Source: Octopus bimaculoides (taxonomy: Eukaryota). From it: a DNA stretch of 64,000 bases. The translations under genes were made by a program, and so were the position numbers. The notes below the pieces were generated by a model, which worked only from the letters and a program-made list of their open reading frames with translations, ran no database searches and was not told where the DNA came from. The stretch covers positions 11,232,707-11,296,706 of the forward strand of contig NC_068984.1 in assembly GCF_001194135.2 (NCBI RefSeq), read 5' to 3'. Within the stretch, counting starts at the first letter, position 1. Each line of letters opens with the position of its first letter. Of this stretch, positions 1 through 64,000 are shown one piece after another.

Positions 1-1048
1 TAAATTTATGAATACTACCATCAGCTGGATGTACAGTGACTTAACAAAAACTAATGATTAAACATTATTTCCATTTATTCAATCACATATGTATCAAATT
101 ATATCTGAATAGAAGATTTTTTTACTCTTTTAAACAGGAAAATTTTTAATTTGCCTAATGCAATTATTGACAGTATCAATAACATTGCATAATTTGAACT
201 TCACTTAATCTAAGAACATTTAACATTAAACATGTGTGTGTTTATAAAGACTAAAAAAGCATTAGACTCATAAAATATTCCTTGTTTTATGTTGAAAAAA
301 ATGTCTTACCTGCAATTAGAGAAGAAATATGACTAAATTGCTGCTTTTACAAAATCTTTATATACACACATACACACACACATACACACACACATACACA
401 CATAGGCACAGGTATGGCTTTATGAATGAGAAGTTTACTTCTCAATCACATGGTTTTGGGCTCAGTCCCATTGTATGGCATCTTAAACCATTCAAAATCT
501 TGCGAGTGGATTGGGTTGACTGAAACCAAAATAATCTCATTGTATGTATTTGTCACAACCTAAGTCTCACTTTTTTGTACTTTGTTGGTTATAAATACAT
601 TTCACTAAATAATTAGGTAGACTATTGATTGGAATAACTATGTATGCATGCATTTTGTATTTCTCTCTCTTGCTTTATTTCAAATACTCATATACATATA
701 TATGTATGTATACTGCTGGAGCATGTTGATACAATCATCAAATTGTATTTCGCCTAATTAATCAAATAGTATTTTATTAAACATTTCCACTTCTCCTTTA
801 AAGATAGCCCAACATCTAACGAACTCTCTTATTTTGTCAAATAGCCTATGTTTTCTGTTATATACTCACTGTTTATATGAATCTGTATATGTTCTTTTCT
901 TTCTTTTCTCATCTTTGTTCTGAGTAAAACTCAAGATTTATTAGTATTTGCTACATAATATTCACTGTATTTCAGTAAATATTCTCTATTAACAATATCT
1001 TTTGTTAAAAAATAAAAAAAATTCCCTTCATTTTATCCCTTGTTACAG

Positions 1049-1083
1049 ATGATGCTTCCAGTACAACATCCACATCACAGCGG
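1049..1083 (+). CDS. MAGI: MAGI exon (xDASSTTSTSQR)
   Basis: ttgttacag|ATGATGCT...CAGCGG|gtatgt. It ends in phase 0, in frame with the next exon. Confidence 0.65.
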
Positions 1084-4000
1084 GTATGTTAAGTTCAATA
1101 CTTCTCCATTCCCCACTCTCACTCTCTCCCTTATTTCTATAATTTTGGTACTACTTAAAGTACCTATCAAGAATTATGATAAAACATACAGGCCAAAGCC
1201 TCTTTCTACTCATTGATGGAAGTTTCTATGGAGTTGAAAAGAGATGCAATGAATTATTGTGAAACAAGATAATGATTTGAGCAAATCAATGATGTCAATG
1301 GCCAAGACAGTTTAATGCTTTGTTCTTCTAATAAATTCTTCTGTTTTATATACTCATTGATTACTCCTTACATGGGTATAAGGACAGAAAGTTATAAGAG
1401 AGGAATTTAATGAGTATATGGATATGAGGACAGCAATCTATAATAGAAGGATTTAGGAAGTATAATTGATTTCTAGGATATTACTGGTATTGTTTTATTA
1501 ACATTAAAATGATAAAAACTCAAGTTAACTTCAGTGGGATTTGAACTCAGAACATAAAGTGTTGTAGCTGAATACTAAATTCTGCTCACACTCCATATCA
1601 CATTTCTTTATTCTATCATTAAGTATATTGTTGATAAAGTATACATGCTATTGTTCTATTCTTTGTAAATGTCTTTATTAGTTCTAACTTAATAGATCTG
1701 ACAAAATGAGATTTTAAAGTTTCTTTTCAAAGAAGTCTTTCAAAGTAAATTTTTTTGTTCTCCTCTCAGTTATCTTAGGAAGTCATAAATATCATAGTAC
1801 CATTTTCAAAGACTTTTTTGCCAATTTATTTCTGTTCTTGTTAAACTTTGGCACTAATTTAAGATGTGTTTTGTAATCTTTTACCAAACAAATTACTTTT
1901 TCTCTGCTTTTCTCTTGAGATGTTTTCTTTCCACAAATCACTCATAGACCAATATCTAATTATTTATTTATTTTGTTATTTTAGAGTTCTGCTGGTTCAA
2001 TGATAAATGCAATGGCATATCCTGCAATCAGTGAGAGTGACATCTCACACAGATCTGACCATTCTCCTTACCATCAACCAACAAATGAACGGTAAGTTAG
2101 CAATTCCCTGCATTATTTCTGTGACTCTGTAATTTCATGTCAATAATTCAAAGTTCATTTATATATCATTAATAAAATGTAAAATACAGATTTATATATG
2201 AGCATTACTACAATTACCAAGAGATGTTGCATACTGTATTTTAACATGTATAAGGAACCCCTTAATTTTGGAAAAAAAGGTTTTGTAAGGGATTATAATA
2301 TTATGCATGTATAAGAAACTCCCAAATTTTTTTAACCTAATTTTTGACAAAAAAGGGTTCCTTATACATGCTAAAATACAGTAGATGTGTGTGTGTGTGT
2401 GTGCTTTTTTTAAACCTTTGTCTATTTAAAGGTTCGTTTTCTCAGATTACAAGGAATTATTCTATCAATAAATGTGAGTGGTCATAATAAGAAAGTGAGA
2501 GAAATATTAAGGGTGGGGGAAGATTAACTAGTAGATTGCCTTGAATTCATCTGTATCATGAGAAGATAAAAATACAGATAAAGATGGAAATGGAGAGATA
2601 GAAATACAAAGATGAGTGAACAGAGAAATGAACAGGAGATGAGGAGAATAGCCAGAAAAAAATGAAAAGAGAAAGTTGAGATAAAATGATTTGAAAGAAA
2701 GATTGAGATGGTATGGGTAAGATAGAAAGAGTTAAGACAAAAATGACAAATGTGAAGGTGGTAAGCTCCTTTTTGTTAGATATGACAATACGACAATTTT
2801 GAGATCTTTCATTGTTTAATTTTCTCCAGGTACAGCACAACACAACATGCTGAGCGTCCAAAAGATATGAGCAGACCACCTCGAATTCAAAATCACCAAG
2901 TAAGTTCATAATTATAATTACTTTATATTTAGAGGCTTTCTTTTAATTTTTTTTTGTTTTTTCATAAAAGCGGTTTTGGAAAAGAATCTTGACAGCTTCC
3001 AGTTTAAAATTACTTTGTGTGTATGTATTTATTATTTTTATTTAAATTTCAGTGCTGTGTACTTAGTATTTTTATGTTATTTATATTAAATTTCAGATTG
3101 CAGTCAGAGCATGGATCATTTCATATATTTATAATTAAAACATTCATATATTTTTGCTTGAGTGCCCAATACACACTAGAATTAGGTAACTAATGTTGCG
3201 ACAGGGAAGAAAACAGGGGTAGCAAACATGAGACTGGAAGAGTGACGGCCTACATAAGAGAAAAAAGAAAGGGCCTGAAGCTGCCTCTTGTATGTATATG
3301 TGTGTATGACAGGGGAAAATAGAGAGAGGAGAGACAGAGAAGATGATTGAATTTCCATTAATGCTTTGAACTTAATGATATAAGAAACAAACAGCAGGAT
3401 AGGCTGAGGTGGAAGAGGAAGAAGTAGAGTGGGGTAAATGATACTAAAGCAGGGAAGAATGTGATAACATTTGGCTGTTGAGTATTTGTGTTTTTTATCA
3501 TAATAGTAATTTGTGTGGAAGTTTAAAAAAAAACATAGCCCTCCAACATGAATCGGTCCATTGATTCATACCTAATATGATAAAAGTACTTTACTGTGGG
3601 CTGTAAAATCTCAGTCAATGTGAAGATATATTGTTAGTGCTTATGTACTAGGTTCAAGTCTCCATTATGTTGTTTCAGCTGTAAAGCTAAGAATATAAGA
3701 CTTCCAAATATTCTTTTCTATTCTAAGCACAAGACTTCCAAATATTGTCAGTGGAGACAAATCAGTACCAATCTCTGCAACAAATTTGACCCCCATAAAG
3801 TCAAAAATATCCATGAGAAGGGAGCATTATAGTTTTAGTTTTTAATTTTAAAATAGGTCATGTTTGCCTTGTTTTAAATATTATCACATTGTCTGACAGT
3901 GGTGGTGGTGGTGGTGGTTTAGCCCAAGGTCAGGTCTGGTTCAGCAGAACTGTGATCAAAAGCAAATATTTATAAGACTGTGCCAATCTAATGAGTCTTT

Positions 4001-7000
4001 AAAACAGGAGGATGGCCACTGCATTTTTTTCTTTTTAGAATATTTTTAAGACTACACTATCCAATGTGTCCTTCCTATTTTTAAAATAGGAAGATGTGAT
4101 TTTGGGGGCACTTAACTGTTATTTCTAACTACTATGCAAAGGCTCCCTCATTGTCTTATCTTTAGGAGACATTTATGATAATGATCTTCATTCCTGAATG
4201 TAGTGGATATATTTACAATGTTAGTGGCAAAGAGCATTAGGTGGAAACAGCAGTAAGGGTTAAAGAAAGGAATAGTGGAAATAGTTTTTCTAGTTTGATA
4301 GAGGTTTGTTATTGTTTAGGGGGTCTACCAGGCATGCAAGTAAAGGAATAAACATGTCATTTTCAAGTTGACTTAGAATAAATTGAATGCCATGCAACAA
4401 CCAAAATATGGTTTTTGTGTAAATATTGTGTATGACCTGTGGCTATAACATACATTGCCTTAGCTTGGTTGATAACTTCTGACATAGGTACAGAGTCAGA
4501 ATATATTTACTTATGATGCAGATTATCACTAGTTTCTTTAAATTTACTGTTCATTTTATTACCAATTAATTTGTATGAATGGGAAGCTCAAGAAGATATA
4601 TATCTCTAAATAATAAAGATTTTTTTTTAGTGAGGAACTCTTTAAGCAGTCATTTGACCTGCTAGAAAAAGCAGTCAAACCTCTCTTAAATCATGCCCAG
4701 CCATCTTTAAAAAATGACTGCAATGTCTTTCATTTTAGGTAAGCTTAGTTTAGGACTGGCCTGGAGCTTCGCAGTAACAATAAGTTCTTACCTAGGCATG
4801 GAAACAAATATTTGGTTGAATTTATTTATTCTATCAATCCCTCAAAGATAGAATATGAAATACCCCCACCCCCCACCCCAGCAAGGTAAGAACTCAAACA
4901 ATGGATGGATGAAACTAAATGTTTTGTAGCAATCCATCTGGATTTTGTTTTGTAACAATGTCACTTTACAACCCCAATTATTTAACATTTTATTGAACTG
5001 TAAAATCTGACAGAATGTCAAAAGTGATAAGATATAGAATGTTATGTTTAAGCTGCCTCATTGGCCTTGTAATTATTCATAATGTTATGTTGAACTAGAA
5101 TCTCAAGTAGTAGCTATAAAACATGATCACAAACATGAAACATATGTATCAATGAACTGTTGGGTGACCAGAAGACATACAAATGTCCTTGACTCAACAA
5201 AGGTTCCAATGTGTTTTAGGTGTAGCTGTGTGGTAAGAAGTTTGCTTCCCAACCATATGGCTTCAGGTTCAGTCCCATTGTGTAGCACCCTGGGCAAGTA
5301 TCTTCTACTGTAATCACAGGCTTACCAAAGCCTTGTGAGTAAATTTGGTAATTGGAAACTGAAACAAGCCCATTGTGTGTTGGTGTGTTTACATCTCTGT
5401 AAATTAGCAATTTGGCAAAAGAGATTGGTTGAATAAACACAACTAAAAATTGAAGGTGGGTGCCCCAGAATGGCCACAGTCTAATGACTGGAGCAAGTAA
5501 AAGATAAAAGATAAACATAATAAAAAATTTCTAATGAATGTTACTGTTAAGATGGTTAGTAGACTCAATCCAAACTTAATCTGTTGTTTGGTTTAATACC
5601 ATCTTTGGTGTGATCAGTGGAATTCAATTTGTTACAAGTATTTGAACCAGCTGTCCAGGAGATGGGCACAAGTAAGCAATAAAGCATTATTCAGATTAAT
5701 ATCTCATCTAACTTATATTAACCATAAACCTTTTGTATTGCTTACAAAAACAGTTAAGACTTTTTTTTTATTAACTGGCAAATTAGCAGTTAATTGTAGA
5801 TCTGTTTATCTGTCTAAATATTCAGTAAGACAGACCTAAAATAGATCTTTCATGTAAGAACTATGTAAAACATAGATTTGATATTCTGACAATTCTTTTC
5901 TATTTTTAACTACTTTCAATAGCAAGAGTAAATAAACTTGTTTTCAAATATAAAATTACTCATGAAAAATATAAATAAATTAGAAATCTATTAATAAAGA
6001 GTATTTTTAAGTTAATGAATTATACATTTTCATTACATATCTAATAAAGAAATAAGTAGTTTGGTTCTAGCCAAATATGTACAAAATGTAGATTAAAGCA
6101 AATTTTGTTTTAAAAGATTGTGTTAGCCTTGCTTAGTAAAGTGTCGATTTAACTTTAATTGAAAATAGTTTTGTTAAATATTATACTTATTACATATTTG
6201 TTTTGTTCTTGTATGAACGTTTCTCTCTTAAACTAGTTATTTGTCCTGATTTTCCTATTTGTTTTTTAATTTAACCACAAGAAAGAGGATCATAATATCA
6301 AACTATAGGTATATTTTTATCTCATAATTAATCAGTTTCTAACGAGCATTTCAACATTTCCAAATTATTTGTGAATGTAAGAATTTTTTTTACCAGGTTT
6401 CACTTTAAATCACTTTGTATTATTATATTTCATTAAAACTGCCCAAGTTTATATGAATTCATTAGATTTAATAACATTTGAATACATGAGTATAAAAATG
6501 AAAACTATATTGGTTACATGACTTTCTAAGCACCAACTACAATTCCATCATCACTATCTTCATTGCTTGACATAGTTCATATTTCTAAAGCTGAGGTGTT
6601 GTGCCCTACTTGCTTTACCATAGAGAAAGACTAAATGGAATCTCAGAGTATTGTCAACTAAACTATCATATCTTTCATCAGTTTATTCAAATCTTAATCT
6701 TGTGAAATATAGCCTCTGTTATCTCACCTTTATCATCATCTGATAAACTTTTGATGAAACAAATCTTCAACAAAGATTTATAGTTGAAACAATTTCACTG
6801 TAATCTTTGTCCTATTTCTGATGTCTAATCATCTAAACCTTGATCTGGTGATGTTTGGGGGCTCAAGCAGACTGACTTAGTCTCAACACAGCCCATTAAA
6901 TGTTATGAAAATTTTTCATTTTCAATTCTCATACACCAGCAATAAATGAAATATTTTTCTTACAACGTTATAGTGATTGTTTGATAAAATATCATTTCTT

Positions 7001-9321
7001 CTTTAATTATGTATTCTACTCAACAAAGCACAAGCTGGTGTATGGTTAAAAAGTTCACTTCCCAGCTACAAGGTTTCAGGTTCAATATCACTGTGTGGCA
7101 CTATAGATTTGAGCCAATCAAAGCCTTAAGAAGCCGAATGTGTGGGTGGGGGTGGATGTGTGTGTCTCAACACCATGTAATAGTTATAAATGAATACCAC
7201 AGTCATCCATGCAATGTCCCCCACCCCCACCCATTGTCAGTCTTCCTTGAAAACTGGTGCGAGGAAGAACATCTGACCAAATCTGCCTTAGCAGTTTCCA
7301 TCTGATCCATGCAACCATGGAAAAGTGATCATTAAACTGATAATTATGATGATGAATTCATCTTTAATAAATTCATTTCATTTCATTATAATCCTGTTTT
7401 TGTACAGAGCTCTGATATTTGCATGACGAACAAATAAGAATTATCTAAAAGCCTTGCAACACTTTGTGGAATCACAAAAATCAAGTGAAATAAAAGTGTT
7501 GTTATTTTGTTTTAATGGAGTCTCTCATTGCACAGATTTTAGTGATTCTTCAGTTTAATGACTTTTATTATTCTGGCTATCTTGAAAATGTTTTAGCAAC
7601 TATGTTACTTTATTTAAAATGAAAAGATTATTACAAAACACGTATAGTTGTTAGCATACAATTCAACAATATAGAGACACACACACACATATTGATGTTT
7701 GTTTTATGTCAAGCTATATTTAAAAACTGTTTAACAATAAACTGAAGGATTACTCAATACTCTTTAGTAGAGTACATATTAATTTTTAGAAGGAACAGGC
7801 TGATAGTGACTTTGAGGTTTTGTGCCGCTCACCTTCATTAGACTGAAACTTCAAAGTCACTGTCAACTTTTTCCTTGTAAAAGTTTTATATATATATATA
7901 TATNNNNNNNNNNNNNNNNNNNNNNNNNNNNNNNNNNNNNNNNNNNNNNNNNNNNNNNNNNNNNNNNNNNNNNNNNNNNNNNNNNNNNNNNNNNNNNNNN
8001 NNNNNNNNNNNNNNNNNNNNNNNNNNNNNNNNNNNNNNNNNNNNNNNNNNNNNNNNNNNNNNNNNNNNNNNNNNNNNNNNNNNNNNNNNNNNNNNNNNNN
8101 NNNNNNNNNNNNNNNNNNNNNNNNNNNNNNNNNNNNNNNNNNNNNNNNNNNNNNNNNNNNNNNNNNNNNNNNNNNNNNNNNNNNNNNNNNNNNNNNNNNN
8201 NNNNNNNNNNNNNNNNNNNNNNNNNNNNNNNNNNNNNNNNNNNNNNNNNNNNNNNNNNNNNNNNNNNNNNNNNNNNNNNNNNNNNNNNNNNNNNNNNNNN
8301 NNNNNNNNNNNNNNNNAAATGTTCAATAATAATGAAATCTGGGGATTGTAGTGGCCAGATAAGATGTTCAACTTCACTAGAATATTCCTCATGCCACTCA
8401 GTAACAACTTTAGCTGTGTGAATTGGTGCATTATCATCCCAAAAGATTGCATTTCCCTCCAGAAACATTTCTGCAACCATAAGATGAATTTGATCAGGTA
8501 AAATGCTTAAATAGTCTTGACTATTAGTTCTGCCATTGGGCTGGCAGATTTCCAAGATATAGCTCCTCCAGATCATCACAGATCCTCCTCCATGTTTAAC
8601 AGTTGGAAGAAGGCAGTCTGGGTCAAATGCTTCATTTGGTTGTCTCCACACGTATACTCAGCCGGTGGTTGGAAATAAAGTAAAGGATGACTCGTTGGAG
8701 AAAATAACATTCTTCCACTGCCCTAGAGACCAATTCTGTAGGTTTTTACTCCACTCTAAATGCGTTGTAACGTTTGTTTTTGAAAGTAGTGGTTTTCTGA
8801 TTGCAGCCCTCCCATGAAATCCTGCTGAACAGTTTTTGTGGAAACTGGGTTCTCAGGGTGGTCATTAAGCTCTACAGTAATTTTGGTAGATGTACTTTTG
8901 TGATCCTTTCTAACAATTCACATAAGAGTCCAACGATCCCTATCTGAAAGTTTTGGTTTTCTTCTGGAGTTTTGTTTTGACAAGGAGGTTTTTTCCCTCT
9001 TTCTCAAAGGCTGTCATTACTTTCGAGACAGTACTTCTTGATACACCAAAAATTTCGGCTGTTTTCATTACGCTAGTACCTGCCATACGAGCACCAACAA
9101 TTTGACCTCTTTGAAAGTCCGATAGATCTGTCATTTTAATGAATTTTAATTGCCTTTTTCTGATGATATCTGAAGAGAAACAGCAATTTTAGTAAAACAT
9201 ATTAAGTAACACTAATAATAAATCAAAAAAACAAAAATAAACAAGCTTTTGATGGTTTTATAGATATTTCAAAGTTATGATGCTATGTGTTTCCATTATT
9301 TTGTTCAACCCCTATATATAT

Positions 9322-9372
<51 letters not shown>

Positions 9373-11736
9373 TGCTTGGTGTACGTTTTTACCTTTTATT
9401 TTTTATTAACAGAAAGTTACAAAAGTGACTCAGGGCTTGATTGTTTTGTGTATGGCACTTACCAAACTTTGATAAGTGCCATGCACAAAACTCTCTGTCT
9501 TTAAGTCACTTTTGCAACCTTTTGCCAATTAAAACAAAAAGATAAAAAGAAGCATATATTCATGTATTCAGTTCTGTTTCTCCTGTTTGTTTTATCAGAC
9601 CAACGTATATCTGTGTGTGTGTGCATGCATGCATGCGTGTATGTACAGACATACTTGCAAAGGAGAGAATGTAGTTAGTTGGTTTACATGCTCTACATAC
9701 TTTAAAATGCACAAAACATGTTTGTGGTGGAGTATGCAATGTCTGCTGTATAATTAGCTGTATACACATACGCATATTTACAAATGGGGACTTTTATACC
9801 AATTAATGAAAAAGTCAGCATTTTGCTTCAACTGGTGCTTAATCATTCAAAAGTACTCTCAGACCCAAATAATAACCGGAATAAAATAATTCAGTTATAT
9901 ATTATACATTTATTTTGTTGACTGATATTTGAATTTGTCTTAGTTTACAAACAGGAGCCAATGGAAATAAATATAAGATTGTCTCTCATCACATCAATGT
10001 TATCATTATCATCAATGTTACATCATTTTGTCTTCATCTTCATTATCATTCATGTCATAAACTTTATCTTTGCTGTCATAATCCTCATTTTATTTCTATA
10101 AATTTATTTTGATATTTGGTACCTTTTTGCGGTGAACTTACTTCACACCTGTTAATATTCAGTTTTCAAATGTTGCTCTATTTTGTTAATTGAACATGAG
10201 AAGATAGCAACCGTTCTTTGGACTTCTATTTTAGCATGCTTTTCTCACCAACAAGAGAGAGGGATATCCAGTGTAAGGTAGGCGCCTGGATTTTAGTCCA
10301 AGAAGAAAACTTATGACTCAGCTTCAACAGCATGCAGATTAGTTCTTACGTTGCGTAATTTGCGCATGGAAAACATCAACTGCTTTCTATCCTTTACTTT
10401 CCTTGTTCCTGTTTTAATGTCAATCATTTTAAGAATCACTGATAAATCAAAAGTGATTTTGAATAAAAAAAAACTAAATTCATCAATTCTTAAGAAATTA
10501 CCAATATAATTTTTAATGTGGACAAACCATAAGCAACAAAGTCATTCTCATAATTACATATGATTTCCCTGCATTTAATATAAAATGGTTCAGTGCATAT
10601 ATGCTGCATAATAAAATTTAAAGGAAATAATTCATTCTCTATTTGTAATAATATAGGCTGTTGTGTTTTTAATATATTTGAACTAAATAATATTTGTTAA
10701 AATTAAGAAATTATTAAATTGGATTTTTTTTTTTTTTTTACATATCTTCAATATTCTGTAAATATAAAAATGAAACTTAAAGTAATTGAAACAAGATCTA
10801 CATTAGCCAGTCCAGATTGTAGTGAATAATTTAATAAAAATGATTATTGTATCATTTAATTAACAATGTCCCTTGTGCTGGAAGATTTATGAAAACCAAT
10901 GCTTGAGAAAAAAAAAAACTAGCTTATATAATAAAGAATCAATATAATTATTCGAAGTAAAGGAATAATACATAATTACCATATTAGCAACCTGGTGAGA
11001 ATTAGCAGGTTTTTTAGAGAATAACATTTTGTTCATTCAAAATTTTTTTTTTTTCATTTCACATTGAAACAGGGAAGGAGAGTAGAAAGTTGTAATGTTC
11101 ATGCCTTTTTAAAATGTGTTAGGAAAATAATAATTAAAAACTATAAAAAAAGAAAAAAACAAAGGAGGCCTAAATTAGTTTTTGTTTATAACTCATCAGT
11201 TAATTCTTTTCTCTTGCATCCAACACTCTAAAAATCCTTTATTGTTTAGTTGTATTAATTACTGGTGCAAATGTTTTTAAACTGGTTGGTCTCTGTTTGG
11301 TGGAAGCATTAGCTGTTTCTCAGCTAGACTGACTGAAAACAGCAAATATGTAATGACATTTTAGAGTACAGTAAATTAACTAAATTAAACTGTTGTCAGC
11401 TTAATTAGCTGCAACAATTCTTCATGCTAAAATTTTCCTGAAGAAATCATTCTATTGTTACTTTTCTGTTAACTTCAGTTAACAATAAAATTGCGAAGTG
11501 GACATCATACCTGAACTATGAGAATGTGAAAACTTGTAATATAGATTAAATATGCACATTTCTCAGCTGCTTCGGTGTAACCATACTCAGTAGTTCATTA
11601 CATTATATAATATAATGTTAGAGGAGGACTTTTTTTATTTTCTTCTTGAGAACTATCCAACAAAATTTCATCTCAGAACATCTTTAGAAAATAAATACGA
11701 AAAAGCAGTTTAGTGGTTTACTATTTCTGTCACTCA

Positions 11737-11774
<38 letters not shown>

Positions 11775-14700
11775 CGATGATAACAATAACAAAAGTTTCT
11801 AATTTAGGCACAAGATCTAAATTAGCATTTCTTCCCATGCCCTGATAATTCTGCCAGCTTGCCACCTTTTAATAATAATAATAATAATAATAATTATGAA
11901 GAATTACAGCAGTAATGATTTCTTCATATGTACACAGTGTTTTCAAATATGACAGTAAGCAATTGTTCTCAAAATGGTTTCAGAAGTTTTGCTTCACAGC
12001 CATCTAATTCTGGCTTGAATTCCACTGCATGTCATCTTGGATATGTGTCTTCTACTACGTGTTGACCAATGCCTTTCTCATTGGTATTTGGAAGACAGAA
12101 ACTGCAAAAGGCCATCCATTTTACATATGATTCATATACATATACATCATGCACACCACACACACACACACACACACATATATTTAAATCAGTTCCTCTC
12201 ATCTTTCCCTTCCCCCCCCCCTAGAATCCTTACACCCTCTCTCTTCTCCTTCAATTATAGGGAGTCACTTTAGGCACTTAATATTATAAAGTTACAAGGT
12301 GACCTCATTGCCACTGGGACCATGAAAAAATTATGCAGTGCAATCTAAAGCAGTCGGCATTAGGCAAGGCATCCAGTTGTAGAAACCATACCAAAGCAGA
12401 CTTTGTTATCAGCCAAGACTTACTCTGGTTCTATGATACAAACTTTCTGTTTTAAAATGATCTAAGTTAAACATTTTCCATCAATATTATTTTACTAAAT
12501 TCTTTATTATTTTCAAAATTAATTGAAACAAAAGGCAGCTTATTGTGTCAAAAAAATAAATATGGTGTCGAAAGAGTTAATTAGTCATAGCCATGGGCCT
12601 GAGAACAGGGGGTGCAAGTGCACCCAGTAAAACTGTTGTGGGGTGCAAAATCAAAATTTGTACCCCTACTTACTTTTGTCAGGTTTAGAAAACATTGAGT
12701 AAAAAGTGATCTATAAAAAGTAGCTTGAAGATAGATTTCTTCTCAAAGAACATGAATAAATAAAAAAAAAACATGACCTTATCTGTAAAAATTTGGGGGT
12801 TTGCACCCCCTAAACAAATTTTGTTCCCAAGCCAGTGGTTGTAACAACTTTTCATGTATACCTGTCAGTTATATGACACTAAGTGAAGGCACGTGGCTTA
12901 GTGGTTAGGGCATTCGACTCACGATTGTAAGGTCATGAGTTCAATTCCCAGCAACGTGCTGTGTCCTTGAGCAAGACACTTTATTTCATGTTGCTCCAGT
13001 CCACTCAGCTGGCAAAAATGTGTTGTACCTGTATTTCAAAGGGCTGGCCTTGTCACGCTGAATCTCCCCACATGTACGTTAAGGGTACACGTGTCTGTGG
13101 AGTGCTCAGCCACTTGCACATCAATTTCTCGAGCAAGCTGTTCCATTGATCATATCAGCTGGGACCCTCGTTGTCATAACCGACAGAGTACTCCTACATA
13201 TGATACTAAACTAGAAAGCAAAACTCCTGTTTTCTGAAATATCTCTCACTAAAAATCTTCCATCAATGTTTGCAAGTTTATTACTGTGAATATTTCTATT
13301 TTCTGTTTTGTAGTGTTTGCACTTGTTTGGCGAGAGTTGACTCAGTCTGTGATCATGTGTGAAACTGTAACAAATAAATCAATGAAACGGTTACAATAGA
13401 GTAGCGTTTCCCAACATTTATTACCCTTGCAGAACTCTTAAAATACACATTGAAATTACCATATTTAGCAGTGAATTGGTAGACTCATTAGAGCATCAAA
13501 TAGAATAAAAAAGAAAAATTCCCTTCTCGAGCTCTATAAACTCATAAGGGCCAGTTTTCTGATTTCCGTGGTTATATGTATTTACCCACCTGGATGGGAC
13601 ACCAGTCCATCACAGGATTTCTCATTTTTGTCAGCTGTGTGGTCTGGAGCAACATGAAATGAAATTATTTGCTCAAGAACACAATGCATCACCCAGTCCA
13701 GGAATTGAAATCACAATCTTAAATTCATGAGTCCAACACCTTAACCTCTAGGCCACACACCTCCACGTCAAATAGAATGCCTTGTAATATTTGCTCCAAC
13801 TCTCCCAATGTCACCCTTTCAAGGTCAATAGAATAGTTCCAATCCAAGGTGGACTGTAAGAAAATTGGACTCAGTCATTTGTCATTATCTCCGTGAGGCC
13901 CAGCGCTGAGAAAGTGCTTTTTACGTGCCACCAGCACAGGTGCTAGCTACGCAACACAGTTATCAATCAAATTGCCTCCATGAGGCCCAATGTTTGAAGA
14001 TCATGCTTCATCACCTCATCCTATGTCTTCTTGGGACTCCTTCTTCCACTGGTAGAGATCAGCATTTCTTCACACAGCTGTCCACATCCATATATATCAC
14101 ATGACCGTACCAACACAGTCGTCTCTCTTGCACACCACACCTTATGCCTCCTGTGCCCAACTTTTCTCTCAAGACATTTACACTCTGTCGTGCATGCACA
14201 CTGACATTACACATCCAACGAAACATACTAGCTTCATTTCTTTCAAGCCTACGCATTTCCTCAGCAGTCACAGCCCATGTTTCACTGTCATGGTTGTTTG
14301 CACACAGGAATCATACAATCTGCCTTTCACTCTGAGGGAGAGGCCCTTTGTTACCAACAGAGGTAGGGGCTCTCTAGAACTTTGCCCAACTTATTCTTAT
14401 TCTAGCAGCTATGCTGTCAGAGTATCCATCCCTGCTACTGATTTGATCACCTAGGTAATGGAAGCTATGAACTACTTCTAGTTTTCTCCACTAGCATTTG
14501 ATGGAGTCCATTTTCTGTACATTTTTAATTGTACCTGTGCACAAAAATACCTTTATCAATCCTTTTCTTGAATTTGCATATGAATAGTCTATTTATCACA
14601 GAACTCCTAGCAACCTCTTGTGGAACCTTGGGGTTCTGGTTGGGAAATGTCACAGCAAAACATTAAAAGTAAATTTAATCAAACAAAAATGTTTTTATGA

Positions 14701-17700
14701 TTGAGCAGTCAATGTTTCAAATGTTATGGCAGCCACTGCATTGCAAACCTTGGTAAAAGCACTTCGTTAAGGTTAGTTGTAGAATTGGTATCTAATTATA
14801 AAATGAATTGTTCCAATGGTGTGAAATGTTCATATTAACTAAAAAGAAAAAAACAGAGAAAGACAAGCAATGAAACTTCTTATTTATGCAAGAATGTAAA
14901 ATACAAAGATGAATTCATTAATTATTACATTGATATTCTTTTATTTATGATTACTAAATTTACAACTACCAAAAACTTCATTAGAAAAGTTATTATTTAT
15001 TAATCCAAATCCAAGTAATTCTTTGTTTTAAAATGTTAAATCAAAACAAATATATTTTGTATTGTATGATTAAAAATTCATTAAATGTAAATTTAAATTT
15101 GGGAAAAATTGGAAAAGACAAAATAAAAGCTTAAAAGTTTTTAAACTTCCAGTAAATCTATAAAGATTTTGTACTTTGGTACATCTTTCCTTAATTCCAA
15201 ATCCACAATTCCAAATTCTAAAACTATTATAATACACAACTTTTAAATCACACCAATTAAGACAAAAGTGATTCTCAAAACTTGTTATAAACACAATTTA
15301 TCCAAAACGTTTATATTTTCTTTTCTTTCAATTTCTTCTTCTCAAAATCATCAAAATATTTCACATAGGAATTTTTTTCCATCCTACCCTTGTACCCTTT
15401 GTCTAGTTGGTCTGTTTTCTTAATATGTTTCGTGAAATTTTACTGCGTTGTCTTACTATATTTTCATAGTTGTATCAAATGTTTAGACGTAACTATTGCG
15501 TATTTGTATTTTATTTTTATTGTTGTCTTTTTAAAGGTATTTTACGTTATTTTTATTATTATTATTATTGTTGTTGTTGTCATAAATCTTTTAAATTTAT
15601 CTTTCAAACTTATTTTCTTTTAATCATTTTCTAAAATAAAAATTATTTTAATAACTTTGTTTCTCATTAATAATTTATTTATTATTGTATTATTATTATT
15701 ATTAATTTTACATCAGTGCATTCAATAAATACTTTTTTTTTTACATATTTTTAATATTTTTGCATTAGAGAATCCATCATCCACTTTTCATGTATTTTAA
15801 TTTTCTACCTACAAAAGCACGTTTCACATTTTCTTCAATTTAAATTTCTTTGTATTGCTATTGTAAATATTTTATCCTCTCTACCATATTCCACCACCTC
15901 CTCTTCCTCCTCCTCCTTTTATTCCACTTACTGCACCTCAGTAACTGTCTTAACTTTTGCTGCACTGTAGCTATCGCCTAAATTTCAAGCTCTATAAATA
16001 TAATTATTTTATTTGTCTTTCTCCATATTTTCATTATAAATTCTGTTACTTTCATTTTGGATCAACTTTGATAGCCACTTTCTCGTTGTTTTATGACAAT
16101 TCATCTTCATTTCACTTTTTTTCTTATCATATTCTGTTTAGTGCCTCATAAATTGCCAGGGTTTCATGCTAGTTTTTACCCATGATTGACACTTTGATTC
16201 AAGCAGAAAACAATCATTTTTCTAACATTCAGTAATTTAAAAGATTCTTTTCAATAATTTTTTTCATAGTAAATTTTCTCTGGACTTCCTGCTTTCAGTT
16301 TATTCATTCATTTATTTATTTTAAAATAATTCAGTAAAGACAATCATATTCACAACATATTTATCATGCATGCAATATAAAGTCCACCACAATTATTAAT
16401 TTAATAAAATCAGTTGTATTATTTAATAATGGAATTGTATTTGTCTGGCAGAAGACTTGATCTGGAGAACATGTGTTGAAACTGAAGTAACTGCATTACA
16501 AATGAGCTATTTAATATGCAAAAAAGTTGTTAAATTCACTTTTATTTTAGAATAATTTCATGATGTGTCAAACCTTCTGTTGTGGAACTATAACCTGGTC
16601 ACTTACCATTCTACAGTGGAATTGTCTCAGTGACCAAGCTGCAGTTGTGATTGGAAAATTTTGATACCTCATTACATAAATTTAAAATGCGTTTAACAGC
16701 ATTATGTTTTATTAAACGGTTCTTCCATGATGTAGTTGCTATTTAATCATGATGATCATTATATCATTGACACTTTATCGTCGTCGTCGTCATCGTTTAA
16801 CGTCCGCTTTCCATGCTAGCATGGGTTGGACGATTTGACTGAGGACTGGTGAAACCAGATGGCTACACCAGGCTCCAATCTGATTTGGCAGTTTCTACAG
16901 CTGGATGCCCTTTCTAACGCCAACCACTCAGAGAGTGTAGTGGGTGCTTTTACGTGTCACCCACACGAAGGCCAGTCAGGCGGTACTGGCAACAGCCACG
17001 CTCATCTCGCTCGAGAAACCTCATGTGTCACCCGCACAAGAGCCAGCCCAGGGGCACCAGCAACGATCCCGCTCGAAAATCCTACAACGTAAAAATTTAT
17101 ATGACACAAATTTCAAGTTTAAACTTCAACAATAACCGATGCGTCACTTCTTACTATTTGCCAATGTTGTTCTCTTTGAATGAAATCTTTCCAAAAAACG
17201 TTTCAGTGTTCTATGCGTTAAAGTAGTGGATTGCCAGAATCGTTATATTGTTGGACAAAATGCTATGCAATATTTAGTTCTGGCAATTTACAATCTGAGT
17301 TCAAACTCTGCCGAGATCTTTTTATTTATTATTATTCTGGTGACAATAAAGTTCCAGTCTTGTACTGGGACACATGTGTCTCCCAAGCTGAGAATTTTTA
17401 TTAAATCTTCTCAGTTTTGCTTTACACTTTAAAGCTAGATGTGGATGTAGACCCCTGTGGTCAATAATACTGACATGAGGAAAAATGAACTCCAGGAATT
17501 CTTAAATTTGAAAAACATGAAGTTAGAATAATACCACACAAATTCTGTAAACAGCAGGATATATGACATGTTCATTATCATGCCTAACACAATTCAACAG
17601 ATCTGTGACATTATTAACAAAGTTTTCACATATTCATCAGACAATGTGCTAAAAGTACCAGTCTAAAAGAACTTAGTTGATCATTAGTCAGATTGTACAA

Positions 17701-20700
17701 TGAAAGAAATAGGAATTCATCATTTCATTGTTAGGATCACATCATCCCTTGATTCCTTCCTGACTGGTTTATCATTAATAATCTGGTTTTTCAACAGGAG
17801 TGTTTCAGCCAATTTGCTGTTTTACACTTTATCTCTTGTCACTTGCAGTCATCCCAGGAAAATGAAGAAGAAATCTACTCAGTGGAGCTGCACCGAGGAA
17901 CTCGTGGTTTTGGCTTCTCAATACGTGGTGGCCGGGAGTTTAATAACATGCCTTTATACGTCCTCCGAATTGCTGATGGAGGAACTGCTGATTTAGACAG
18001 CAATCTCAGGGTTAGATCAAAATACTTACTTTCCGATATCTAAACAAATTAATTTCTTTTATTATTATTTCTAATCCGATTATGAATATACTGAAAAATA
18101 TTATCTTCCGTTAATTCTAACTTACGTTTTTGCTTATCATTTAATTCTTTGTTAGAAATAATTACACTTCAGAATTTTTATTTTCTTCTTATTTAAAGAA
18201 ATTAGAATACTTGAAAATTACTTTCATGATGAGGTTTTCTTCTGCGCTTTAGTAATATTGTCTACCATACCTGTTATTAATGAGCAAGTCATTACTTTCA
18301 CAACCCACACACCCATACCATTCTGACTAGCAACGGAAATGCAGTTACAGGACTTTAGACTTTAAAACAGGCAAAATGACTACAGTAGATTTCATGCCTT
18401 TTTGTAAATATATTTTGGTCATCAATGTACTTGAATGCAGTGATAGAAGTGTGCTGATTAATTGGTTTAAATTTATGTTCTAATTAACCATTCAAACATG
18501 TTAAAAATAAGAGCTTATTTGAGCCAATTTTGGTGACTAGGGAAATTAAGTCATGGAAATTTAGATACAAAAGAAAATTAAATAAAATTACCACTTGCAG
18601 TAAATAAACTGTTGCTCATCACATTCGCACTACATGACTAGAAAGTACCACTTGATAGTTAGTGCAATGGCCAACAGCTTTACATGAAATGTATAGTAAG
18701 AATTTTCTAATATATTTCATTGTTTTTAATGGTCCTAATATACCTTCTGAATACATTGGACTTCGAACGACATTGTAAATATTTATTGTTGCTTGTTGAT
18801 AATGTATGTACAGAATGAAGTTCCATTCTTAGTTAGTGAACTAATAAAAGTTAAAGATATGGGCTACTATTTCTAGCATGTTTTTCTATGAAACATTTTC
18901 ATTGGAAATAACTTCACTAACACTGGTTTAAATCTGACTATTCAGTAATTAGAAAGGATTATTTTAAAATAGTTTATTTCATAGTTTTATATTTAGTATC
19001 AGTGAATCTTATTAAGGAAAATGTTACTTCCTATAAAAAATAGAGCATCCTTATTTCCAATTTTCTTTACTTTCATAGATGAGATGTTTATCTAATTTTC
19101 AAACTATACATTTTTACTACCAACCTTGCTACTACGTTGACACATCTGTATCTGTATAGGCTTCGTTTTCATAGTGTTTTGATTTAAGTAACTGTACTTT
19201 GTATTTTAGCTGTCACCATTTCGTCAGTATACTTTCACTAGAAAGAATGAAATTATTTCGTTTACCTAGCATGTTCTTATATGCCATAGCAAATTGTCAT
19301 TATGTAAATATCTTGGTTAAAATGATTTCTCCCTGTGTAGAAGCTGTTAGAGGAGAGAGAATGAGAAAAGAGGAATTTAGCCTGCAGAGCTCAGTTCTCT
19401 GCCTACTTCTAGTTATTATAGTTCTTTAAGCATTAACAGAGGAGTTTAAAATCAAATGACCATCGGAACTCCTGTTTACTAATAACATATTTCTCATACA
19501 TGAATCAAAGATTTAGAGAAATTCCAAATATGGGAGCAAACCCTAGAATGGAGAGATTTCCAAGTAAATCTAACAAAAAGTTTTCGTTTTCAAGAAAGAA
19601 AGCAAAGTCATCTCAGAAATGGCCATGTTCAGTATGCAGAGAAGAAGTAGGAAGTGATTCCATATGGTGTACCCAGCCTAAACTATGGATACACAAGAAG
19701 TGTAGTGGGATCAGAGTAGGCTGGGGAAAAAGGAAGACTTCATATGTGACAAATGTGAAGGGAGTAGTTTACAGGAAAAACACTGATGAAATAAATTCTT
19801 TCAAATGCTCAGAAGGTTCCGTAGAAGTTGTCAGCAGTTTCTCTTATCTTACTCTACAGTAGAGATCAATGCTCTGAAAGAATAGGAAACAGTAAAATTG
19901 AGTGTGGCAACAAAAGGATTCTCTCTTTGAGTATGAGCAGATTTGTAGCATGTATGATGCTTGTGTGGGAAGTATGCTGTTATATGATAGCAAAAAATGG
20001 ACATTAAATGCCAAGGATGGAAAGAGATGAAATGAGAAAGCTTCACTGGATATGTATTAATAACATGTATGAATTGTGGAGCACAAATGAGCCAAGACAA
20101 AATCAGTCTGCAACAGGAAATACTGCACTTGGAAGATGACAACTACCATGAGAGCCACATAAAAGGAATGTGTGGGAGAAGATAACATGACAAGAAATGG
20201 TGAAAGCTGATCTCAGAATGTTGAACCTCACAAAGGATATGTTGAGTGACCACAATAAATAATGAGATGGTGTGTCCAATCTATACAAGCATAGAAAAAT
20301 ATTCACGATTAATCATGGATATTGCTATGTTTCCTACAACCTCACCATATGTTTTATGTATGGTAACAACCTAACCTGCGGTGTGTGTGTGTGTGCATGC
20401 ATAGTGTATTTACTTGTGTATAAGTCACAGTTTTGTTCTTGATTTTAACTAAGAAAACTGGGATGCAACTTATACATAGGATAAAGATGAAAATTATGAA
20501 GGGGCAAAAGTTTGTAAGAAGCCTTAACAGTAAACTAAGGATGTCCCTTACACACAAGTAAATACAGTATATCTATGTTTGTGATGTGGAAAATGAGTAA
20601 AACATGGGTTTGTGAAGAAGTCTATTTTTCAAATGCATGGAATTTTTTAAAGAATATAGATGTTTTGTGGAAAAACGTTGGAAGGAAAGTACCTTCTCTC

Positions 20701-22288
20701 GTTCTTGGATTGAGAGATGTCCCACTTGAGGGTAGATTTTTTTTCTTTATTTCTTTTGTGTGTTGTCTTAGATTTCTTCTCTTTGTTGTTTTATCAATAA
20801 ATACTTCACTATTCTTGCTTGCTCTATTAGTAAATATCTTAATGCCTTTGTTATTTTGTTTTAGCAAATCCTTGTAATTTGTCAAGGCAGTTGCTAAGTC
20901 ATTTTGATGAAATTTAGAACCATGATTTTCTGTATTGTCACTCCAACTCCCTCAGGTTTAAATTTTACCAGTGCTGACATTGCCTTTCACTCTTCCAGGG
21001 ACAATAAAGTGCCAGCTAGGTACTGAGTCAATTTAATCAACTGCAATCCTTCTTCAGAAATACAGCCTTTTGCTAACATTAGAAAGTGTTATTGAAACAA
21101 GTTTTAAATTATTGTTATTGTATTATTGTTTCAGGTTGGTGATCAGATATTGGAGATCAATGGATATAATACCAATAATATTACACACCAAGAAGCTATT
21201 GATATCATTCAAAATGGAGGCAATTCTGTACAGATGTTAGTTAAGAGGACTGGTAAACCACCGCCTAGTTTTGGTAAGCCACTTTTACTATTATAATTAA
21301 CATGCTGATTAACTCTTGACAAATTTTGATTAGGAAAAAAAAAAAAACTTTCCATTTGAAATGTTATAAAGGTGTATACAATAATGTTTAATATTTTCAA
21401 GTCCTTCACTGCAAAAACAGAATTTCAGAAGGCTGCAGCTCTAGAAAAGAAGGGTTTAACAAAGTTTGATCAGGGGAACATAGGTGGGAAAAGAGGTAGA
21501 CACATTGAAAAGAAGTAGTTTGTAGTTTGTATCTGCCATGACTGCTGTCTTACTTGGCTTGAACAAGAGGGGTCTGAGGACTGATACTTGATGAACTCCT
21601 ACTTCTACCATGAACTCTTCACTGTACTTGTTGCCAATCCTCACTTACTGATAGATAAAGGATCAAGAGACCTTGTCAAAGGCTTTCTTCAAGTCAACAA
21701 ATGCCAAGTACAGAGGTTTGTCTTCGGCTATGTATTTCTCTTGCAGCTGCCTTACCAGAAATATAGCATCAGTGGTGCTTCTCTCTGACACAAAACCAAA
21801 CTGCATTTCATCTAAATTCTCTCCCTAATTAGTTGGGCTATGACCCTCTCCATAACTTTCATCACCTGATCCAACAATTTGATACTTCTGTAATTATTCC
21901 AATGTAAGGCATCGCTTTTATAAGCTACTACTAGGTTCTTGCTGTGAAGACATATGTCTAGGCAGGTTTTTATAATATCCTGTGTCACCAATCCTCAGGT
22001 TGTGAGCCATGTGCTCTGAGACTGTAGATTGCTTGGAGATTTATCATGTTATAAAAGCCTGCCTAGACACGTGTCTTTATCAGTTGATATATAATTTCAT
22101 AAAATATGTTTTCCTCTATTCCAGATGGCTTACCCTCCCCAACAAGCAGGACACCAGGCACTCTCAGTATGGCTAATGGGCCCATTGGCCACAGCTCCCC
22201 TCATATGGGAAGACGCAAGAACCCAGAACGTCCATCTGACTACTTTCCAGAGTACAGCACTTATTCCCGTAATTATCCAAACTATTGA
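1049..22288 (+). CDS. MAGI: MAGI-family PDZ scaffold protein (membrane-associated guanylate kinase, inverted), 3' part of gene; join(1049..1083,1985..2091,2830..2899,17849..18010,21135..21273,22125..22288); 5' exons lie upstream of the window
   Basis: All six exons have AG/GT boundaries and compatible phases (1/0, 0/2, 2/0, 0/0, 0/1, 1/stop). The last PDZ domain YSVELHRGTRGFGFSIRGGREFNNMPLYVLRIADGG...VGDQILEINGYNTNNITHQEAIDII matches the characteristic last PDZ of MAGI proteins (GFGFSxRGGREY/F). Confidence 0.88.
1985..2091 (+). CDS. MAGI: MAGI exon (SSAGSMINAMAYPAISESDISHRSDHSPYHQPTNE-R)
   Basis: ttattttag|AGTTCT...GAACG|gtaagt. Open frame with higher GC than the flanks. Confidence 0.75.
2232..2383. 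mobile_element. Tigger/pogo-like MITE
   Basis: About 29-bp TIRs (tactgtattttaacatgtataaggaaccc / gggttccttatacatgctaaaatacagta, one mismatch) with TA ends. Confidence 0.8.
2830..2899 (+). CDS. MAGI: MAGI exon (R-YSTTQHAERPKDMSRPPRIQNHQ)
   Basis: ttttctccag|G TAC...CAA|gtaagt. It bridges the phase 2 end of the previous exon to the phase 0 start of the PDZ exon. Confidence 0.75.
7904..8317. other. Assembly gap (N run)
   Basis: Run of N next to a TA microsatellite. Confidence 0.99.
8318..9313 (-). mobile_element. Tc1/mariner DNA transposon, inactive, truncated by an assembly gap
   Basis: HTH N-terminus MTDLSDFQRGQIVGAR and DDE segments TVKHGGGSVMIW, DDNAPIH and QSPDFIIIEH. The first catalytic D is mutated (FSNES) and there is an in-frame stop. 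A Tc1-type terminal sequence ends at about 9313 next to a TA run. Confidence 0.88.
11738..11790. repeat. (AAT)n microsatellite; other simple repeats at ~360-400 (CA/TACA), 9314-9370 (TA), 23773-23800 (TA), 25141-25170 (AAT), 40097-40160 (CA/TA), 52058-52105 (GT)
   Basis: Directly visible tandem repeats. Confidence 0.9.
12410..12581. mobile_element. piggyBac-like MITE, degenerate copy of the 44921-45140 family
   Basis: It shares the internal sequence actaaattctttattattttcaaaat...gaaacaaa with 44921-45140 and ends in gaaagagttaa. Confidence 0.6.
12883..13195 (+). mobile_element. tRNA-derived SINE, head V + tail X
   Basis: A/B-box-like head, central tgtgtccttgagcaagacac, tail aagggtacacgtgtctgtggagtgctcagccac. 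TSD-like atatga(c/t)actaa. Confidence 0.8.
13505..13766 (-). mobile_element. tRNA-derived SINE, head V + tail Y, nested in another SINE
   Basis: The reverse complement shares its head with 12883-13030, and the tail is gatggactggtgtcccatccag. TSD tcaaatagaat flanks it. Confidence 0.75.
13985..14445 (-). mobile_element. RTE-like LINE remnant (RT C-terminal region)
   Basis: LERNEASMFRWMCNVS...RRLCWYGHV is typical of the region downstream of the RT domain. Confidence 0.8.
16785..17085 (-). repeat. Abundant interspersed repeat with (GAT/ATC)n tail (family C)
   Basis: cgtttaacgtccgctttccatgctagcatggg...ctacagctggatgccc core, repeated at many sites in the window. Confidence 0.8.
17849..18010 (+). 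CDS. MAGI: MAGI exon, N-terminal half of last PDZ domain
   Basis: cttgcag|TCATCC... encodes SSQENEEEIYSVELHRGTRGFGFSIRGGREFNNMPLYVLRIADGGTADLDSNLR, donor gttaga. Confidence 0.92.
19490..20290 (+). mobile_element. RTE-like LINE remnant with Cys/His finger (CSVC...WIHKKCSGI)
   Basis: Degenerate ORF2 fragments: KWPCSVCREEVGSDSIWC, EVVSSFSYL, LLYDSKKW. Confidence 0.7.
21135..21273 (+). CDS. MAGI: MAGI exon, C-terminal half of last PDZ domain
   Basis: tttcag|GTTGGTGATCAG encodes VGDQILEINGYNTNNITHQEAIDIIQNGGNSVQMLVKRTGKPPPSF, donor gtaagc. Confidence 0.92.
21410..22070 (-). mobile_element. LINE RT remnant
   Basis: EEFMVEVGVHQVSVLRPLLF corresponds to the RT motif GVxQGSVLSPLLF. Confidence 0.7.
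22125..22288 (+). CDS. MAGI: MAGI terminal coding exon (DGLPSPTSR...YSRNYPNY*)
   Basis: ctattccag| acceptor with phase-1 entry. In-frame TGA at 22286-22288. Confidence 0.8.
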
Positions 22289-23767
22289 AGAGATCCACCA
22301 TCTTTACTCTTGTCATGAACTCATCACTGCTGCAGCCGAGTATTTAGAAAAGGGCTGTGACCGGTCGAGGCGACATATTTACGAGAGCTGCCAGCAGCTG
22401 TCAGATGAAACTGGGAGACAGGACAAAAGTCCCTTAACCTTGTTGTGATAAAATATTTCTGTATTGTACAAAAAGCAAAGGAGTTGAATGCAGAAATAGA
22501 TGATAAAAATATGATTATATATAATCAAGAAGTCTTACCACTTACACAAAAAACAAAAAAAATTTACAGACAGAGCTCTAACAATGAATCTTACATATTG
22601 TTGTAAGACATTAAACACACAATTTTATATCAAAATTTTCCTTGAAAACAAAAGGCTCTGGGGATATTTTGTTTATATTTTTTTTTCTTTTAAACAATTT
22701 TTTTTTACTATTTTACATAACAATTTAAAAACAAAATTTTTATTGCATTTATTATTATTATTGTCGTTGTTGTACCTTTTGATGGCTATCAAGGTGTAAC
22801 AGTAAGTTCCCTGCGAGTTAAAGTCAATGACAAGATTTCAGTTACCAGCAGGAACTATTTCACTTACATCACCAATGCCCTTGAGAAAGCATGAACATCA
22901 CAACTGTACACTTCCCTTTCTTTATTAATCTGAGGCTTCGTGCCCATATTACTATTATTATTAACCTTGGCCATGTGCCTAAATTAGAAACAATTATTAT
23001 GAATATTATTATTATTAGGGATTGACAGAATCATTAGAGCATCAGACAAAATGCTTTATAGTATTTGTTTGAGCTCTTTGTGTTCTGAGTTCAAATTCTG
23101 CTGAGGTTAACTTTGCCTTTCATCCTTCCAGGGTTGATAAAATAAAGTACCAGTCAAGTACTGGGGTCGTTGGTATCGACCGAACTCTTCTCTCTCTCAA
23201 AATTGTGGGCCTTGTGCCTAAATCAGATACAATTAATATTATTATGAAATCAATATTGTTTCACCATGTACAAGAAAGAACATGATGAAACAAACAAACA
23301 TGAGCAGATATGGTGGTTTTGTATGAATGTATATACCATTTCTGGAGTAGATCTTGTATTTAACTGTATAAACTGCCATTTTGTCCAACTGGTTCAAACC
23401 AACATTACACATGGACATAATAGTTTATTGATGATGTGTTTTAGAATCTACCGGAAGTGGACATAGAATCTACCGGAAGTGGACATAGAAAATAATCCTC
23501 AGATACCAAACTGTATATACGCACATGCAGTCATGAAGGAAATATAAATTTCCTAATTAAATAAGTAATAATTTTTTTTTTTAATGGCTTCAATACTCTC
23601 CATTTCAACTTAGTTGGTTTTGATTAGTCCTATTTTTGAAATATAACTCATTCTTAAAACTTGTGACTGGAAAATTTTTTTATACACATTTGATGTGTGG
23701 ATGTGTGTATACGTGAGTCTATACGTACGTCTGTGTAAAAAGAAGAAAAAAACAGCTGTAAGTACTC

Positions 23768-23810
<43 letters not shown>

Positions 23811-25434
23811 GTAGATATATACAGACAATGTGTGTATTTAATTAAAATTGCTGATGATTTTTTTTTTCCAAATGTAAACATGAATCTATATTTTCATTTA
23901 ATAATACCTGTGCACTGACAATTTAAACCAGTCGACTTATAAGACTGCAATTATTCTATATAATTGAACAATCCAAGTATCAGCTCACTTTTAATTCACC
24001 TGACCTTTATTAGCTTTCTTACTTGCATACTGGTTGTAAATTCTAAATGTTGACTAATTTTACCCCATTAGAAGTAAGTTTGAAAACAAAATTACTATGT
24101 CTGGTGGTGAAAATATACAAAAAAAAAAAACAACTAAAAAAAACACAAAAAACTACACAGCCTTACATTGAATCTCAAACTGTTTTAATACTAAAATCGA
24201 AGGGTTTTCTCCTTGTTATTTTTAACATAATACCAGTTATTTAAGAAAACATTACTGCTGTAATTTGAACCAGCATTGTGATGATAATGTTCAGCTACAA
24301 TTCAAGCCAATATGCTGATATTTAGCATTATGTTGTCAGAGACTTTCTTCAACATCTTGGCTAGAATTTAACATATCAGTATATAAAACAAAAAGAACGC
24401 CTACTGTTTGAGCTCAATATCAGCAGTATTTAAAACTGGGTGCTGTGCACCTTAAATTTCAAAACAATTGAAGTAATGTTTAATAATCCACTTTGTTTCT
24501 TTCTTTAAATCTTATTCAAAAATTCTGCTGTTATTAAAATATCATTGATAACATTTACATCAAAATCACTGGACAAGTGGTACGAAGGGATAGCAGTGAG
24601 TCTGTTTGACTGGATGGTTCCTATTATTCAATATGACAATAGTACAAACTTAACCTACAAGATGTAGTAGTACCAGAACAGTAGCACTGTAGCATTAGCT
24701 CTGTAGACAAAACTGCTTTAAGTTGAAACATTTTTTTTTTTCCTTCAAACTGAATTATTTCAAAACTTGATAGTAGACCTAAACTTTATTCAACACAAAT
24801 CAGCCATATTTTCCCCTTTCACAGAACTCTAAAATTATTGAACATATATATTTAAAAAGGTTTTTTTTTTTGTCATATTTTAATTCCTTATTTTCCCAAA
24901 TATGTATGCTGTCTTTTAATTTGATTTTTGTCCACTTCTGATCATATTAAATTACAAAGAGCCTTCAAAAGCATCAAGGAACAAAAGAAAGGGACGCACC
25001 TTTTTCCTACATCATAATAATCTCTTTATAGTATGACATTTTAGTCTTAAAAAATATTTCATCTTTTCTCCTCCTTTTTATTAAATAATTATAAAAGTTT
25101 ATTTCACTATTTCAAACATTATAGATCATATATGACTTCTTATATTATTCATCTCAATCTATAATAATAATAATAATAATAATAATAATTTTCATGAGTT
25201 CTATGTAATCTTTCTCTTAAAAATATTTGATTCCAAATGCAATCTTAGCCATGAGGAAAGTACCTGCATTCAGAGTTAAGATTTAAAAGAAAAGTGAAAA
25301 TAATTTAATTTGCAACACTATAAAACATATGAGTCCCATCGTTCCAGTACTTTAAACAATCATGTTTTTAATGGCTCATTTCAAATGTGTGTAACTATAT
25401 ATATATATAGTGTGTGTATGCATGCATATAAAAC

Positions 25435-25470
<36 letters not shown>

Positions 25471-28360
25471 CGAGAAAAATGTATAGTTAATTATAAGTTG
25501 TGTGTTCAATATTTTGTAGATGCTTTCCTTTTTATGTTTAATTCATCTCCATCAGATGTTTGACGTAAGCCTCAAATTGAAAATAGGTTTGATAAACAAA
25601 ATAATCAAATCGTTGGAAAGATAAAGAAGCTACCAGAATTACAGGTAGAAGAAATGACCGGATATAGTGCACAGCATATTTAATGTATGTGTATATACAA
25701 TAGGAATTTTTAAAAATAAGTATGTGTGTGTGTGTGTGTGAAAATAAAAGATTTCATAAATCCTGTATAGATATTGCATGGACATATTCAGAAAATGCTT
25801 CTTGCTTTAAATGGCTTGTGCAAACATTTTTTTTTCTTGTTTATTTAATAACTAGAATGAAATTGTAGGGGTATGAATGATAATTTAAATTGTATTTGTT
25901 TCTTCTTTCTTTTTTTTTTCTGTGTTGTCACTGTGTTGTGACACTTTCATAGCTACAGATTTTTTTATATTGTCAAAAAGAAATACAAATTGTTCTTTAA
26001 AAAATTTCAACAAAAAGATATCCTCTCTTTAAATTCAATACCAATAAACTTGTCAAAAGGAAAACCCTAAATTAGAACCCTTTTCCTGTTTGAATGTTTT
26101 CATTGGTTTTTCATGCTGTAGCTTCAGATTGTGTTTCATCAATCGATATGTTTTCCTATTTGAAGTCTTAGAATTTTTCTTGTTTACCATTTTGTTAAAA
26201 TCAGATATAAATTGTACAATTAATCTACATTTTTTTTTTTGCGAAAGGAAAACCTTGGCAAAAATGCTAACATGTTTTCTGCTGACAATCGAGAATATAT
26301 GATTCTAGAATTAGCTTTAGTTTGTAAACTGTAGCATTACAAGTGTACTACTGAAAATAAGAGTTTTTTAGGTTGCCAATAATGGCTAAGGGTAGACATT
26401 CATTTTTTAATTGGAGCTTTTGTTTTAAAAAGTAATTTGTGTATTTTCTGTCAATATAGTTCAAAGAAGACTTTAAAATGTAATTCATGTCTTCTAGTAT
26501 TTTTTTTTTTTTTAATTAAAAACATCTTTTCTCTCTAAATGATTTTGAATAACCTTGTTTTGTTCTGTATTAGGTCTACTTTGCTAATTTAATATTCCAA
26601 ATTTACAGGATAGAATTAAAGAGCATTGTTCTGCCAAAATACATGTTGCAATAAATTTATAACTTTACTATACAAATATGTATAGTAAAAATTTCCTAAG
26701 GGTTAAATCAAAATGTTATATGGGTTTATTCATATTCTTAAGGAATATTGTAAATTTATTTGCTTAACGGTTTATTTGTTTCTAGTAAATATGCCTTGGT
26801 TTTTGGTCCTTCTCAATTTTACTCATGTAAACCTGGAAAATGGGTGCTAAACAGAAAGTGTGCCAATATGATGGCTCATAAATGCTCTCTGAATACCATA
26901 GTTCTATTCCACTTTGAAAGAATCCATTTTTTTTTCTTTTTGAATTTGGAATTAATTTCATTTATACAGGACACACATAATTTTCTCTCAACTAAGCATT
27001 TATAACCAGTTTCAGACATTCAAATATTTAATAGCTATGGATAGCTTCAAGTGTACAATTTATTTATTGCTTATCTTAGTACAAACTTAACCAATTGTAG
27101 TAATATGTACGGTTTTCCTTTCCATGTGCTTTATTCCTTTCATTTCTCTAATTCAGTAGCATGTTGCATTTTTCCTTGTTATTTTGCTGAGATTACACAT
27201 ACCTGTACACACATATTCTGATGAAGTCCCTCTAAAGCAACAGACTATGGCCCACAAATTCAAACAAAATCAATGTATTGCAATTTACTTTATGAAATTG
27301 AAATGGAAAAAAAATTAAATAAATAAAAACTTTTGATTTTTATCTGAAACCTATATTTGTGCAGGCGCAAACAAAAATGATTTCAGACAAATTTAGGCAA
27401 AATAAAAAAATTAAAAAATTAAAAAAAAAAAACACCCCTGAAAGTGAACATTTTTTCTTTTTAAATAATGTCGTCATATCTGGTGTTATGAAGGAAAAAC
27501 AATAAAAGGGAATTTTAATTTATTAATGAGTTTTCCATATTATTATCATCATTATCATCATCATCGTTTTCATCATGTACTGTGTTTATTATTAAGCATT
27601 TAAAAAGAAAAAAAAAAGCAAACTCTTAATAAATTTGTGGGAATTACTTGAAGGTTGGCAAGTCTACTTTGAACTGGTTGGAATCCTCACAAGACAGGAA
27701 ATGTTTGTCTTGATGTAAATATACAGCTCCTTTTTTTACATCGACAGATAAATATTTATTACAAAATGGCCATACATTTAATAGCTATGCATGTCGCAAG
27801 ATATTTAAAACAGTCTGGTTGTAATCATATGGTCAGACATTTTTGGCTGCTGGCTATATGACATCACTAATTCTCCTCTATGAAAAATAAACTCATTCTT
27901 TAAATACCATTTATTTCATGTGATACAAATGCCATTAATTCACCGAATCTGAAAGGAAGAGTTTTATTTGTGTCAGTGTTTTATAGCAATAGGAACTAAA
28001 TGAGACATGTTAGATGGGTTAGCGAAGCAAAAAATGAAAAACTGATAACAGGTTCATTATGTACATGCAACCTGGAAAGGGAAGAGATTTTAAATATAGT
28101 TTTTCCCATTTAAACCACTATTCAAGAAGTTAAAGAATTTTTCAATTTATTTTCTAAATCTTCAATAATGCTTCTGTTGATTTTGCAGGCCTTTGTATAT
28201 AAACATTGTTTATTTATCATTAATTTTAAACTTATGGCAAAAGTTATTTAAATTCATCTTTTTTTTTTTTAATCTTAAGATGATTTAAGCAGCTGATCTC
28301 TTGAGATTTGCTATTCCATAAGTTCCCTACATCAATAAACATGTTCTTTTTTTCTCTTTT
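22289..28360 (+). other. MAGI: Putative long MAGI 3' UTR
   Basis: About 6 kb of U-rich, almost repeat-free sequence after the stop codon. AATAAA at 28334-28339 is followed by a U/GU-rich tract. The end point is inferred, and earlier AATAAA hexamers exist. Confidence 0.4.
23030..23230 (+). mobile_element. SINE family A (gtcgactttgcctttcatcc core)
   Basis: ttctgagttcaaattc B-box, and gcctttcatccttccagggttgataaaataaagtaccag. Confidence 0.75.
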
Positions 28361-29135
28361 GTTTTTGTTCTCTTGTTTCCGATCCTCAGCTTTTTATATG
28401 CAAATTCAGAGACAATATTCTCATAATACAACAGGAAAGAAAACTATAATAAATTCAGAAATCAACACTTATTGATTTTGTTTTCTTGTTTGACTTAGAG
28501 AATTTAAAAACACCTTTTTCTTTTTATATTTAGAAAACTATCAAAACCAAGATAAAAAATATTGTCAAATTAGCAGCCATTTCAGTATTGATAGATCCAA
28601 TAAAGTATAAACTATTGTATTTCTACACTAAAAGTAATAGTTTTGGATCATTGTGTAAGTAAAATGTAGAAACCTTTACACAATGGTAAAAGACTCACTT
28701 TCATGTAAAAGGTCTTTAAATGGTATAACAAAAGAATAATCTGCTTGAAGTAGAGACAATATGGAATTGAAAGCACCAAATATTTAATATATGGCTAAAG
28801 TACACAGAGCTTTTAGTTAAAATTTCAATCAGAAACTTACTTATTGATTGATTACACTAAAATTCAGAAAGTAAATGTTACATTATAGTTTCTTTTTTAA
28901 GGACACATTAATTTAGAGTTCTTCCACTAAACGTTTCTCATAATTTGATTATTGAGAAAGCTGACTCGAAACAAAACAGTTTCTTGTAAGAAATATGATC
29001 CCAGAAATGTTATTCTGCCACATAATGCTCTTTACACAATCTTGTAAAGTCATTCCACTTACTCAGAAAACTGTTAAAGTATTAACATAAGAACCTACCT
29101 ATATGCTTCTAGTAGGCAGGTCTGTTTAAAATGTC

Positions 29136-29231
29136 CTACGTAAAGTAAGTACGAAGTACTCTGGCCTCTGCTTCCATTTCTTCCTTAGTTCTAAGCTTTA
29201 ATGTTTTGCCTTGAACAGGCTTTTCTTGCAG
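29136..29231 (-). CDS. NitFhit: NitFhit terminal exon ([31 protein letters not shown])
   Basis: tttgtttatag| acceptor. RTxEEMxAEAxxLRxYF is the Fhit C-terminal motif. TAG at 29138-29136. Confidence 0.94.
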   Translation of the reverse strand: MQEKPVQGKTLKLRTKEEMEAEARVLRTYFT

Positions 29232-32200
29232 CTATAAACAAAAAAAAATACACACATATACATCTCTGTGTAGAAATATATAACGCAAATTAAATATGAA
29301 CATTTATTTTCATTTCATGTAAAAAAAATTATATCATGCAATTTGAAAAGTTCAAGCAAATTGTAAAAGCAATTCTAATGATATATGTATGCAGGAGATA
29401 ATGGTCATGACTGTATGGATATGATATATCCTAGAAGATAAGGTACTGTGAATGGTGAACAACAAGGAAGAGTTTGAAGGAAAACCATGCCTTTGGACAT
29501 TAGACCTGACAGATGAGATGACATAATATACACTAACAACTACAGTATAGCTCAGTGGTTCTCAACCTTTTTTTGCTGAATCCCCTTTGACTCCCATTTT
29601 ATTTTACTGGATCCCTGTAACCATTTGAAGTTTTACAAAATCCCATTATATTTTTATAATTAAATATCATAAGGAACTGTATAAAAAAAATTAAAATATT
29701 TTGTGTATTGTTGAAGTATAACTAATTCATTGCATATTAACTAAATCTTATATAGGTACCCAAAGGTCATGAGAACCACTAGTATAGATGTAAGTGGAGG
29801 TGCAATGGTCCAGTGGTTAGGTCAGCGGATCACGGTTTCGTTTCCCAGACCGGGCATTGTGAGTGTTTATTGAGCAAAAACACCTGAAGCTCCACGAGGC
29901 TCCAGCAGGGGGCAGTGGTGAACCCTGTTTTACTCTTTCACTACAACTTTCTCTAACTCTTTCTTCCTGTTTTTTTGTTGTACCTGTATTTCAAAGGGCC
30001 AGCCTTGTAACACTGAATCTCCCTGAGAACTACCTTAAAGGTACACATGTCTGTGGAGTGGTCCGCCACTTGCACGTTAATTTCACGAGGAGGCTGTTCC
30101 GTTGATCGGATCAACTGAAACCCTCGTCGATGTAACCAACGGAGTGCCACGATAGATGCAAGCTTTGAGTGACCATTCTAGCTATCATCACCCAATAAAC
30201 AAAACAAAACAATCTTGTCATTTTCATTCTCTTGATTTTCTTTGTAACTTCATACTTTATCTAATGATATTAGCAATAAGTGAAACATGCTTCAACTTTA
30301 AATTAAATTCCAGTTTCAGTTCAGCATGAACTGAATTGGTGTTTGCCAGAATAAACACAGTGGATGATAAAGTAGTAGTAGTAGTAGAACTTTTAAAGTG
30401 CACACAAGTTATACAAAACCAATGCAAGAGCACTTGATTACTAGTAAATAACACAAATGTAAATTCTTCGGCTTAGATAAGAATGATGGCACAATATGCA
30501 TTGGTACACTGATAACAGAGTAGTGGCAAAAATGTAAACGGTAACTCCCATCTCAATTTCAGGTTAAGTTTATCAGAAACTGTACACTGAAGATGTGCTA
30601 TGCAGACAGGGATAGCAGATTTGTAAAAAGAACTACTTAAAACAGAGATAACAGAGATATTGTAATTGGCATTTGTTAAGGTCATATTACACAACTAGCA
30701 GTATCATAAGCTTCATCTTCAATTACACAAAAGGTAAGGTTTTCAGGTGTTTGAGTTGCAAATCTGAAATATTTCAATATTTACATCTGTCAACTGGAGA
30801 TGGAGTTTCATTTGGCTTTACTTTGATCAGGAACTCCAATTACACAAATGGTAAAGAAAACAAATAAGGAATGTAGTCCTTAATTCAAATTCTTGGTGTA
30901 TGTTTACACTGAGAACAGTTTAGAAATACAGAAATATTCTTCTGAGTTTGAGAACTGCAACAATCTGTGTCAGGGACGGATAGTTTCTTGATAATGTAAG
31001 TGGATGAATTATATTTTTTTTTAGAGGTGTGGTGGGTGGGGATGGCACTCCAAGACCAATGAAATCAATGTGGTTAATGTCTGAGTAATATGAAGATTAG
31101 TTACGCTGTGATAAAAGATGGTTTAGTGTAGAGATCTAGACTGTAACTTGCAAAGAGGTTCAATGTTAGACAACATAGCAGAAAAAAATATAAAGGAACA
31201 GGCCATAAAAAAAAACAACAAAACAGGCTTAAAAAGTATAGACAAAAAATAAGAATATATTTAGCCCAAATATTCTACCCGTTTTATGTTCAAATTAGTA
31301 AGATCTGGTCCTTCACACCAACCCTACAATGTCATTCTAAAAGTAAACAGTTACATGCCTGGTTAATTCAAAACAAAGTGAATAAATAATCATCAAATTT
31401 GAGCGAGTAATCCAAATGTTAAAGATTACACAAAACCCTGTAGGTCTCTAACTAAAAGAGAAGCAGACAACTGATCGAACTCAGCCGAAGTCTTGCACAA
31501 TTGTATGTGGAGCCATATTCTAAATAGAATGCAAACTGCTCTGCCAAACTTATCCAAGTTGTAATCCTCAAGACCCAAGTTCTTCCCACGTGTGTCAATT
31601 GAAGTGGCCAAAATGGCCACTTCAATTCAAAATGCAGCATTGAATTTATAAGAACCACAACAAATGGTTTATATGCCAGGATGAACATGTTAACTGGAAT
31701 GTATCTATCTATATAAAAATATTTACTCTCTGAGTGGTTGGCGTTAGGAAGGGCATCCAGCTGTAGAAACTCTGCCAAATTAGATTGGAGCCTGGTGTTG
31801 CCATCCGGTTTCACCAGTCCTCAGTCAAATCGTCCAACCCATGCTAGCATGGAAGGCGGACGTTAAACGATGATGATGATGATGATGATGAATACATGTC
31901 CAGAGCATTGCACTGTACTCTATGCAATTCATCACAGTATATCAGAGTGTGCAGTATGGTACTGAACACAGTGGACACATGCTATATATAGAATAACAGA
32001 TACATGGGTTATGCCAAGTTGTTTGACTGACTGTTTATTGTATTTCATAAGCCTGCTCAATCAGAACTGACCTTTAGTTATACAACAAACAAGTGCAGTG
32101 GGATCTCAAAAAGATTCATAGAAAACCAGGACTTTAGATTATACCATATCAATCAGAGAATTTAGATATAAGAACAGTTCACAAGTTGCAGTTAGTTTCT

Positions 32201-35200
32201 GTTATCAAGGTGACATAAGTATTGTGAAGATAAAGTAGACCAAACAAAGAAGTCCGGCAAGTTCTAAGTGCTGTTAGTAATGAACAATCTTGTTCATTTG
32301 TTAAGGATGGACCTGAAACCAATGATCTTCTTAATCATAAACCAATGCCTGTGCCATACAGAAATGAAAGAAGTATGATTTGGTTGATGTATAACATCAT
32401 CCTGCATGAAAATACATAGAAAAGGCAGCTGTATTAGTATCAAAAGGTGTGTATATGGAATGATAGTAGCACATTTGTCCTTGCAGATACAAAGGTACGA
32501 ATGTAAGGAAACATGAAGAACCAGGGAAAGCTGCTGAGATGCTTAAAATATCTAAAGTAGAACATGCGCAGTCAATTAGGAAGCACAAGGAAGGCACTAT
32601 CTACAATGACTGGTGGAGCAGTATCATTATCAACCTCTACAAGGAGAAAGGAAATGCTCTGGAAAGAGACAACTACAGATGCATCAAACTAATAAATTAC
32701 ATTATGACTGTTACTTAAAGCGTTTCTGTACAACTGATTAGGAAATGGATTGGTCTAGATGAGATGCAGTTCATGTTTGTGCCAAAAAGGGGTATCACTA
32801 ATGCCCTGGTGAGGAAACTACAGGAGAAGCATTCAGCAAACAATAAGTCACTCTATCTAGCTTTTGTCAATCTGGAGAATTCTTTTGGCTGGATTTGAAG
32901 CTTTATAGTCTGATAATCACTAAAAAACACTAGGTATAGACAGCTGGTTTGTGAAAACTGTACAAGACTTGTACAGATGTGGTGTCAGTAACTATCTTTC
33001 AGGACATACTTCTCAACATCCTTCTGTCTGTTGTAATCTTCCAAGCCATAACATAGCAGTGAAGGTGGACAGATGTTCCAAGGAAAATTGGACCCATACA
33101 CTCATGGAAAATTGGACATAAAAATGATGATAACAGCAGCATTGGAAATTGGAATATATAACCTCTACAATTGGGTCTCTCATGACTATTAGATTTTTTT
33201 GAGTCTCCATCTAACACTTACCGTCTCCCTTCTTCACTTTCTCGTCTGTCACTCACCTCCTTTTCTATCAATGCACCTCCCTATTATCACTATCTTTTTC
33301 CATCATGACACATGCAATGAGTGTTGGCAATGGATTTCATCTGTCCATATTTAAAATCCTACTCCTCATCACTCTTTCACTCATTGCTTTCTCCTCTATC
33401 ACTCACTGATCTCCATCACTCTCTCTCTCATACACATTGCTTCTCCCTCAGTCAGTTTTTCTCCCCATCAATTTCCCACTTCTACTACACCCTCTTACCT
33501 TTACCTCTCCCCATCACATCATTGTACTGTTTCTATTCAGTCTTCTTAACAACAATCGTCACACAGCTATCACTCCCTCATTTGCTTCCTTCCAGTATAT
33601 TCTATTCTATTATCCTATTTCCATCCAATAAGAAAGAAATAACTGTACAGAAGCAACACAGAAAGCACTCTGTTTAGTCTTGCTCTGAACAAGACAACAC
33701 TCTGGTGCTGGTAAACAAATGATTGGAGACATCATCGGATAGAGAAGATTCTCTAGTCTTGCCAAGGTCAAGATAACATCCCTACTGCTGGTGCCATGAT
33801 AAAGTGCATCGAATACACTCTCAAAAGTGATTGGGAATAGGAAGGGTATCTAAGCACAGAAACCATGACAAAAAAGAAAAACATGCAAATAAGAAATGGT
33901 CTCCAACCCCACTAAGAGGGCAGTAACTTTAATAAGAACTGACATGAGCTGTAACAACCCATAAAACCCATACTAGCATGAAAAAGTAGAAGTAAAAACC
34001 ATACCATATGTGCTGTGGTTTGTTGTGATGTTCCTATTGTTTTATGTAAGATGTGTGCGGTGCCTAGTAGTACTATTTTCTGTATGTTACATATATTTGT
34101 TAGTCTTGGTGTGTTTGTTATGCATTAGTCTGAATATTTTTTATCATCCCTAATCCGTCTGTTATGAAAGGAACTGTTTCTGTTTTTAGACTCCACATTC
34201 GAGTTACCTCTATTTCCAGATCTTTGTATTTTGAAAGTTTCTCCATTTCTTTTAGAGAAACGTTGTCATCTGCTGGTATTAATACATCAATTAGAAAGCA
34301 TTTGTTTTTCTTGATGATCTCTGACAACTATAACTGGCCTATTGACCTTAATTTCTCTATCTGTGTGTATTGGCATTATTATTATTATTATTATTATTAT
34401 AAGTAGTAATAAATATCTAAATACTCAGAGATAACAAAAGATTATCAATATTTACCTTTCTGTAAATGTCATCATTTTCTGAGAAATCACCAGCAAATCT
34501 TGGAATTACATGAACGTGAACATGCTGCAACAAATTTAACATATAAGTATAAATAATTTCTTTAGACATGAAAAAAACACATTGAACAATGCAGATAAAT
34601 CAAATTTAACCATTTCGCATTCAGATTACTCTGTCCAATGTAATGCTTATTAATTTACATTGTTTACGAATTAATTATGCATTATCTCACAGCTTCGAGA
34701 TTTCAATGATGTAATTGTTTATTGTTAGAATGACACTGTAGAATAAGTCTGAGAAGCCAGATCTAGCTGGTTTGAACATAAAACGGGCAGAAAGGTTAGG
34801 CTGGATATAGTTTGTTTAAATGCTAAAGGGTCAACAAAAAAATATATAATTATTTTCATTTTTTTCAACCAGTAAAAAAAAAAATTGCTCATAAGCTATA
34901 AAAGCATATTGGAATGAGACAGAGATCATCATTTAATGTTCACTTTTTCATGTTTGCACAGATCAGACAGAATTTGTTAAGGTAGATTTTCTATGGCCAA
35001 CTGCTCTTCTTGTCACTAACCCTCACCTGCTTACATGCAAGTTAGTATATCCTCTGGCCAGACATGTATTTTTTTTACAGAAGACTAAATCACTTATATC
35101 ACAGTAATGCTCATTTTAAATCATTATATGATGTCAAGACACAGGTACACATATACATCTAATTGTCAGCTCCTGTCCAACCCATGCCAGCATAGAAAGT

Positions 35201-38200
35201 GGACGTTAAATGATGAGGATGATGATTATATATATATATATATATATATAAGATGTCACTTAGGTATAGCAATACTAATAACATGGTGTTGGGACTCAAT
35301 ATACATATGCTTCACAATAAAGTATTAGTTGCATATTGAGCATACTAAGAAATTGCATAAATGACAAGAAAACAGGAATTATGCAACCAACTTCCTTAGC
35401 TTACAGTTGTTTCTGCTATAAGATACAGTGCGCTCAGAGATAAGTGCAGATGCTTCACCTTATAGCAGAAATAGATGTAAGTTAATGACATCAATTACAT
35501 TATTCCTGTTACCTCGTCATTTATTTAATTTATTATTACATTCACTCCCCCTCTCTTTCACATACACACAATGGGTTTCTTTTAGATTCCGTCTACCAAA
35601 ACCACTAACAAAGCTTTTGGTTGGCCCAGGGCTTTAGGAGAAGATATTGTACAGCAATACTCAACCAGAAACTATTTGGTTGAGAAGCATGTTTCTTAAC
35701 CACATAGCCATGCCTGTACATGGAGGGTAAAGTTTATAATGCAACTTCCTGAATGAGGCACTTTTCTTTAAAAATCCTTGTTGTTTAGCACTAGCTTGGC
35801 TTTGACAGATCAGACCATCAAAGGCATTCCAGCAACCACTATTTCAGACAGATTATTATAAACAGCATTATCCACAGCATGTCACCATCTCACCTTTTAT
35901 CACAGTCCTTCATTTCATCACTCACCATAGTCTTTCATTACTCACCATGGTCTTCTATCACTTGTCACACACAAGTTGAGAAAAACCAGGACTAGGTGTA
36001 TTTCATTACACCACTATCACAGGTCTACAACTAGACTGAAAAGTTAACTATCATCACTATGGTTTAATGTCCACTTTTCCATGCTTGCATGGATCAGGCA
36101 GAATTTGTTGAGGCAGTTTTTTCTACAGTTAGATGCTCTTCCTGTTGCCAACTCTTATCTATTTCCAAGCAAGGTAATATTTCCCCATGGTCAAACATGC
36201 TTTTCAAGGCAGACTGGAAACAAACAACATAGCTTATATGATGATGAGGATGATGATGATGTTTGCTTACAATCATCACATTATGTCATAACAAGGATGC
36301 ACACAAACACTGTATCATGTGCTATTACTTGCTGAAACCATATTTCCTTCATACATTCCAATCTTTGATATGGTTCCTCCAAGTAGATACCATTGTTATT
36401 ACCAACCACTTTATAGTATGTACTGGATGCATTTTATTGTGCTACCGACACTAGAGAACTTGTATGATAGAATCCACTCGATGAGATATGTTAAATAAAA
36501 TTAAAAAATTTAAAAACCAATTACTCTTACCTTAACACTTTGTCCTGCTTCTAGGCCATCTTGAATAGCAAAAGTCAGAGAAGTTCCATTAAAATGTTTC
36601 TTGACTACATCACCGACTTTGCGTGCTGTACACCATAAATCAGATGTATGCTCATCGCTTACCTCAGAGAAACTAGAAACAACTGGTTTTGGACAAATTA
36701 AAACATCTTCAGTAAAAGTTAAGAAAATAACTTGAACATTGGAACAGAAATTAAAGCAGGTTAGCCATATGCCAGTTAGATGTATGAGAAGTAGAGGTTT
36801 CATACTAAAGTAACTGGTTCATGTGACATCAGGGAACCTGTGAGACACATGTCTAGGGGATAGAGGTATCGAATCTCCTCCATGGCCCTTGACAAGTACT
36901 GCCATCCTGAGCTGAGCTGGGCATAATGGTGACTAAGGGGTAACTCTGTACTCCGCTTGTCTTTCACAGGACTAAATCATTAAAAATTTGTAGTGGTTAC
37001 AATAACAAGATAAAAGAAAATAGACAAGCAATTATTTACAATAAAGGATACGTCCAGGTAATACAGGTTTGATGTTGACAAATGCAAAAGAAAATGGTGT
37101 ATTAAGAAACACTTGTGTTGAAGGAATATCAATGTGACCAAATTTATATGTTTCCTGTTCATCTACAGTGGTATTTTCTAGTGAAAAACAAAAGGAAATT
37201 TAAGATTATTTCAGTCAACTTATGAAAAACAACCTCATTTACCACGAAAACCTGGCCATTTCTGCCATTTCATTAATTTGTCCTAACATCATAACAACCT
37301 CCGCCTACAATACATTTATTATATTTTAGCTTTTACTTGTTTCATCCATTGGACTGTGGCCATGCTGGGGCACCACCTTGAAAGGTTTTAGTCAAACAAA
37401 TTGATCCCAGGACATATCTTAAACTTGGTACTCATGCTATTTGTCTTTTTGCTGAAACACTAAGTTACAAGAATATAAACAAACCAACATCGGTTCTTGA
37501 ATGGTGGGGATGGGTGACAAACAGACACATCTATACACGCAGACACACACACACAATTGGCTTTCACACAGCTTCCATCTCCCAAAACTCACTTACAAAT
37601 CATTGGTTAACTCAGGATTATAGTAGAAGACACTTGTCCAAGGTCTCATGCTTTGGAACTGAATCTGATACTACACAGTCACAAAGCAAGCTTCTTCATT
37701 ACACAGCCATGCCTGTATTCAGTGACACTTTTTATTTTTGCAATTTTATGGCCATTTCCTCCCCTGGCTTGGATAGGGATACAAACCCAAACATTTCCAT
37801 GAAATAAATTTTTGAAATATTTTTTTTTCTTTTTTCATTGAAACTAAATGCATTTACTGTGATCAAAAGGTTGTTTAAACTGAAGCACATTGAATAAGGT
37901 ACCATAGTAAGCAAGACAACAGTTACAAAAATTTGAAGATACAATACTGACACAAAATTGCACTCTATTGTTTTTATGATTTTGGACAGGCCATTATTCT
38001 ATGTACTTCATCATCATTTAACAGCCATTTTCCATGCTGACATGTGTTGGATGGTTTGACAGGAGCCAAGAAGCCAACAGACTGTACCAAGCCCCAGACG
38101 TCTGCTTTGGTATGGTTTCTACAGCTGGATGCTGTTCCTAATGCAAGCCTCTTTGCAAAGTATAGTGGGTGTTTTTTCATGGCACCAGCACTAGCAAGAT

Positions 38201-40102
38201 CACCACAAGACAAGACACCTCACTCAACTGAAGGTGGGATGAGGGTTTAGTATTGAGGGAGGTGGCTTTCTGCCAGGTGATGAGAGGTTAGAGTATGTTA
38301 GAAAGACAGAAACAGGTGTCTTGCAGTAGAAGGGGTACATGGCTATTCCAGTTGGAAAAACAGAGAAGATGATGAAGGGGTATCAGGAAACACCCTCTAT
38401 ACATATTTAGCTACAAGGAACAGGTACCAGATCATACAGTAAAGTTACCTGTGAATGTTACCTATCCACAAGAAGATTTATTTTCTTCATCCCTTGCATG
38501 CCATACAACTGAAAGTGAGCACTGTCTCACAGAGAGGAAAAAAATAAGAAAAGGTAAAAAGAAAACAAAATCTGAGGTATAGGTTGTTGTCATCATCGTT
38601 GCAGCAGTGTCGGAATTGTACACTGGTTAAGCTTATAGTTGTAACTCTATCTACACTATGGCCCAGGTTGTGAGGTTATCAATCAAATCAACCTGATTGA
38701 ATATACAGTAATCCCTCACCTATCGCGCATTCAGTACATCGTGGATTTTTCTGGTTAATATATGTAAATTTATACTGCGGACTCCTCAGTATATCTGGGT
38801 TTCTGTGGCTGATAGCTATTTATATTTTTATAGATTTTAATTATTTCTGTGGAAGGTTTTGGGATGTAAAATCCACGATAGTTGAAGGATTACTGTGCAA
38901 CACTAGGATTGTCCTTGAGTAGTTGTTCTAGTGTCAATGTTGGTATACACTCACTGTGGTGCAAGGAAGGTCAGGGTTCAAGATGTGAGAGAAGCCTGAG
39001 AAAAGAAAGGCATATAGAGAGAAAGAGAGATTAGAAAAGGTAGAAAGAAAAGATGAGAGAGAGAAGAGAGAGAAAGAGTCAAAAGAGAGGAAAAAGATAA
39101 AGAGGAGAAAATATAAGTAGAGAGGGGGAGTGCAAGGGGAAGCAATCAAGAAACAAGAGAGATTTTTTTTCTACTCTAGGCACAAGGCTCGAAATTTTTG
39201 TGGAGGTGGGTGCGGGCAGTGATTAGATCGACCCCAGTACACAACTGGTACTTAATTCATCAACCCCGTAAGGATGAAAGGCAAAGTCAACCTCGGCAGA
39301 ATTTGAACTCAGAACATAACGACAGGCAAAATACCACTAAGCATTTCAACTGGCATGCTAACGATTCTGCCAGCTCACCGCTGGTGATATTAACAATCAT
39401 CATCATTTTATCATCCGCTTCTCCATGTTAACATGGGATAGATTGAATTTGTTGAGGCAGATTTTCTACAGATGGATGCCCTTCCTACCACTAACCCTCA
39501 CCTGCTTCCAACAAAGGTAATATTTGGCCCTGAACAGACATGTTTCCATTGAAGATGGGAAACAAAGGATGTTGCTTGTCTGATATTGATGCTCATGTAT
39601 AACTATCACGTGATACCAAGGCAAGAAGATACTATTACCACACCACACATACATACAGATATACATGAGTTTCTTTCAGTTTCCATCTACCAAATCCACT
39701 CACAAAGCTTTAGTTGGCACAAGACTATAATAGAAGACACTTGCCAAAGGTGCCTTGCAATGGGACAGAACCCAAGACCAATGATTTGGAAGAGGCTTCT
39801 TAACCACATAGCTACCCCGATGAGATTGATGCCTTTTTCCACATTATTCTTCCTCTCAGATTTATTTTAATGCATCTGTTGAAACATATGTCGGTGATAT
39901 GGTGATATAAATGATTTAAACAACATCTTGAGTGTTTGTCTCCATTTTCCATTATTCTTATGTTCTGCAAAACAAGTCTCACTTCTCAGAATTAACTCCC
40001 ACGCAAGTGTGATTACTAATTCCTTAGGCGCTTATGTGACATTTGGGTACCTTGTAATTATTCTTCTTGATCTTTCCTTGTAAACTGAACATTTATATAC
40101 AT

Positions 40103-40163
<61 letters not shown>

Positions 40164-43100
40164 CACCATCACCATTTAACATCAATTTTCCATGCTGGCA
40201 TGGGTTGGACAGTTTGACAGGAGTTGGTAAGGCATGACTTCTATGGTTGGAGATATATATATATATAAATACACACATACACAAACTTCTTTCAGTTTCC
40301 ATCTCCCAAATCGACTCACAAGACTTTGGTCAGCCTAAAGTTATAGTAAAAGACACTTGCCCAAGGTGCCACAGACTGGGATTGAACCTGAAACTATGCA
40401 CCCAGTATAATCTAGAGAGGGGCTTGTGTTAGAATGGCTTCCAGCAGTAGAAACTATGTTGAAATAGAACATACAACATGTGGTCCTCTGGCCTATTTAG
40501 TAGTGCATTCATCATCATCATCATCATCGTTTAATGTCCATTTTCCATGTTGGCATGGGTTGGACAGTTTGACTGAGGTCTGGAGAGCCAGTGGCTGCAC
40601 CAGGCTCCAAGACTATGATAACCCTTCCAACCATGCCACCACAGAAAGCAGACATAAAATGATGACAATTAGTGATGACAGTAATGGAACGATGAGACAG
40701 AACTGTTCCTCAGACAATTTGGCAAAGATAAAAATTCTTACCAGTGGAGAAAGAATATATTTGATTGTAGAGGTCATTACGTCTGTGGTGCCAAACAGGC
40801 ATCTCTAATCGGACATCATGTAATAAATCCATATTGATTTCTGCAGTACATAGCCCTATTCCTTTACTACATTCAGCAATAATGCTTCCCCATGGATCAA
40901 TTACCTGTTGAAAATATGGAGATGTACAAAAATATCACATGACAGTGAGTGCAGAAAAGAATAGGCTTTGAGATTAAAAAATGATGAAGTTATGGAACCC
41001 CGCCTGCCATATGTATGCACACATGCATATCATGACTCATATATAGATCACTTTCCTGATATTTGTACATAATTCTATGCACTGTACATGCACCTTTGAT
41101 AAATTGTAGTGCACCTGAGCACTATAAACAATAATTTCATTATTATGTAGTTTATGAAAGATAAAATGAGTAATATAGGTGGTATGAAGAAGAGTGATGA
41201 CTGGAAGAGGTGGGTTCAAACAGAAGTGGAATGCAGTTAACAAGTCAGTGATGCTGAATAGCGAAAAACAGAAGAAAGTGGGGTGGGTGGGTGCATAATA
41301 TAACAAAGTCTTCTTTTTCTTTTTTTTTTTGTCCACTATAGGTTGATGAATCAGTTAACTCGATGGATTCCTTTTGAATATCTGACACCTTTCAATATAT
41401 TAATAATAGCATACAATTAATCAAAACTGTGCCATTCCAATTCTACCAAAGACATTTTCTAGACAAAGCTAAGAAATAGATTGTTTTGAAAGAGTGGAAC
41501 TCTAAGTTGATAAAGCTACAAATTATCATCAACGTCATCATCTGGTCAAGTTTGCTTGACCATTTTTAACCCATGCATGCTTTCCATCTCAATCCATCAT
41601 TAGTTGAGGGAGGTCTCTGGAGAGGCATCTAGTGTTTATTGTGAGTTGACCTACATAGGTTGTGTTCAGACAACCTGCTCGAGTACGGCCATGCTTTGGC
41701 ATCCATAGCAGTAGATCTCTTGCCAGCAATGTCCTGCAAAGTGCAAGTGCCTTTCCCTTATAATGATGGAAATAGGCAGAAGGTTTTCATACAAAAAGCT
41801 ATAAGTAATAGCATGTAAATATAATAAATAAAAAATAAATATCGCCCTTTTAAAGCCTATCCAGGCTCATGGGCCCAGTTTCCCGGTTTCTATGGTGTAT
41901 GTGTTCCCCCCAGCTGGACGGGACGCCAGTCCATCGCAGCATTACTCAAGGAACAGGAAGAAAGAGTGAGAGAAAGTTGGGGTGAAAGAGTGCAACAGGG
42001 GTCACCACCACCCCCTGCCAGAGCCTCGTGGAGCTTTAGGTGTTTTCGCTCAATAAACACACACAACGCCCAGTCTGGGAATCGAAACCGCGATCCTCCG
42101 ACCACGAGTCCGCTGCCCTAACCACTGGGCCATTGCACCTCCACAGCATGTAAATATAGGGCTACAAAACACTTGGGTAGAAAACTTTGAAGGCTGCTTG
42201 TAAATATAACAGATATTCTAGCATGGACAGCCTTTGATTTCTTTTTATCAAAAAGGATTTTTAAACCAATATTTAAACACTGTCATTCATAGCTTTATCT
42301 ACTTCAAATCCCACCAGTAAAAATGAATTATTTCACGTTTCTTGAAGTTTCTAAATTTTTATGATGTAAACAATGTGTGTGTGTGTGTTGTAAATAAGTG
42401 AGTAGCATGATGGAGAAAAAAAATAACCAGATCAAGGAATTACTGCAGTGTTTTAAAGTCTCTTTATCCCTTTTAAAATAATATTGCCCAAGATATATTT
42501 TCTGATCTGTGGCAAAATGTCCTTAACAAATCAGCCATTTCACTAAGAGATGGTGCCATGCCCATGCTGGTGCCACATAAAAAAGCACCCATGCTGGGGC
42601 CACATATAAAACACCCAAGCTGGTGCCATGTAAAAAGCATCCAATATACTCTATAAAGTGGTTGATGTTAGGAAAGGCATCCAGTCATAGAACCCTTGCC
42701 AAAACAGACAGTTGGAACCTGGTGCAGCTCTCCGTCTGGCCAGCTACTGTAAAATCACCAGCATGGAAAACACCTTAAATGATGATGATGATACAAAATA
42801 CAAAATGGCAGTATATGACTGTAATTATAGAAATACTTTTTTTGCATCTTTTTCTCACCATTGCATGTCCATACGATGAGCGTTTCTTATTATGTCGGCC
42901 AACTTGTGCAGCTGCTATAACATAGCACTGGCTTTCAATGGCACGGCTCCGAAGTAATGACTGGAAATATAAGCAAAACATATTACAGAATACAGTATGT
43001 AGATATATATTCAGACACACACATACAAGGTACAGCAGAAAAATCTGCGGATCTTTTTTAAAACAGGGGCCACATTTTTCATTAATGTTTTACGTAGTGT

Positions 43101-46100
43101 TTTTGGTACCGAAAGGCTTTCAAACTTCGTATACTTATCTATTTTGTGTTATAGAACAGAAAAATATTTTTGTATTCGAATTTATTTCATGTAAAAAATT
43201 GTCTTATTTCGATAATTTCAACCAATCACTGACAAGTATTCAGTTGTTTACATTTACTCCTTTGGCTGATTAAGCGGTGTAAAGCGTATTTAATTTCCAT
43301 AGCTTCGTTTTGCTTTTTTCTTTTTAAATTTGCTGTTTTACCCTAACCCTAACCCTATCACCGATAGAATTGTTTCAGAATCATTTGTTTATGTAGTCGG
43401 CACTTATTGTATATCGGCTGAATGGACGTCAGTGATTGGTTGAAATTACAGAAATACGACAACTTTAACATGGAATAACTTAGGGATTTCTTTTTTTTTT
43501 AAGAAGACTAAAAGAAAAAGATGTTTTATATGACACATTCTACCAGTGTTCCAAGTTTCAAAGTGTTTCGTTAATGAAAAATGTGGCCCCCGTTTTAAAA
43601 ATGATCCAAATCTGCTGTTGAACATTTATCAAGAATGGTAACTCTGGGAGACTTTTTTGCTCCATACCCTGAATACACACATACAAAGCAATAAAAAAAA
43701 ATTTAGAATACAAAATTTCTGAAAGTGGACGGCAAGAACAAGAATAATGTGTTCCAAAGAAAAGAAAATGCATTACAATTACATTGTAACTTTATTTACA
43801 TCTGCCCTCTCCTAGCATATAACCACCTCCCTCAATAGTGCACCCCAATTGTCAAGGGGTTTTAGTCTTGCAAGCTGCAAAGTGACCTCACTAGTGCTGG
43901 TGCCACAAAAAAAAATGCATCAAGCACTCTCTGTAAAGTGGTCGGCATTATGAAGGGCAACTGTGAGGCTGGAGGAACCAGATGGCTAGATAATGAACAG
44001 TCATAGGAACCAAGTGAAGCAAACACTGGAGTATGATGCAGTCCTCAGACCCACCAAATGTTATCAAAACATACAAATCATGCCAGCATGGAAGACAGGT
44101 GTTAAATGAGAGTATAAAATCTTAGGTAAGGTGAGTTAAATGCTGAGAAACAACAACTCAGCCCTTCAGAAATATACAAAATTTAAGATCTGAGTAAATT
44201 GAGCCTTACATGTTCAATTATTGATTCTCATTAGTCACCTTGTTTCAGTTTTGGTTGTACTAAGATCAGATATATTTTTTCTTTTGTCTGATACAACTTC
44301 AATGTTACAAATTACAAGGAGTCTCTCCAACAAAAAAACAAAAAACTGAAGGACGCCTGTTTTCTACTCTTTGATATAATGTTGAGCTATTTCAGTAGCT
44401 TTTGGGAGAAACTGAATAGAGCTGTGCAAGCCAAAAAATAGTTTTTTATCAATGAAATTGCTGGCATTGTTAAGTCCACTTCACAACATTTATCCCTTTA
44501 TACCTCCGACAAATGTCTTCTAATACAAGCACAGGTGAACCCAAAACTTATGAATGAAATTGAATAGACAGAATCAGTGTGGAAGCCTACTGAGTAGAGT
44601 GCACCTGTCCTTGAGTAGCAGACATAAGCTCTTGTCTTGTTTAACATCACTCCTTGGGACTTGTGTGATTTTAGTGAAGTCCACTCTGTTGTAGGCATTC
44701 AGACAAGGTCCCTTGTCTGAGGAAAACTCAACATTTTGATGAACTGCTTCCTACTTTAGTAACCACAAGTTAGGGCTCTATGCTTCTTTTCTCCCACCAG
44801 TCTCCAAAAGTCCTACCAAAGTCCTCTCACTAAGTCACATTTTTAACGATTTTAATTTCACAAAAATTTTACAGAACAAAGCAGTGAATTACAGCACCTT
44901 GGCAATGTTTTCTACCTTCTTTAACCCTTTTGATACCAGTCCACCTACAACCACACCTGATTCTATGATACAAACATCCTGTTTTAAAGTGATCTAAATT
45001 AAAACCATCCTTTAAAAATTTATGTTCCAAACAACAGATTAATAACGACAAAGTTATTTGACTAAATTCTTTATTATTTTCAAAATGAATTGAAACAAAG
45101 GCAGCGTATTCTAACAGAAATAAGGTAAGAAAAGGGTTAATGATGCTTACTTCCCAATGAGCAATACCAGTTGGTTCCATGAAAGCAGAAGGATAAGTTA
45201 ATAATTCTGCACCTTGTCTGGCCAAAATCAAAGCTAATTCTGGGAAACGTAAATCATAACACTCAAAAGAATCAAGGAAAAATAGAATTAGAATTAGTTT
45301 AGGGTCTTGAGGTTCATCATCATCCTTTAACCATTTAACATTTAAAATGGCCATATCCAGCCCAAATATTCTATCAATTTTATGTTCAAACTAGTCAAAT
45401 CTGGCTTCTCATACCCACCCTACAAGGCCATTCTGAAAATAAACAAAGACACATTGAAATCTTTAAACTACAAGATAATGCATAATTAATTCAAAACAAT
45501 GTGAATAAATAAGCATTACATTTGATAAAGTCCACTTTCCATTTTGGCATGGGTTGCACGGTTTGACAGAACCGGGAGAGCAACAGGGCTGCATCAAGCT
45601 CCAATGTCAGTTTTGGAACGGCTTCTATGGCTGGATGTCGTTCCTAATGCCAACCACTTTACAGTGGGTACCGAGTGTTTTGCTCAAGCACTGACTCTTT
45701 CAACAAAATCAAGAAATCATGAATTTTATTATTTTTATTTTTATCTATGTTAGTATAGGTGGAGCGGGTTTCTACCTGCGTACATTTGTACACTGCTAGA
45801 ATAACCGTATTTACTCCACTTACTACACTAACCACTCAGCACATAGCAACATTACTTCTAAGGCGACAAGTATCTGTTATTATGTATATTTACCTAGTGA
45901 TTCATTACTACTTCGGTAAGTACGGTAACGGCTATCACAAGGTTCTAAGGTTAAACTATATATATATCCAGAGTTGTCTCCCATGCTAGCTGAAAGAGTC
46001 AATACAACGTTAGTTCTTAAATGTATTTTCCCTTTTACTCTTTTACTTGTTTCAGTCATTTGACTGCAGCCATGCTGGAGCACCGCCTTTAGTCGAACAA

Positions 46101-49100
46101 ATCGACCCCAGGACTTATTCTTTGTACGCCTAGTACTTATTCTATAGGTTTCTTTTGCCGAACCACTAGGTTACGGGGACGTAAACACACCAGCATCGGT
46201 TGTCAAGCGATGTTGGGGGGACAAACACACAAACATATACACACACACACACACACACACANNNNNNNNNNNNNNNNNNNNNNNNNNNNNNNNNNNNNNN
46301 NNNNNNNNNNNNNNNNNNNNNNNNNNNNNNNNNNNNNNNNNNNNNNNNNNNNNNNNNNNNNNNNNNNNNNNNNNNNNNNNNNNNNNNNNNNNNNNNNNNN
46401 NNNTATATATATATATATATATATATATATGACGGGCTTCTTTCAGTTTCCGTCTACCAAATCCACTCACATGGCTTTGATCGGCCCAAGGCTATAGTAG
46501 AAGACACTTGCCCAAGGGGCCACGCAGTGGGACTGAACCCGGAACCATGTGGTTCGTAAGCAAGCTACTTACCACACAGCCACTCCTACGCCTTGCTAAA
46601 TATATTTTTTTTTAGTTCAGCTTTTTAATGATGCTATTTATACGACAGTGACACATGTTGAAAACTATTGCACAATGTCCAAACAAAATGACAAACACAC
46701 ACACACACATCTACGCGTATGATAAACTTCTGTTTCTGCAAATCAAATCCACTCAAAAAGTGTTGGTCAGCCCAAACCTATTGTAGAAGTCACCCAAGAC
46801 GTTGCACAGTAGGACTAAACCAGAAACCACTATGCATGCTGTATGCATACGTCTGTTACATGTGTGCATGTGCATGCACAGGTACATGCACGTGCATGCA
46901 CAGGTATGTGCATGTGTGAAAGCATGCATTAACACTGCTTGGGTAGCAATATACTTTTTATGTCCTACACAAGCCACAAGTGATGCAGTTTGTCAGTTCA
47001 GTATTCAATGATCAGCGGAACAAAAGTGCAGGGTGGTGGAAATATCACAAAGGGGTCTGAAATAATTTGTTTCTGAGTGTGTTTATATATGAGTACACAT
47101 ATTGACCGCATATATCACAGAGCCTCTCAAAACTAGAGACCATTAATTATTACCCAAGTTTAATAAGTCAAATCACCATGAACCAAAAAACAAGTTCAAC
47201 CCATCAGCAGCTGCCTAACAGATATCATTATACTTTCAACAGCAAAAGGATACAATCCCTAAGCCAACTTTTCCAACAGGTGTCACTACAGGGGGTTTAA
47301 TACATTTGCCAGGTGTTGTATAATCACTCTCATGTAAACTCAAGCCTTTGATGTCTGCATCAAACATATGGATTTTTTCATAGGTTGTAACAACATGGCC
47401 ATCACTGTTGATAATAATATGTGTATTTTTCACAAATTGGTCCGTGTTCTGAAAGTAAAAATGATAAATCTGATAATGTCAAGTTTGTCTTCGTTTCTAC
47501 AAAACAGCAAAAAGGAATTGGAAAGGAATTGAACATAATAAATGGCAAACTCAAGTAAGAAAAAAAAAAGAAAAAAAAAGCCATATGAAGAAAGCTTATC
47601 AAGTCATGCCAAAACCATGAACAGTTGTAGTCGCTATGACTGACTGCAAATAATTATTACTGTTATCACATAGTCAGGGAGAACGAATGACCCTTTATTG
47701 GTTCTTTAAAACTGGTGGCCATGAAGAAGGTATCCTCAAACCAGACAGTGCTTTCAATAGAGCAAACTATTGCCAGATTGGATTGGAGCCTGGTGCAGCC
47801 TTCTGGCTCACCAGCCCTCAATCAAACCGTCAAACCCATGCCAGCATGGAAAGTGGACGTTAAACGACGATGATGACGAAACTCTGCTCAAGGCACCCAA
47901 AGACCAGGTGATGGTGATAAATGGAGTACGCAGGCCATAATAGGATTTGAACTCAGAATCAAGAGAGCTGAAACACATACTGCAAAGAACCTACCTGGTT
48001 TAACACTCAACAATTCCACCAATCCACTACCCTAGACTGGTACTTCACTTACTGACCCATAGACGGATGAAAGACAAAGTTGACCTCTTCAGCATTTGAA
48101 CATAAAATGCAAGGAACCAGAATACAAATCAATTCATCCAATGTTCTAACCATTCTGACTGATTTAGTTCCAACTTAGAATCCATCTATCCATGCAATGC
48201 CTACCTGCACGCATATATACCATAATGCATATCTTCATTTGCACATGCACATATGCATTTGCACATACATGTATGATGTATGTTTTCATTCATACATACA
48301 TGCATACATAATGCATGCATATATGTATTCATTCATTCTTTCTCTCTTTCACTCTCAGAAAATTAACAAAATCTAAAACCCAATGATAGATTGATTACTT
48401 TAATGAAGCCGTTTGCAAAATTCTATTTAAATATCTAATGATACCAGTACAATCATCATCATCAACGTTTAACGTCCGCTTTCCATGCTAGCATGGGTTG
48501 GACGATTTAACTGATCCAGATGGCTACACAAGGCTCCAATCTGATCTGGCAATGTTTCTGCAGTTGGATGCCCTTCCTAATGCCAATCACTCCGAGAGTG
48601 TAGTGGGTGCTTTTACATGCCACCGGCACGAAGGCCAGTCAGGCGGTACTGGCAACGGCCACACTCAAAATGATGTATTTTACGTGCCACCTGCACAGGA
48701 GCCAGTCCAGCGGCACTGGCAATGATCTCGCTCAAATGACTTTTCACAAGCCACCGGCACAAGTGCCAGGAAGGTGACGCTAGTAACGATCACACTGGAA
48801 CAGTGGTGCCGTCACGATTTCGCTTTCGCTCGCAAGCCGAGTTTAGTTCCAATGAAGGAGATGTTGGCATGGGGGCCAGTCACCGAATTTAGTTCGATTT
48901 CGATTTCACTTGCCTCAACAGGTCTTCGCAAGCGGAATTTAGTGTCCAATGAAGGAAGGTACACATAAGTAGGCTGGCTACATCCCTGGCAGAGGCCTTG
49001 GGTTTTGGTCTCACTTAGCTTGCCGGGTCTTCTAGGAACAAGATTACTGATGTCATGGTTTTGATTTCAAATCTCATGACAGTTTATCACATTTCAAACA

Positions 49101-50506
49101 CCAAGCTGATCAGTTAATGTTCTGGCTTATTTACCTAAAGAATTGACAGTTTCTATCCTATTATTAAGTCCTTTATAAAGACACCTTAGGTAATTTAGTC
49201 AAAGAGCATTCTATGATACTGCAAACTAATAGCAGGTATAAACATTTTAACAAAAGTATAATTTTAATTTAAGAAAAGAGAAAAGAAATAACGAGCAAAT
49301 ATATACGTACTTTTTGATGAAATCCACCCAACGACAACCATATTTGTAGTTCTTTAGCAACACCCTTGTATTTAGATACTAAATGACCATCAAGACTCTC
49401 AGATTGTTCCAAAGACTGCTTTATGGATTCTCCAATATAATCAAAACATTCTGGTAAAAATACCATCTGAAATATCAAGAAATATTAAATCAATCAATCA
49501 AAACTTATGTGGGTTAACGAGTTAGAAGGCTTCAGCAGGTTAAATATTTTGTCTCTCATCAGTTATTCTGAAAGTTCAGCATTTTAAAGTTCATACCTAG
49601 TTGTTAATCTACATATCATCATCATCATCATTCGATGTGCACTTTTCCATGCTTGCATGGATTGGAAGGAATTTGAGACAGGTACTCTTCCAGTTGCCAA
49701 CACTCACCTGTTTCCAAGCAGGGTAATATTTTCCCAAGGGCAGACATGTTCTCATGGTGTATTGGAAATGAATGACACTGCTTGTATGACAGTGATACTC
49801 ATTTACAATTATCACAAGACAAGGAAAGACACACAAATACATACATACATATATACATACGTACGCACGTATGTACATGCCAGTGGCATGTAAAAAGCAC
49901 CCGCTACACTCTCAGAGTGCTTGGTGTCAGGGCATCCAGCTGTAGAAACCTTACCAGATCAGATTGGAACTTGGTGCAGCCTTCTGGCTTGCCAGTTCTC
50001 AGTCAAACTGTCCAACCTGCGCCAGCATAGAAAGCGGACATTAAACAATGACAATGGTGATGGCTTCTTTCAGTTTCCATCTACAAAATTCACTCACAAG
50101 GCATCAGTCAGTTTGGAGCTGTAGTAGAAGGCATTTGCCCAAGGTATCACACAATGGGACTGAGCAACTAAACCCAAAACCATCAAGTCACAAAGTGAAC
50201 TTCTCAATCCCACAGCTATGCCTGCACCTACTTTGTTCTTTAGCCATTGGAGAAGAAAAGCAACTGTGGTTTTAAGACATCTATATTCAAATAGTTACAT
50301 AATGCTTTCATACACCTACCTGTACTCCTTGAGATTTGGCCTTCTCAATAAGCGATCTGCAAACAGAAAAGTTCTCTTCTTTATCCGCAGACGATGTTAA
50401 CTGGCACACAGCTATACGTGGGTGTTGTTTACCAACTTTTTCCACAATGCTAGACATCTTGCGTAAATGATGTCTACACCCAGTTGAAGCAGTACGGACA
50501 ACTAAC
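29136..50506 (-). CDS. NitFhit: NitFhit fusion protein (Nit1-type deaminated-glutathione amidase domain + Fhit dinucleoside-triphosphate hydrolase domain); complement(join(29136..29231,34456..34524,36531..36706,37052..37177,40742..40904,42859..42960,45151..45261,47254..47448,49311..49466,50320..50506)); first exon not firmly located
   Basis: Ten exons give one continuous stop-free frame with matching phases. The nitrilase triad E (FLPECF), K (YEKIH) and C (CYDLRFPE) and the HIT motif HVHVH are present. Length is about 443 aa from the Met at 50457. Confidence 0.95.
29553..29781. mobile_element. hAT (Charlie-like) MITE
   Basis: TIRs cagtggttctca / tgagaaccacta. 8-bp TSD gtatagct / gtatagat. 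Confidence 0.85.
29794..30149 (+). mobile_element. tRNA-derived SINE, head D + tail X
   Basis: Head gtggaggtgcaatggtccagtggttagg and tail ctgtggagtggtccgccacttgcacgttaatttcacg. Near-identical to 62909-63230. Confidence 0.85.
31255..31430. mobile_element. piggyBac-like MITE family F, partial
   Basis: cccaaatattctacccgttttatgttcaaa...ccctacaatgtcattctaaaa is shared with 34606-34834 and 45327-45530. Confidence 0.65.
31728..31890 (+). repeat. Family C repeat with (GAT)n tail
   Basis: gagtggttggcgttaggaagggcatccagctgtag...gcggacgttaaacgatgatgat. Confidence 0.85.
32390..33200 (+). mobile_element. LINE RT remnant
   Basis: Degenerate RT N-terminal motifs ([24 protein letters not shown]). Confidence 0.65.
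33990..34375 (-). mobile_element. Non-LTR retrotransposon remnant with restriction-like endonuclease (RLE) domain
   Basis: NRP..V..., [42 protein letters not shown] is a PD-(D/E)xK RLE signature. Confidence 0.8.
34456..34524 (-). CDS. NitFhit: NitFhit exon with histidine triad ([23 protein letters not shown])
   Basis: ttgttgcag| and |gtaaat. The HxHxH HIT motif and NDxIY are present. Confidence 0.96.
34606..34834. mobile_element. piggyBac-like MITE family F
   Basis: Ends ttaaccattt... and ...taaagggtcaa (degenerate TTAA-CCC / GGG-TTAA). Confidence 0.7.
36531..36706 (-). CDS. NitFhit: NitFhit exon, Fhit core ([10 protein letters not shown]...[18 protein letters not shown])
   Basis: 58 full codons after the split His codon. 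The QDGxEAGQ motif is present, donor gtaaga. Confidence 0.95.
36707..37051 (-). other. U12-type (minor spliceosome) GT-AG intron in the Fhit domain
   Basis: 5' splice site GTATCCTTT (37051-37043). Branch-like TTTTCTTAAC (36727-36718) lies about 11 nt from the exon. The intron is 345 nt. Confidence 0.88.
37052..37177 (-). CDS. NitFhit: NitFhit exon, linker and start of Fhit domain ([43 protein letters not shown])
   Basis: ttttcactag| with phase-1 entry matching the Nit exon. [13 protein letters not shown] resembles FHIT SFALVNRKPVVPG. It ends at the U12 donor GTATCCTTT. Confidence 0.94.
37990..38335 (-). repeat. Family C repeat, long copy
   Basis: ttccatgctgacatgtgttgga...ctacagctggatgc core. 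Confidence 0.7.
38705..38897. mobile_element. Tigger-like MITE
   Basis: TIRs tacagtaatccctc / gaaggattactgtg. Confidence 0.7.
39170..39385 (-). mobile_element. SINE family A
   Basis: ggatgaaaggcaaagtcaacctcggcagaatttgaactcagaac (reverse complement of the core). Confidence 0.8.
40742..40904 (-). CDS. NitFhit: NitFhit exon, end of Nit domain ([54 protein letters not shown])
   Basis: ttcaacag| acceptor. There is no stop after RRNDLY, and the exon ends at a phase-1 donor G|gtaaga. Confidence 0.94.
41824..42144 (-). mobile_element. tRNA-derived SINE, head D + tail Y, young insertion
   Basis: Perfect 14-bp TSD agcatgtaaatata (41810-41823 and 42145-42158). The head matches 62909 and the tail is gcgatggactggcgtcccgtccag. 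Confidence 0.88.
42859..42960 (-). CDS. NitFhit: NitFhit exon ([34 protein letters not shown])
   Basis: tttccag| and |gtgaga. It follows the Nit1 pattern LLRARAIETQCYVVAAAQ. Confidence 0.96.
43020..43680. mobile_element. Non-autonomous TIR DNA element containing a (CCCTAA)n motif
   Basis: Inverted subterminal repeats tttaaaacaggggccacatttttcattaa (~43060) and ttaatgaaaaatgtggcccccgttttaaaa (~43575). Confidence 0.55.
44921..45140. mobile_element. piggyBac-like MITE
   Basis: TTAA-CCCTTT...AAAGGG-TTAA ends (TTAA target duplication). Confidence 0.85.
45151..45261 (-). CDS. NitFhit: NitFhit exon with catalytic Cys ([37 protein letters not shown])
   Basis: 37 codons carrying the CYDLRFPE nucleophile motif, donor gtaagc. 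Confidence 0.96.
45327..45530. mobile_element. piggyBac-like MITE family F
   Basis: It starts tttaaccatttaacattt and matches 34606-34834 in the opposite orientation. Confidence 0.7.
46040..46590 (-). mobile_element. SINE family B (gcttcccaacc...ccttgggcaagtgtcttc head, CA/TA microsatellite middle, cagtcaaatgactgaaacaag tail), interrupted by a gap
   Basis: The same structure occurs at 5220-5510 (+) and 37330-37715 (-). Head-only copies lie at ~39660-39820, 40270-40400, 50060-50225, 51930-52050, 53460-53620 and 55305-55440. Confidence 0.8.
46262..46403. other. Assembly gap (N run)
   Basis: Run of N between (CA)n and (TA)n. Confidence 0.99.
47254..47448 (-). CDS. NitFhit: NitFhit exon with catalytic Lys ([30 protein letters not shown]...[10 protein letters not shown])
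   Basis: actttcag| acceptor, 65 codons, ending at the U12-type donor GTATCCTTT. Confidence 0.95.
48455..48990 (-). repeat. Family C repeat, long copy with internal subrepeats
   Basis: (ATC)n end, with repeated tttacgtgccaccggcac-like units. Confidence 0.8.
49311..49466 (-). CDS. NitFhit: NitFhit exon with catalytic Glu ([12 protein letters not shown]...[11 protein letters not shown])
   Basis: tttcag| and |gtacgt, 52 codons. FLPExFD and WLSLGGFH are Nit1 motifs. Confidence 0.95.
50320..50506 (-). CDS. NitFhit: NitFhit exon: presequence-like segment, internal Met and Nit N-terminus ([62 protein letters not shown])
   Basis: tttcag| acceptor and |gtaggt donor. IAVCQLTS resembles the Nit1 VAVCQVTS motif. 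Confidence 0.92.
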
Positions 50507-51636
50507 CTGAAATGAAATATATTCAGATGTAATATTATTTATTTAATCAGTTGGGTGAGTATGACATTTTAATTAGGCAAACTTGCAAAGAATCGAAAAT
50601 TAATGACTTCTGTTTTAGAATCACAATCCTCACCAATTCCAGGTTGCTGCTGACAAGACCATCATTATCTTAATACACCTGCCATCTTTAATCTTATCTT
50701 TTACTTGTTTCAGTCACTATACTGTGGCCATGCTGGGGCACTGCCTAGAATTTTTTTGTCAAACAAATCAACCCCAGTACTTATTCTATTGGTCTCTTTT
50801 GGCAAACCGCTAAGTTACAGGGACATAAACACACCAGTTGTCAAGTGTCAGTCATTTATTTAAACTTTCTCTGCTAACTCATCAAATTCCATTATTTGAA
50901 TTTGGTAATTTTCTAAGATTTTAATTCTTGTGTATAAGGGGCCCACCGAAGTTGGTTTAAATCCAGTCCTGATTGTGATGGTATGAATGTAATAATTGAT
51001 GGCAGTGAACTGAGTGAAAACAGTGGAAGATAGCCATGGAAGAGTACATGCCAAAAACAAAGACAAATAGAGAGTTTGAATATCAGGATTTCAGCTCCTT
51101 GGACGAAACGATAAAGCAGGAGTTAGAGCAATAGATGTGAAAATGATAATGACTACGATGGATTATGACAGGTTGACTTTATTTTCCTTGGTTAGTAAAA
51201 CAGAACCAGTGACAACAGACATGACAACCAAAAGAAAAAGAAACATGTCCTTGTACCGAGAAGTAATTAATATTAATTAACTGAGGCATAGATGTGACTC
51301 ATCATTAATTTATCTCTACTTCACTTCACATGCCAAATACAAAACAGCATTAGGGGGTTTTTTTTTAGTCTTTTGTTTGTAGTTGTTGATTTCTTTTTTT
51401 TTTTTTTTGATAAGATAGTTGCTGTGAATTTCTTTTATCAATTCTTTCTTTTGTCTTTTCTTATTATCATTTCTATTTCAACAAACTTTCTATTACAAAA
51501 ATTGTCTCACCCCCACCAATACAAATGAGACCTCTTTTACCATGTGTCCATGATAGACAAGGGATAGTGTAACAGTAGATGTACTCCAGATATACCAGCA
51601 GCAGTTACATGACCCAGAATTTAGTTAATAGAATTT

Positions 51637-51880
51637 AGCACAGCAAGGCGATGAGCTGGCAGAAACATTAGCACGCCAGGCGAAATGCTTAGCGGTATTT
51701 TGTCTGCCATTACGTTCTGAGTTCAAATTCCACCAAGGTCGACTTTGCCTTTCATCCTTTCAGGGTCAATAAATTAGGTACCAGTTACACACTGGGGTCG
51801 ATGTAATCGACTTAATCCCTTTGTCTGTCCTTGTTTGTCCCCTCTACGTTTAGCCCCTTGTGGGCAATAAAGAAATAAGA
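51637..51880 (+). mobile_element. SINE family A, full length
   Basis: Head ggcgatgagctggcagaaacattagcacgcc, core gtcgactttgcctttcatcc and tail gtttagccccttgtgggcaataaagaaataagaa. TSD aatttagcacagcaa. Confidence 0.88.
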
Positions 51881-52047
51881 ATTTAGCACAGCAATAAAAT
51901 TTGTCATATTTTACAAATATTCATATACACAGCTATATGGTTAAGAAGTTCCCAGCTGTGTAGTTTTGGATTCAGCCCCACGTGACACACTGGGCAAGTG
52001 TCTTAGATCCGGACTGACCAAAACCTTGTAACTGGATTAGGTTGACA

Positions 52048-52057
52048 NNNNNNNNNN
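52048..52057. other. Assembly gap (N run)
   Basis: 10 N next to (GT)n. Confidence 0.99.
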
Positions 52058-52110
<53 letters not shown>

Positions 52111-52319
52111 TTTCCCTCATGTTCACTGGTTTGTAAACAATGGTCTCCTGTCGGTATCAAAGGATATCCAAACATCCTCACATGTTTTTAACATGTTGTG
52201 CGATCTTTGTAAACAAAAGCATCCTTAAAAAGCTTTGTCTGTTTCCAGTTTCCTGAATAAAATATGTCCAGGTTGTTAGCTTTCAACAAACTGAAAGATT
52301 ATTATTATCTCATTTGGAG

Positions 52320-52790
52320 ATGTGTGGGGTTTGCAACAGAAAGGGCATCCAGTCATAGAAAAATTGCCTCAACATACTCTTGTCTGACCCATGCAAGCAT
52401 GGAAAAGTAGGCATTAAAACAATGATGATGATAGTGAGGCATGCACATAAAAAGCACCCTTCGAACTTTGGGCCTCATGGAGGCAGTGACAAATGACGGA
52501 GACCTATGGCAATTTACCATGCTTGAGGAGACCTGCCAAGCCAAGTAAGATCACAGCTGTGGCCAATGCCAGTGATTTGTAACGGACACCTGTGCTGGCA
52601 GCACATAAAAATCACTCGCTATACTCTTGGAGTGGTTGGCATTAGGAAGGACATCCGGCTGTAGAAACCTTGCCAAATCAGATTGGAACCTGGTGCAACT
52701 CGCCATCTTGCCAGCTCCTGTCAAACCATCCAACCCATGCCAGCATGGAAAACAGACATTAAATGATGATGATGATGGTGATGTTTGTAC
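52320..52790 (+). repeat. Family C repeats (two adjacent segments)
   Basis: gagtggttggcattaggaaggacatccggctgtag...taaatgatgatgatgat. Confidence 0.75.
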
Positions 52791-53999
52791 ATATGAGTGT
52801 CTGCTTTTTGTTTGTTTTAGATCTAAAAACAAAAAATTGTTTAAAAATCGATTGTATTAGAGAAGCAACATATGACTGTTTTGACGAATACAATCCCAGA
52901 CAAAATGAAAAGCAAAGCTGACCTTAGCAACAAATGAGATTAACAAAACTTAATATATCTCAGACATTTAGTGTCAGAATCTCTCCTGAGACTAATTAGG
53001 AAACAAGGTTTATTTTTAGCTTAGCTTTTTTTCAATATCAGAATAAGTTTTCAGAAATACACAAACATTATATTTCTGTTAGTTTGGTGACCCAAATATT
53101 AAGTTCTGTGCATTGTTTTATTAAGTTAGCAAAAAAACTAAACTTGCAATTATGATAAGCTTTGGTGGTCTTTGGAACAACTGTTCATCAAAGCATTTAA
53201 CCATCCTTATGATTGTTTTAACATCCACGTTTCCATGGGTTGGATGAAATTTGGTGAAGTAGATTTTCTATGGCCTGATGCTCTTTTTGTTGTCAAACAT
53301 CAGCTATTTCTGAGTAAAGTAATATTTCCTGTGATTGAACAGGTTTTCAACAAAGGTTGCAAACAAATGCCACTACTTGTATAATGGTGACATTCATTTA
53401 CAACTATAGTGATGTAAAGACAAGGAGATGCGGATACATACACACACATTAAGTGTGCGTGTCCATGCATGCAGACAAGGCTGAGAACTTAGCTTTCCAA
53501 CCATATGGATTCAAGTCCAACCCTACAGCAAGACACCTTGGACAAGTGTCTTCTACTATAGCCCTAGACTGACCAAAGCCGTCTCAGTAGATTTGGTAGG
53601 CAGAAACTGAAGCCCATTGTATGTACGTGCGTGTGAGCAGGCATGTATGTATAAACACAAAAAAACTGAAGTACAGTTGGCTTCTGGTCTTCTCATCTTC
53701 TGTTGTGCCACTGGTTTTATAGCTGATCACAAAGAAAATGTGTTCAATACTGTGCAACACTTTATCTACAAATTCATGCAACTTCTTGGAATCTCAGAAT
53801 GTTTGCAGAGACTGAGCTTAAGTTCCTGCCTTATCTGGCCATGAACTGATTTCCACCATGCATGCGTGTGCATGTGTGTATTTATGTCATTGTTCAGTTT
53901 TATTTCAAGATTTCTTGTCAATAGTGAAAGAACTGGTTTCTAATCTAGATTCAAGGTTCCTTCATTAGAATTTCAACATCAGCAAGAAGGTATTTCTGT

Positions 54000-54430
54000 T
54001 TGTCATCATCATCATCGTTTAATGTCTGCTTTCCATGCGAGCATGGGTTCGACGATTTGACTGAGGACTGGCGAATCAGATGGCTACACCAGGCTCCAAT
54101 CTGATTTGGCAGAGTTTCTACAGCTGGATGCCCTTCCTAACGCCAACCACTCAGAGAGTGTAGTGGCTGCTTTTACGTGCCACCGGCATGAAGGCCAGTC
54201 AGGAGGTACTGGCAACGGCCACGCTCAAAATGGTGTATTTTACGTGCCACCTGCACAGAAGCCAGTTTGTTGCCAGAGGTACTGGCAACAAACTCGCTCG
54301 AATGTCTTTTCATGTGCCAGGAAGGCGACGTTGGTAACGGTTACGCTCAAATGGTGCTATTTACGTGCCACCGGCACGAAAGCCAGACAGCTGGTGCTCT
54401 GGCAACGATCACGCTCGGACGGTGCTCTGA
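54000..54430 (-). repeat. Family C repeat, long copy with internal subrepeats
   Basis: Highly similar to 48455-48830 and 16785-17085. Confidence 0.8.
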
Positions 54431-54499
54431 GTGATGTATGCATATGTGCAGATTTGTATGCTTTGCTTTATGCATGTGTTCTCATGCATATAGCTACAT

Positions 54500-55130
54500 A
54501 TCTAGACATGCTCATATATACTTAAATGATAAACTTCTGGAAAGTTTTACGATTTTTACAGTTCCAGTGATGGATTGGATCTGCAGTCTTCGAATTAGCT
54601 TTCTCTTTTCTGGTTTTGAAAAGCTTAATTTCTCAAGATTGGTATTCAGGCAGTGTGTTACATATCCCAGGACCCCAATAATTACAGGTATAAACCTGAA
54701 CTTGTAATCTGGATAGAGAAACTGCAGATTTCTCAATAGTTCAGAGTAGGAGTTCTCTTTTTCACTGATCTTCAGCTTCATGTTAACATCCGCTGGGCCC
54801 CTAATTTACACAACTGTGTACAGTTTCTCTTCTCCGTCCCAAATCATTATATCAGGTCTGTTGTGCTTACATTTCATTGAGGTCTTCACTGGAACATTCC
54901 ACTAGCACTCCTTTTTATTATGAGTGGTTATAGCTTCTACCATATTGTGGGTTCTTATATCTTTGTCCTTGGGGTTATCCTTCCGATGGATTTCATTATA
55001 GAGTGTCCTAGCTACAGTATCATGTCTCATGGGTAGATAATACTGTGATGACATTTTCAGACAACTGCTTATGGTGTGAGTGAGTGAGTGTGTTGGTTTT
55101 TCCTTGTCTTGACATCTTGTAATTGCTGTA
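54500..55130 (-). mobile_element. R4/Dong-like non-LTR retrotransposon 3' remnant (RLE domain)
   Basis: NRPDIMIWD..., KISEKENSYSELLRNLQ..YKFRFIPVIIGVLG...IQSITGTVKIVK. Confidence 0.78.
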
Positions 55131-56872
55131 AATGAATGTCATTTATTTCCAATATTCTACGAAAACTGGTCATGGGAAAATATTGCCTTGCATGGAAACC
55201 AGTAAGGTGTGGCAACAGAAAGGTCATACAACTGCAAGAAAATGTGTTTCAATAAACTGTCTGACCCATGCAAGCATAGAAAAGTGGACGTTAAACACAC
55301 ACACACACACACTGTGTGGTTAAGAAGTTTGCTTCCCAACCACATGGTTCCAGGTTCAGCCCCATTGCATGGCACCTTGGGCAAGTGTCTTCTACAACAG
55401 CTTCGGGCTGACGAGTGGATTTGATAGGCGGAACCTGAAATATATATATATATATATATACAGTAATGCCTCGATAAACGAGTAAATTTGTTCCCGGAGA
55501 TCGCTCGTAAAGCGAAAATTCGTAAAGCAGAGCGATCATTTCCCAAAGAAGCAATGAAATTTTATGCTCTGTGTGTGTGTGTGTGTGAGAGAGAGACGTC
55601 CACTTTTATATGTATTACACACACAAGTTTCTCTGTTTCCATCTACCATATACACTTGTAAGGCTTTGTTCATCAAAGAGTTATAGCAGAAGACACTTTC
55701 CTAAGATGTCACTCAGTGGGACTGAACCCGATACACCATACAATGGAAATTAAGATAATGAAAACAGCTGTTCTTCCAAATTTTTACAATTTTATCTCCC
55801 CCACCCCACTACTTCTGAACCCTTTCCCTTCCCCATAGAAAACAAAAGAAGGCAATTTTATTTTTTTCTCCAAAAAATTCATCTCAAAGTATTCTTTGAT
55901 TTCTTTTATATTTTTATATGTTTCAGTCCAATGACTGTGCAGTTTAAAAAAGTTGTCTGTGGACTTAAAACTGATTCTGATAATAATGGGTCAAAAATAA
56001 TAACCTAAATTTCTTGTGTTTAATTACGAAATATTTTACTTCTGTAAACTCTTTCAAATACTAATAACAAAAAGAGCGAAAATAACCTAAGTCAAAAGAA
56101 AAAAAGGAAGAGAGAAAGACAGAAATAAAAGATGAAAGGAAAATAGAAGCAAACAAAGTGCACTCTGATTTAAAATCTAAAGATATAATGGAGTTATTAA
56201 TGAACAAGTGAAGAGTAATTTGGTATCATTTACCTGATCAGAAATTTAACGAACAACCTCTCTGTCTCAAAGTTAGTTTAGAAGGTTTTACACGTTTAGT
56301 TGTACGATTTGTCTCCCTTTTTAATGATTATTTTGAGGTATTTTCTTCCGGCTCTTTACCTTACGGTTTAGGTAACCCCTGAGATCGACTTTGCTTTTTA
56401 TCTTTTTAGGGATCGCTAAAATAAAGTACCACTCAAGTAGAGGGGGAAATGTAATCAACTTGTGCCGCTCCCTCAAAACTGTTGGCTTCATGCCAATATT
56501 TGAAACTATATTTATTTATATTCAGAACCCACCTCCACCAAAAAATGAAATCAACTTATTTTTTTTATATCAGTATCAGCAAATAACTCAATGAAAAATA
56601 ATATCATTTACAGGCGAAGGTAAAAAAGAATTAGGAAAACTCGGTGTTTAGGGTTAGGGCAAGGGGTTAGGGTTTTTGTTACGCCGAAAACGGGTGATGT
56701 GCATATTCTTTACCTGCGCTCATTTACAAAAGTAAATAAGAAAACGGAGATAAAAAAAATAAATAAAGGCGATCTTTAAGGCTGATATTTCGTACTGGTA
56801 TCGAAAGATCGCCAAAAAATAAATATATAAATTCTCTTATTGGTGTGTGTGCAGTGAACACAATGTACTTAC

Positions 56873-56950
56873 GATTAAGCGAGTCCTGACACCAAGCTGT
56901 TTTGCCCAATCGGTCTAGGTTTGCCTAAATGCTCGTCTCTATCTCTTCCC
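56873..56950 (-). other. Candidate 5' (possibly non-coding) exon of NitFhit
   Basis: Consensus donor ATC|GTAAGT at 56872 in non-repeat, CpG-richer sequence. No ATG in the required phase was found, and the upstream boundary is unknown. Confidence 0.25.
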
Positions 56951-56984
56951 TGTTTTCTTTCTTCTATATCCACGCTTGCTCCCC

Positions 56985-57705
56985 TTCGGAAGGCAACATC
57001 CTCTTTTTTTTTTCAACATGGACTAGTTCCAACAGAGAGATGGATTAAATTCTGCTACAGTAGAGGGAGCTGGGTTTGTCAGTTCCTGAAACAGCTGAGG
57101 AAAGACGGAAGCAGAGAATATGGGACAATCTACGCTCAGCTGCTACCTTCAACTCTCTCTTTGATGAATCTGATCAATTTTCAAGGTGTCGCCAACTTTC
57201 TGTAAGTGCGAAATTCTCAGGGGACTGGGTTGATGCCCTGCCTGTGGCCAACATTGGTGGATGAGCTCCGCATCCCCATTGCACTCAGTCCCCTACGTCT
57301 GTGAGAGACTGAGTGTAATGGAGATGCGCTGTGGTGGACCCCTCGACTCCAGAGGCCTTCGTGGTTTGTCTTGTCGCCTAAATGCTGGTAGTTTCGATCG
57401 TCACACCGAGCTAAACCTAATCATTAAGCGGGCCCTGGGATCTATTCCATCTCGATCAGATTTTTTAATTAATTTTTTTTAACTAGATCTGGGCCGCGGC
57501 TCGGGTTAATATCTCCTCAGTTCTGGAGCCGGCGGGATTATTCAGAAGTGAGGGAGAAAAATCAGATGATCTTACCCTTTCTCTCTGCGTACGAAGTAGG
57601 TCCCTCATCCGGGACGCCAGAATCTGTGTCTCCTTTGCTCCATCCCACATCCTGGATGTTACAGTAAATAGAAGGGTCACTGGCCTGGTTTTGCACACAA
57701 TGTTA
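56985..57705 (+). mobile_element. CRE-clade-like non-LTR retrotransposon remnant (zinc finger + RLE)
   Basis: Degenerate frames give SGDWVDALP, CGGPLDSRGLRGLSC...RHTELNLIIKRAL, LEPAGLFRSEGEKSDDLTL and RSLIRDA, matching the C-G-H-C...RH...EP...RPD...WD pattern. Confidence 0.7.
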
Positions 57706-58342
57706 ATGTTTTCAGTACTATGTTCTACAGTTCAAATTCCACCGAGGTCCACTTTGGCTTTCATCTTTTCAGGGTCGATAAAATAACTATCAGTTGAACA
57801 CTGAGATCGATGTAATCGACTTACCCTGAAATTGCTAGCCTTGTGCCAAAATTTGAAACGAATATTATGTTTGACAGTCAGTACTTATAAAATTTTTGTC
57901 GATAGTCTTCAGTTTATCTCATTACCAAAGACAAGAATCTTCCAGACTCCATTCTGTCAGTAAAGTACTGTCATCTCGGTATATGGTGTGAATATGAGGA
58001 GGGGATTATTTTCCATTGGTTTGGTCTAAGTAGTTCTGCCTCTATACGCCCATCAAGACTAGCAAAATCGAGGCAACAGCAAGCCAACGAGATTATCTAT
58101 TGCACTTACTTGACTTGCAAGCCAAATATCCTTCAAAGTACATCCTATTGCGTTACATAAGGAAAGGCTACATTGTGTAATGTAGTCTTCTATACTCTTA
58201 AAACGACAGGATGGTCACTACTGGAATACCTTTAATCATAGTTCTGCTTTCATCCAAGCTGAGCAATAATGCAATCAATAGTTGCAACTTAGGGCGGCGA
58301 GCTGGCAGAATCGTTAGCACGCCGGTCGAACTGCTTAGCGGT

Positions 58343-60014
58343 CAGACGTCGAGTTGAAGTTATTGCGCGAGTCTATGTTGAACTGTTTATTGAATTGTTG
58401 CCATTGTTGATTGAATTGTTAATTGTTGCCGTTGTTGATTCGTTAATTGTTGTTTTGTTTCCCATTGTGGGAAAATGGAGAAGGCGCCGGAGGTAGGCCG
58501 CAGTTATGCGGCCGCAACGAGCAAAGGAGTAGACGTGCAAGAGTTGGAGGTCCGAGAAATAAAAGTGGAGCCCAGAAAGATGAAGGAGAGTGAAAAATTA
58601 AACACTAAATACTGAAGCTAACGCCACCGGAAGAGTTATCGGCCAACGTGTTAAAAAGAACGGTAACATTTAAAACCACGAAGACAGCCACGCGGAAAAT
58701 AGAGATTGCGCCGATAGAAGCCATAGAGGAATGTATTAAGGAATTGAAAAGAGTTACAACATACGTTAGGAGAGGGAGGAGATACACCACTGCGGAGGTG
58801 CGCTTCACAACGGATGAGGAAGCAATAAAGCACTCCACAGAGGCAATAAGGTCAGAAGAATGGGTGCTCTTGCCTTCGTACTGCGGCAAACGTGTGGTCA
58901 AAGTGCGAGTGAGTAAGATGCCACATGAATTGAAAGAAGAATGGCTGATGACAGCCATAACGTATAATATGAAAGACGGGAAGATTCTGAAGACTACAAG
59001 GACCCAGAAGGTGAACTACTGGGGATATGGTATCGAATTAATGATTCAGGCAACAACGGAGGATGAGATTGTGCTGCCAGAAGATGTGAAGCTGAGTTAT
59101 TGTGGAGGGTAGGGCGCCAGTATGTTTCTCACGTGGAGAAAGGGGTCACATGAAGGCATGGTGCACCCAAAGAAAGCCACAAACAGAACAGGAGGAGAGA
59201 CATGAGAGTGTGGACCAAGTAGTACAGGACAAGGGAACAGACAAAGAAACGGAGAAGGGGTTCACTATGGTTAAAAAGAAAAGAAGGAGGAGCGGAGGAA
59301 TGAATTCTCCGCCAGAGAAGCAGAAAAAGAAGAGAGAAGAGGTGAGAAAAGAAACTGTGAAGGAGGGCAGTAGGAAGGAAAAAGAAAGTGGAGTTACCAG
59401 TGGAGAAAGTGTGGGAAACCCAACTGTATGAAGGTGAGATGATGGAGAGACTATTTATGGAGGAAGAAAAGAGAGAACCAAAAGTCCAAGAGAAAGGAAA
59501 GAAGATCCGAGGAGGAGAAGGCGTATGGTATAATGTAACGTATCCAAAAAATGTTGAAACAGAGAAAAAAATAATCAAGTTACACTCAATAGTAAGAGTG
59601 AAGGTGCTTTCATACGTCTACGCAGAGGATATGAAGGCAATATTGATAGAAGAGGAGAACTACTGAAAATTGAAAGAGATGTGTGGAGATAACGTTGACC
59701 CGCCAGGAGTGGAGGTGGAATTTAAAGAGTTGCCACCAGTGGTGGATTTGAGAGATATCGAATCACTGATGAAGTTCTACTAAAGACAAGTATGAAATTA
59801 AAGAGAGAGAAAAAGAACAATTGTAAATAGTACATATAACGGTTCAAATGGTAATGCACGGGGGTGGGGCCCATGCGTCCATTTTCACTTTTTCATTTTT
59901 ATATAACTTTCATTTCATTTACATTCGTTTTATGTTTTTTGTCCCCACTGTGGTCTTGTCTATCCTTGTGGTGTCCCCATCTATGTTTAGGGTTTTATGC
60001 CTAATAAAAGAAAT
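58343..60014 (+). mobile_element. ORF1-only non-LTR retroelement (gag-like ORF1 with degenerate zinc knuckle), inserted into a family A SINE
   Basis: ATG at 58475 (MEKAPEVGRSYAAA...), frameshifted ORF1 pieces and a CFSRGERGHMKAWC knuckle. CGGT is duplicated at 58339-58342 and 60015-60018, and the host SINE halves are contiguous across it. Confidence 0.75.
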
Positions 60015-61139
60015 CGGTATTTCGTTTGCTGTTACGTTCTGATTTCAAATTCCGCCGAGGTCGACTTTGCCTTTCATCCTTTCGTGGGGTCGATTAAATA
60101 AGTACCAGTTACGCACTGGGGATCGATGCAATCGACTTAATCCCTATGTCCTTGTTTGTCCCCTCTATGTTTAGTCCCCTGTGGGCAATAGACAAAATAA
60201 AATAATTGCAACAGCTGCAGGAAAACACGGACAGGGAAGACACCCACCTAAGGTCTCTTTTTTCCTTTAATGATCCCTAGTTTATGAGGTTGACCATCAT
60301 TTGCATCTCTAACACTTAACTAAGCCCCTTTTTCTATTACGGTTTTACTATTGATTCCACAGTACTTACGTTTGAATATGAGTTTACTACAAAAAAAATA
60401 AATAAATAAGCTACACTGTGTCAAAATTTAGTTGTGTCAAGTTTATCAAAATATAGAACTATAACTTACATGCTATTTTTCCCCCCACCATTCTGTGAGG
60501 TTTATTGATCACGAAATAACAAAGGAGCCTTTTACATAGTCGGGCGAACCAGTTTGGCTACTGTGTACAGGGGCTCAAAACCCACACTACACCAGTGAGT
60601 GTACCCAAGTTTGATGTATAACAGAGGCAGTGTGCTTGCTTGTTCTATATTTTCTATATTCACTAACTTTTTTTTTACACCTTTTACGATTTTCTTATTT
60701 ACTTTTGCAAATTTGCTTCTTTTTCAAGGAACTTAATCTTCTTTAAAATCTTGATTATAATATTCCCAAATTAACCTTCAAACACAAAAGAAAAGTAGTT
60801 TAGTAAAATTGCCTTTACCCTTAGCATATTCCTCTTGCCCTTTCAAGTAAGGGACTGGTTCAAATCCTCATATTTTTCTCGCTGAGATATAAACAATTTA
60901 CTTTTTGCTGTTTTGATACGGTCATTAGGGACACAACAAGATTTGTTTCAACACACGAATTCACATCAGGAGCAAATACGAAAATGAAATATAAACAATT
61001 TAATTTTCAACTTGAATTACATTAACATCGTTTCACTAGGTTAAGAAACAAATTGTTCTCATCGTGCAGTTTCAAAATTAGATCATTAATATGGTTAGTT
61101 ACATCAACTAAGAATCTTTTTAAAATCTTTAAAAAAATC

Positions 61140-61640
61140 CTTCCTACCACAGGTAGAAGGCCTGAAATTTTGAGGAAGGGTTAAGTCGATTACACTGACC
61201 TCAGTGCTCAACTGGAACTTATTTTATCGAGGCAAAATCGACAACGGCTGAACTTCAGCTCATGGATTTTATTCGGCACGCTAACTATTTTGCAAGCTCA
61301 CCACCAAATAGTCAAATATTCTTTTCTACTCTAGGCACAAGGCTCGAAGTTTTTGGAGAGGGGATGAAAGGCAAAGTCGACTTCGGCGGAATTTGAACTC
61401 AGAACGAAGCGATGAGCATTTCACCCAGCGTGCTAACGATTCTGCCAGCTCGCCGCCTTACTACTAATAATAATCTTTTCTACTATAGACACAAAGCCTG
61501 AAATTTGGGGGAGGGGGACAGTCGATTACATCGACTCCGAAAGGATGACAGGCAAAGTCGACCTCGACGGAATTTGAAATCAGAACGTACGCAGACCAAA
61601 TACCGCTGAGATTTCGCCTAGCGTGCTAACGCCTTGATAA
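61140..61640 (-). mobile_element. Cluster of three family A SINE copies
   Basis: Repeated gaaaggcaaagtcgac..cggcggaatttgaactcagaac cores. A further copy lies at 62100-62300. Confidence 0.75.
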
Positions 61641-62908
61641 TAATAATTTCTTTTAAATAATGATAATAATGATTTCTTTATTAACCACAAGGCTTTACAT
61701 TAAGAAAAATAATAATAATAATAATAAACAATAATAAATAATAATATACCGTTATCTGAAGGCTACAAGACAGCGAAAAGTGTAGTTTTTATGAGCAATA
61801 TAGAAGGGAAAGGTAACCAAAAGCGTGGACAAACGGCCTACCTTTCTCCCGCTCCAGTTCAATTCTGAAGATTTTAGTCGTCTTAACTCAATAATTCCAA
61901 ATGTAATTATTTATGTCCATTAAAGTAAGTAAAGTACCTTTCTGGCACACTGAGTCAGCACACTCATTAACTCCTGTAATTAAGAAAGTCTTGTTTCTCG
62001 AATCACAGCCAAAAGTTAATTGATTTATAAACATTATAGTGCTAACTTTGGGCCAACATTGAAAAATGACGCAACTGACAAATATATTGGTTTGAAATGT
62101 TGGCATAAGGCCTGCAATTTCGGGAGGGATAAGTAAGTGGATTACATCGACTCGAGTGCATAACTGGTACTTACTTTATCGATCCCAGGAAGGATAAAAT
62201 GCAAAGTCGACTTCGGCGGAATTTGAAGTCAAAACGTACAGACGAACAAAATGCCACTAAACATTTTCCCCGGCATGCTAACGTCTCTGTCAGTTCAATA
62301 TCTTAATAATGTATTAAAAGCTGCGTTTGCAATTTGTAATTTGTTTTATAAGTCATTATGAATAATAATTACTATGGGGCGGAGGTAAAGAATACGTACA
62401 CCACCCGTTTTCGGCGTAACACAAACCCTAACCCCACCTAAACACCGGATGTACGTATTCTTTATTTTCGTCTTACTATGGTATTAATACAGGACACTCT
62501 TCCGGCAGCTCCTTCGGACTACATCATCAAGGTCGAGAGAGGAATCCTGACGATTGGGCTACCCAGGATTTTCTTACATCTAGTCCAGGCCTGTGCAAGA
62601 CTGGATTATTTTATGTACAACTCCATTGTCTCCTGAGACAAAAGGATGCAAACAGTTTGGTAGATGTATGTGCTGGGGAAAGCTACGTTGGAGTAGTTTC
62701 GTTCTTTGGTCTTATACGAAACCATTACAATTTCTTTTCTGCTCCAACTCAATGTTGGTCAGCAATATTCAGTACCTCAAAGTTGAAAATGAAAAGTGAA
62801 TCTACGCTGGTAATTAAATGGGTGATGTCAAGAAACACTTGACTGAAGGCTGAAACTGTTTCCAAGAAGATTTGAAGCTAATTTCATAAGATATAAATCA
62901 GGAAGACT

Positions 62909-63230
62909 GTGGAGGCGCAATGGCCCAGTGGTTGGGGCAGCGGACTCGCGGTCATAGGATCACGGTTTCGATTCTCCGGCAGGAGATGGTGGCGAACCCT
63001 GCCGTACTCTTTCACCACAACTTTCTCTCACTCTTACTTCCTGTTTCTGCTGTGCCTGTAATTCAAAGGGTCAGCCTTGTCACACTGTGTCACGCTGAAT
63101 ATCCCCGAGAACTACGTTAAGGGTACACGTGTCTGTGGAGTGCTCAGCCACTTGCACATTAATTTCACGAGCAGGCTGTTCCGTTGATCGGATCGACTGG
63201 AACCCTCGTCGTCGTTAGCGACGGAGTGCC
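62909..63230 (+). mobile_element. tRNA-derived SINE, head D + tail X
   Basis: gtggaggcgcaatggcccagtggttggggcagcggactcgcgg...cgacggagtgcc. Confidence 0.85.
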
Positions 63231-64000
63231 AACATCAACAACAAATAAGGAGACTGACATACATTATGAAGCAAATATCGTACTCAAAAGTGGACACAGT
63301 TTTCTTGACAGTTCTCTGAGCTGTCAAGTCAGTTCTATGCGAAACACTGAAGTTTTAATCTGTTGTTGCGGTATTAGTATGGGGTGTTTGAAAATAAAGC
63401 AAAAGACAATGTAGTGAAACTACCTCTCTCACGGTTATTTATGTACAAATGTGAACGTAGCAGGTAACAACTCTTTCCCGCCTTGCTGTGTCATCACCTG
63501 ACTGACTATTATTTACGCGGCAATTATCTCCAGTCCTTTCGCCCCAGGATGCAAACCGACCAACCATGGCCATCTAATAAGGTCACGTGAGAGAGTGTTT
63601 TTCTGATGCTTTCTGGAGCCTATCGGTACCTATAAATAGCCTAAATTATCCGCGCCAACCTGTCGCGGCTTCAGATCTTCTAAGATCTGGTCGTAGACCA
63701 CACAGCCAGTTCCAGCGACGACATCAACAGCATCGTTCAACTGTTTACTACAATCCTCGTCCCCAGCGTCAACACGACTCCACGTACACAAGCAACCAAA
63801 CAGCAACCGCAGCTTCTCTTCTCAACCCTGTTGGGTGAATTGTTCACCACGAAATAACAGCCAGAATTCAACACCTGCGAGAACCCATCTGTATCAAGAA
63901 TCCGGCCCGGCATAGAAGCCTCAACTGCACGACAAGTGACTTAGCTCTGCCTCAACCTTAACCTCTTATATACAGACCTACAATCTAACTGTGTACCCTA

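What the first reader, a model, noticed from the sequence alone, without database searches (positions are those of the whole stretch)
29136..50506. Single-ORF Nit1-Fhit fusion gene (NitFhit) in a mollusc-like genome
Seen: the last Nit exon (40904-40742) has no stop after RRNDLY and ends at a phase-1 donor. The next exon (37177-37052) enters in phase 1 and runs through a short linker ([14 protein letters not shown]) straight into Fhit (YKFG...[14 protein letters not shown]). That exon has no in-frame ATG, so Fhit cannot start on its own there. The E-K-C triad and HVHVH are both intact. Known: vertebrates and yeast have separate NIT1 and FHIT genes, while Drosophila and C. elegans have the fused 'Rosetta stone' NitFhit. 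Nit1 repairs deaminated glutathione, and Fhit cleaves Ap3A-type dinucleotides. Inference: a lophotrochozoan fusion suggests the fusion predates the ecdysozoan-lophotrochozoan split, or arose repeatedly, and couples two metabolite-repair activities in one oligomer.
Basis: partly seen in the sequence, partly recalled or inferred. Interest (0 to 1): 0.82.

Follow-up and report, generated by a model that had tools for sequence, protein, structure and literature searches.

The report
Octopus NitFhit fusion gene, already annotated
This is the ordinary, already annotated Octopus bimaculoides gene that makes one protein from a Nit1-type amidase and an Fhit nucleotide hydrolase, and a published survey has already reported this fusion across protostome animals, so it is real but not new.

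Summary
On the minus strand, 11 exons with canonical GT-AG splice sites (50665 to 29136) rebuild exactly a 470-aa RefSeq protein of Octopus bimaculoides, XP_052822841.1. The last Nit exon (40904-40742) has no stop and ends at a phase-1 donor. The next exon (37177-37052) enters in phase 1 and runs through a short linker into Fhit. The Fhit part has no Met before residue 458. The Glu-Lys-Cys triad and HVHVHV are intact. The assembly gap (46262-46403) lies inside intron 3, between microsatellites. The flanking exons join as GLGI|CYDL, which aligns without a gap to worm NitFhit and to five other species.

The interpretation also holds. Pfam finds CN_hydrolase plus HIT, and the best solved structure is C. 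elegans NitFhit (E 2e-129).

It is not novel. UniProt already names this protein NitFhit. Fused orthologues are annotated in molluscs, brachiopods, annelids, nemerteans, arthropods, priapulids and nematodes. A 2023 preprint already places the fusion at the base of Protostomia.

My one addition: the phase-1 linker intron is shared by octopus, sea hare, oyster, Lingula, Capitella and a scorpion. That favours a single origin over repeated fusion.

The parts
50634..50665 (-). Alternative first coding exon of isoform X2. It encodes MMVLSAATWN plus 2 nt of a Trp codon, with a phase-2 GT donor.
50320..50506 (-). Coding exon 2. It encodes a basic N-terminal extension ([16 protein letters not shown]), then the internal ATG at 50457 that starts isoform X3 (MSSIVEK...), then the start of the Nit domain.
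49311..49466 (-). Nit exon carrying the catalytic Glu (FLPECFD).
47254..47448 (-). Nit exon carrying the catalytic Lys (YEKIHMFD). It ends ...VGLGI in phase 0.
46262..46403 (.). Assembly gap inside intron 3, flanked by (CA)n and (TA)n microsatellites. It interrupts no coding sequence.
45151..45261 (-). Nit exon carrying the catalytic Cys (CYDLRFPE).
42859..42960 (-). Nit exon ([34 protein letters not shown]).
40742..40904 (-). Last Nit exon. It has no stop codon and a phase-1 GT donor after ...[14 protein letters not shown].
37178..40741 (-). Linker intron (3564 nt, phase 1). A phase-1 intron sits in the same short, variable linker stretch in five other protostomes.
37052..37177 (-). Exon encoding the second half of the linker and the start of Fhit ([15 protein letters not shown]...KPVLPG). 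Phase 1 in and out, no ATG.
36531..36706 (-). Fhit exon ((H)VLICPKP...[13 protein letters not shown]).
34456..34524 (-). Fhit exon with the histidine triad ([23 protein letters not shown]).
29136..29231 (-). Last exon ([31 protein letters not shown]). The TAG stop is at 29138-29136.

Best explanation
This is the single-copy NitFhit gene of Octopus bimaculoides. Eleven coding exons spread over about 21.5 kb are spliced into one mRNA, which encodes a 443-472 aa polypeptide depending on isoform.

The N-terminal part is a Nit1-type carbon-nitrogen hydrolase with a Glu-Lys-Cys triad. By orthology to NIT1 it should act as a deaminated-glutathione amidase. An ~19-residue linker joins it to a C-terminal Fhit-type HIT domain with an HVHVHV motif, which should hydrolyse Ap3A-type dinucleoside polyphosphates.

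The join is made by splicing. The last Nit exon has no stop codon and ends at a phase-1 donor. It is spliced to the exon that matches the first coding exon of a free-standing Fhit gene.

Shown here: the exon structure, the open frame, the domain identities, the catalytic motifs and the conservation of the architecture.

Inferred: both enzyme activities. Also inferred is a worm-like assembly with a Nit tetramer core carrying Fhit dimers, which I recall from the 1EMS literature. The N-terminal extension of isoforms X1 and X2 has several Arg, Lys and His residues and no acidic ones. I infer that it is a mitochondrial presequence and that isoform X3, which starts at the internal ATG, is cytosolic.
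For: All 11 exons have GT-AG sites and reproduce RefSeq XP_052822841.1 exactly.

Pfam finds CN_hydrolase over residues 14-266 (E 2.9e-69) and HIT over 309-399 (E 1.9e-25) of the 412-aa partial protein.

C. elegans NitFhit 1EMS aligns across both domains at E 2.3e-129. Human FHIT 1FHI aligns from its residue 3 to the octopus YKFG motif.

The Fhit part has no Met before residue 458, and no ATG lies in frame upstream of exon 37177-37052.

The same fused architecture is annotated in O. sinensis, O. vulgaris, Argonauta and Acanthosepion, and in dozens of protostomes.

Intronless contigs of about 1.7 kb, the size of a transcript, come from four sequencing runs. Each carries a continuous fused 447-aa ORF that is 81% identical to cuttlefish NitFhit.

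Intron positions, including the phase-1 linker intron, are shared across six species from four phyla.
Against: No RNA read from this octopus locus could be inspected. The 40742/37177 junction therefore rests on the gene model, on conservation and on transcript-like contigs from a related cephalopod.

Neither enzyme activity was assayed. The assignment to Nit1 rather than Nit2 rests on similarity to worm NitFhit and on the RefSeq name. Among free-standing PDB entries the margin is small: yeast Nit2 scores 191.6 bits and mouse Nit2 scores 176.4 bits.
Confidence: 0.95

Rival explanations
1. Two adjacent but separate genes, Nit1 and Fhit, have been wrongly joined by gene prediction and by the first reader.
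For: No transcript from this locus was examined here. The intron between the two halves is fairly long at 3564 nt.
Against: The last Nit exon has no stop before its donor. The Fhit exons have no Met before residue 458, and the frame upstream of the first Fhit exon closes without an ATG. The two phase-1 boundaries match. The same join, with a phase-1 intron in the same linker stretch, occurs in five other species. Intronless transcript-like contigs carry the fused ORF in a related cephalopod. No genuine free-standing Fhit from a protostome appeared. The two candidates were fragments of fused genes.
Confidence: 0.02
2. The fused protein is the main product, but the locus also makes a Nit-only protein by retaining intron 6 or by polyadenylating inside it. 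This would not exclude the best explanation.
For: Reading through the donor at 40742 adds only 11 codons ([11 protein letters not shown]) before a stop. Intron 6 holds four AATAAA hexamers.
Against: Four AATAAA hexamers are barely above the 2.4 expected from shuffled sequence of the same composition. None of the three RefSeq isoforms of this species is Nit-only. No data here bear on the question directly.
Confidence: 0.1
3. The apparent continuity of the gene is an artefact of the assembly gap at 46262-46403, for example a missing exon or a mis-join of two loci.
For: A gap of estimated length lies inside the gene.
Against: The gap is intronic and flanked by microsatellites. The exons on either side join in phase 0 into a sequence that aligns without a gap to worm NitFhit. 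All six species have an intron at this same position.
Confidence: 0.01

Closest known systems
C. elegans NitFhit (PDB 1EMS) and D. melanogaster NitFhit, the original 'Rosetta stone' fusion proteins
   Same: The domain order is the same, Nit then Fhit, in one polypeptide. The worm protein aligns end to end (E 2.3e-129, residues 14-412 against 16-411). The Glu-Lys-Cys motifs and the HxHxHx motif are conserved.
   Different: The linker differs in sequence and is 3 residues longer than in the worm in the alignment. The octopus gene has alternative first exons that add a basic N-terminal extension. The gene is spread over 21.5 kb and has 10 introns.
Annotated NitFhit orthologues of other molluscs and lophotrochozoans (Octopus sinensis, O. 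vulgaris, Argonauta hians, Acanthosepion, Aplysia, Saccostrea, Lingula, Capitella)
   Same: They are 52-100% identical over the full length. Intron positions and phases are almost all shared, including the phase-1 linker intron.
   Different: Differences are lineage-specific only. Capitella has lost one intron, and the linker varies in length by a few residues.
Free-standing vertebrate NIT1 (deaminated glutathione amidase) and FHIT (bis(5'-adenosyl)-triphosphatase)
   Same: Each half is homologous to one of these. Human FHIT 1FHI aligns at E 3.7e-38 from its residue 3. RefSeq names the octopus protein after NIT1.
   Different: In vertebrates, and also in cnidarians, plants and fungi, Fhit is a separate protein of about 150 aa with its own start codon. 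In the octopus the start codon is replaced by a splice acceptor and a linker.

Membership tests
NitFhit fusion protein | N-terminal carbon-nitrogen hydrolase (Nit) domain | tested here: met
   Pfam CN_hydrolase matches at E 2.9e-69, covering profile positions 1-255 of 256.
NitFhit fusion protein | Catalytic Glu-Lys-Cys triad of the nitrilase superfamily | tested here: met
   The motifs [15 protein letters not shown] and [10 protein letters not shown] are present at P0001 positions 76, 148 and 189. They align to the same motifs in worm NitFhit. That these are the catalytic residues comes from established knowledge of the superfamily.
NitFhit fusion protein | C-terminal HIT domain of the Fhit branch, with the HxHxHx motif | tested here: met
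   Pfam HIT matches at E 1.9e-25. HVHVHV is at residue 417. The best free-standing structures are Fhit proteins, 9UCH at 1.2e-38 and 1FHI at 3.7e-38.
NitFhit fusion protein | Both domains in one open reading frame of one gene | tested here: met
   Eleven GT-AG exons give an uninterrupted 1413-nt CDS identical to XP_052822841.1. The last Nit exon has no stop, and the Fhit part has no start codon.
NitFhit fusion protein | A mature mRNA spans both domains | tested here: inconclusive
   No reads from this locus were available. A related decapodiform cephalopod has intronless 1.7-kb contigs carrying the fused ORF.
NitFhit fusion protein | Ap3A hydrolase activity and Nit1-type amidase activity | not testable with these tools
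   This needs enzyme assays on recombinant protein.
Nit1 (deaminated glutathione amidase) rather than Nit2 (omega-amidase) | Closer to Nit1 orthologues than to Nit2 orthologues | tested here: inconclusive
   The best match is the Nit domain of worm NitFhit. Among free-standing PDB entries, yeast 'NIT2' 4H5U scores 191.6 bits. From memory of Peracchi et al. 2017, that protein is the yeast dGSH amidase. Mouse Nit2 2W1V scores 176.4 bits and yeast Nit3 1F89 scores 175.6 bits. The order fits Nit1 but the margin is small, and I built no phylogeny.

The most novel reading that the evidence does not exclude
The phase-1 intron in the Nit/Fhit linker may be the scar of a single fusion event in the protostome stem lineage. 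In that event the last Nit1 coding exon lost its stop and became spliced to the pre-existing acceptor of the first coding exon of a downstream Fhit gene. Octopus, sea hare, oyster, Lingula, Capitella and a scorpion all keep this intron. It lies 9-13 residues after the end of the Nit domain and 7-9 residues before the Fhit Y-x-F-G motif. A second, related possibility is that the alternative first exons send the whole bifunctional enzyme to either mitochondria or cytosol.
Probability: 0.6. Interest if true: 0.25.

Novelty: already known. Interest (0 to 1): 0.1.

Why it matters
It matters little as a discovery. The gene is in RefSeq, UniProt names it NitFhit, and a 2023 preprint has already reported the fusion's presence in Lophotrochozoa and its origin at the base of Protostomia.

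The finding does show that the first-stage reader can rebuild a split eukaryotic gene correctly from raw sequence.

The intron comparison adds a small piece of evidence that the fusion arose once, by exon joining, rather than repeatedly.

Tried and rejected
- **Isoform X1 first exon.** I looked for MTFAVFFTHRLTR by exact peptide search and by sensitive tblastn. It is not in the window. It must lie beyond base 64000 or in the 10-N gap at 52048-52057.
- **Pekarsky et al. 1998.** I tried to read it for the fly and worm gene structures. It is not held under the DOI or under the PMC id I guessed, so the fly and worm introns could not be compared directly. A scorpion stood in for Ecdysozoa.
- **Genomic loci not on record.** Look-ups for Priapulus, Gryllus and Montipora failed.
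- **Nematostella Fhit.** The gene model is intronless, so it says nothing about whether the Fhit introns predate the fusion.
- **Fhit-only protein search.** It did not list the fused proteins, not even the query's own protein. This is probably a limit of the word index. I used it only to show that free-standing Fhit exists outside protostomes, not for counting.
- **Two 'free-standing' protostome Fhit hits.** The Biomphalaria protein has no start Met and is 99% identical to residues 329-485 of the fused protein. The Dicrocoelium protein begins with the tail of the Nit domain. Both are fragments of fused genes.
- **Unnamed intronless NitFhit clade from metagenomes.** I tried to place it taxonomically, but no names or accessions are attached.
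- **Not run.** I did not predict a structure, because a solved homologue at E 1e-129 makes it unnecessary.

Full report
**1. The observation.** I read both cited exons on the minus strand and translated them.

- Exon 40904-40742 follows the acceptor TTTTCAACAG. It encodes [54 protein letters not shown], has no stop, and ends ACT G|GTAAGA, a phase-1 donor.
- Exon 37177-37052 follows TTTTTCACTAG. Its first two bases complete a GAA codon. It reads [42 protein letters not shown], contains no ATG, and ends GGA C|GTATCC, again phase 1.
- The reading frame upstream of this exon closes with stop codons within nine codons and has no ATG.
- The whole Fhit part has no methionine until residue 458 of 470. 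These exons therefore cannot produce an independent Fhit protein.

**2. The gap.** The program's warning concerned Ns at 46262-46403.

- The gap lies in intron 3 (47253-45262). A (CA)n run sits on one side and a (TA)n run on the other, which is a typical cause of an assembly break.
- The exons on either side (47448-47254 and 45261-45151) join in phase 0 to give ...PVGKVGLGI|[10 protein letters not shown]....
- That stretch aligns residue for residue, with no gap, to C. elegans NitFhit.
- An intron sits at exactly this position and phase in all six species I compared.

Nothing coding is missing.

**3. The full gene.** I first assembled nine exons by eye and confirmed canonical GT-AG sites.

- A protein search returned a 470-aa protein that is 100% identical: XP_052822841.1, 'deaminated glutathione amidase isoform X2 [Octopus bimaculoides]'.
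- An exact spliced mapper then rebuilt that protein from 11 exons between 50665 and 29136. The CDS is 1413 nt and the introns run from 127 to 5224 nt.
Isoform X2 starts in a small upstream exon at 50665-50634.
- Isoform X3 (443 aa) starts at the internal ATG at 50457.
- Isoform X1 uses a different first exon, MTFAVFFTHRLTR. Related N-termini occur in O. vulgaris and Argonauta. This exon is not present in the window.
- The X1 and X2 extensions contain several Arg, Lys and His residues and no acidic ones. I infer, without a test, that they are mitochondrial presequences and that X3 is the cytosolic form.

**4. What it is.**

- Pfam finds CN_hydrolase (E 2.9e-69, full profile length) followed by HIT (E 1.9e-25).
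- The best solved structure is the C. elegans Nit-Fhit fusion protein 1EMS, at E 2.3e-129. The alignment runs across both domains and the linker.
- The best free-standing matches are yeast and mouse Nit proteins for the first half and human FHIT for the second half.
- Human FHIT aligns from its residue 3 to the octopus YKFG motif. The octopus Fhit domain therefore begins where a free-standing Fhit begins, and the linker replaces the start codon.
- The triad motifs ([25 protein letters not shown]) and the histidine triad (HVHVHV) are intact.

**5. Is the fused mRNA real?** I could not inspect octopus RNA reads. The indirect evidence is strong.

- The fused model is annotated independently in O. 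bimaculoides, O. sinensis, O. vulgaris, Argonauta hians and Acanthosepion pharaonis.
- A 447-aa fused ORF, 81% identical to the cuttlefish protein, sits uninterrupted on 1.7-kb contigs assembled from at least four sequencing runs. In total 16 such contigs were found. A 1344-nt ORF without introns on a contig of that size has the form of a transcript.
- One question stays open: whether a minor Nit-only product also exists. Reading through the 40742 donor adds 11 codons and a stop. Intron 6 has four AATAAA hexamers, against 2.4 expected by chance. That is not evidence either way.

**6. Comparison across animals.**

- All named proteins among the best 120 hits carry both domains and come from protostomes. 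They include molluscs, a brachiopod, annelids, nemerteans, chelicerates, insects, a crustacean, a myriapod, a sea spider, a priapulid and nematodes.
- A search with the Fhit part alone listed free-standing Fhit proteins of about 150 aa from vertebrates, cnidarians, plants, algae, fungi and oomycetes.
- The two apparently free-standing protostome proteins are fragments of fused genes.
- I mapped exact exon structures for Lingula, Aplysia, Capitella, Centruroides and Saccostrea and placed the introns on one alignment.
- Nearly all introns coincide in position and phase. Capitella lacks one Nit intron, the scorpion has one Fhit intron shifted, and one Saccostrea junction could not be resolved.
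- All six species have a phase-1 intron in the variable linker. It lies 9-13 residues after the conserved D-L/I-Y/F at the end of Nit and 7-9 residues before the Y-x-F-G motif of Fhit.
- A shared intron at the join in both Lophotrochozoa and an ecdysozoan favours a single origin. It is consistent with an origin by splicing the last Nit1 exon onto the first coding exon of Fhit. That mechanism is my inference.

**7. The finding is real and correctly read, but already known. Interest is low.

**8. Limits.** There are no transcript data for this locus and no enzyme assays. I built no Nit1/Nit2 phylogeny. The fly and worm gene structures were not available, so a scorpion stood in for Ecdysozoa. Invertebrate deuterostomes were not sampled.

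Noticed in passing
L010 8965-10395; L012 1603-3015; L013 1331-2743 (proteins P0070, P0091 and about 20 relatives): A large unnamed clade of intronless fused NitFhit genes (about 470 aa, 50-53% identical to octopus) sits on metagenome contigs of 2-11 kb from JGI, ENA and Logan. The contigs are gene-poor, and one carries a reverse-transcriptase ORF, so they look eukaryotic. The closest named relatives are annelids and Lingula, at about 54%. No taxonomy could be attached.
   Followed up: partly
window 17753-18040 (+): An open frame reads ...EEIYSVELHRGTRGFGFSIRGGREFNNMPLYVLRIADGGTADLDSNLR and has a weak partial PDZ match (E 0.0044, below the Pfam cut-off). It is probably one exon of a neighbouring PDZ-domain gene on the plus strand.
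   Followed up: partly
window 8943-9188 (-): An ORF fragment, MTDLSDFQRGQIVGARMAGTSVMKTAEIFGVSRSTVSKVMTAFEKEGK, has helix-turn-helix matches (HTH_28 at 6.6e-08). It looks like the N-terminus of a Tc1/mariner-type transposase remnant. That identification is from memory.
   Followed up: partly
window 58609-59663 (+), 54515-54805 (-), 34121-34327 (-), 14062-14310 (-), 19437-19859 (+): Several open frames look like decayed retroelement pieces. They include a Lys/Glu-rich frame containing a C-x-x-x-x-x-x-x-H-x-x-x-x-C stretch at 59096-59428, and a PHD-like frame at 19437-19859 (weak PHD match, E 0.0013). Most have no Pfam match. The piece at 34121-34327 lies inside intron 9 of NitFhit.
   Followed up: partly
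window 46440-46560 (+) and 55340-55363 (-); similar translated motifs in several NitFhit introns (e.g. 40496-40612, 49612-49700, 52609-52857): A repeat element with the core GGGACTGAACCCGGAACCATGTGG occurs twice within 3 mismatches, against 0 expected. Translations such as ...[17 protein letters not shown]... recur in many introns on both strands. This suggests a dispersed short interspersed repeat family. One copy abuts the assembly gap.
   Followed up: partly
window 7904-8316 and 52048-52057: There are two further assembly gaps outside the finding. The 10-N gap at 52048-52057 lies upstream of the NitFhit first exons. It could hide the missing first exon of isoform X1.
   Followed up: no
L009 (Saccostrea cucullata NitFhit, P0027) around residues 354-355: The annotated oyster protein reads KPVFGAYVLV where all the others have KPVLPGHVLV. 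No GT-AG or GC-AG junction reproduces it. This is probably a mis-predicted splice site in that gene model. It removes the conserved His.
   Followed up: no

What the first reader, a model, noticed from the sequence alone, without database searches (positions are those of the whole stretch)
36707..47253. Two U12 minor-spliceosome introns in one gene, each at a conserved active-site residue
Seen: two of the nine introns between the identified coding exons begin GTATCCTTT and carry a U12-type branch site (TTCCTTGAT, TTTTCTTAAC) about 10 nt from the AG. The other seven have ordinary U2 donors. One U12 intron sits exactly before the nucleophile Cys codon (GLGI|CYD). The other splits the His of PG-H-VL, the equivalent of FHIT His35. 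Known: U12 introns are a very small fraction of introns and are often rate-limiting. Inference: each half of the fusion may have brought an ancestral minor intron, so both enzyme activities would depend on the minor spliceosome. Retention of the downstream one could yield a Nit-active, Fhit-dead product. These introns are also strong characters for dating fusion or fission.
Basis: partly seen in the sequence, partly recalled or inferred. Interest (0 to 1): 0.8.

Follow-up and report, generated by a model that had tools for sequence, protein, structure and literature searches.

The report
Two conserved minor-spliceosome introns in NitFhit
The octopus NitFhit fusion gene does contain two rare U12-type (minor-spliceosome) introns; each was inherited from one of the two genes that fused, and one is the counterpart of the catalogued human FHIT minor intron, so this is a tidy, largely expected case.

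Summary
The gene is Octopus bimaculoides NitFhit, on the minus strand, with CDS 50665..29136, 11 coding exons and 10 introns. Intron 4 (47253..45262, phase 0, VGLGI|CYD) and intron 8 (37051..36707, phase 1, inside the His of PGH) have perfect U12 donors (GTATCCTTT). Their branch sites (TTTTCCTTGATT, ATTTTCTTAACT) put the branch A 10-13 nt from the AG. The other eight introns score as U2. The N gap lies inside intron 4, within one interspersed repeat, and affects no exon or reading frame.

Both sites carry U12 signals in six other protostomes, including an AT-AC version in Ixodes and a GT-AT version in Ostrea. The Fhit intron corresponds to the published human and mouse FHIT minor intron (intron 5), and the human donor 12-mer is identical. 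The Nit intron is also U12-like in the unfused Nit1 of a hemichordate. It is absent from vertebrate NIT1, which has a U2 intron 15 nt upstream.

So each half brought its own ancient minor intron into the fusion. The introns predate the fusion and therefore do not date it. Their position at active-site codons looks coincidental, and the Nit-only isoform idea is untested. This is a new member of a known kind, of modest interest.

The parts
29136..50665 (-). Coding span of the NitFhit gene (11 coding exons, 10 introns); product = P0001, 470 aa, N-terminal CN_hydrolase (Nit) plus C-terminal HIT (Fhit)
   Evidence: Exact spliced mapping reproduces P0001 with its stop codon; Pfam CN_hydrolase 2.9e-69 and HIT 1.9e-25; 1EMS NitFhit match 3.8e-132
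47254..47448 (-). Exon 4, ends ...VGLGI
45262..47253 (-). Intron 4: U12-type GT-AG intron, phase 0, immediately before the catalytic Cys codon
   Evidence: PWM U12 5'ss +15.8 bits against U2 -1.4; U12 signals at the same site in 7 other species, including AT-AC in Ixodes
47245..47253 (-). U12 5' splice site GTATCCTTT of intron 4
   Evidence: the 12-mer ATTGTATCCTTT is identical to published minor-intron donors (Hmbs, Zdhhc11, Fam92a; scores 96.6/98.3)
45270..45281 (-). Branch-site 12-mer TTTTCCTTGATT of intron 4 (branch A 10 nt before the 3' splice site)
   Evidence: 11.4 bits; distance; compare mouse Snrpe BPS TTTTCCTTGATC, score 86.5
46262..46403 (.). Assembly gap (142 N) inside intron 4, in the internal microsatellite of one interspersed repeat
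   Evidence: Its flanks align collinearly to one intact repeat copy at 37330-37709; no exon is missing
45151..45261 (-). Exon 5, starts with the catalytic Cys (CYDLRFPE...)
   Evidence: Cys aligns with Cys169 of 1EMS
37052..37177 (-). Exon 8, first Fhit-domain exon, ends ...KPVLPG plus the C of the His codon
36707..37051 (-). Intron 8: U12-type GT-AG intron, phase 1, inside the His codon equivalent to FHIT His35; orthologue of human/mouse FHIT minor intron 5
   Evidence: PWM U12 5'ss +15.0 bits against U2 +0.9; conserved in 6 other protostomes; human/mouse FHIT listed as a minor-intron gene; human exon 6 starts at the AT of His35
37043..37051 (-). U12 5' splice site GTATCCTTT of intron 8
   Evidence: the 12-mer GACGTATCCTTT is identical to the human FHIT minor-intron donor (score 90.87)
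36717..36728 (-). Branch-site 12-mer ATTTTCTTAACT of intron 8 (branch A 12-13 nt before the 3' splice site)
   Evidence: 10.3 bits; distance; compare human KCMF1 BPS TTTTTCTTAACT, score 92.3
36531..36706 (-). Exon 9, starts with the AT of the His codon (HVLICPKP...)
37178..40741 (-). Intron 7 (U2-type, phase 1): the linker intron between the Nit and Fhit halves, present at the equivalent place in all seven protostomes sampled

Best explanation
The window holds the Octopus bimaculoides NitFhit gene, a single ORF joining a Nit1-type amidase to an Fhit-type dinucleotide hydrolase. Two of its ten introns are genuine U12-type GT-AG introns. [quoted passage not shown] The Fhit-half intron is the orthologue of human/mouse FHIT minor intron 5 (same codon, same phase). 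The Nit-half intron is the orthologue of a U12-like intron in the unfused Nit1 of a hemichordate and was lost from vertebrate NIT1. In the taxa sampled, the two genes are fused in protostomes and separate in cnidarians, hemichordates, amphioxus and vertebrates. The simplest history is a genomic, intron-preserving fusion in the protostome stem lineage that placed two single-minor-intron genes in one transcript. Shown: the sequences, positions, phases, PWM class and conservation. Inferred: actual splicing by the minor spliceosome, the timing of the fusion, and that mature NitFhit mRNA needs two minor-spliceosome events. The position at the Cys and His codons is most likely coincidental.
For: The gene model is exact, and the splice-site solution is unique at both junctions. 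It is 100% identical to the NCBI model P0001. PWMs derived from published mouse/human minor introns separate 15 of 15 introns at the two orthologous sites (U12 minus U2 of at least +6.2 bits) from all 66 other introns (at most -8.2 bits) in 10 loci. Both octopus donor 12-mers are identical to catalogued minor-intron donors, one of them human FHIT itself. The U12 motifs persist at both sites in Argonauta, Acanthosepion, Haliotis, Ostrea, Lingula and Ixodes, with terminal-dinucleotide switching typical of U12 introns: AT-AC in Ixodes at the Nit site and GT-AT in Ostrea at the Fhit site. Ptychodera unfused Nit1 has act|GTATCCTTG...TTTGCTTAACATGGCAG| at IGLAT|CYD. [quoted passage not shown] Unfused Nit1 proteins are found in cnidarians, hemichordates and amphioxus and in vertebrates, while fused proteins were seen only in protostomes. 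The literature reports that minor-intron density is on average highest in molluscs and that human minor introns are mostly conserved there.
Against: No RNA-seq or junction reads were available, so splice-site use rests on the NCBI model and on protein collinearity. My PWMs come from 77 mammalian rows and a small U2 set; they are not intronIC or SpliceRack matrices. Some orthologues have weaker elements: the cuttlefish donor GTATCTTT, the Ixodes Fhit BPS TTCCTCAGC (4.2 bits) and the Ptychodera BPS TTGCTTAAC (6.6 bits). The raw count of GTATCCTT in the window is at chance level. The equivalence with FHIT rests on the published 12-mers and primer sequences, because no vertebrate FHIT locus could be fetched. 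The fusion timing rests on a limited taxon sample. No cnidarian genomic locus was obtained; P0245 gave only a transcript.
Confidence: 0.9

Rival explanations
1. The two introns are ordinary U2-type introns whose donors and branch regions resemble U12 consensus by chance.
For: GTATCCTT occurs at the chance rate in the window (2 observed, 2.02 expected). The genome is AT-rich, so T-rich branch-like motifs are common: 29 BPS 12-mers of 10 bits or more in 128 kb.
Against: Both 8-mers fall exactly on in-frame exon ends, and each has a strong BPS 10-13 nt from the AG. U2 donor scores are -1.4 and +0.9 bits, against +6.9 to +12.4 for the other eight introns. The U12 motifs are retained at both sites in every other species sampled, from molluscs to a tick and a hemichordate, and termini switch to AT-AC and GT-AT, which U2 introns do not tolerate as a rule. 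Human FHIT has the identical donor and is catalogued as minor.
Confidence: 0.03
2. The introns are functionally coupled to the active sites. Regulated retention, especially of the short intron 8, produces a Nit-active, Fhit-dead protein, or minor-spliceosome activity acts as a throttle on both enzyme activities. Selection for this keeps the introns at the catalytic codons.
For: Read-through of intron 8 stops after 6 codons ([11 protein letters not shown]), leaving an intact Nit domain. Olthof et al. report that retained minor introns are significantly shorter than minor introns that show no retention, and intron 8 is only 345 nt. Both positions have been kept across the protostome-deuterostome divergence.
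Against: No expression data were examined. The retained transcript would carry a premature stop upstream of two further exon junctions, the usual trigger for nonsense-mediated decay. The intron length is not conserved (345 nt in octopus, 1738 in Argonauta, about 523 kb in human). A U2-type intron also abuts the HVHVH triad (intron 9), so closeness to catalytic residues is not specific to the U12 introns. Vertebrates lost the Nit intron without losing the enzyme.
Confidence: 0.07
3. The U12 introns were gained independently in several lineages at 'proto-splice' sites rather than inherited, so they say nothing about the ancestral genes.
For: Vertebrate NIT1 lacks the Nit intron and has a nearly different intron set, which shows that intron turnover does occur in this gene.
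Against: Position, phase and intron class are identical in 8 species for the Nit site and in 7 species plus human and mouse for the Fhit site. The four other Nit-half introns of the hemichordate also match the protostome positions. U12 intron gain is regarded as very rare (established knowledge).
Confidence: 0.02
4. The structure is an assembly or annotation artefact, for example a mis-join across the N gap or a wrongly predicted junction.
For: A 142-N gap of estimated length lies inside intron 4.
Against: The gap flanks are two collinear halves of one repeat element. Exons on both sides are in order, orientation and frame. Protein collinearity with 1EMS and with all orthologues leaves no missing residues. 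Intron 8 has no gap at all.
Confidence: 0.02

Closest known systems
Human/mouse FHIT minor intron (FHIT intron 5; listed in Table S2 of Olthof et al. 2019, PMC6717393, the paper that introduces MIDB)
   Same: Same codon (His35 equivalent), same phase 1 and same GT-AG U12 subtype. The human donor 12-mer GACGTATCCTTT is identical to the octopus one, and the BPS is of the TCCTTAAC type.
   Different: The human intron is 522,707 nt and the mouse one 551,319 nt. The literature places FRA3B fragile sites in FHIT intron 5. The octopus intron is 345 nt and lies in a fused NitFhit gene rather than a stand-alone FHIT.
NitFhit 'Rosetta stone' fusion protein of C. elegans and D. melanogaster (PDB 1EMS)
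   Same: Same domain order and catalytic residues. The octopus protein aligns end to end with 1EMS (E = 3.8e-132), with Cys191 matching Cys169 and the HxHxH triad conserved. The fusion in flies and worms and the separate mammalian genes are described in PMC4860965.
   Different: From my own knowledge, not tested here: C. elegans lacks the minor spliceosome and so cannot retain these introns as U12, and Drosophila NitFhit is not among the few fly U12 genes. The octopus, other molluscs, Lingula and Ixodes keep both.
Genes with more than one minor intron
   Same: Two U12 introns in one transcript. Mouse has 722 minor introns in 666 genes and human 770 in 714, so at most about 8% of minor-intron genes have more than one.
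   Different: Here the pair can be traced to the fusion of two separate single-minor-intron genes. It did not arise by internal duplication or by family expansion (the latter comparison rests on my own knowledge).
Vertebrate NIT1
   Same: Orthologous Nit1 amidase (51-59% identity in the Nit domain). It shares the HWE| phase-0 intron.
   Different: It has no intron before the Cys codon. A U2-type intron lies 15 nt upstream (K|IGLAxCYD), and three of its four core introns are at other positions. NIT1 is absent from the nine text-held supplementary files of the mouse/human minor-intron catalogue paper.

Membership tests
U12-type (minor-spliceosome) intron | 5' splice site matching /RTATCCTT and scoring far better on a U12 than on a U2 donor matrix | tested here: met
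   Intron 4: +15.8 against -1.4 bits. Intron 8: +15.0 against +0.9 bits. Both 12-mers are identical to catalogued minor donors with published scores of 96.6/98.3 and 90.9.
U12-type (minor-spliceosome) intron | Branch-site TCCTTRAY-like motif close to the 3' splice site (published optimum 11-13 nt) | tested here: met
   TTTTCCTTGATT (11.4 bits, 10 nt after the A) and ATTTTCTTAACT (10.3 bits, 12-13 nt after the A). Near-identical published BPS sequences score 81-92, above the cut-off of 65.
U12-type (minor-spliceosome) intron | Class conserved at orthologous positions, with AT-AC/GT-AG subtype switching | tested here: met
   15 of 15 introns at the two sites in 8 species are U12-like. The Ixodes Nit intron is AT-AC and the Ostrea Fhit intron is GT-AT. 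Human and mouse FHIT come from the literature.
U12-type (minor-spliceosome) intron | Removal depends on U11, U12, U4atac and U6atac snRNPs | not testable with these tools
   This needs knockdown, minigene or RNA-seq experiments.
U12-type (minor-spliceosome) intron | The host organism has a minor spliceosome | not tested
   The window holds no snRNA gene (Rfam: 0 hits). The literature reports minor introns in molluscs at the highest average density, 0.26%.
NitFhit fusion protein | One ORF with an N-terminal CN_hydrolase domain (Glu-Lys-Cys triad) and a C-terminal HIT domain (HxHxH) | tested here: met
   Pfam CN_hydrolase residues 14-266 and HIT residues 309-399 of the draft protein. The 1EMS alignment has LPE, K and C aligned with Glu54, Lys127 and Cys169, and HVHVH is present.
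Orthologue of the human FHIT minor intron | Same codon and phase as the FHIT exon 5/6 junction | tested here: met
   The octopus junction is CCTGGAC|...|AT (phase 1). The human exon-side bases are GAC and the mouse ones GCC. Human exon-6 primers start ATGT.CTTGTGTGCCC, that is the AT of His35, with a 147-bp product running to ...SMQ. This rests on the literature; no FHIT genomic locus was fetched.
   In Pristis pectinata and Cervus elaphus NIT1 the nearest intron is at K|IGLA, 15 nt upstream, with donors GTAAGTGG and GTGGGC (U12 minus U2 of -33 and -21 bits). NIT1/Nit1 has 0 occurrences in the nine text-held supplementary files of Olthof et al. 2019.

The most novel reading that the evidence does not exclude
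The Nit-half intron would be an uncatalogued ancient bilaterian minor intron that vertebrates lost during a near-complete re-patterning of NIT1 introns. In addition, in protostomes the pair of minor introns would make NitFhit output doubly dependent on minor-spliceosome activity, with retention of the short Fhit-half intron used physiologically to uncouple Nit from Fhit activity (a Nit-only product or regulated decay).
Probability: 0.08. Interest if true: 0.5.

Novelty: new member of a known kind. Interest (0 to 1): 0.3.

Why it matters
This is a clean worked example of three known principles. U12 introns are extremely stable in position and class, here across the protostome-deuterostome divergence. 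A gene fusion can stack two minor introns into one transcript. Lineages such as vertebrates can lose a minor intron that their relatives keep (NIT1). For the Nit1-Fhit pair, a classic 'Rosetta stone' case, it shows that the fusion kept both parental exon-intron structures. That argues for a genomic read-through type of fusion rather than retroposition, and the taxon sample places the fusion on the protostome stem. The practical value is modest: a pair of good marker introns for annotating NitFhit, Nit1 and Fhit genes, and a natural two-minor-intron reporter. It opens no long-standing question.

Tried and rejected
1. The raw motif count is not evidence: GTATCCTT occurs 2 times against 2.02 expected. 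I argued from placement instead.

2. Full-text literature searches for FHIT + U12-type, NIT1 + minor intron, and NitFhit + U12 each gave 0 papers. U12-type + nitrilase gave one paper, which I judged irrelevant from its title and abstract and did not open.

3. The single text-held supplementary file of the intronIC/IAOD paper has no FHIT or NIT1 entry. The supplements of the 2024 'Taxonomy of introns' paper and of PMC7507305 are not held. I therefore could not check whether MIDB or IAOD already list the octopus introns.

4. Look-ups of human NIT1 isoform X2 and Hypanus NIT1 isoform X2 returned nothing, because only the longest product of a gene is on record. I used Pristis and Cervus instead.

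5. The coral Pocillopora Nit1 look-up returned only a 1.5-kb transcript contig, so no cnidarian intron data were obtained.

6. No vertebrate or invertebrate stand-alone FHIT locus could be fetched, because the look-ups were exhausted and the mammalian gene exceeds 100 kb. FHIT evidence comes from the literature.

7. Rfam and ARAGORN scans of the window found nothing.

8. I considered 'intron sliding' for the vertebrate U2 intron 15 nt upstream of the lost U12 site. I set it aside because three of the four vertebrate core introns are at new positions, which fits general turnover better.

9. I considered a special link between U12 introns and catalytic codons. I rejected it because the U2 intron 9 abuts the His triad and intron 2 lies 5 codons from the catalytic Glu.

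Full report
**What is in the window.**
Reading 36500-47500 showed that the finding's motifs are reverse complements, so the gene is on the minus strand. I assembled nine exons by eye and by frame. They read through without stops and carry an N-terminal CN_hydrolase domain and a C-terminal HIT domain. The draft is 100% identical over its whole length to P0001, 'deaminated glutathione amidase isoform X2 [Octopus bimaculoides]', 470 aa. Exact spliced mapping of P0001 onto the window gives 11 coding exons and 10 introns, with CDS 50665..29136. The protein aligns end to end with the C. elegans NitFhit crystal structure 1EMS (E = 3.8e-132). Octopus Cys191 matches worm Cys169, the Lys and Glu of the triad are aligned, and the HVHVH motif is intact.

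**The assembly gap, tested first.**
The N run 46262-46403 lies inside intron 4, about 1 kb from either splice site, between a (CA)n and a (TA)n run. The left and right flanks align, in the same order and orientation, to the two adjoining halves of an intact copy of an interspersed repeat at 37330-37709. The gap therefore interrupts the internal microsatellite of a single repeat element. Exon 4 ends ...VGLGI and exon 5 starts CYDLR.... These residues are contiguous in every orthologue and in 1EMS, so no exon or frame information is lost. Only the intron length (nominally 1992 nt) is uncertain.

**The observation.**
- Intron 4 (47253..45262, phase 0) has donor att|GTATCCTTTTGC and 3' end TTTTTCCTTGATTCTTTTGAG|.
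- Intron 8 (37051..36707, 345 nt, phase 1, CCTGGAC|...|AT) has donor gac|GTATCCTTTATT and 3' end ATTTTCTTAACTTTTACTGAAG|.
- The branch adenosines sit 10 and 12-13 nt upstream of the acceptor. The catalogue paper cites 11-13 nt as optimal.
- For both junctions only one donor/acceptor pair reproduces the protein.

GTATCCTT occurs just twice in 64 kb on both strands, but shuffles give 2.02 on average, so the count itself means nothing. The placement is what matters. These are the only two GT-type 12-mers scoring above 12 bits on a U12 donor matrix in the window, and both sit on in-frame exon ends of one gene. Each has a BPS of 10 bits or more (background 0.23 per kb) in the correct 10-nt window.

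I could not run intronIC. Instead I built U12 donor and branch-site matrices from 77 mouse/human rows of Table S2 of Olthof et al. 2019 (PMC6717393), and a U2 donor matrix from the 65 non-candidate introns of the ten loci studied.
- Octopus intron 4 scores +15.8 bits (U12) against -1.4 (U2), with BPS 11.4 bits.
- Octopus intron 8 scores +15.0 against +0.9, with BPS 10.3 bits.
- The other eight introns score -10 to -35 bits on U12 minus U2.

Independently of my matrices, the two octopus donor 12-mers are identical to catalogued minor donors. ATTGTATCCTTT is the donor of Hmbs, Zdhhc11 and Fam92a (published scores 96.6/98.3). GACGTATCCTTT is the donor of human FHIT itself (90.87). Near-identical branch 12-mers in that table score 81-92, against the paper's cut-off of 65.

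**Conservation.**
I fetched the genomic loci of six further NitFhit genes and mapped each annotated protein exactly: Argonauta hians, Acanthosepion pharaonis, Haliotis asinina, Ostrea edulis, Lingula anatina and Ixodes scapularis.
- In all six, both positions and phases are kept.
- Both carry U12 donors (GTATCCTT, GTATCCTA, GTATCCTC or GTATCTTT) and TCCTTRAC-like branch sites 7-14 nt from the acceptor.
- All other introns are U2-like.
- Two hallmarks of U12 introns appear. The Ixodes Nit-site intron is AT-AC (atc|ATATCCTTTCAT...GATCCTTGACCACCGACCCTCAC|). The Ostrea Fhit-site intron is GT-AT.

Across the ten loci, 15 of 15 introns at the two sites have U12 minus U2 of at least +6.2 bits, and 66 of 66 others have at most -8.2 bits. 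Weaker members exist: the cuttlefish donor GTATCTTT, the Ixodes Fhit BPS (4.2 bits) and the Ptychodera BPS (6.6 bits).

**The Fhit half and human FHIT.**
Olthof et al. list Fhit/FHIT as a minor-intron gene in both mouse and human.
- Mouse: donor GCC|GTATCCTTT, BPS TTGTCCTTAACC.
- Human: donor GAC|GTATCCTTT, BPS TGGGCCTTAACA.
- The introns are 551,319 and 522,707 nt long.

The exon-side bases fit GGA-C or GGC-C, that is Gly34 plus the first base of His35. [quoted passage not shown] It also gives exon-6 primers that begin ATGT.CTTGTGTGCCCGCTGCGG (the AT of the His35 codon onward) and end at ...SMQ, with a 147-bp product. The human minor intron is therefore FHIT intron 5, in which that study places FRA3B fragile sites. 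It lies at the same codon and phase as octopus intron 8.

**The Nit half.**
NIT1/Nit1 does not occur in any of the nine text-held supplementary files of that paper. In the NIT1 loci of a sawfish (Pristis pectinata) and a deer (Cervus elaphus) there is no intron before the Cys codon. The nearest intron is 15 nt upstream (K|IGLAxCYD), phase 0, and clearly U2-type. Only the HWE| intron is shared with the invertebrate structure.

A search with the Lingula Nit domain recovered unfused Nit1 proteins (CN_hydrolase only, about 313-340 aa) from corals, an octocoral, three hemichordates and amphioxus. The Ptychodera flava locus has five introns at exactly the positions of the Nit half of protostome NitFhit. 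The one at IGLAT|CYDLR (phase 0, 383 nt) reads act|GTATCCTTGTTT...TATTTGCTTAACATGGCAG|, with U12 minus U2 of +19.6 bits. So the Nit-half minor intron predates both the protostome-deuterostome split and the fusion, and it was lost on the lineage leading to jawed vertebrates.

**History and mechanism.**
Fused proteins appeared only in protostomes: molluscs, a brachiopod, annelids, nemerteans, arthropods, a priapulid and nematodes. Unfused proteins appeared in cnidarians, hemichordates, amphioxus and vertebrates. The simplest reading is one fusion on the protostome stem. Both parental exon-intron structures survive, and a phase-1 U2 linker intron (octopus intron 7) sits just after the Nit domain in all seven protostomes. 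This favours a genomic read-through or splice-in fusion over retroposition, which is an inference.

By established knowledge, the GTATCCTTT donors pair with U11 and the branch sites with U12, and catalysis uses U4atac/U6atac.U5. A mature NitFhit mRNA thus needs two minor-spliceosome events. The literature places the highest average minor-intron density in molluscs and finds most human minor introns conserved there. The Fhit-half intron is therefore an expected orthologue.

**What does not hold.**
- The introns predate the fusion, so they cannot date it. The domain architecture across taxa does that.
- The 'active-site' placement is not U12-specific. The U2 intron 9 lies directly before HVHVH, and intron 2 lies five codons before the catalytic Glu.
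- Retention of intron 8 gives [11 protein letters not shown] and retention of intron 4 gives [10 protein letters not shown]. Both are premature stops upstream of further junctions, so decay is at least as likely as a stable Nit-only protein. Nothing here tests this.

**Verdict.**
The finding is a new, well-supported member of a known class. One intron is the orthologue of a catalogued human minor intron. The other is an ancient minor intron that vertebrates lost. I found no paper discussing U12 introns in NitFhit or NIT1, and I could not check whether MIDB or IAOD already list them. Two minor introns in one gene is uncommon but known: at most about 8% of mouse or human minor-intron genes have more than one. 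Interest is modest.

Noticed in passing
L007 (Pristis NIT1) and L008 (Cervus NIT1), compared with L010 and L001-L006: Vertebrate NIT1 shares only the HWE| intron with the five-intron Nit structure kept by the hemichordate and all protostomes. Its other core introns are at new positions (YxQLA|RE phase 2, phase 1 before G, K|IGLA phase 0). The last is a U2 intron exactly 15 nt upstream of the lost U12 site.
   Followed up: partly
L006 (Ixodes) intron 8, TIAVQ|DGPDA: The tick has a phase-0 intron at the position of the human FHIT exon 6/7 boundary (FSMQ|DG, inferred from published primers). The six lophotrochozoans instead have an intron at GQxVx|HVHVH.
   Followed up: no
L004 (Ostrea edulis) intron 7: The Fhit-site U12 intron has non-canonical GT-AT termini (gtc|GTATCCTCAG...TTTCCTTGACCAAAGCACAT|atg). 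No GT-AG alternative reproduces the annotated protein.
   Followed up: partly
window 7863-8651 (-): A Tc1/mariner-like transposase remnant (weak DDE_3 hit, 1.8e-05, below the Pfam cut-off), broken by the 413-N gap at 7904-8316.
   Followed up: partly
window 37330-37709, 45990-46590, 39649-39818, 40253-40398, 55312-55460 and others: Many copies of an interspersed SINE-like repeat with an internal CA/TA microsatellite fill the introns. One copy hosts the assembly gap in intron 4.
   Followed up: partly
window 52167 (-), 20240 (-), 58126 (+), 26018 (+): AT-type U12 donor-like 12-mers (ATATCCTT/ATATCCTC, 14-16 bits) lie outside the NitFhit coding exons. The one at 52167 is about 1.5 kb upstream of coding exon 1 on the gene's strand. 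They are probably chance hits.
   Followed up: no
window 19500-19862 (+): A 120-aa ORF with a weak PHD-finger-like Cys/His motif (E = 0.0013, below the cut-off). It may be a fragment of a mobile element.
   Followed up: partly
one search hit list (e.g. P0055, P0056, P0068, P0091, P0093): Numerous unnamed NitFhit fusion proteins of about 470 aa (50-53% identity) sit on 2-10 kb JGI/ENA metagenome contigs. Their source organisms are unknown, and the short contigs suggest genes with few or no introns.
   Followed up: no
It may be a targeting peptide, analogous to the alternative N-termini of mammalian NIT1.
   Followed up: no
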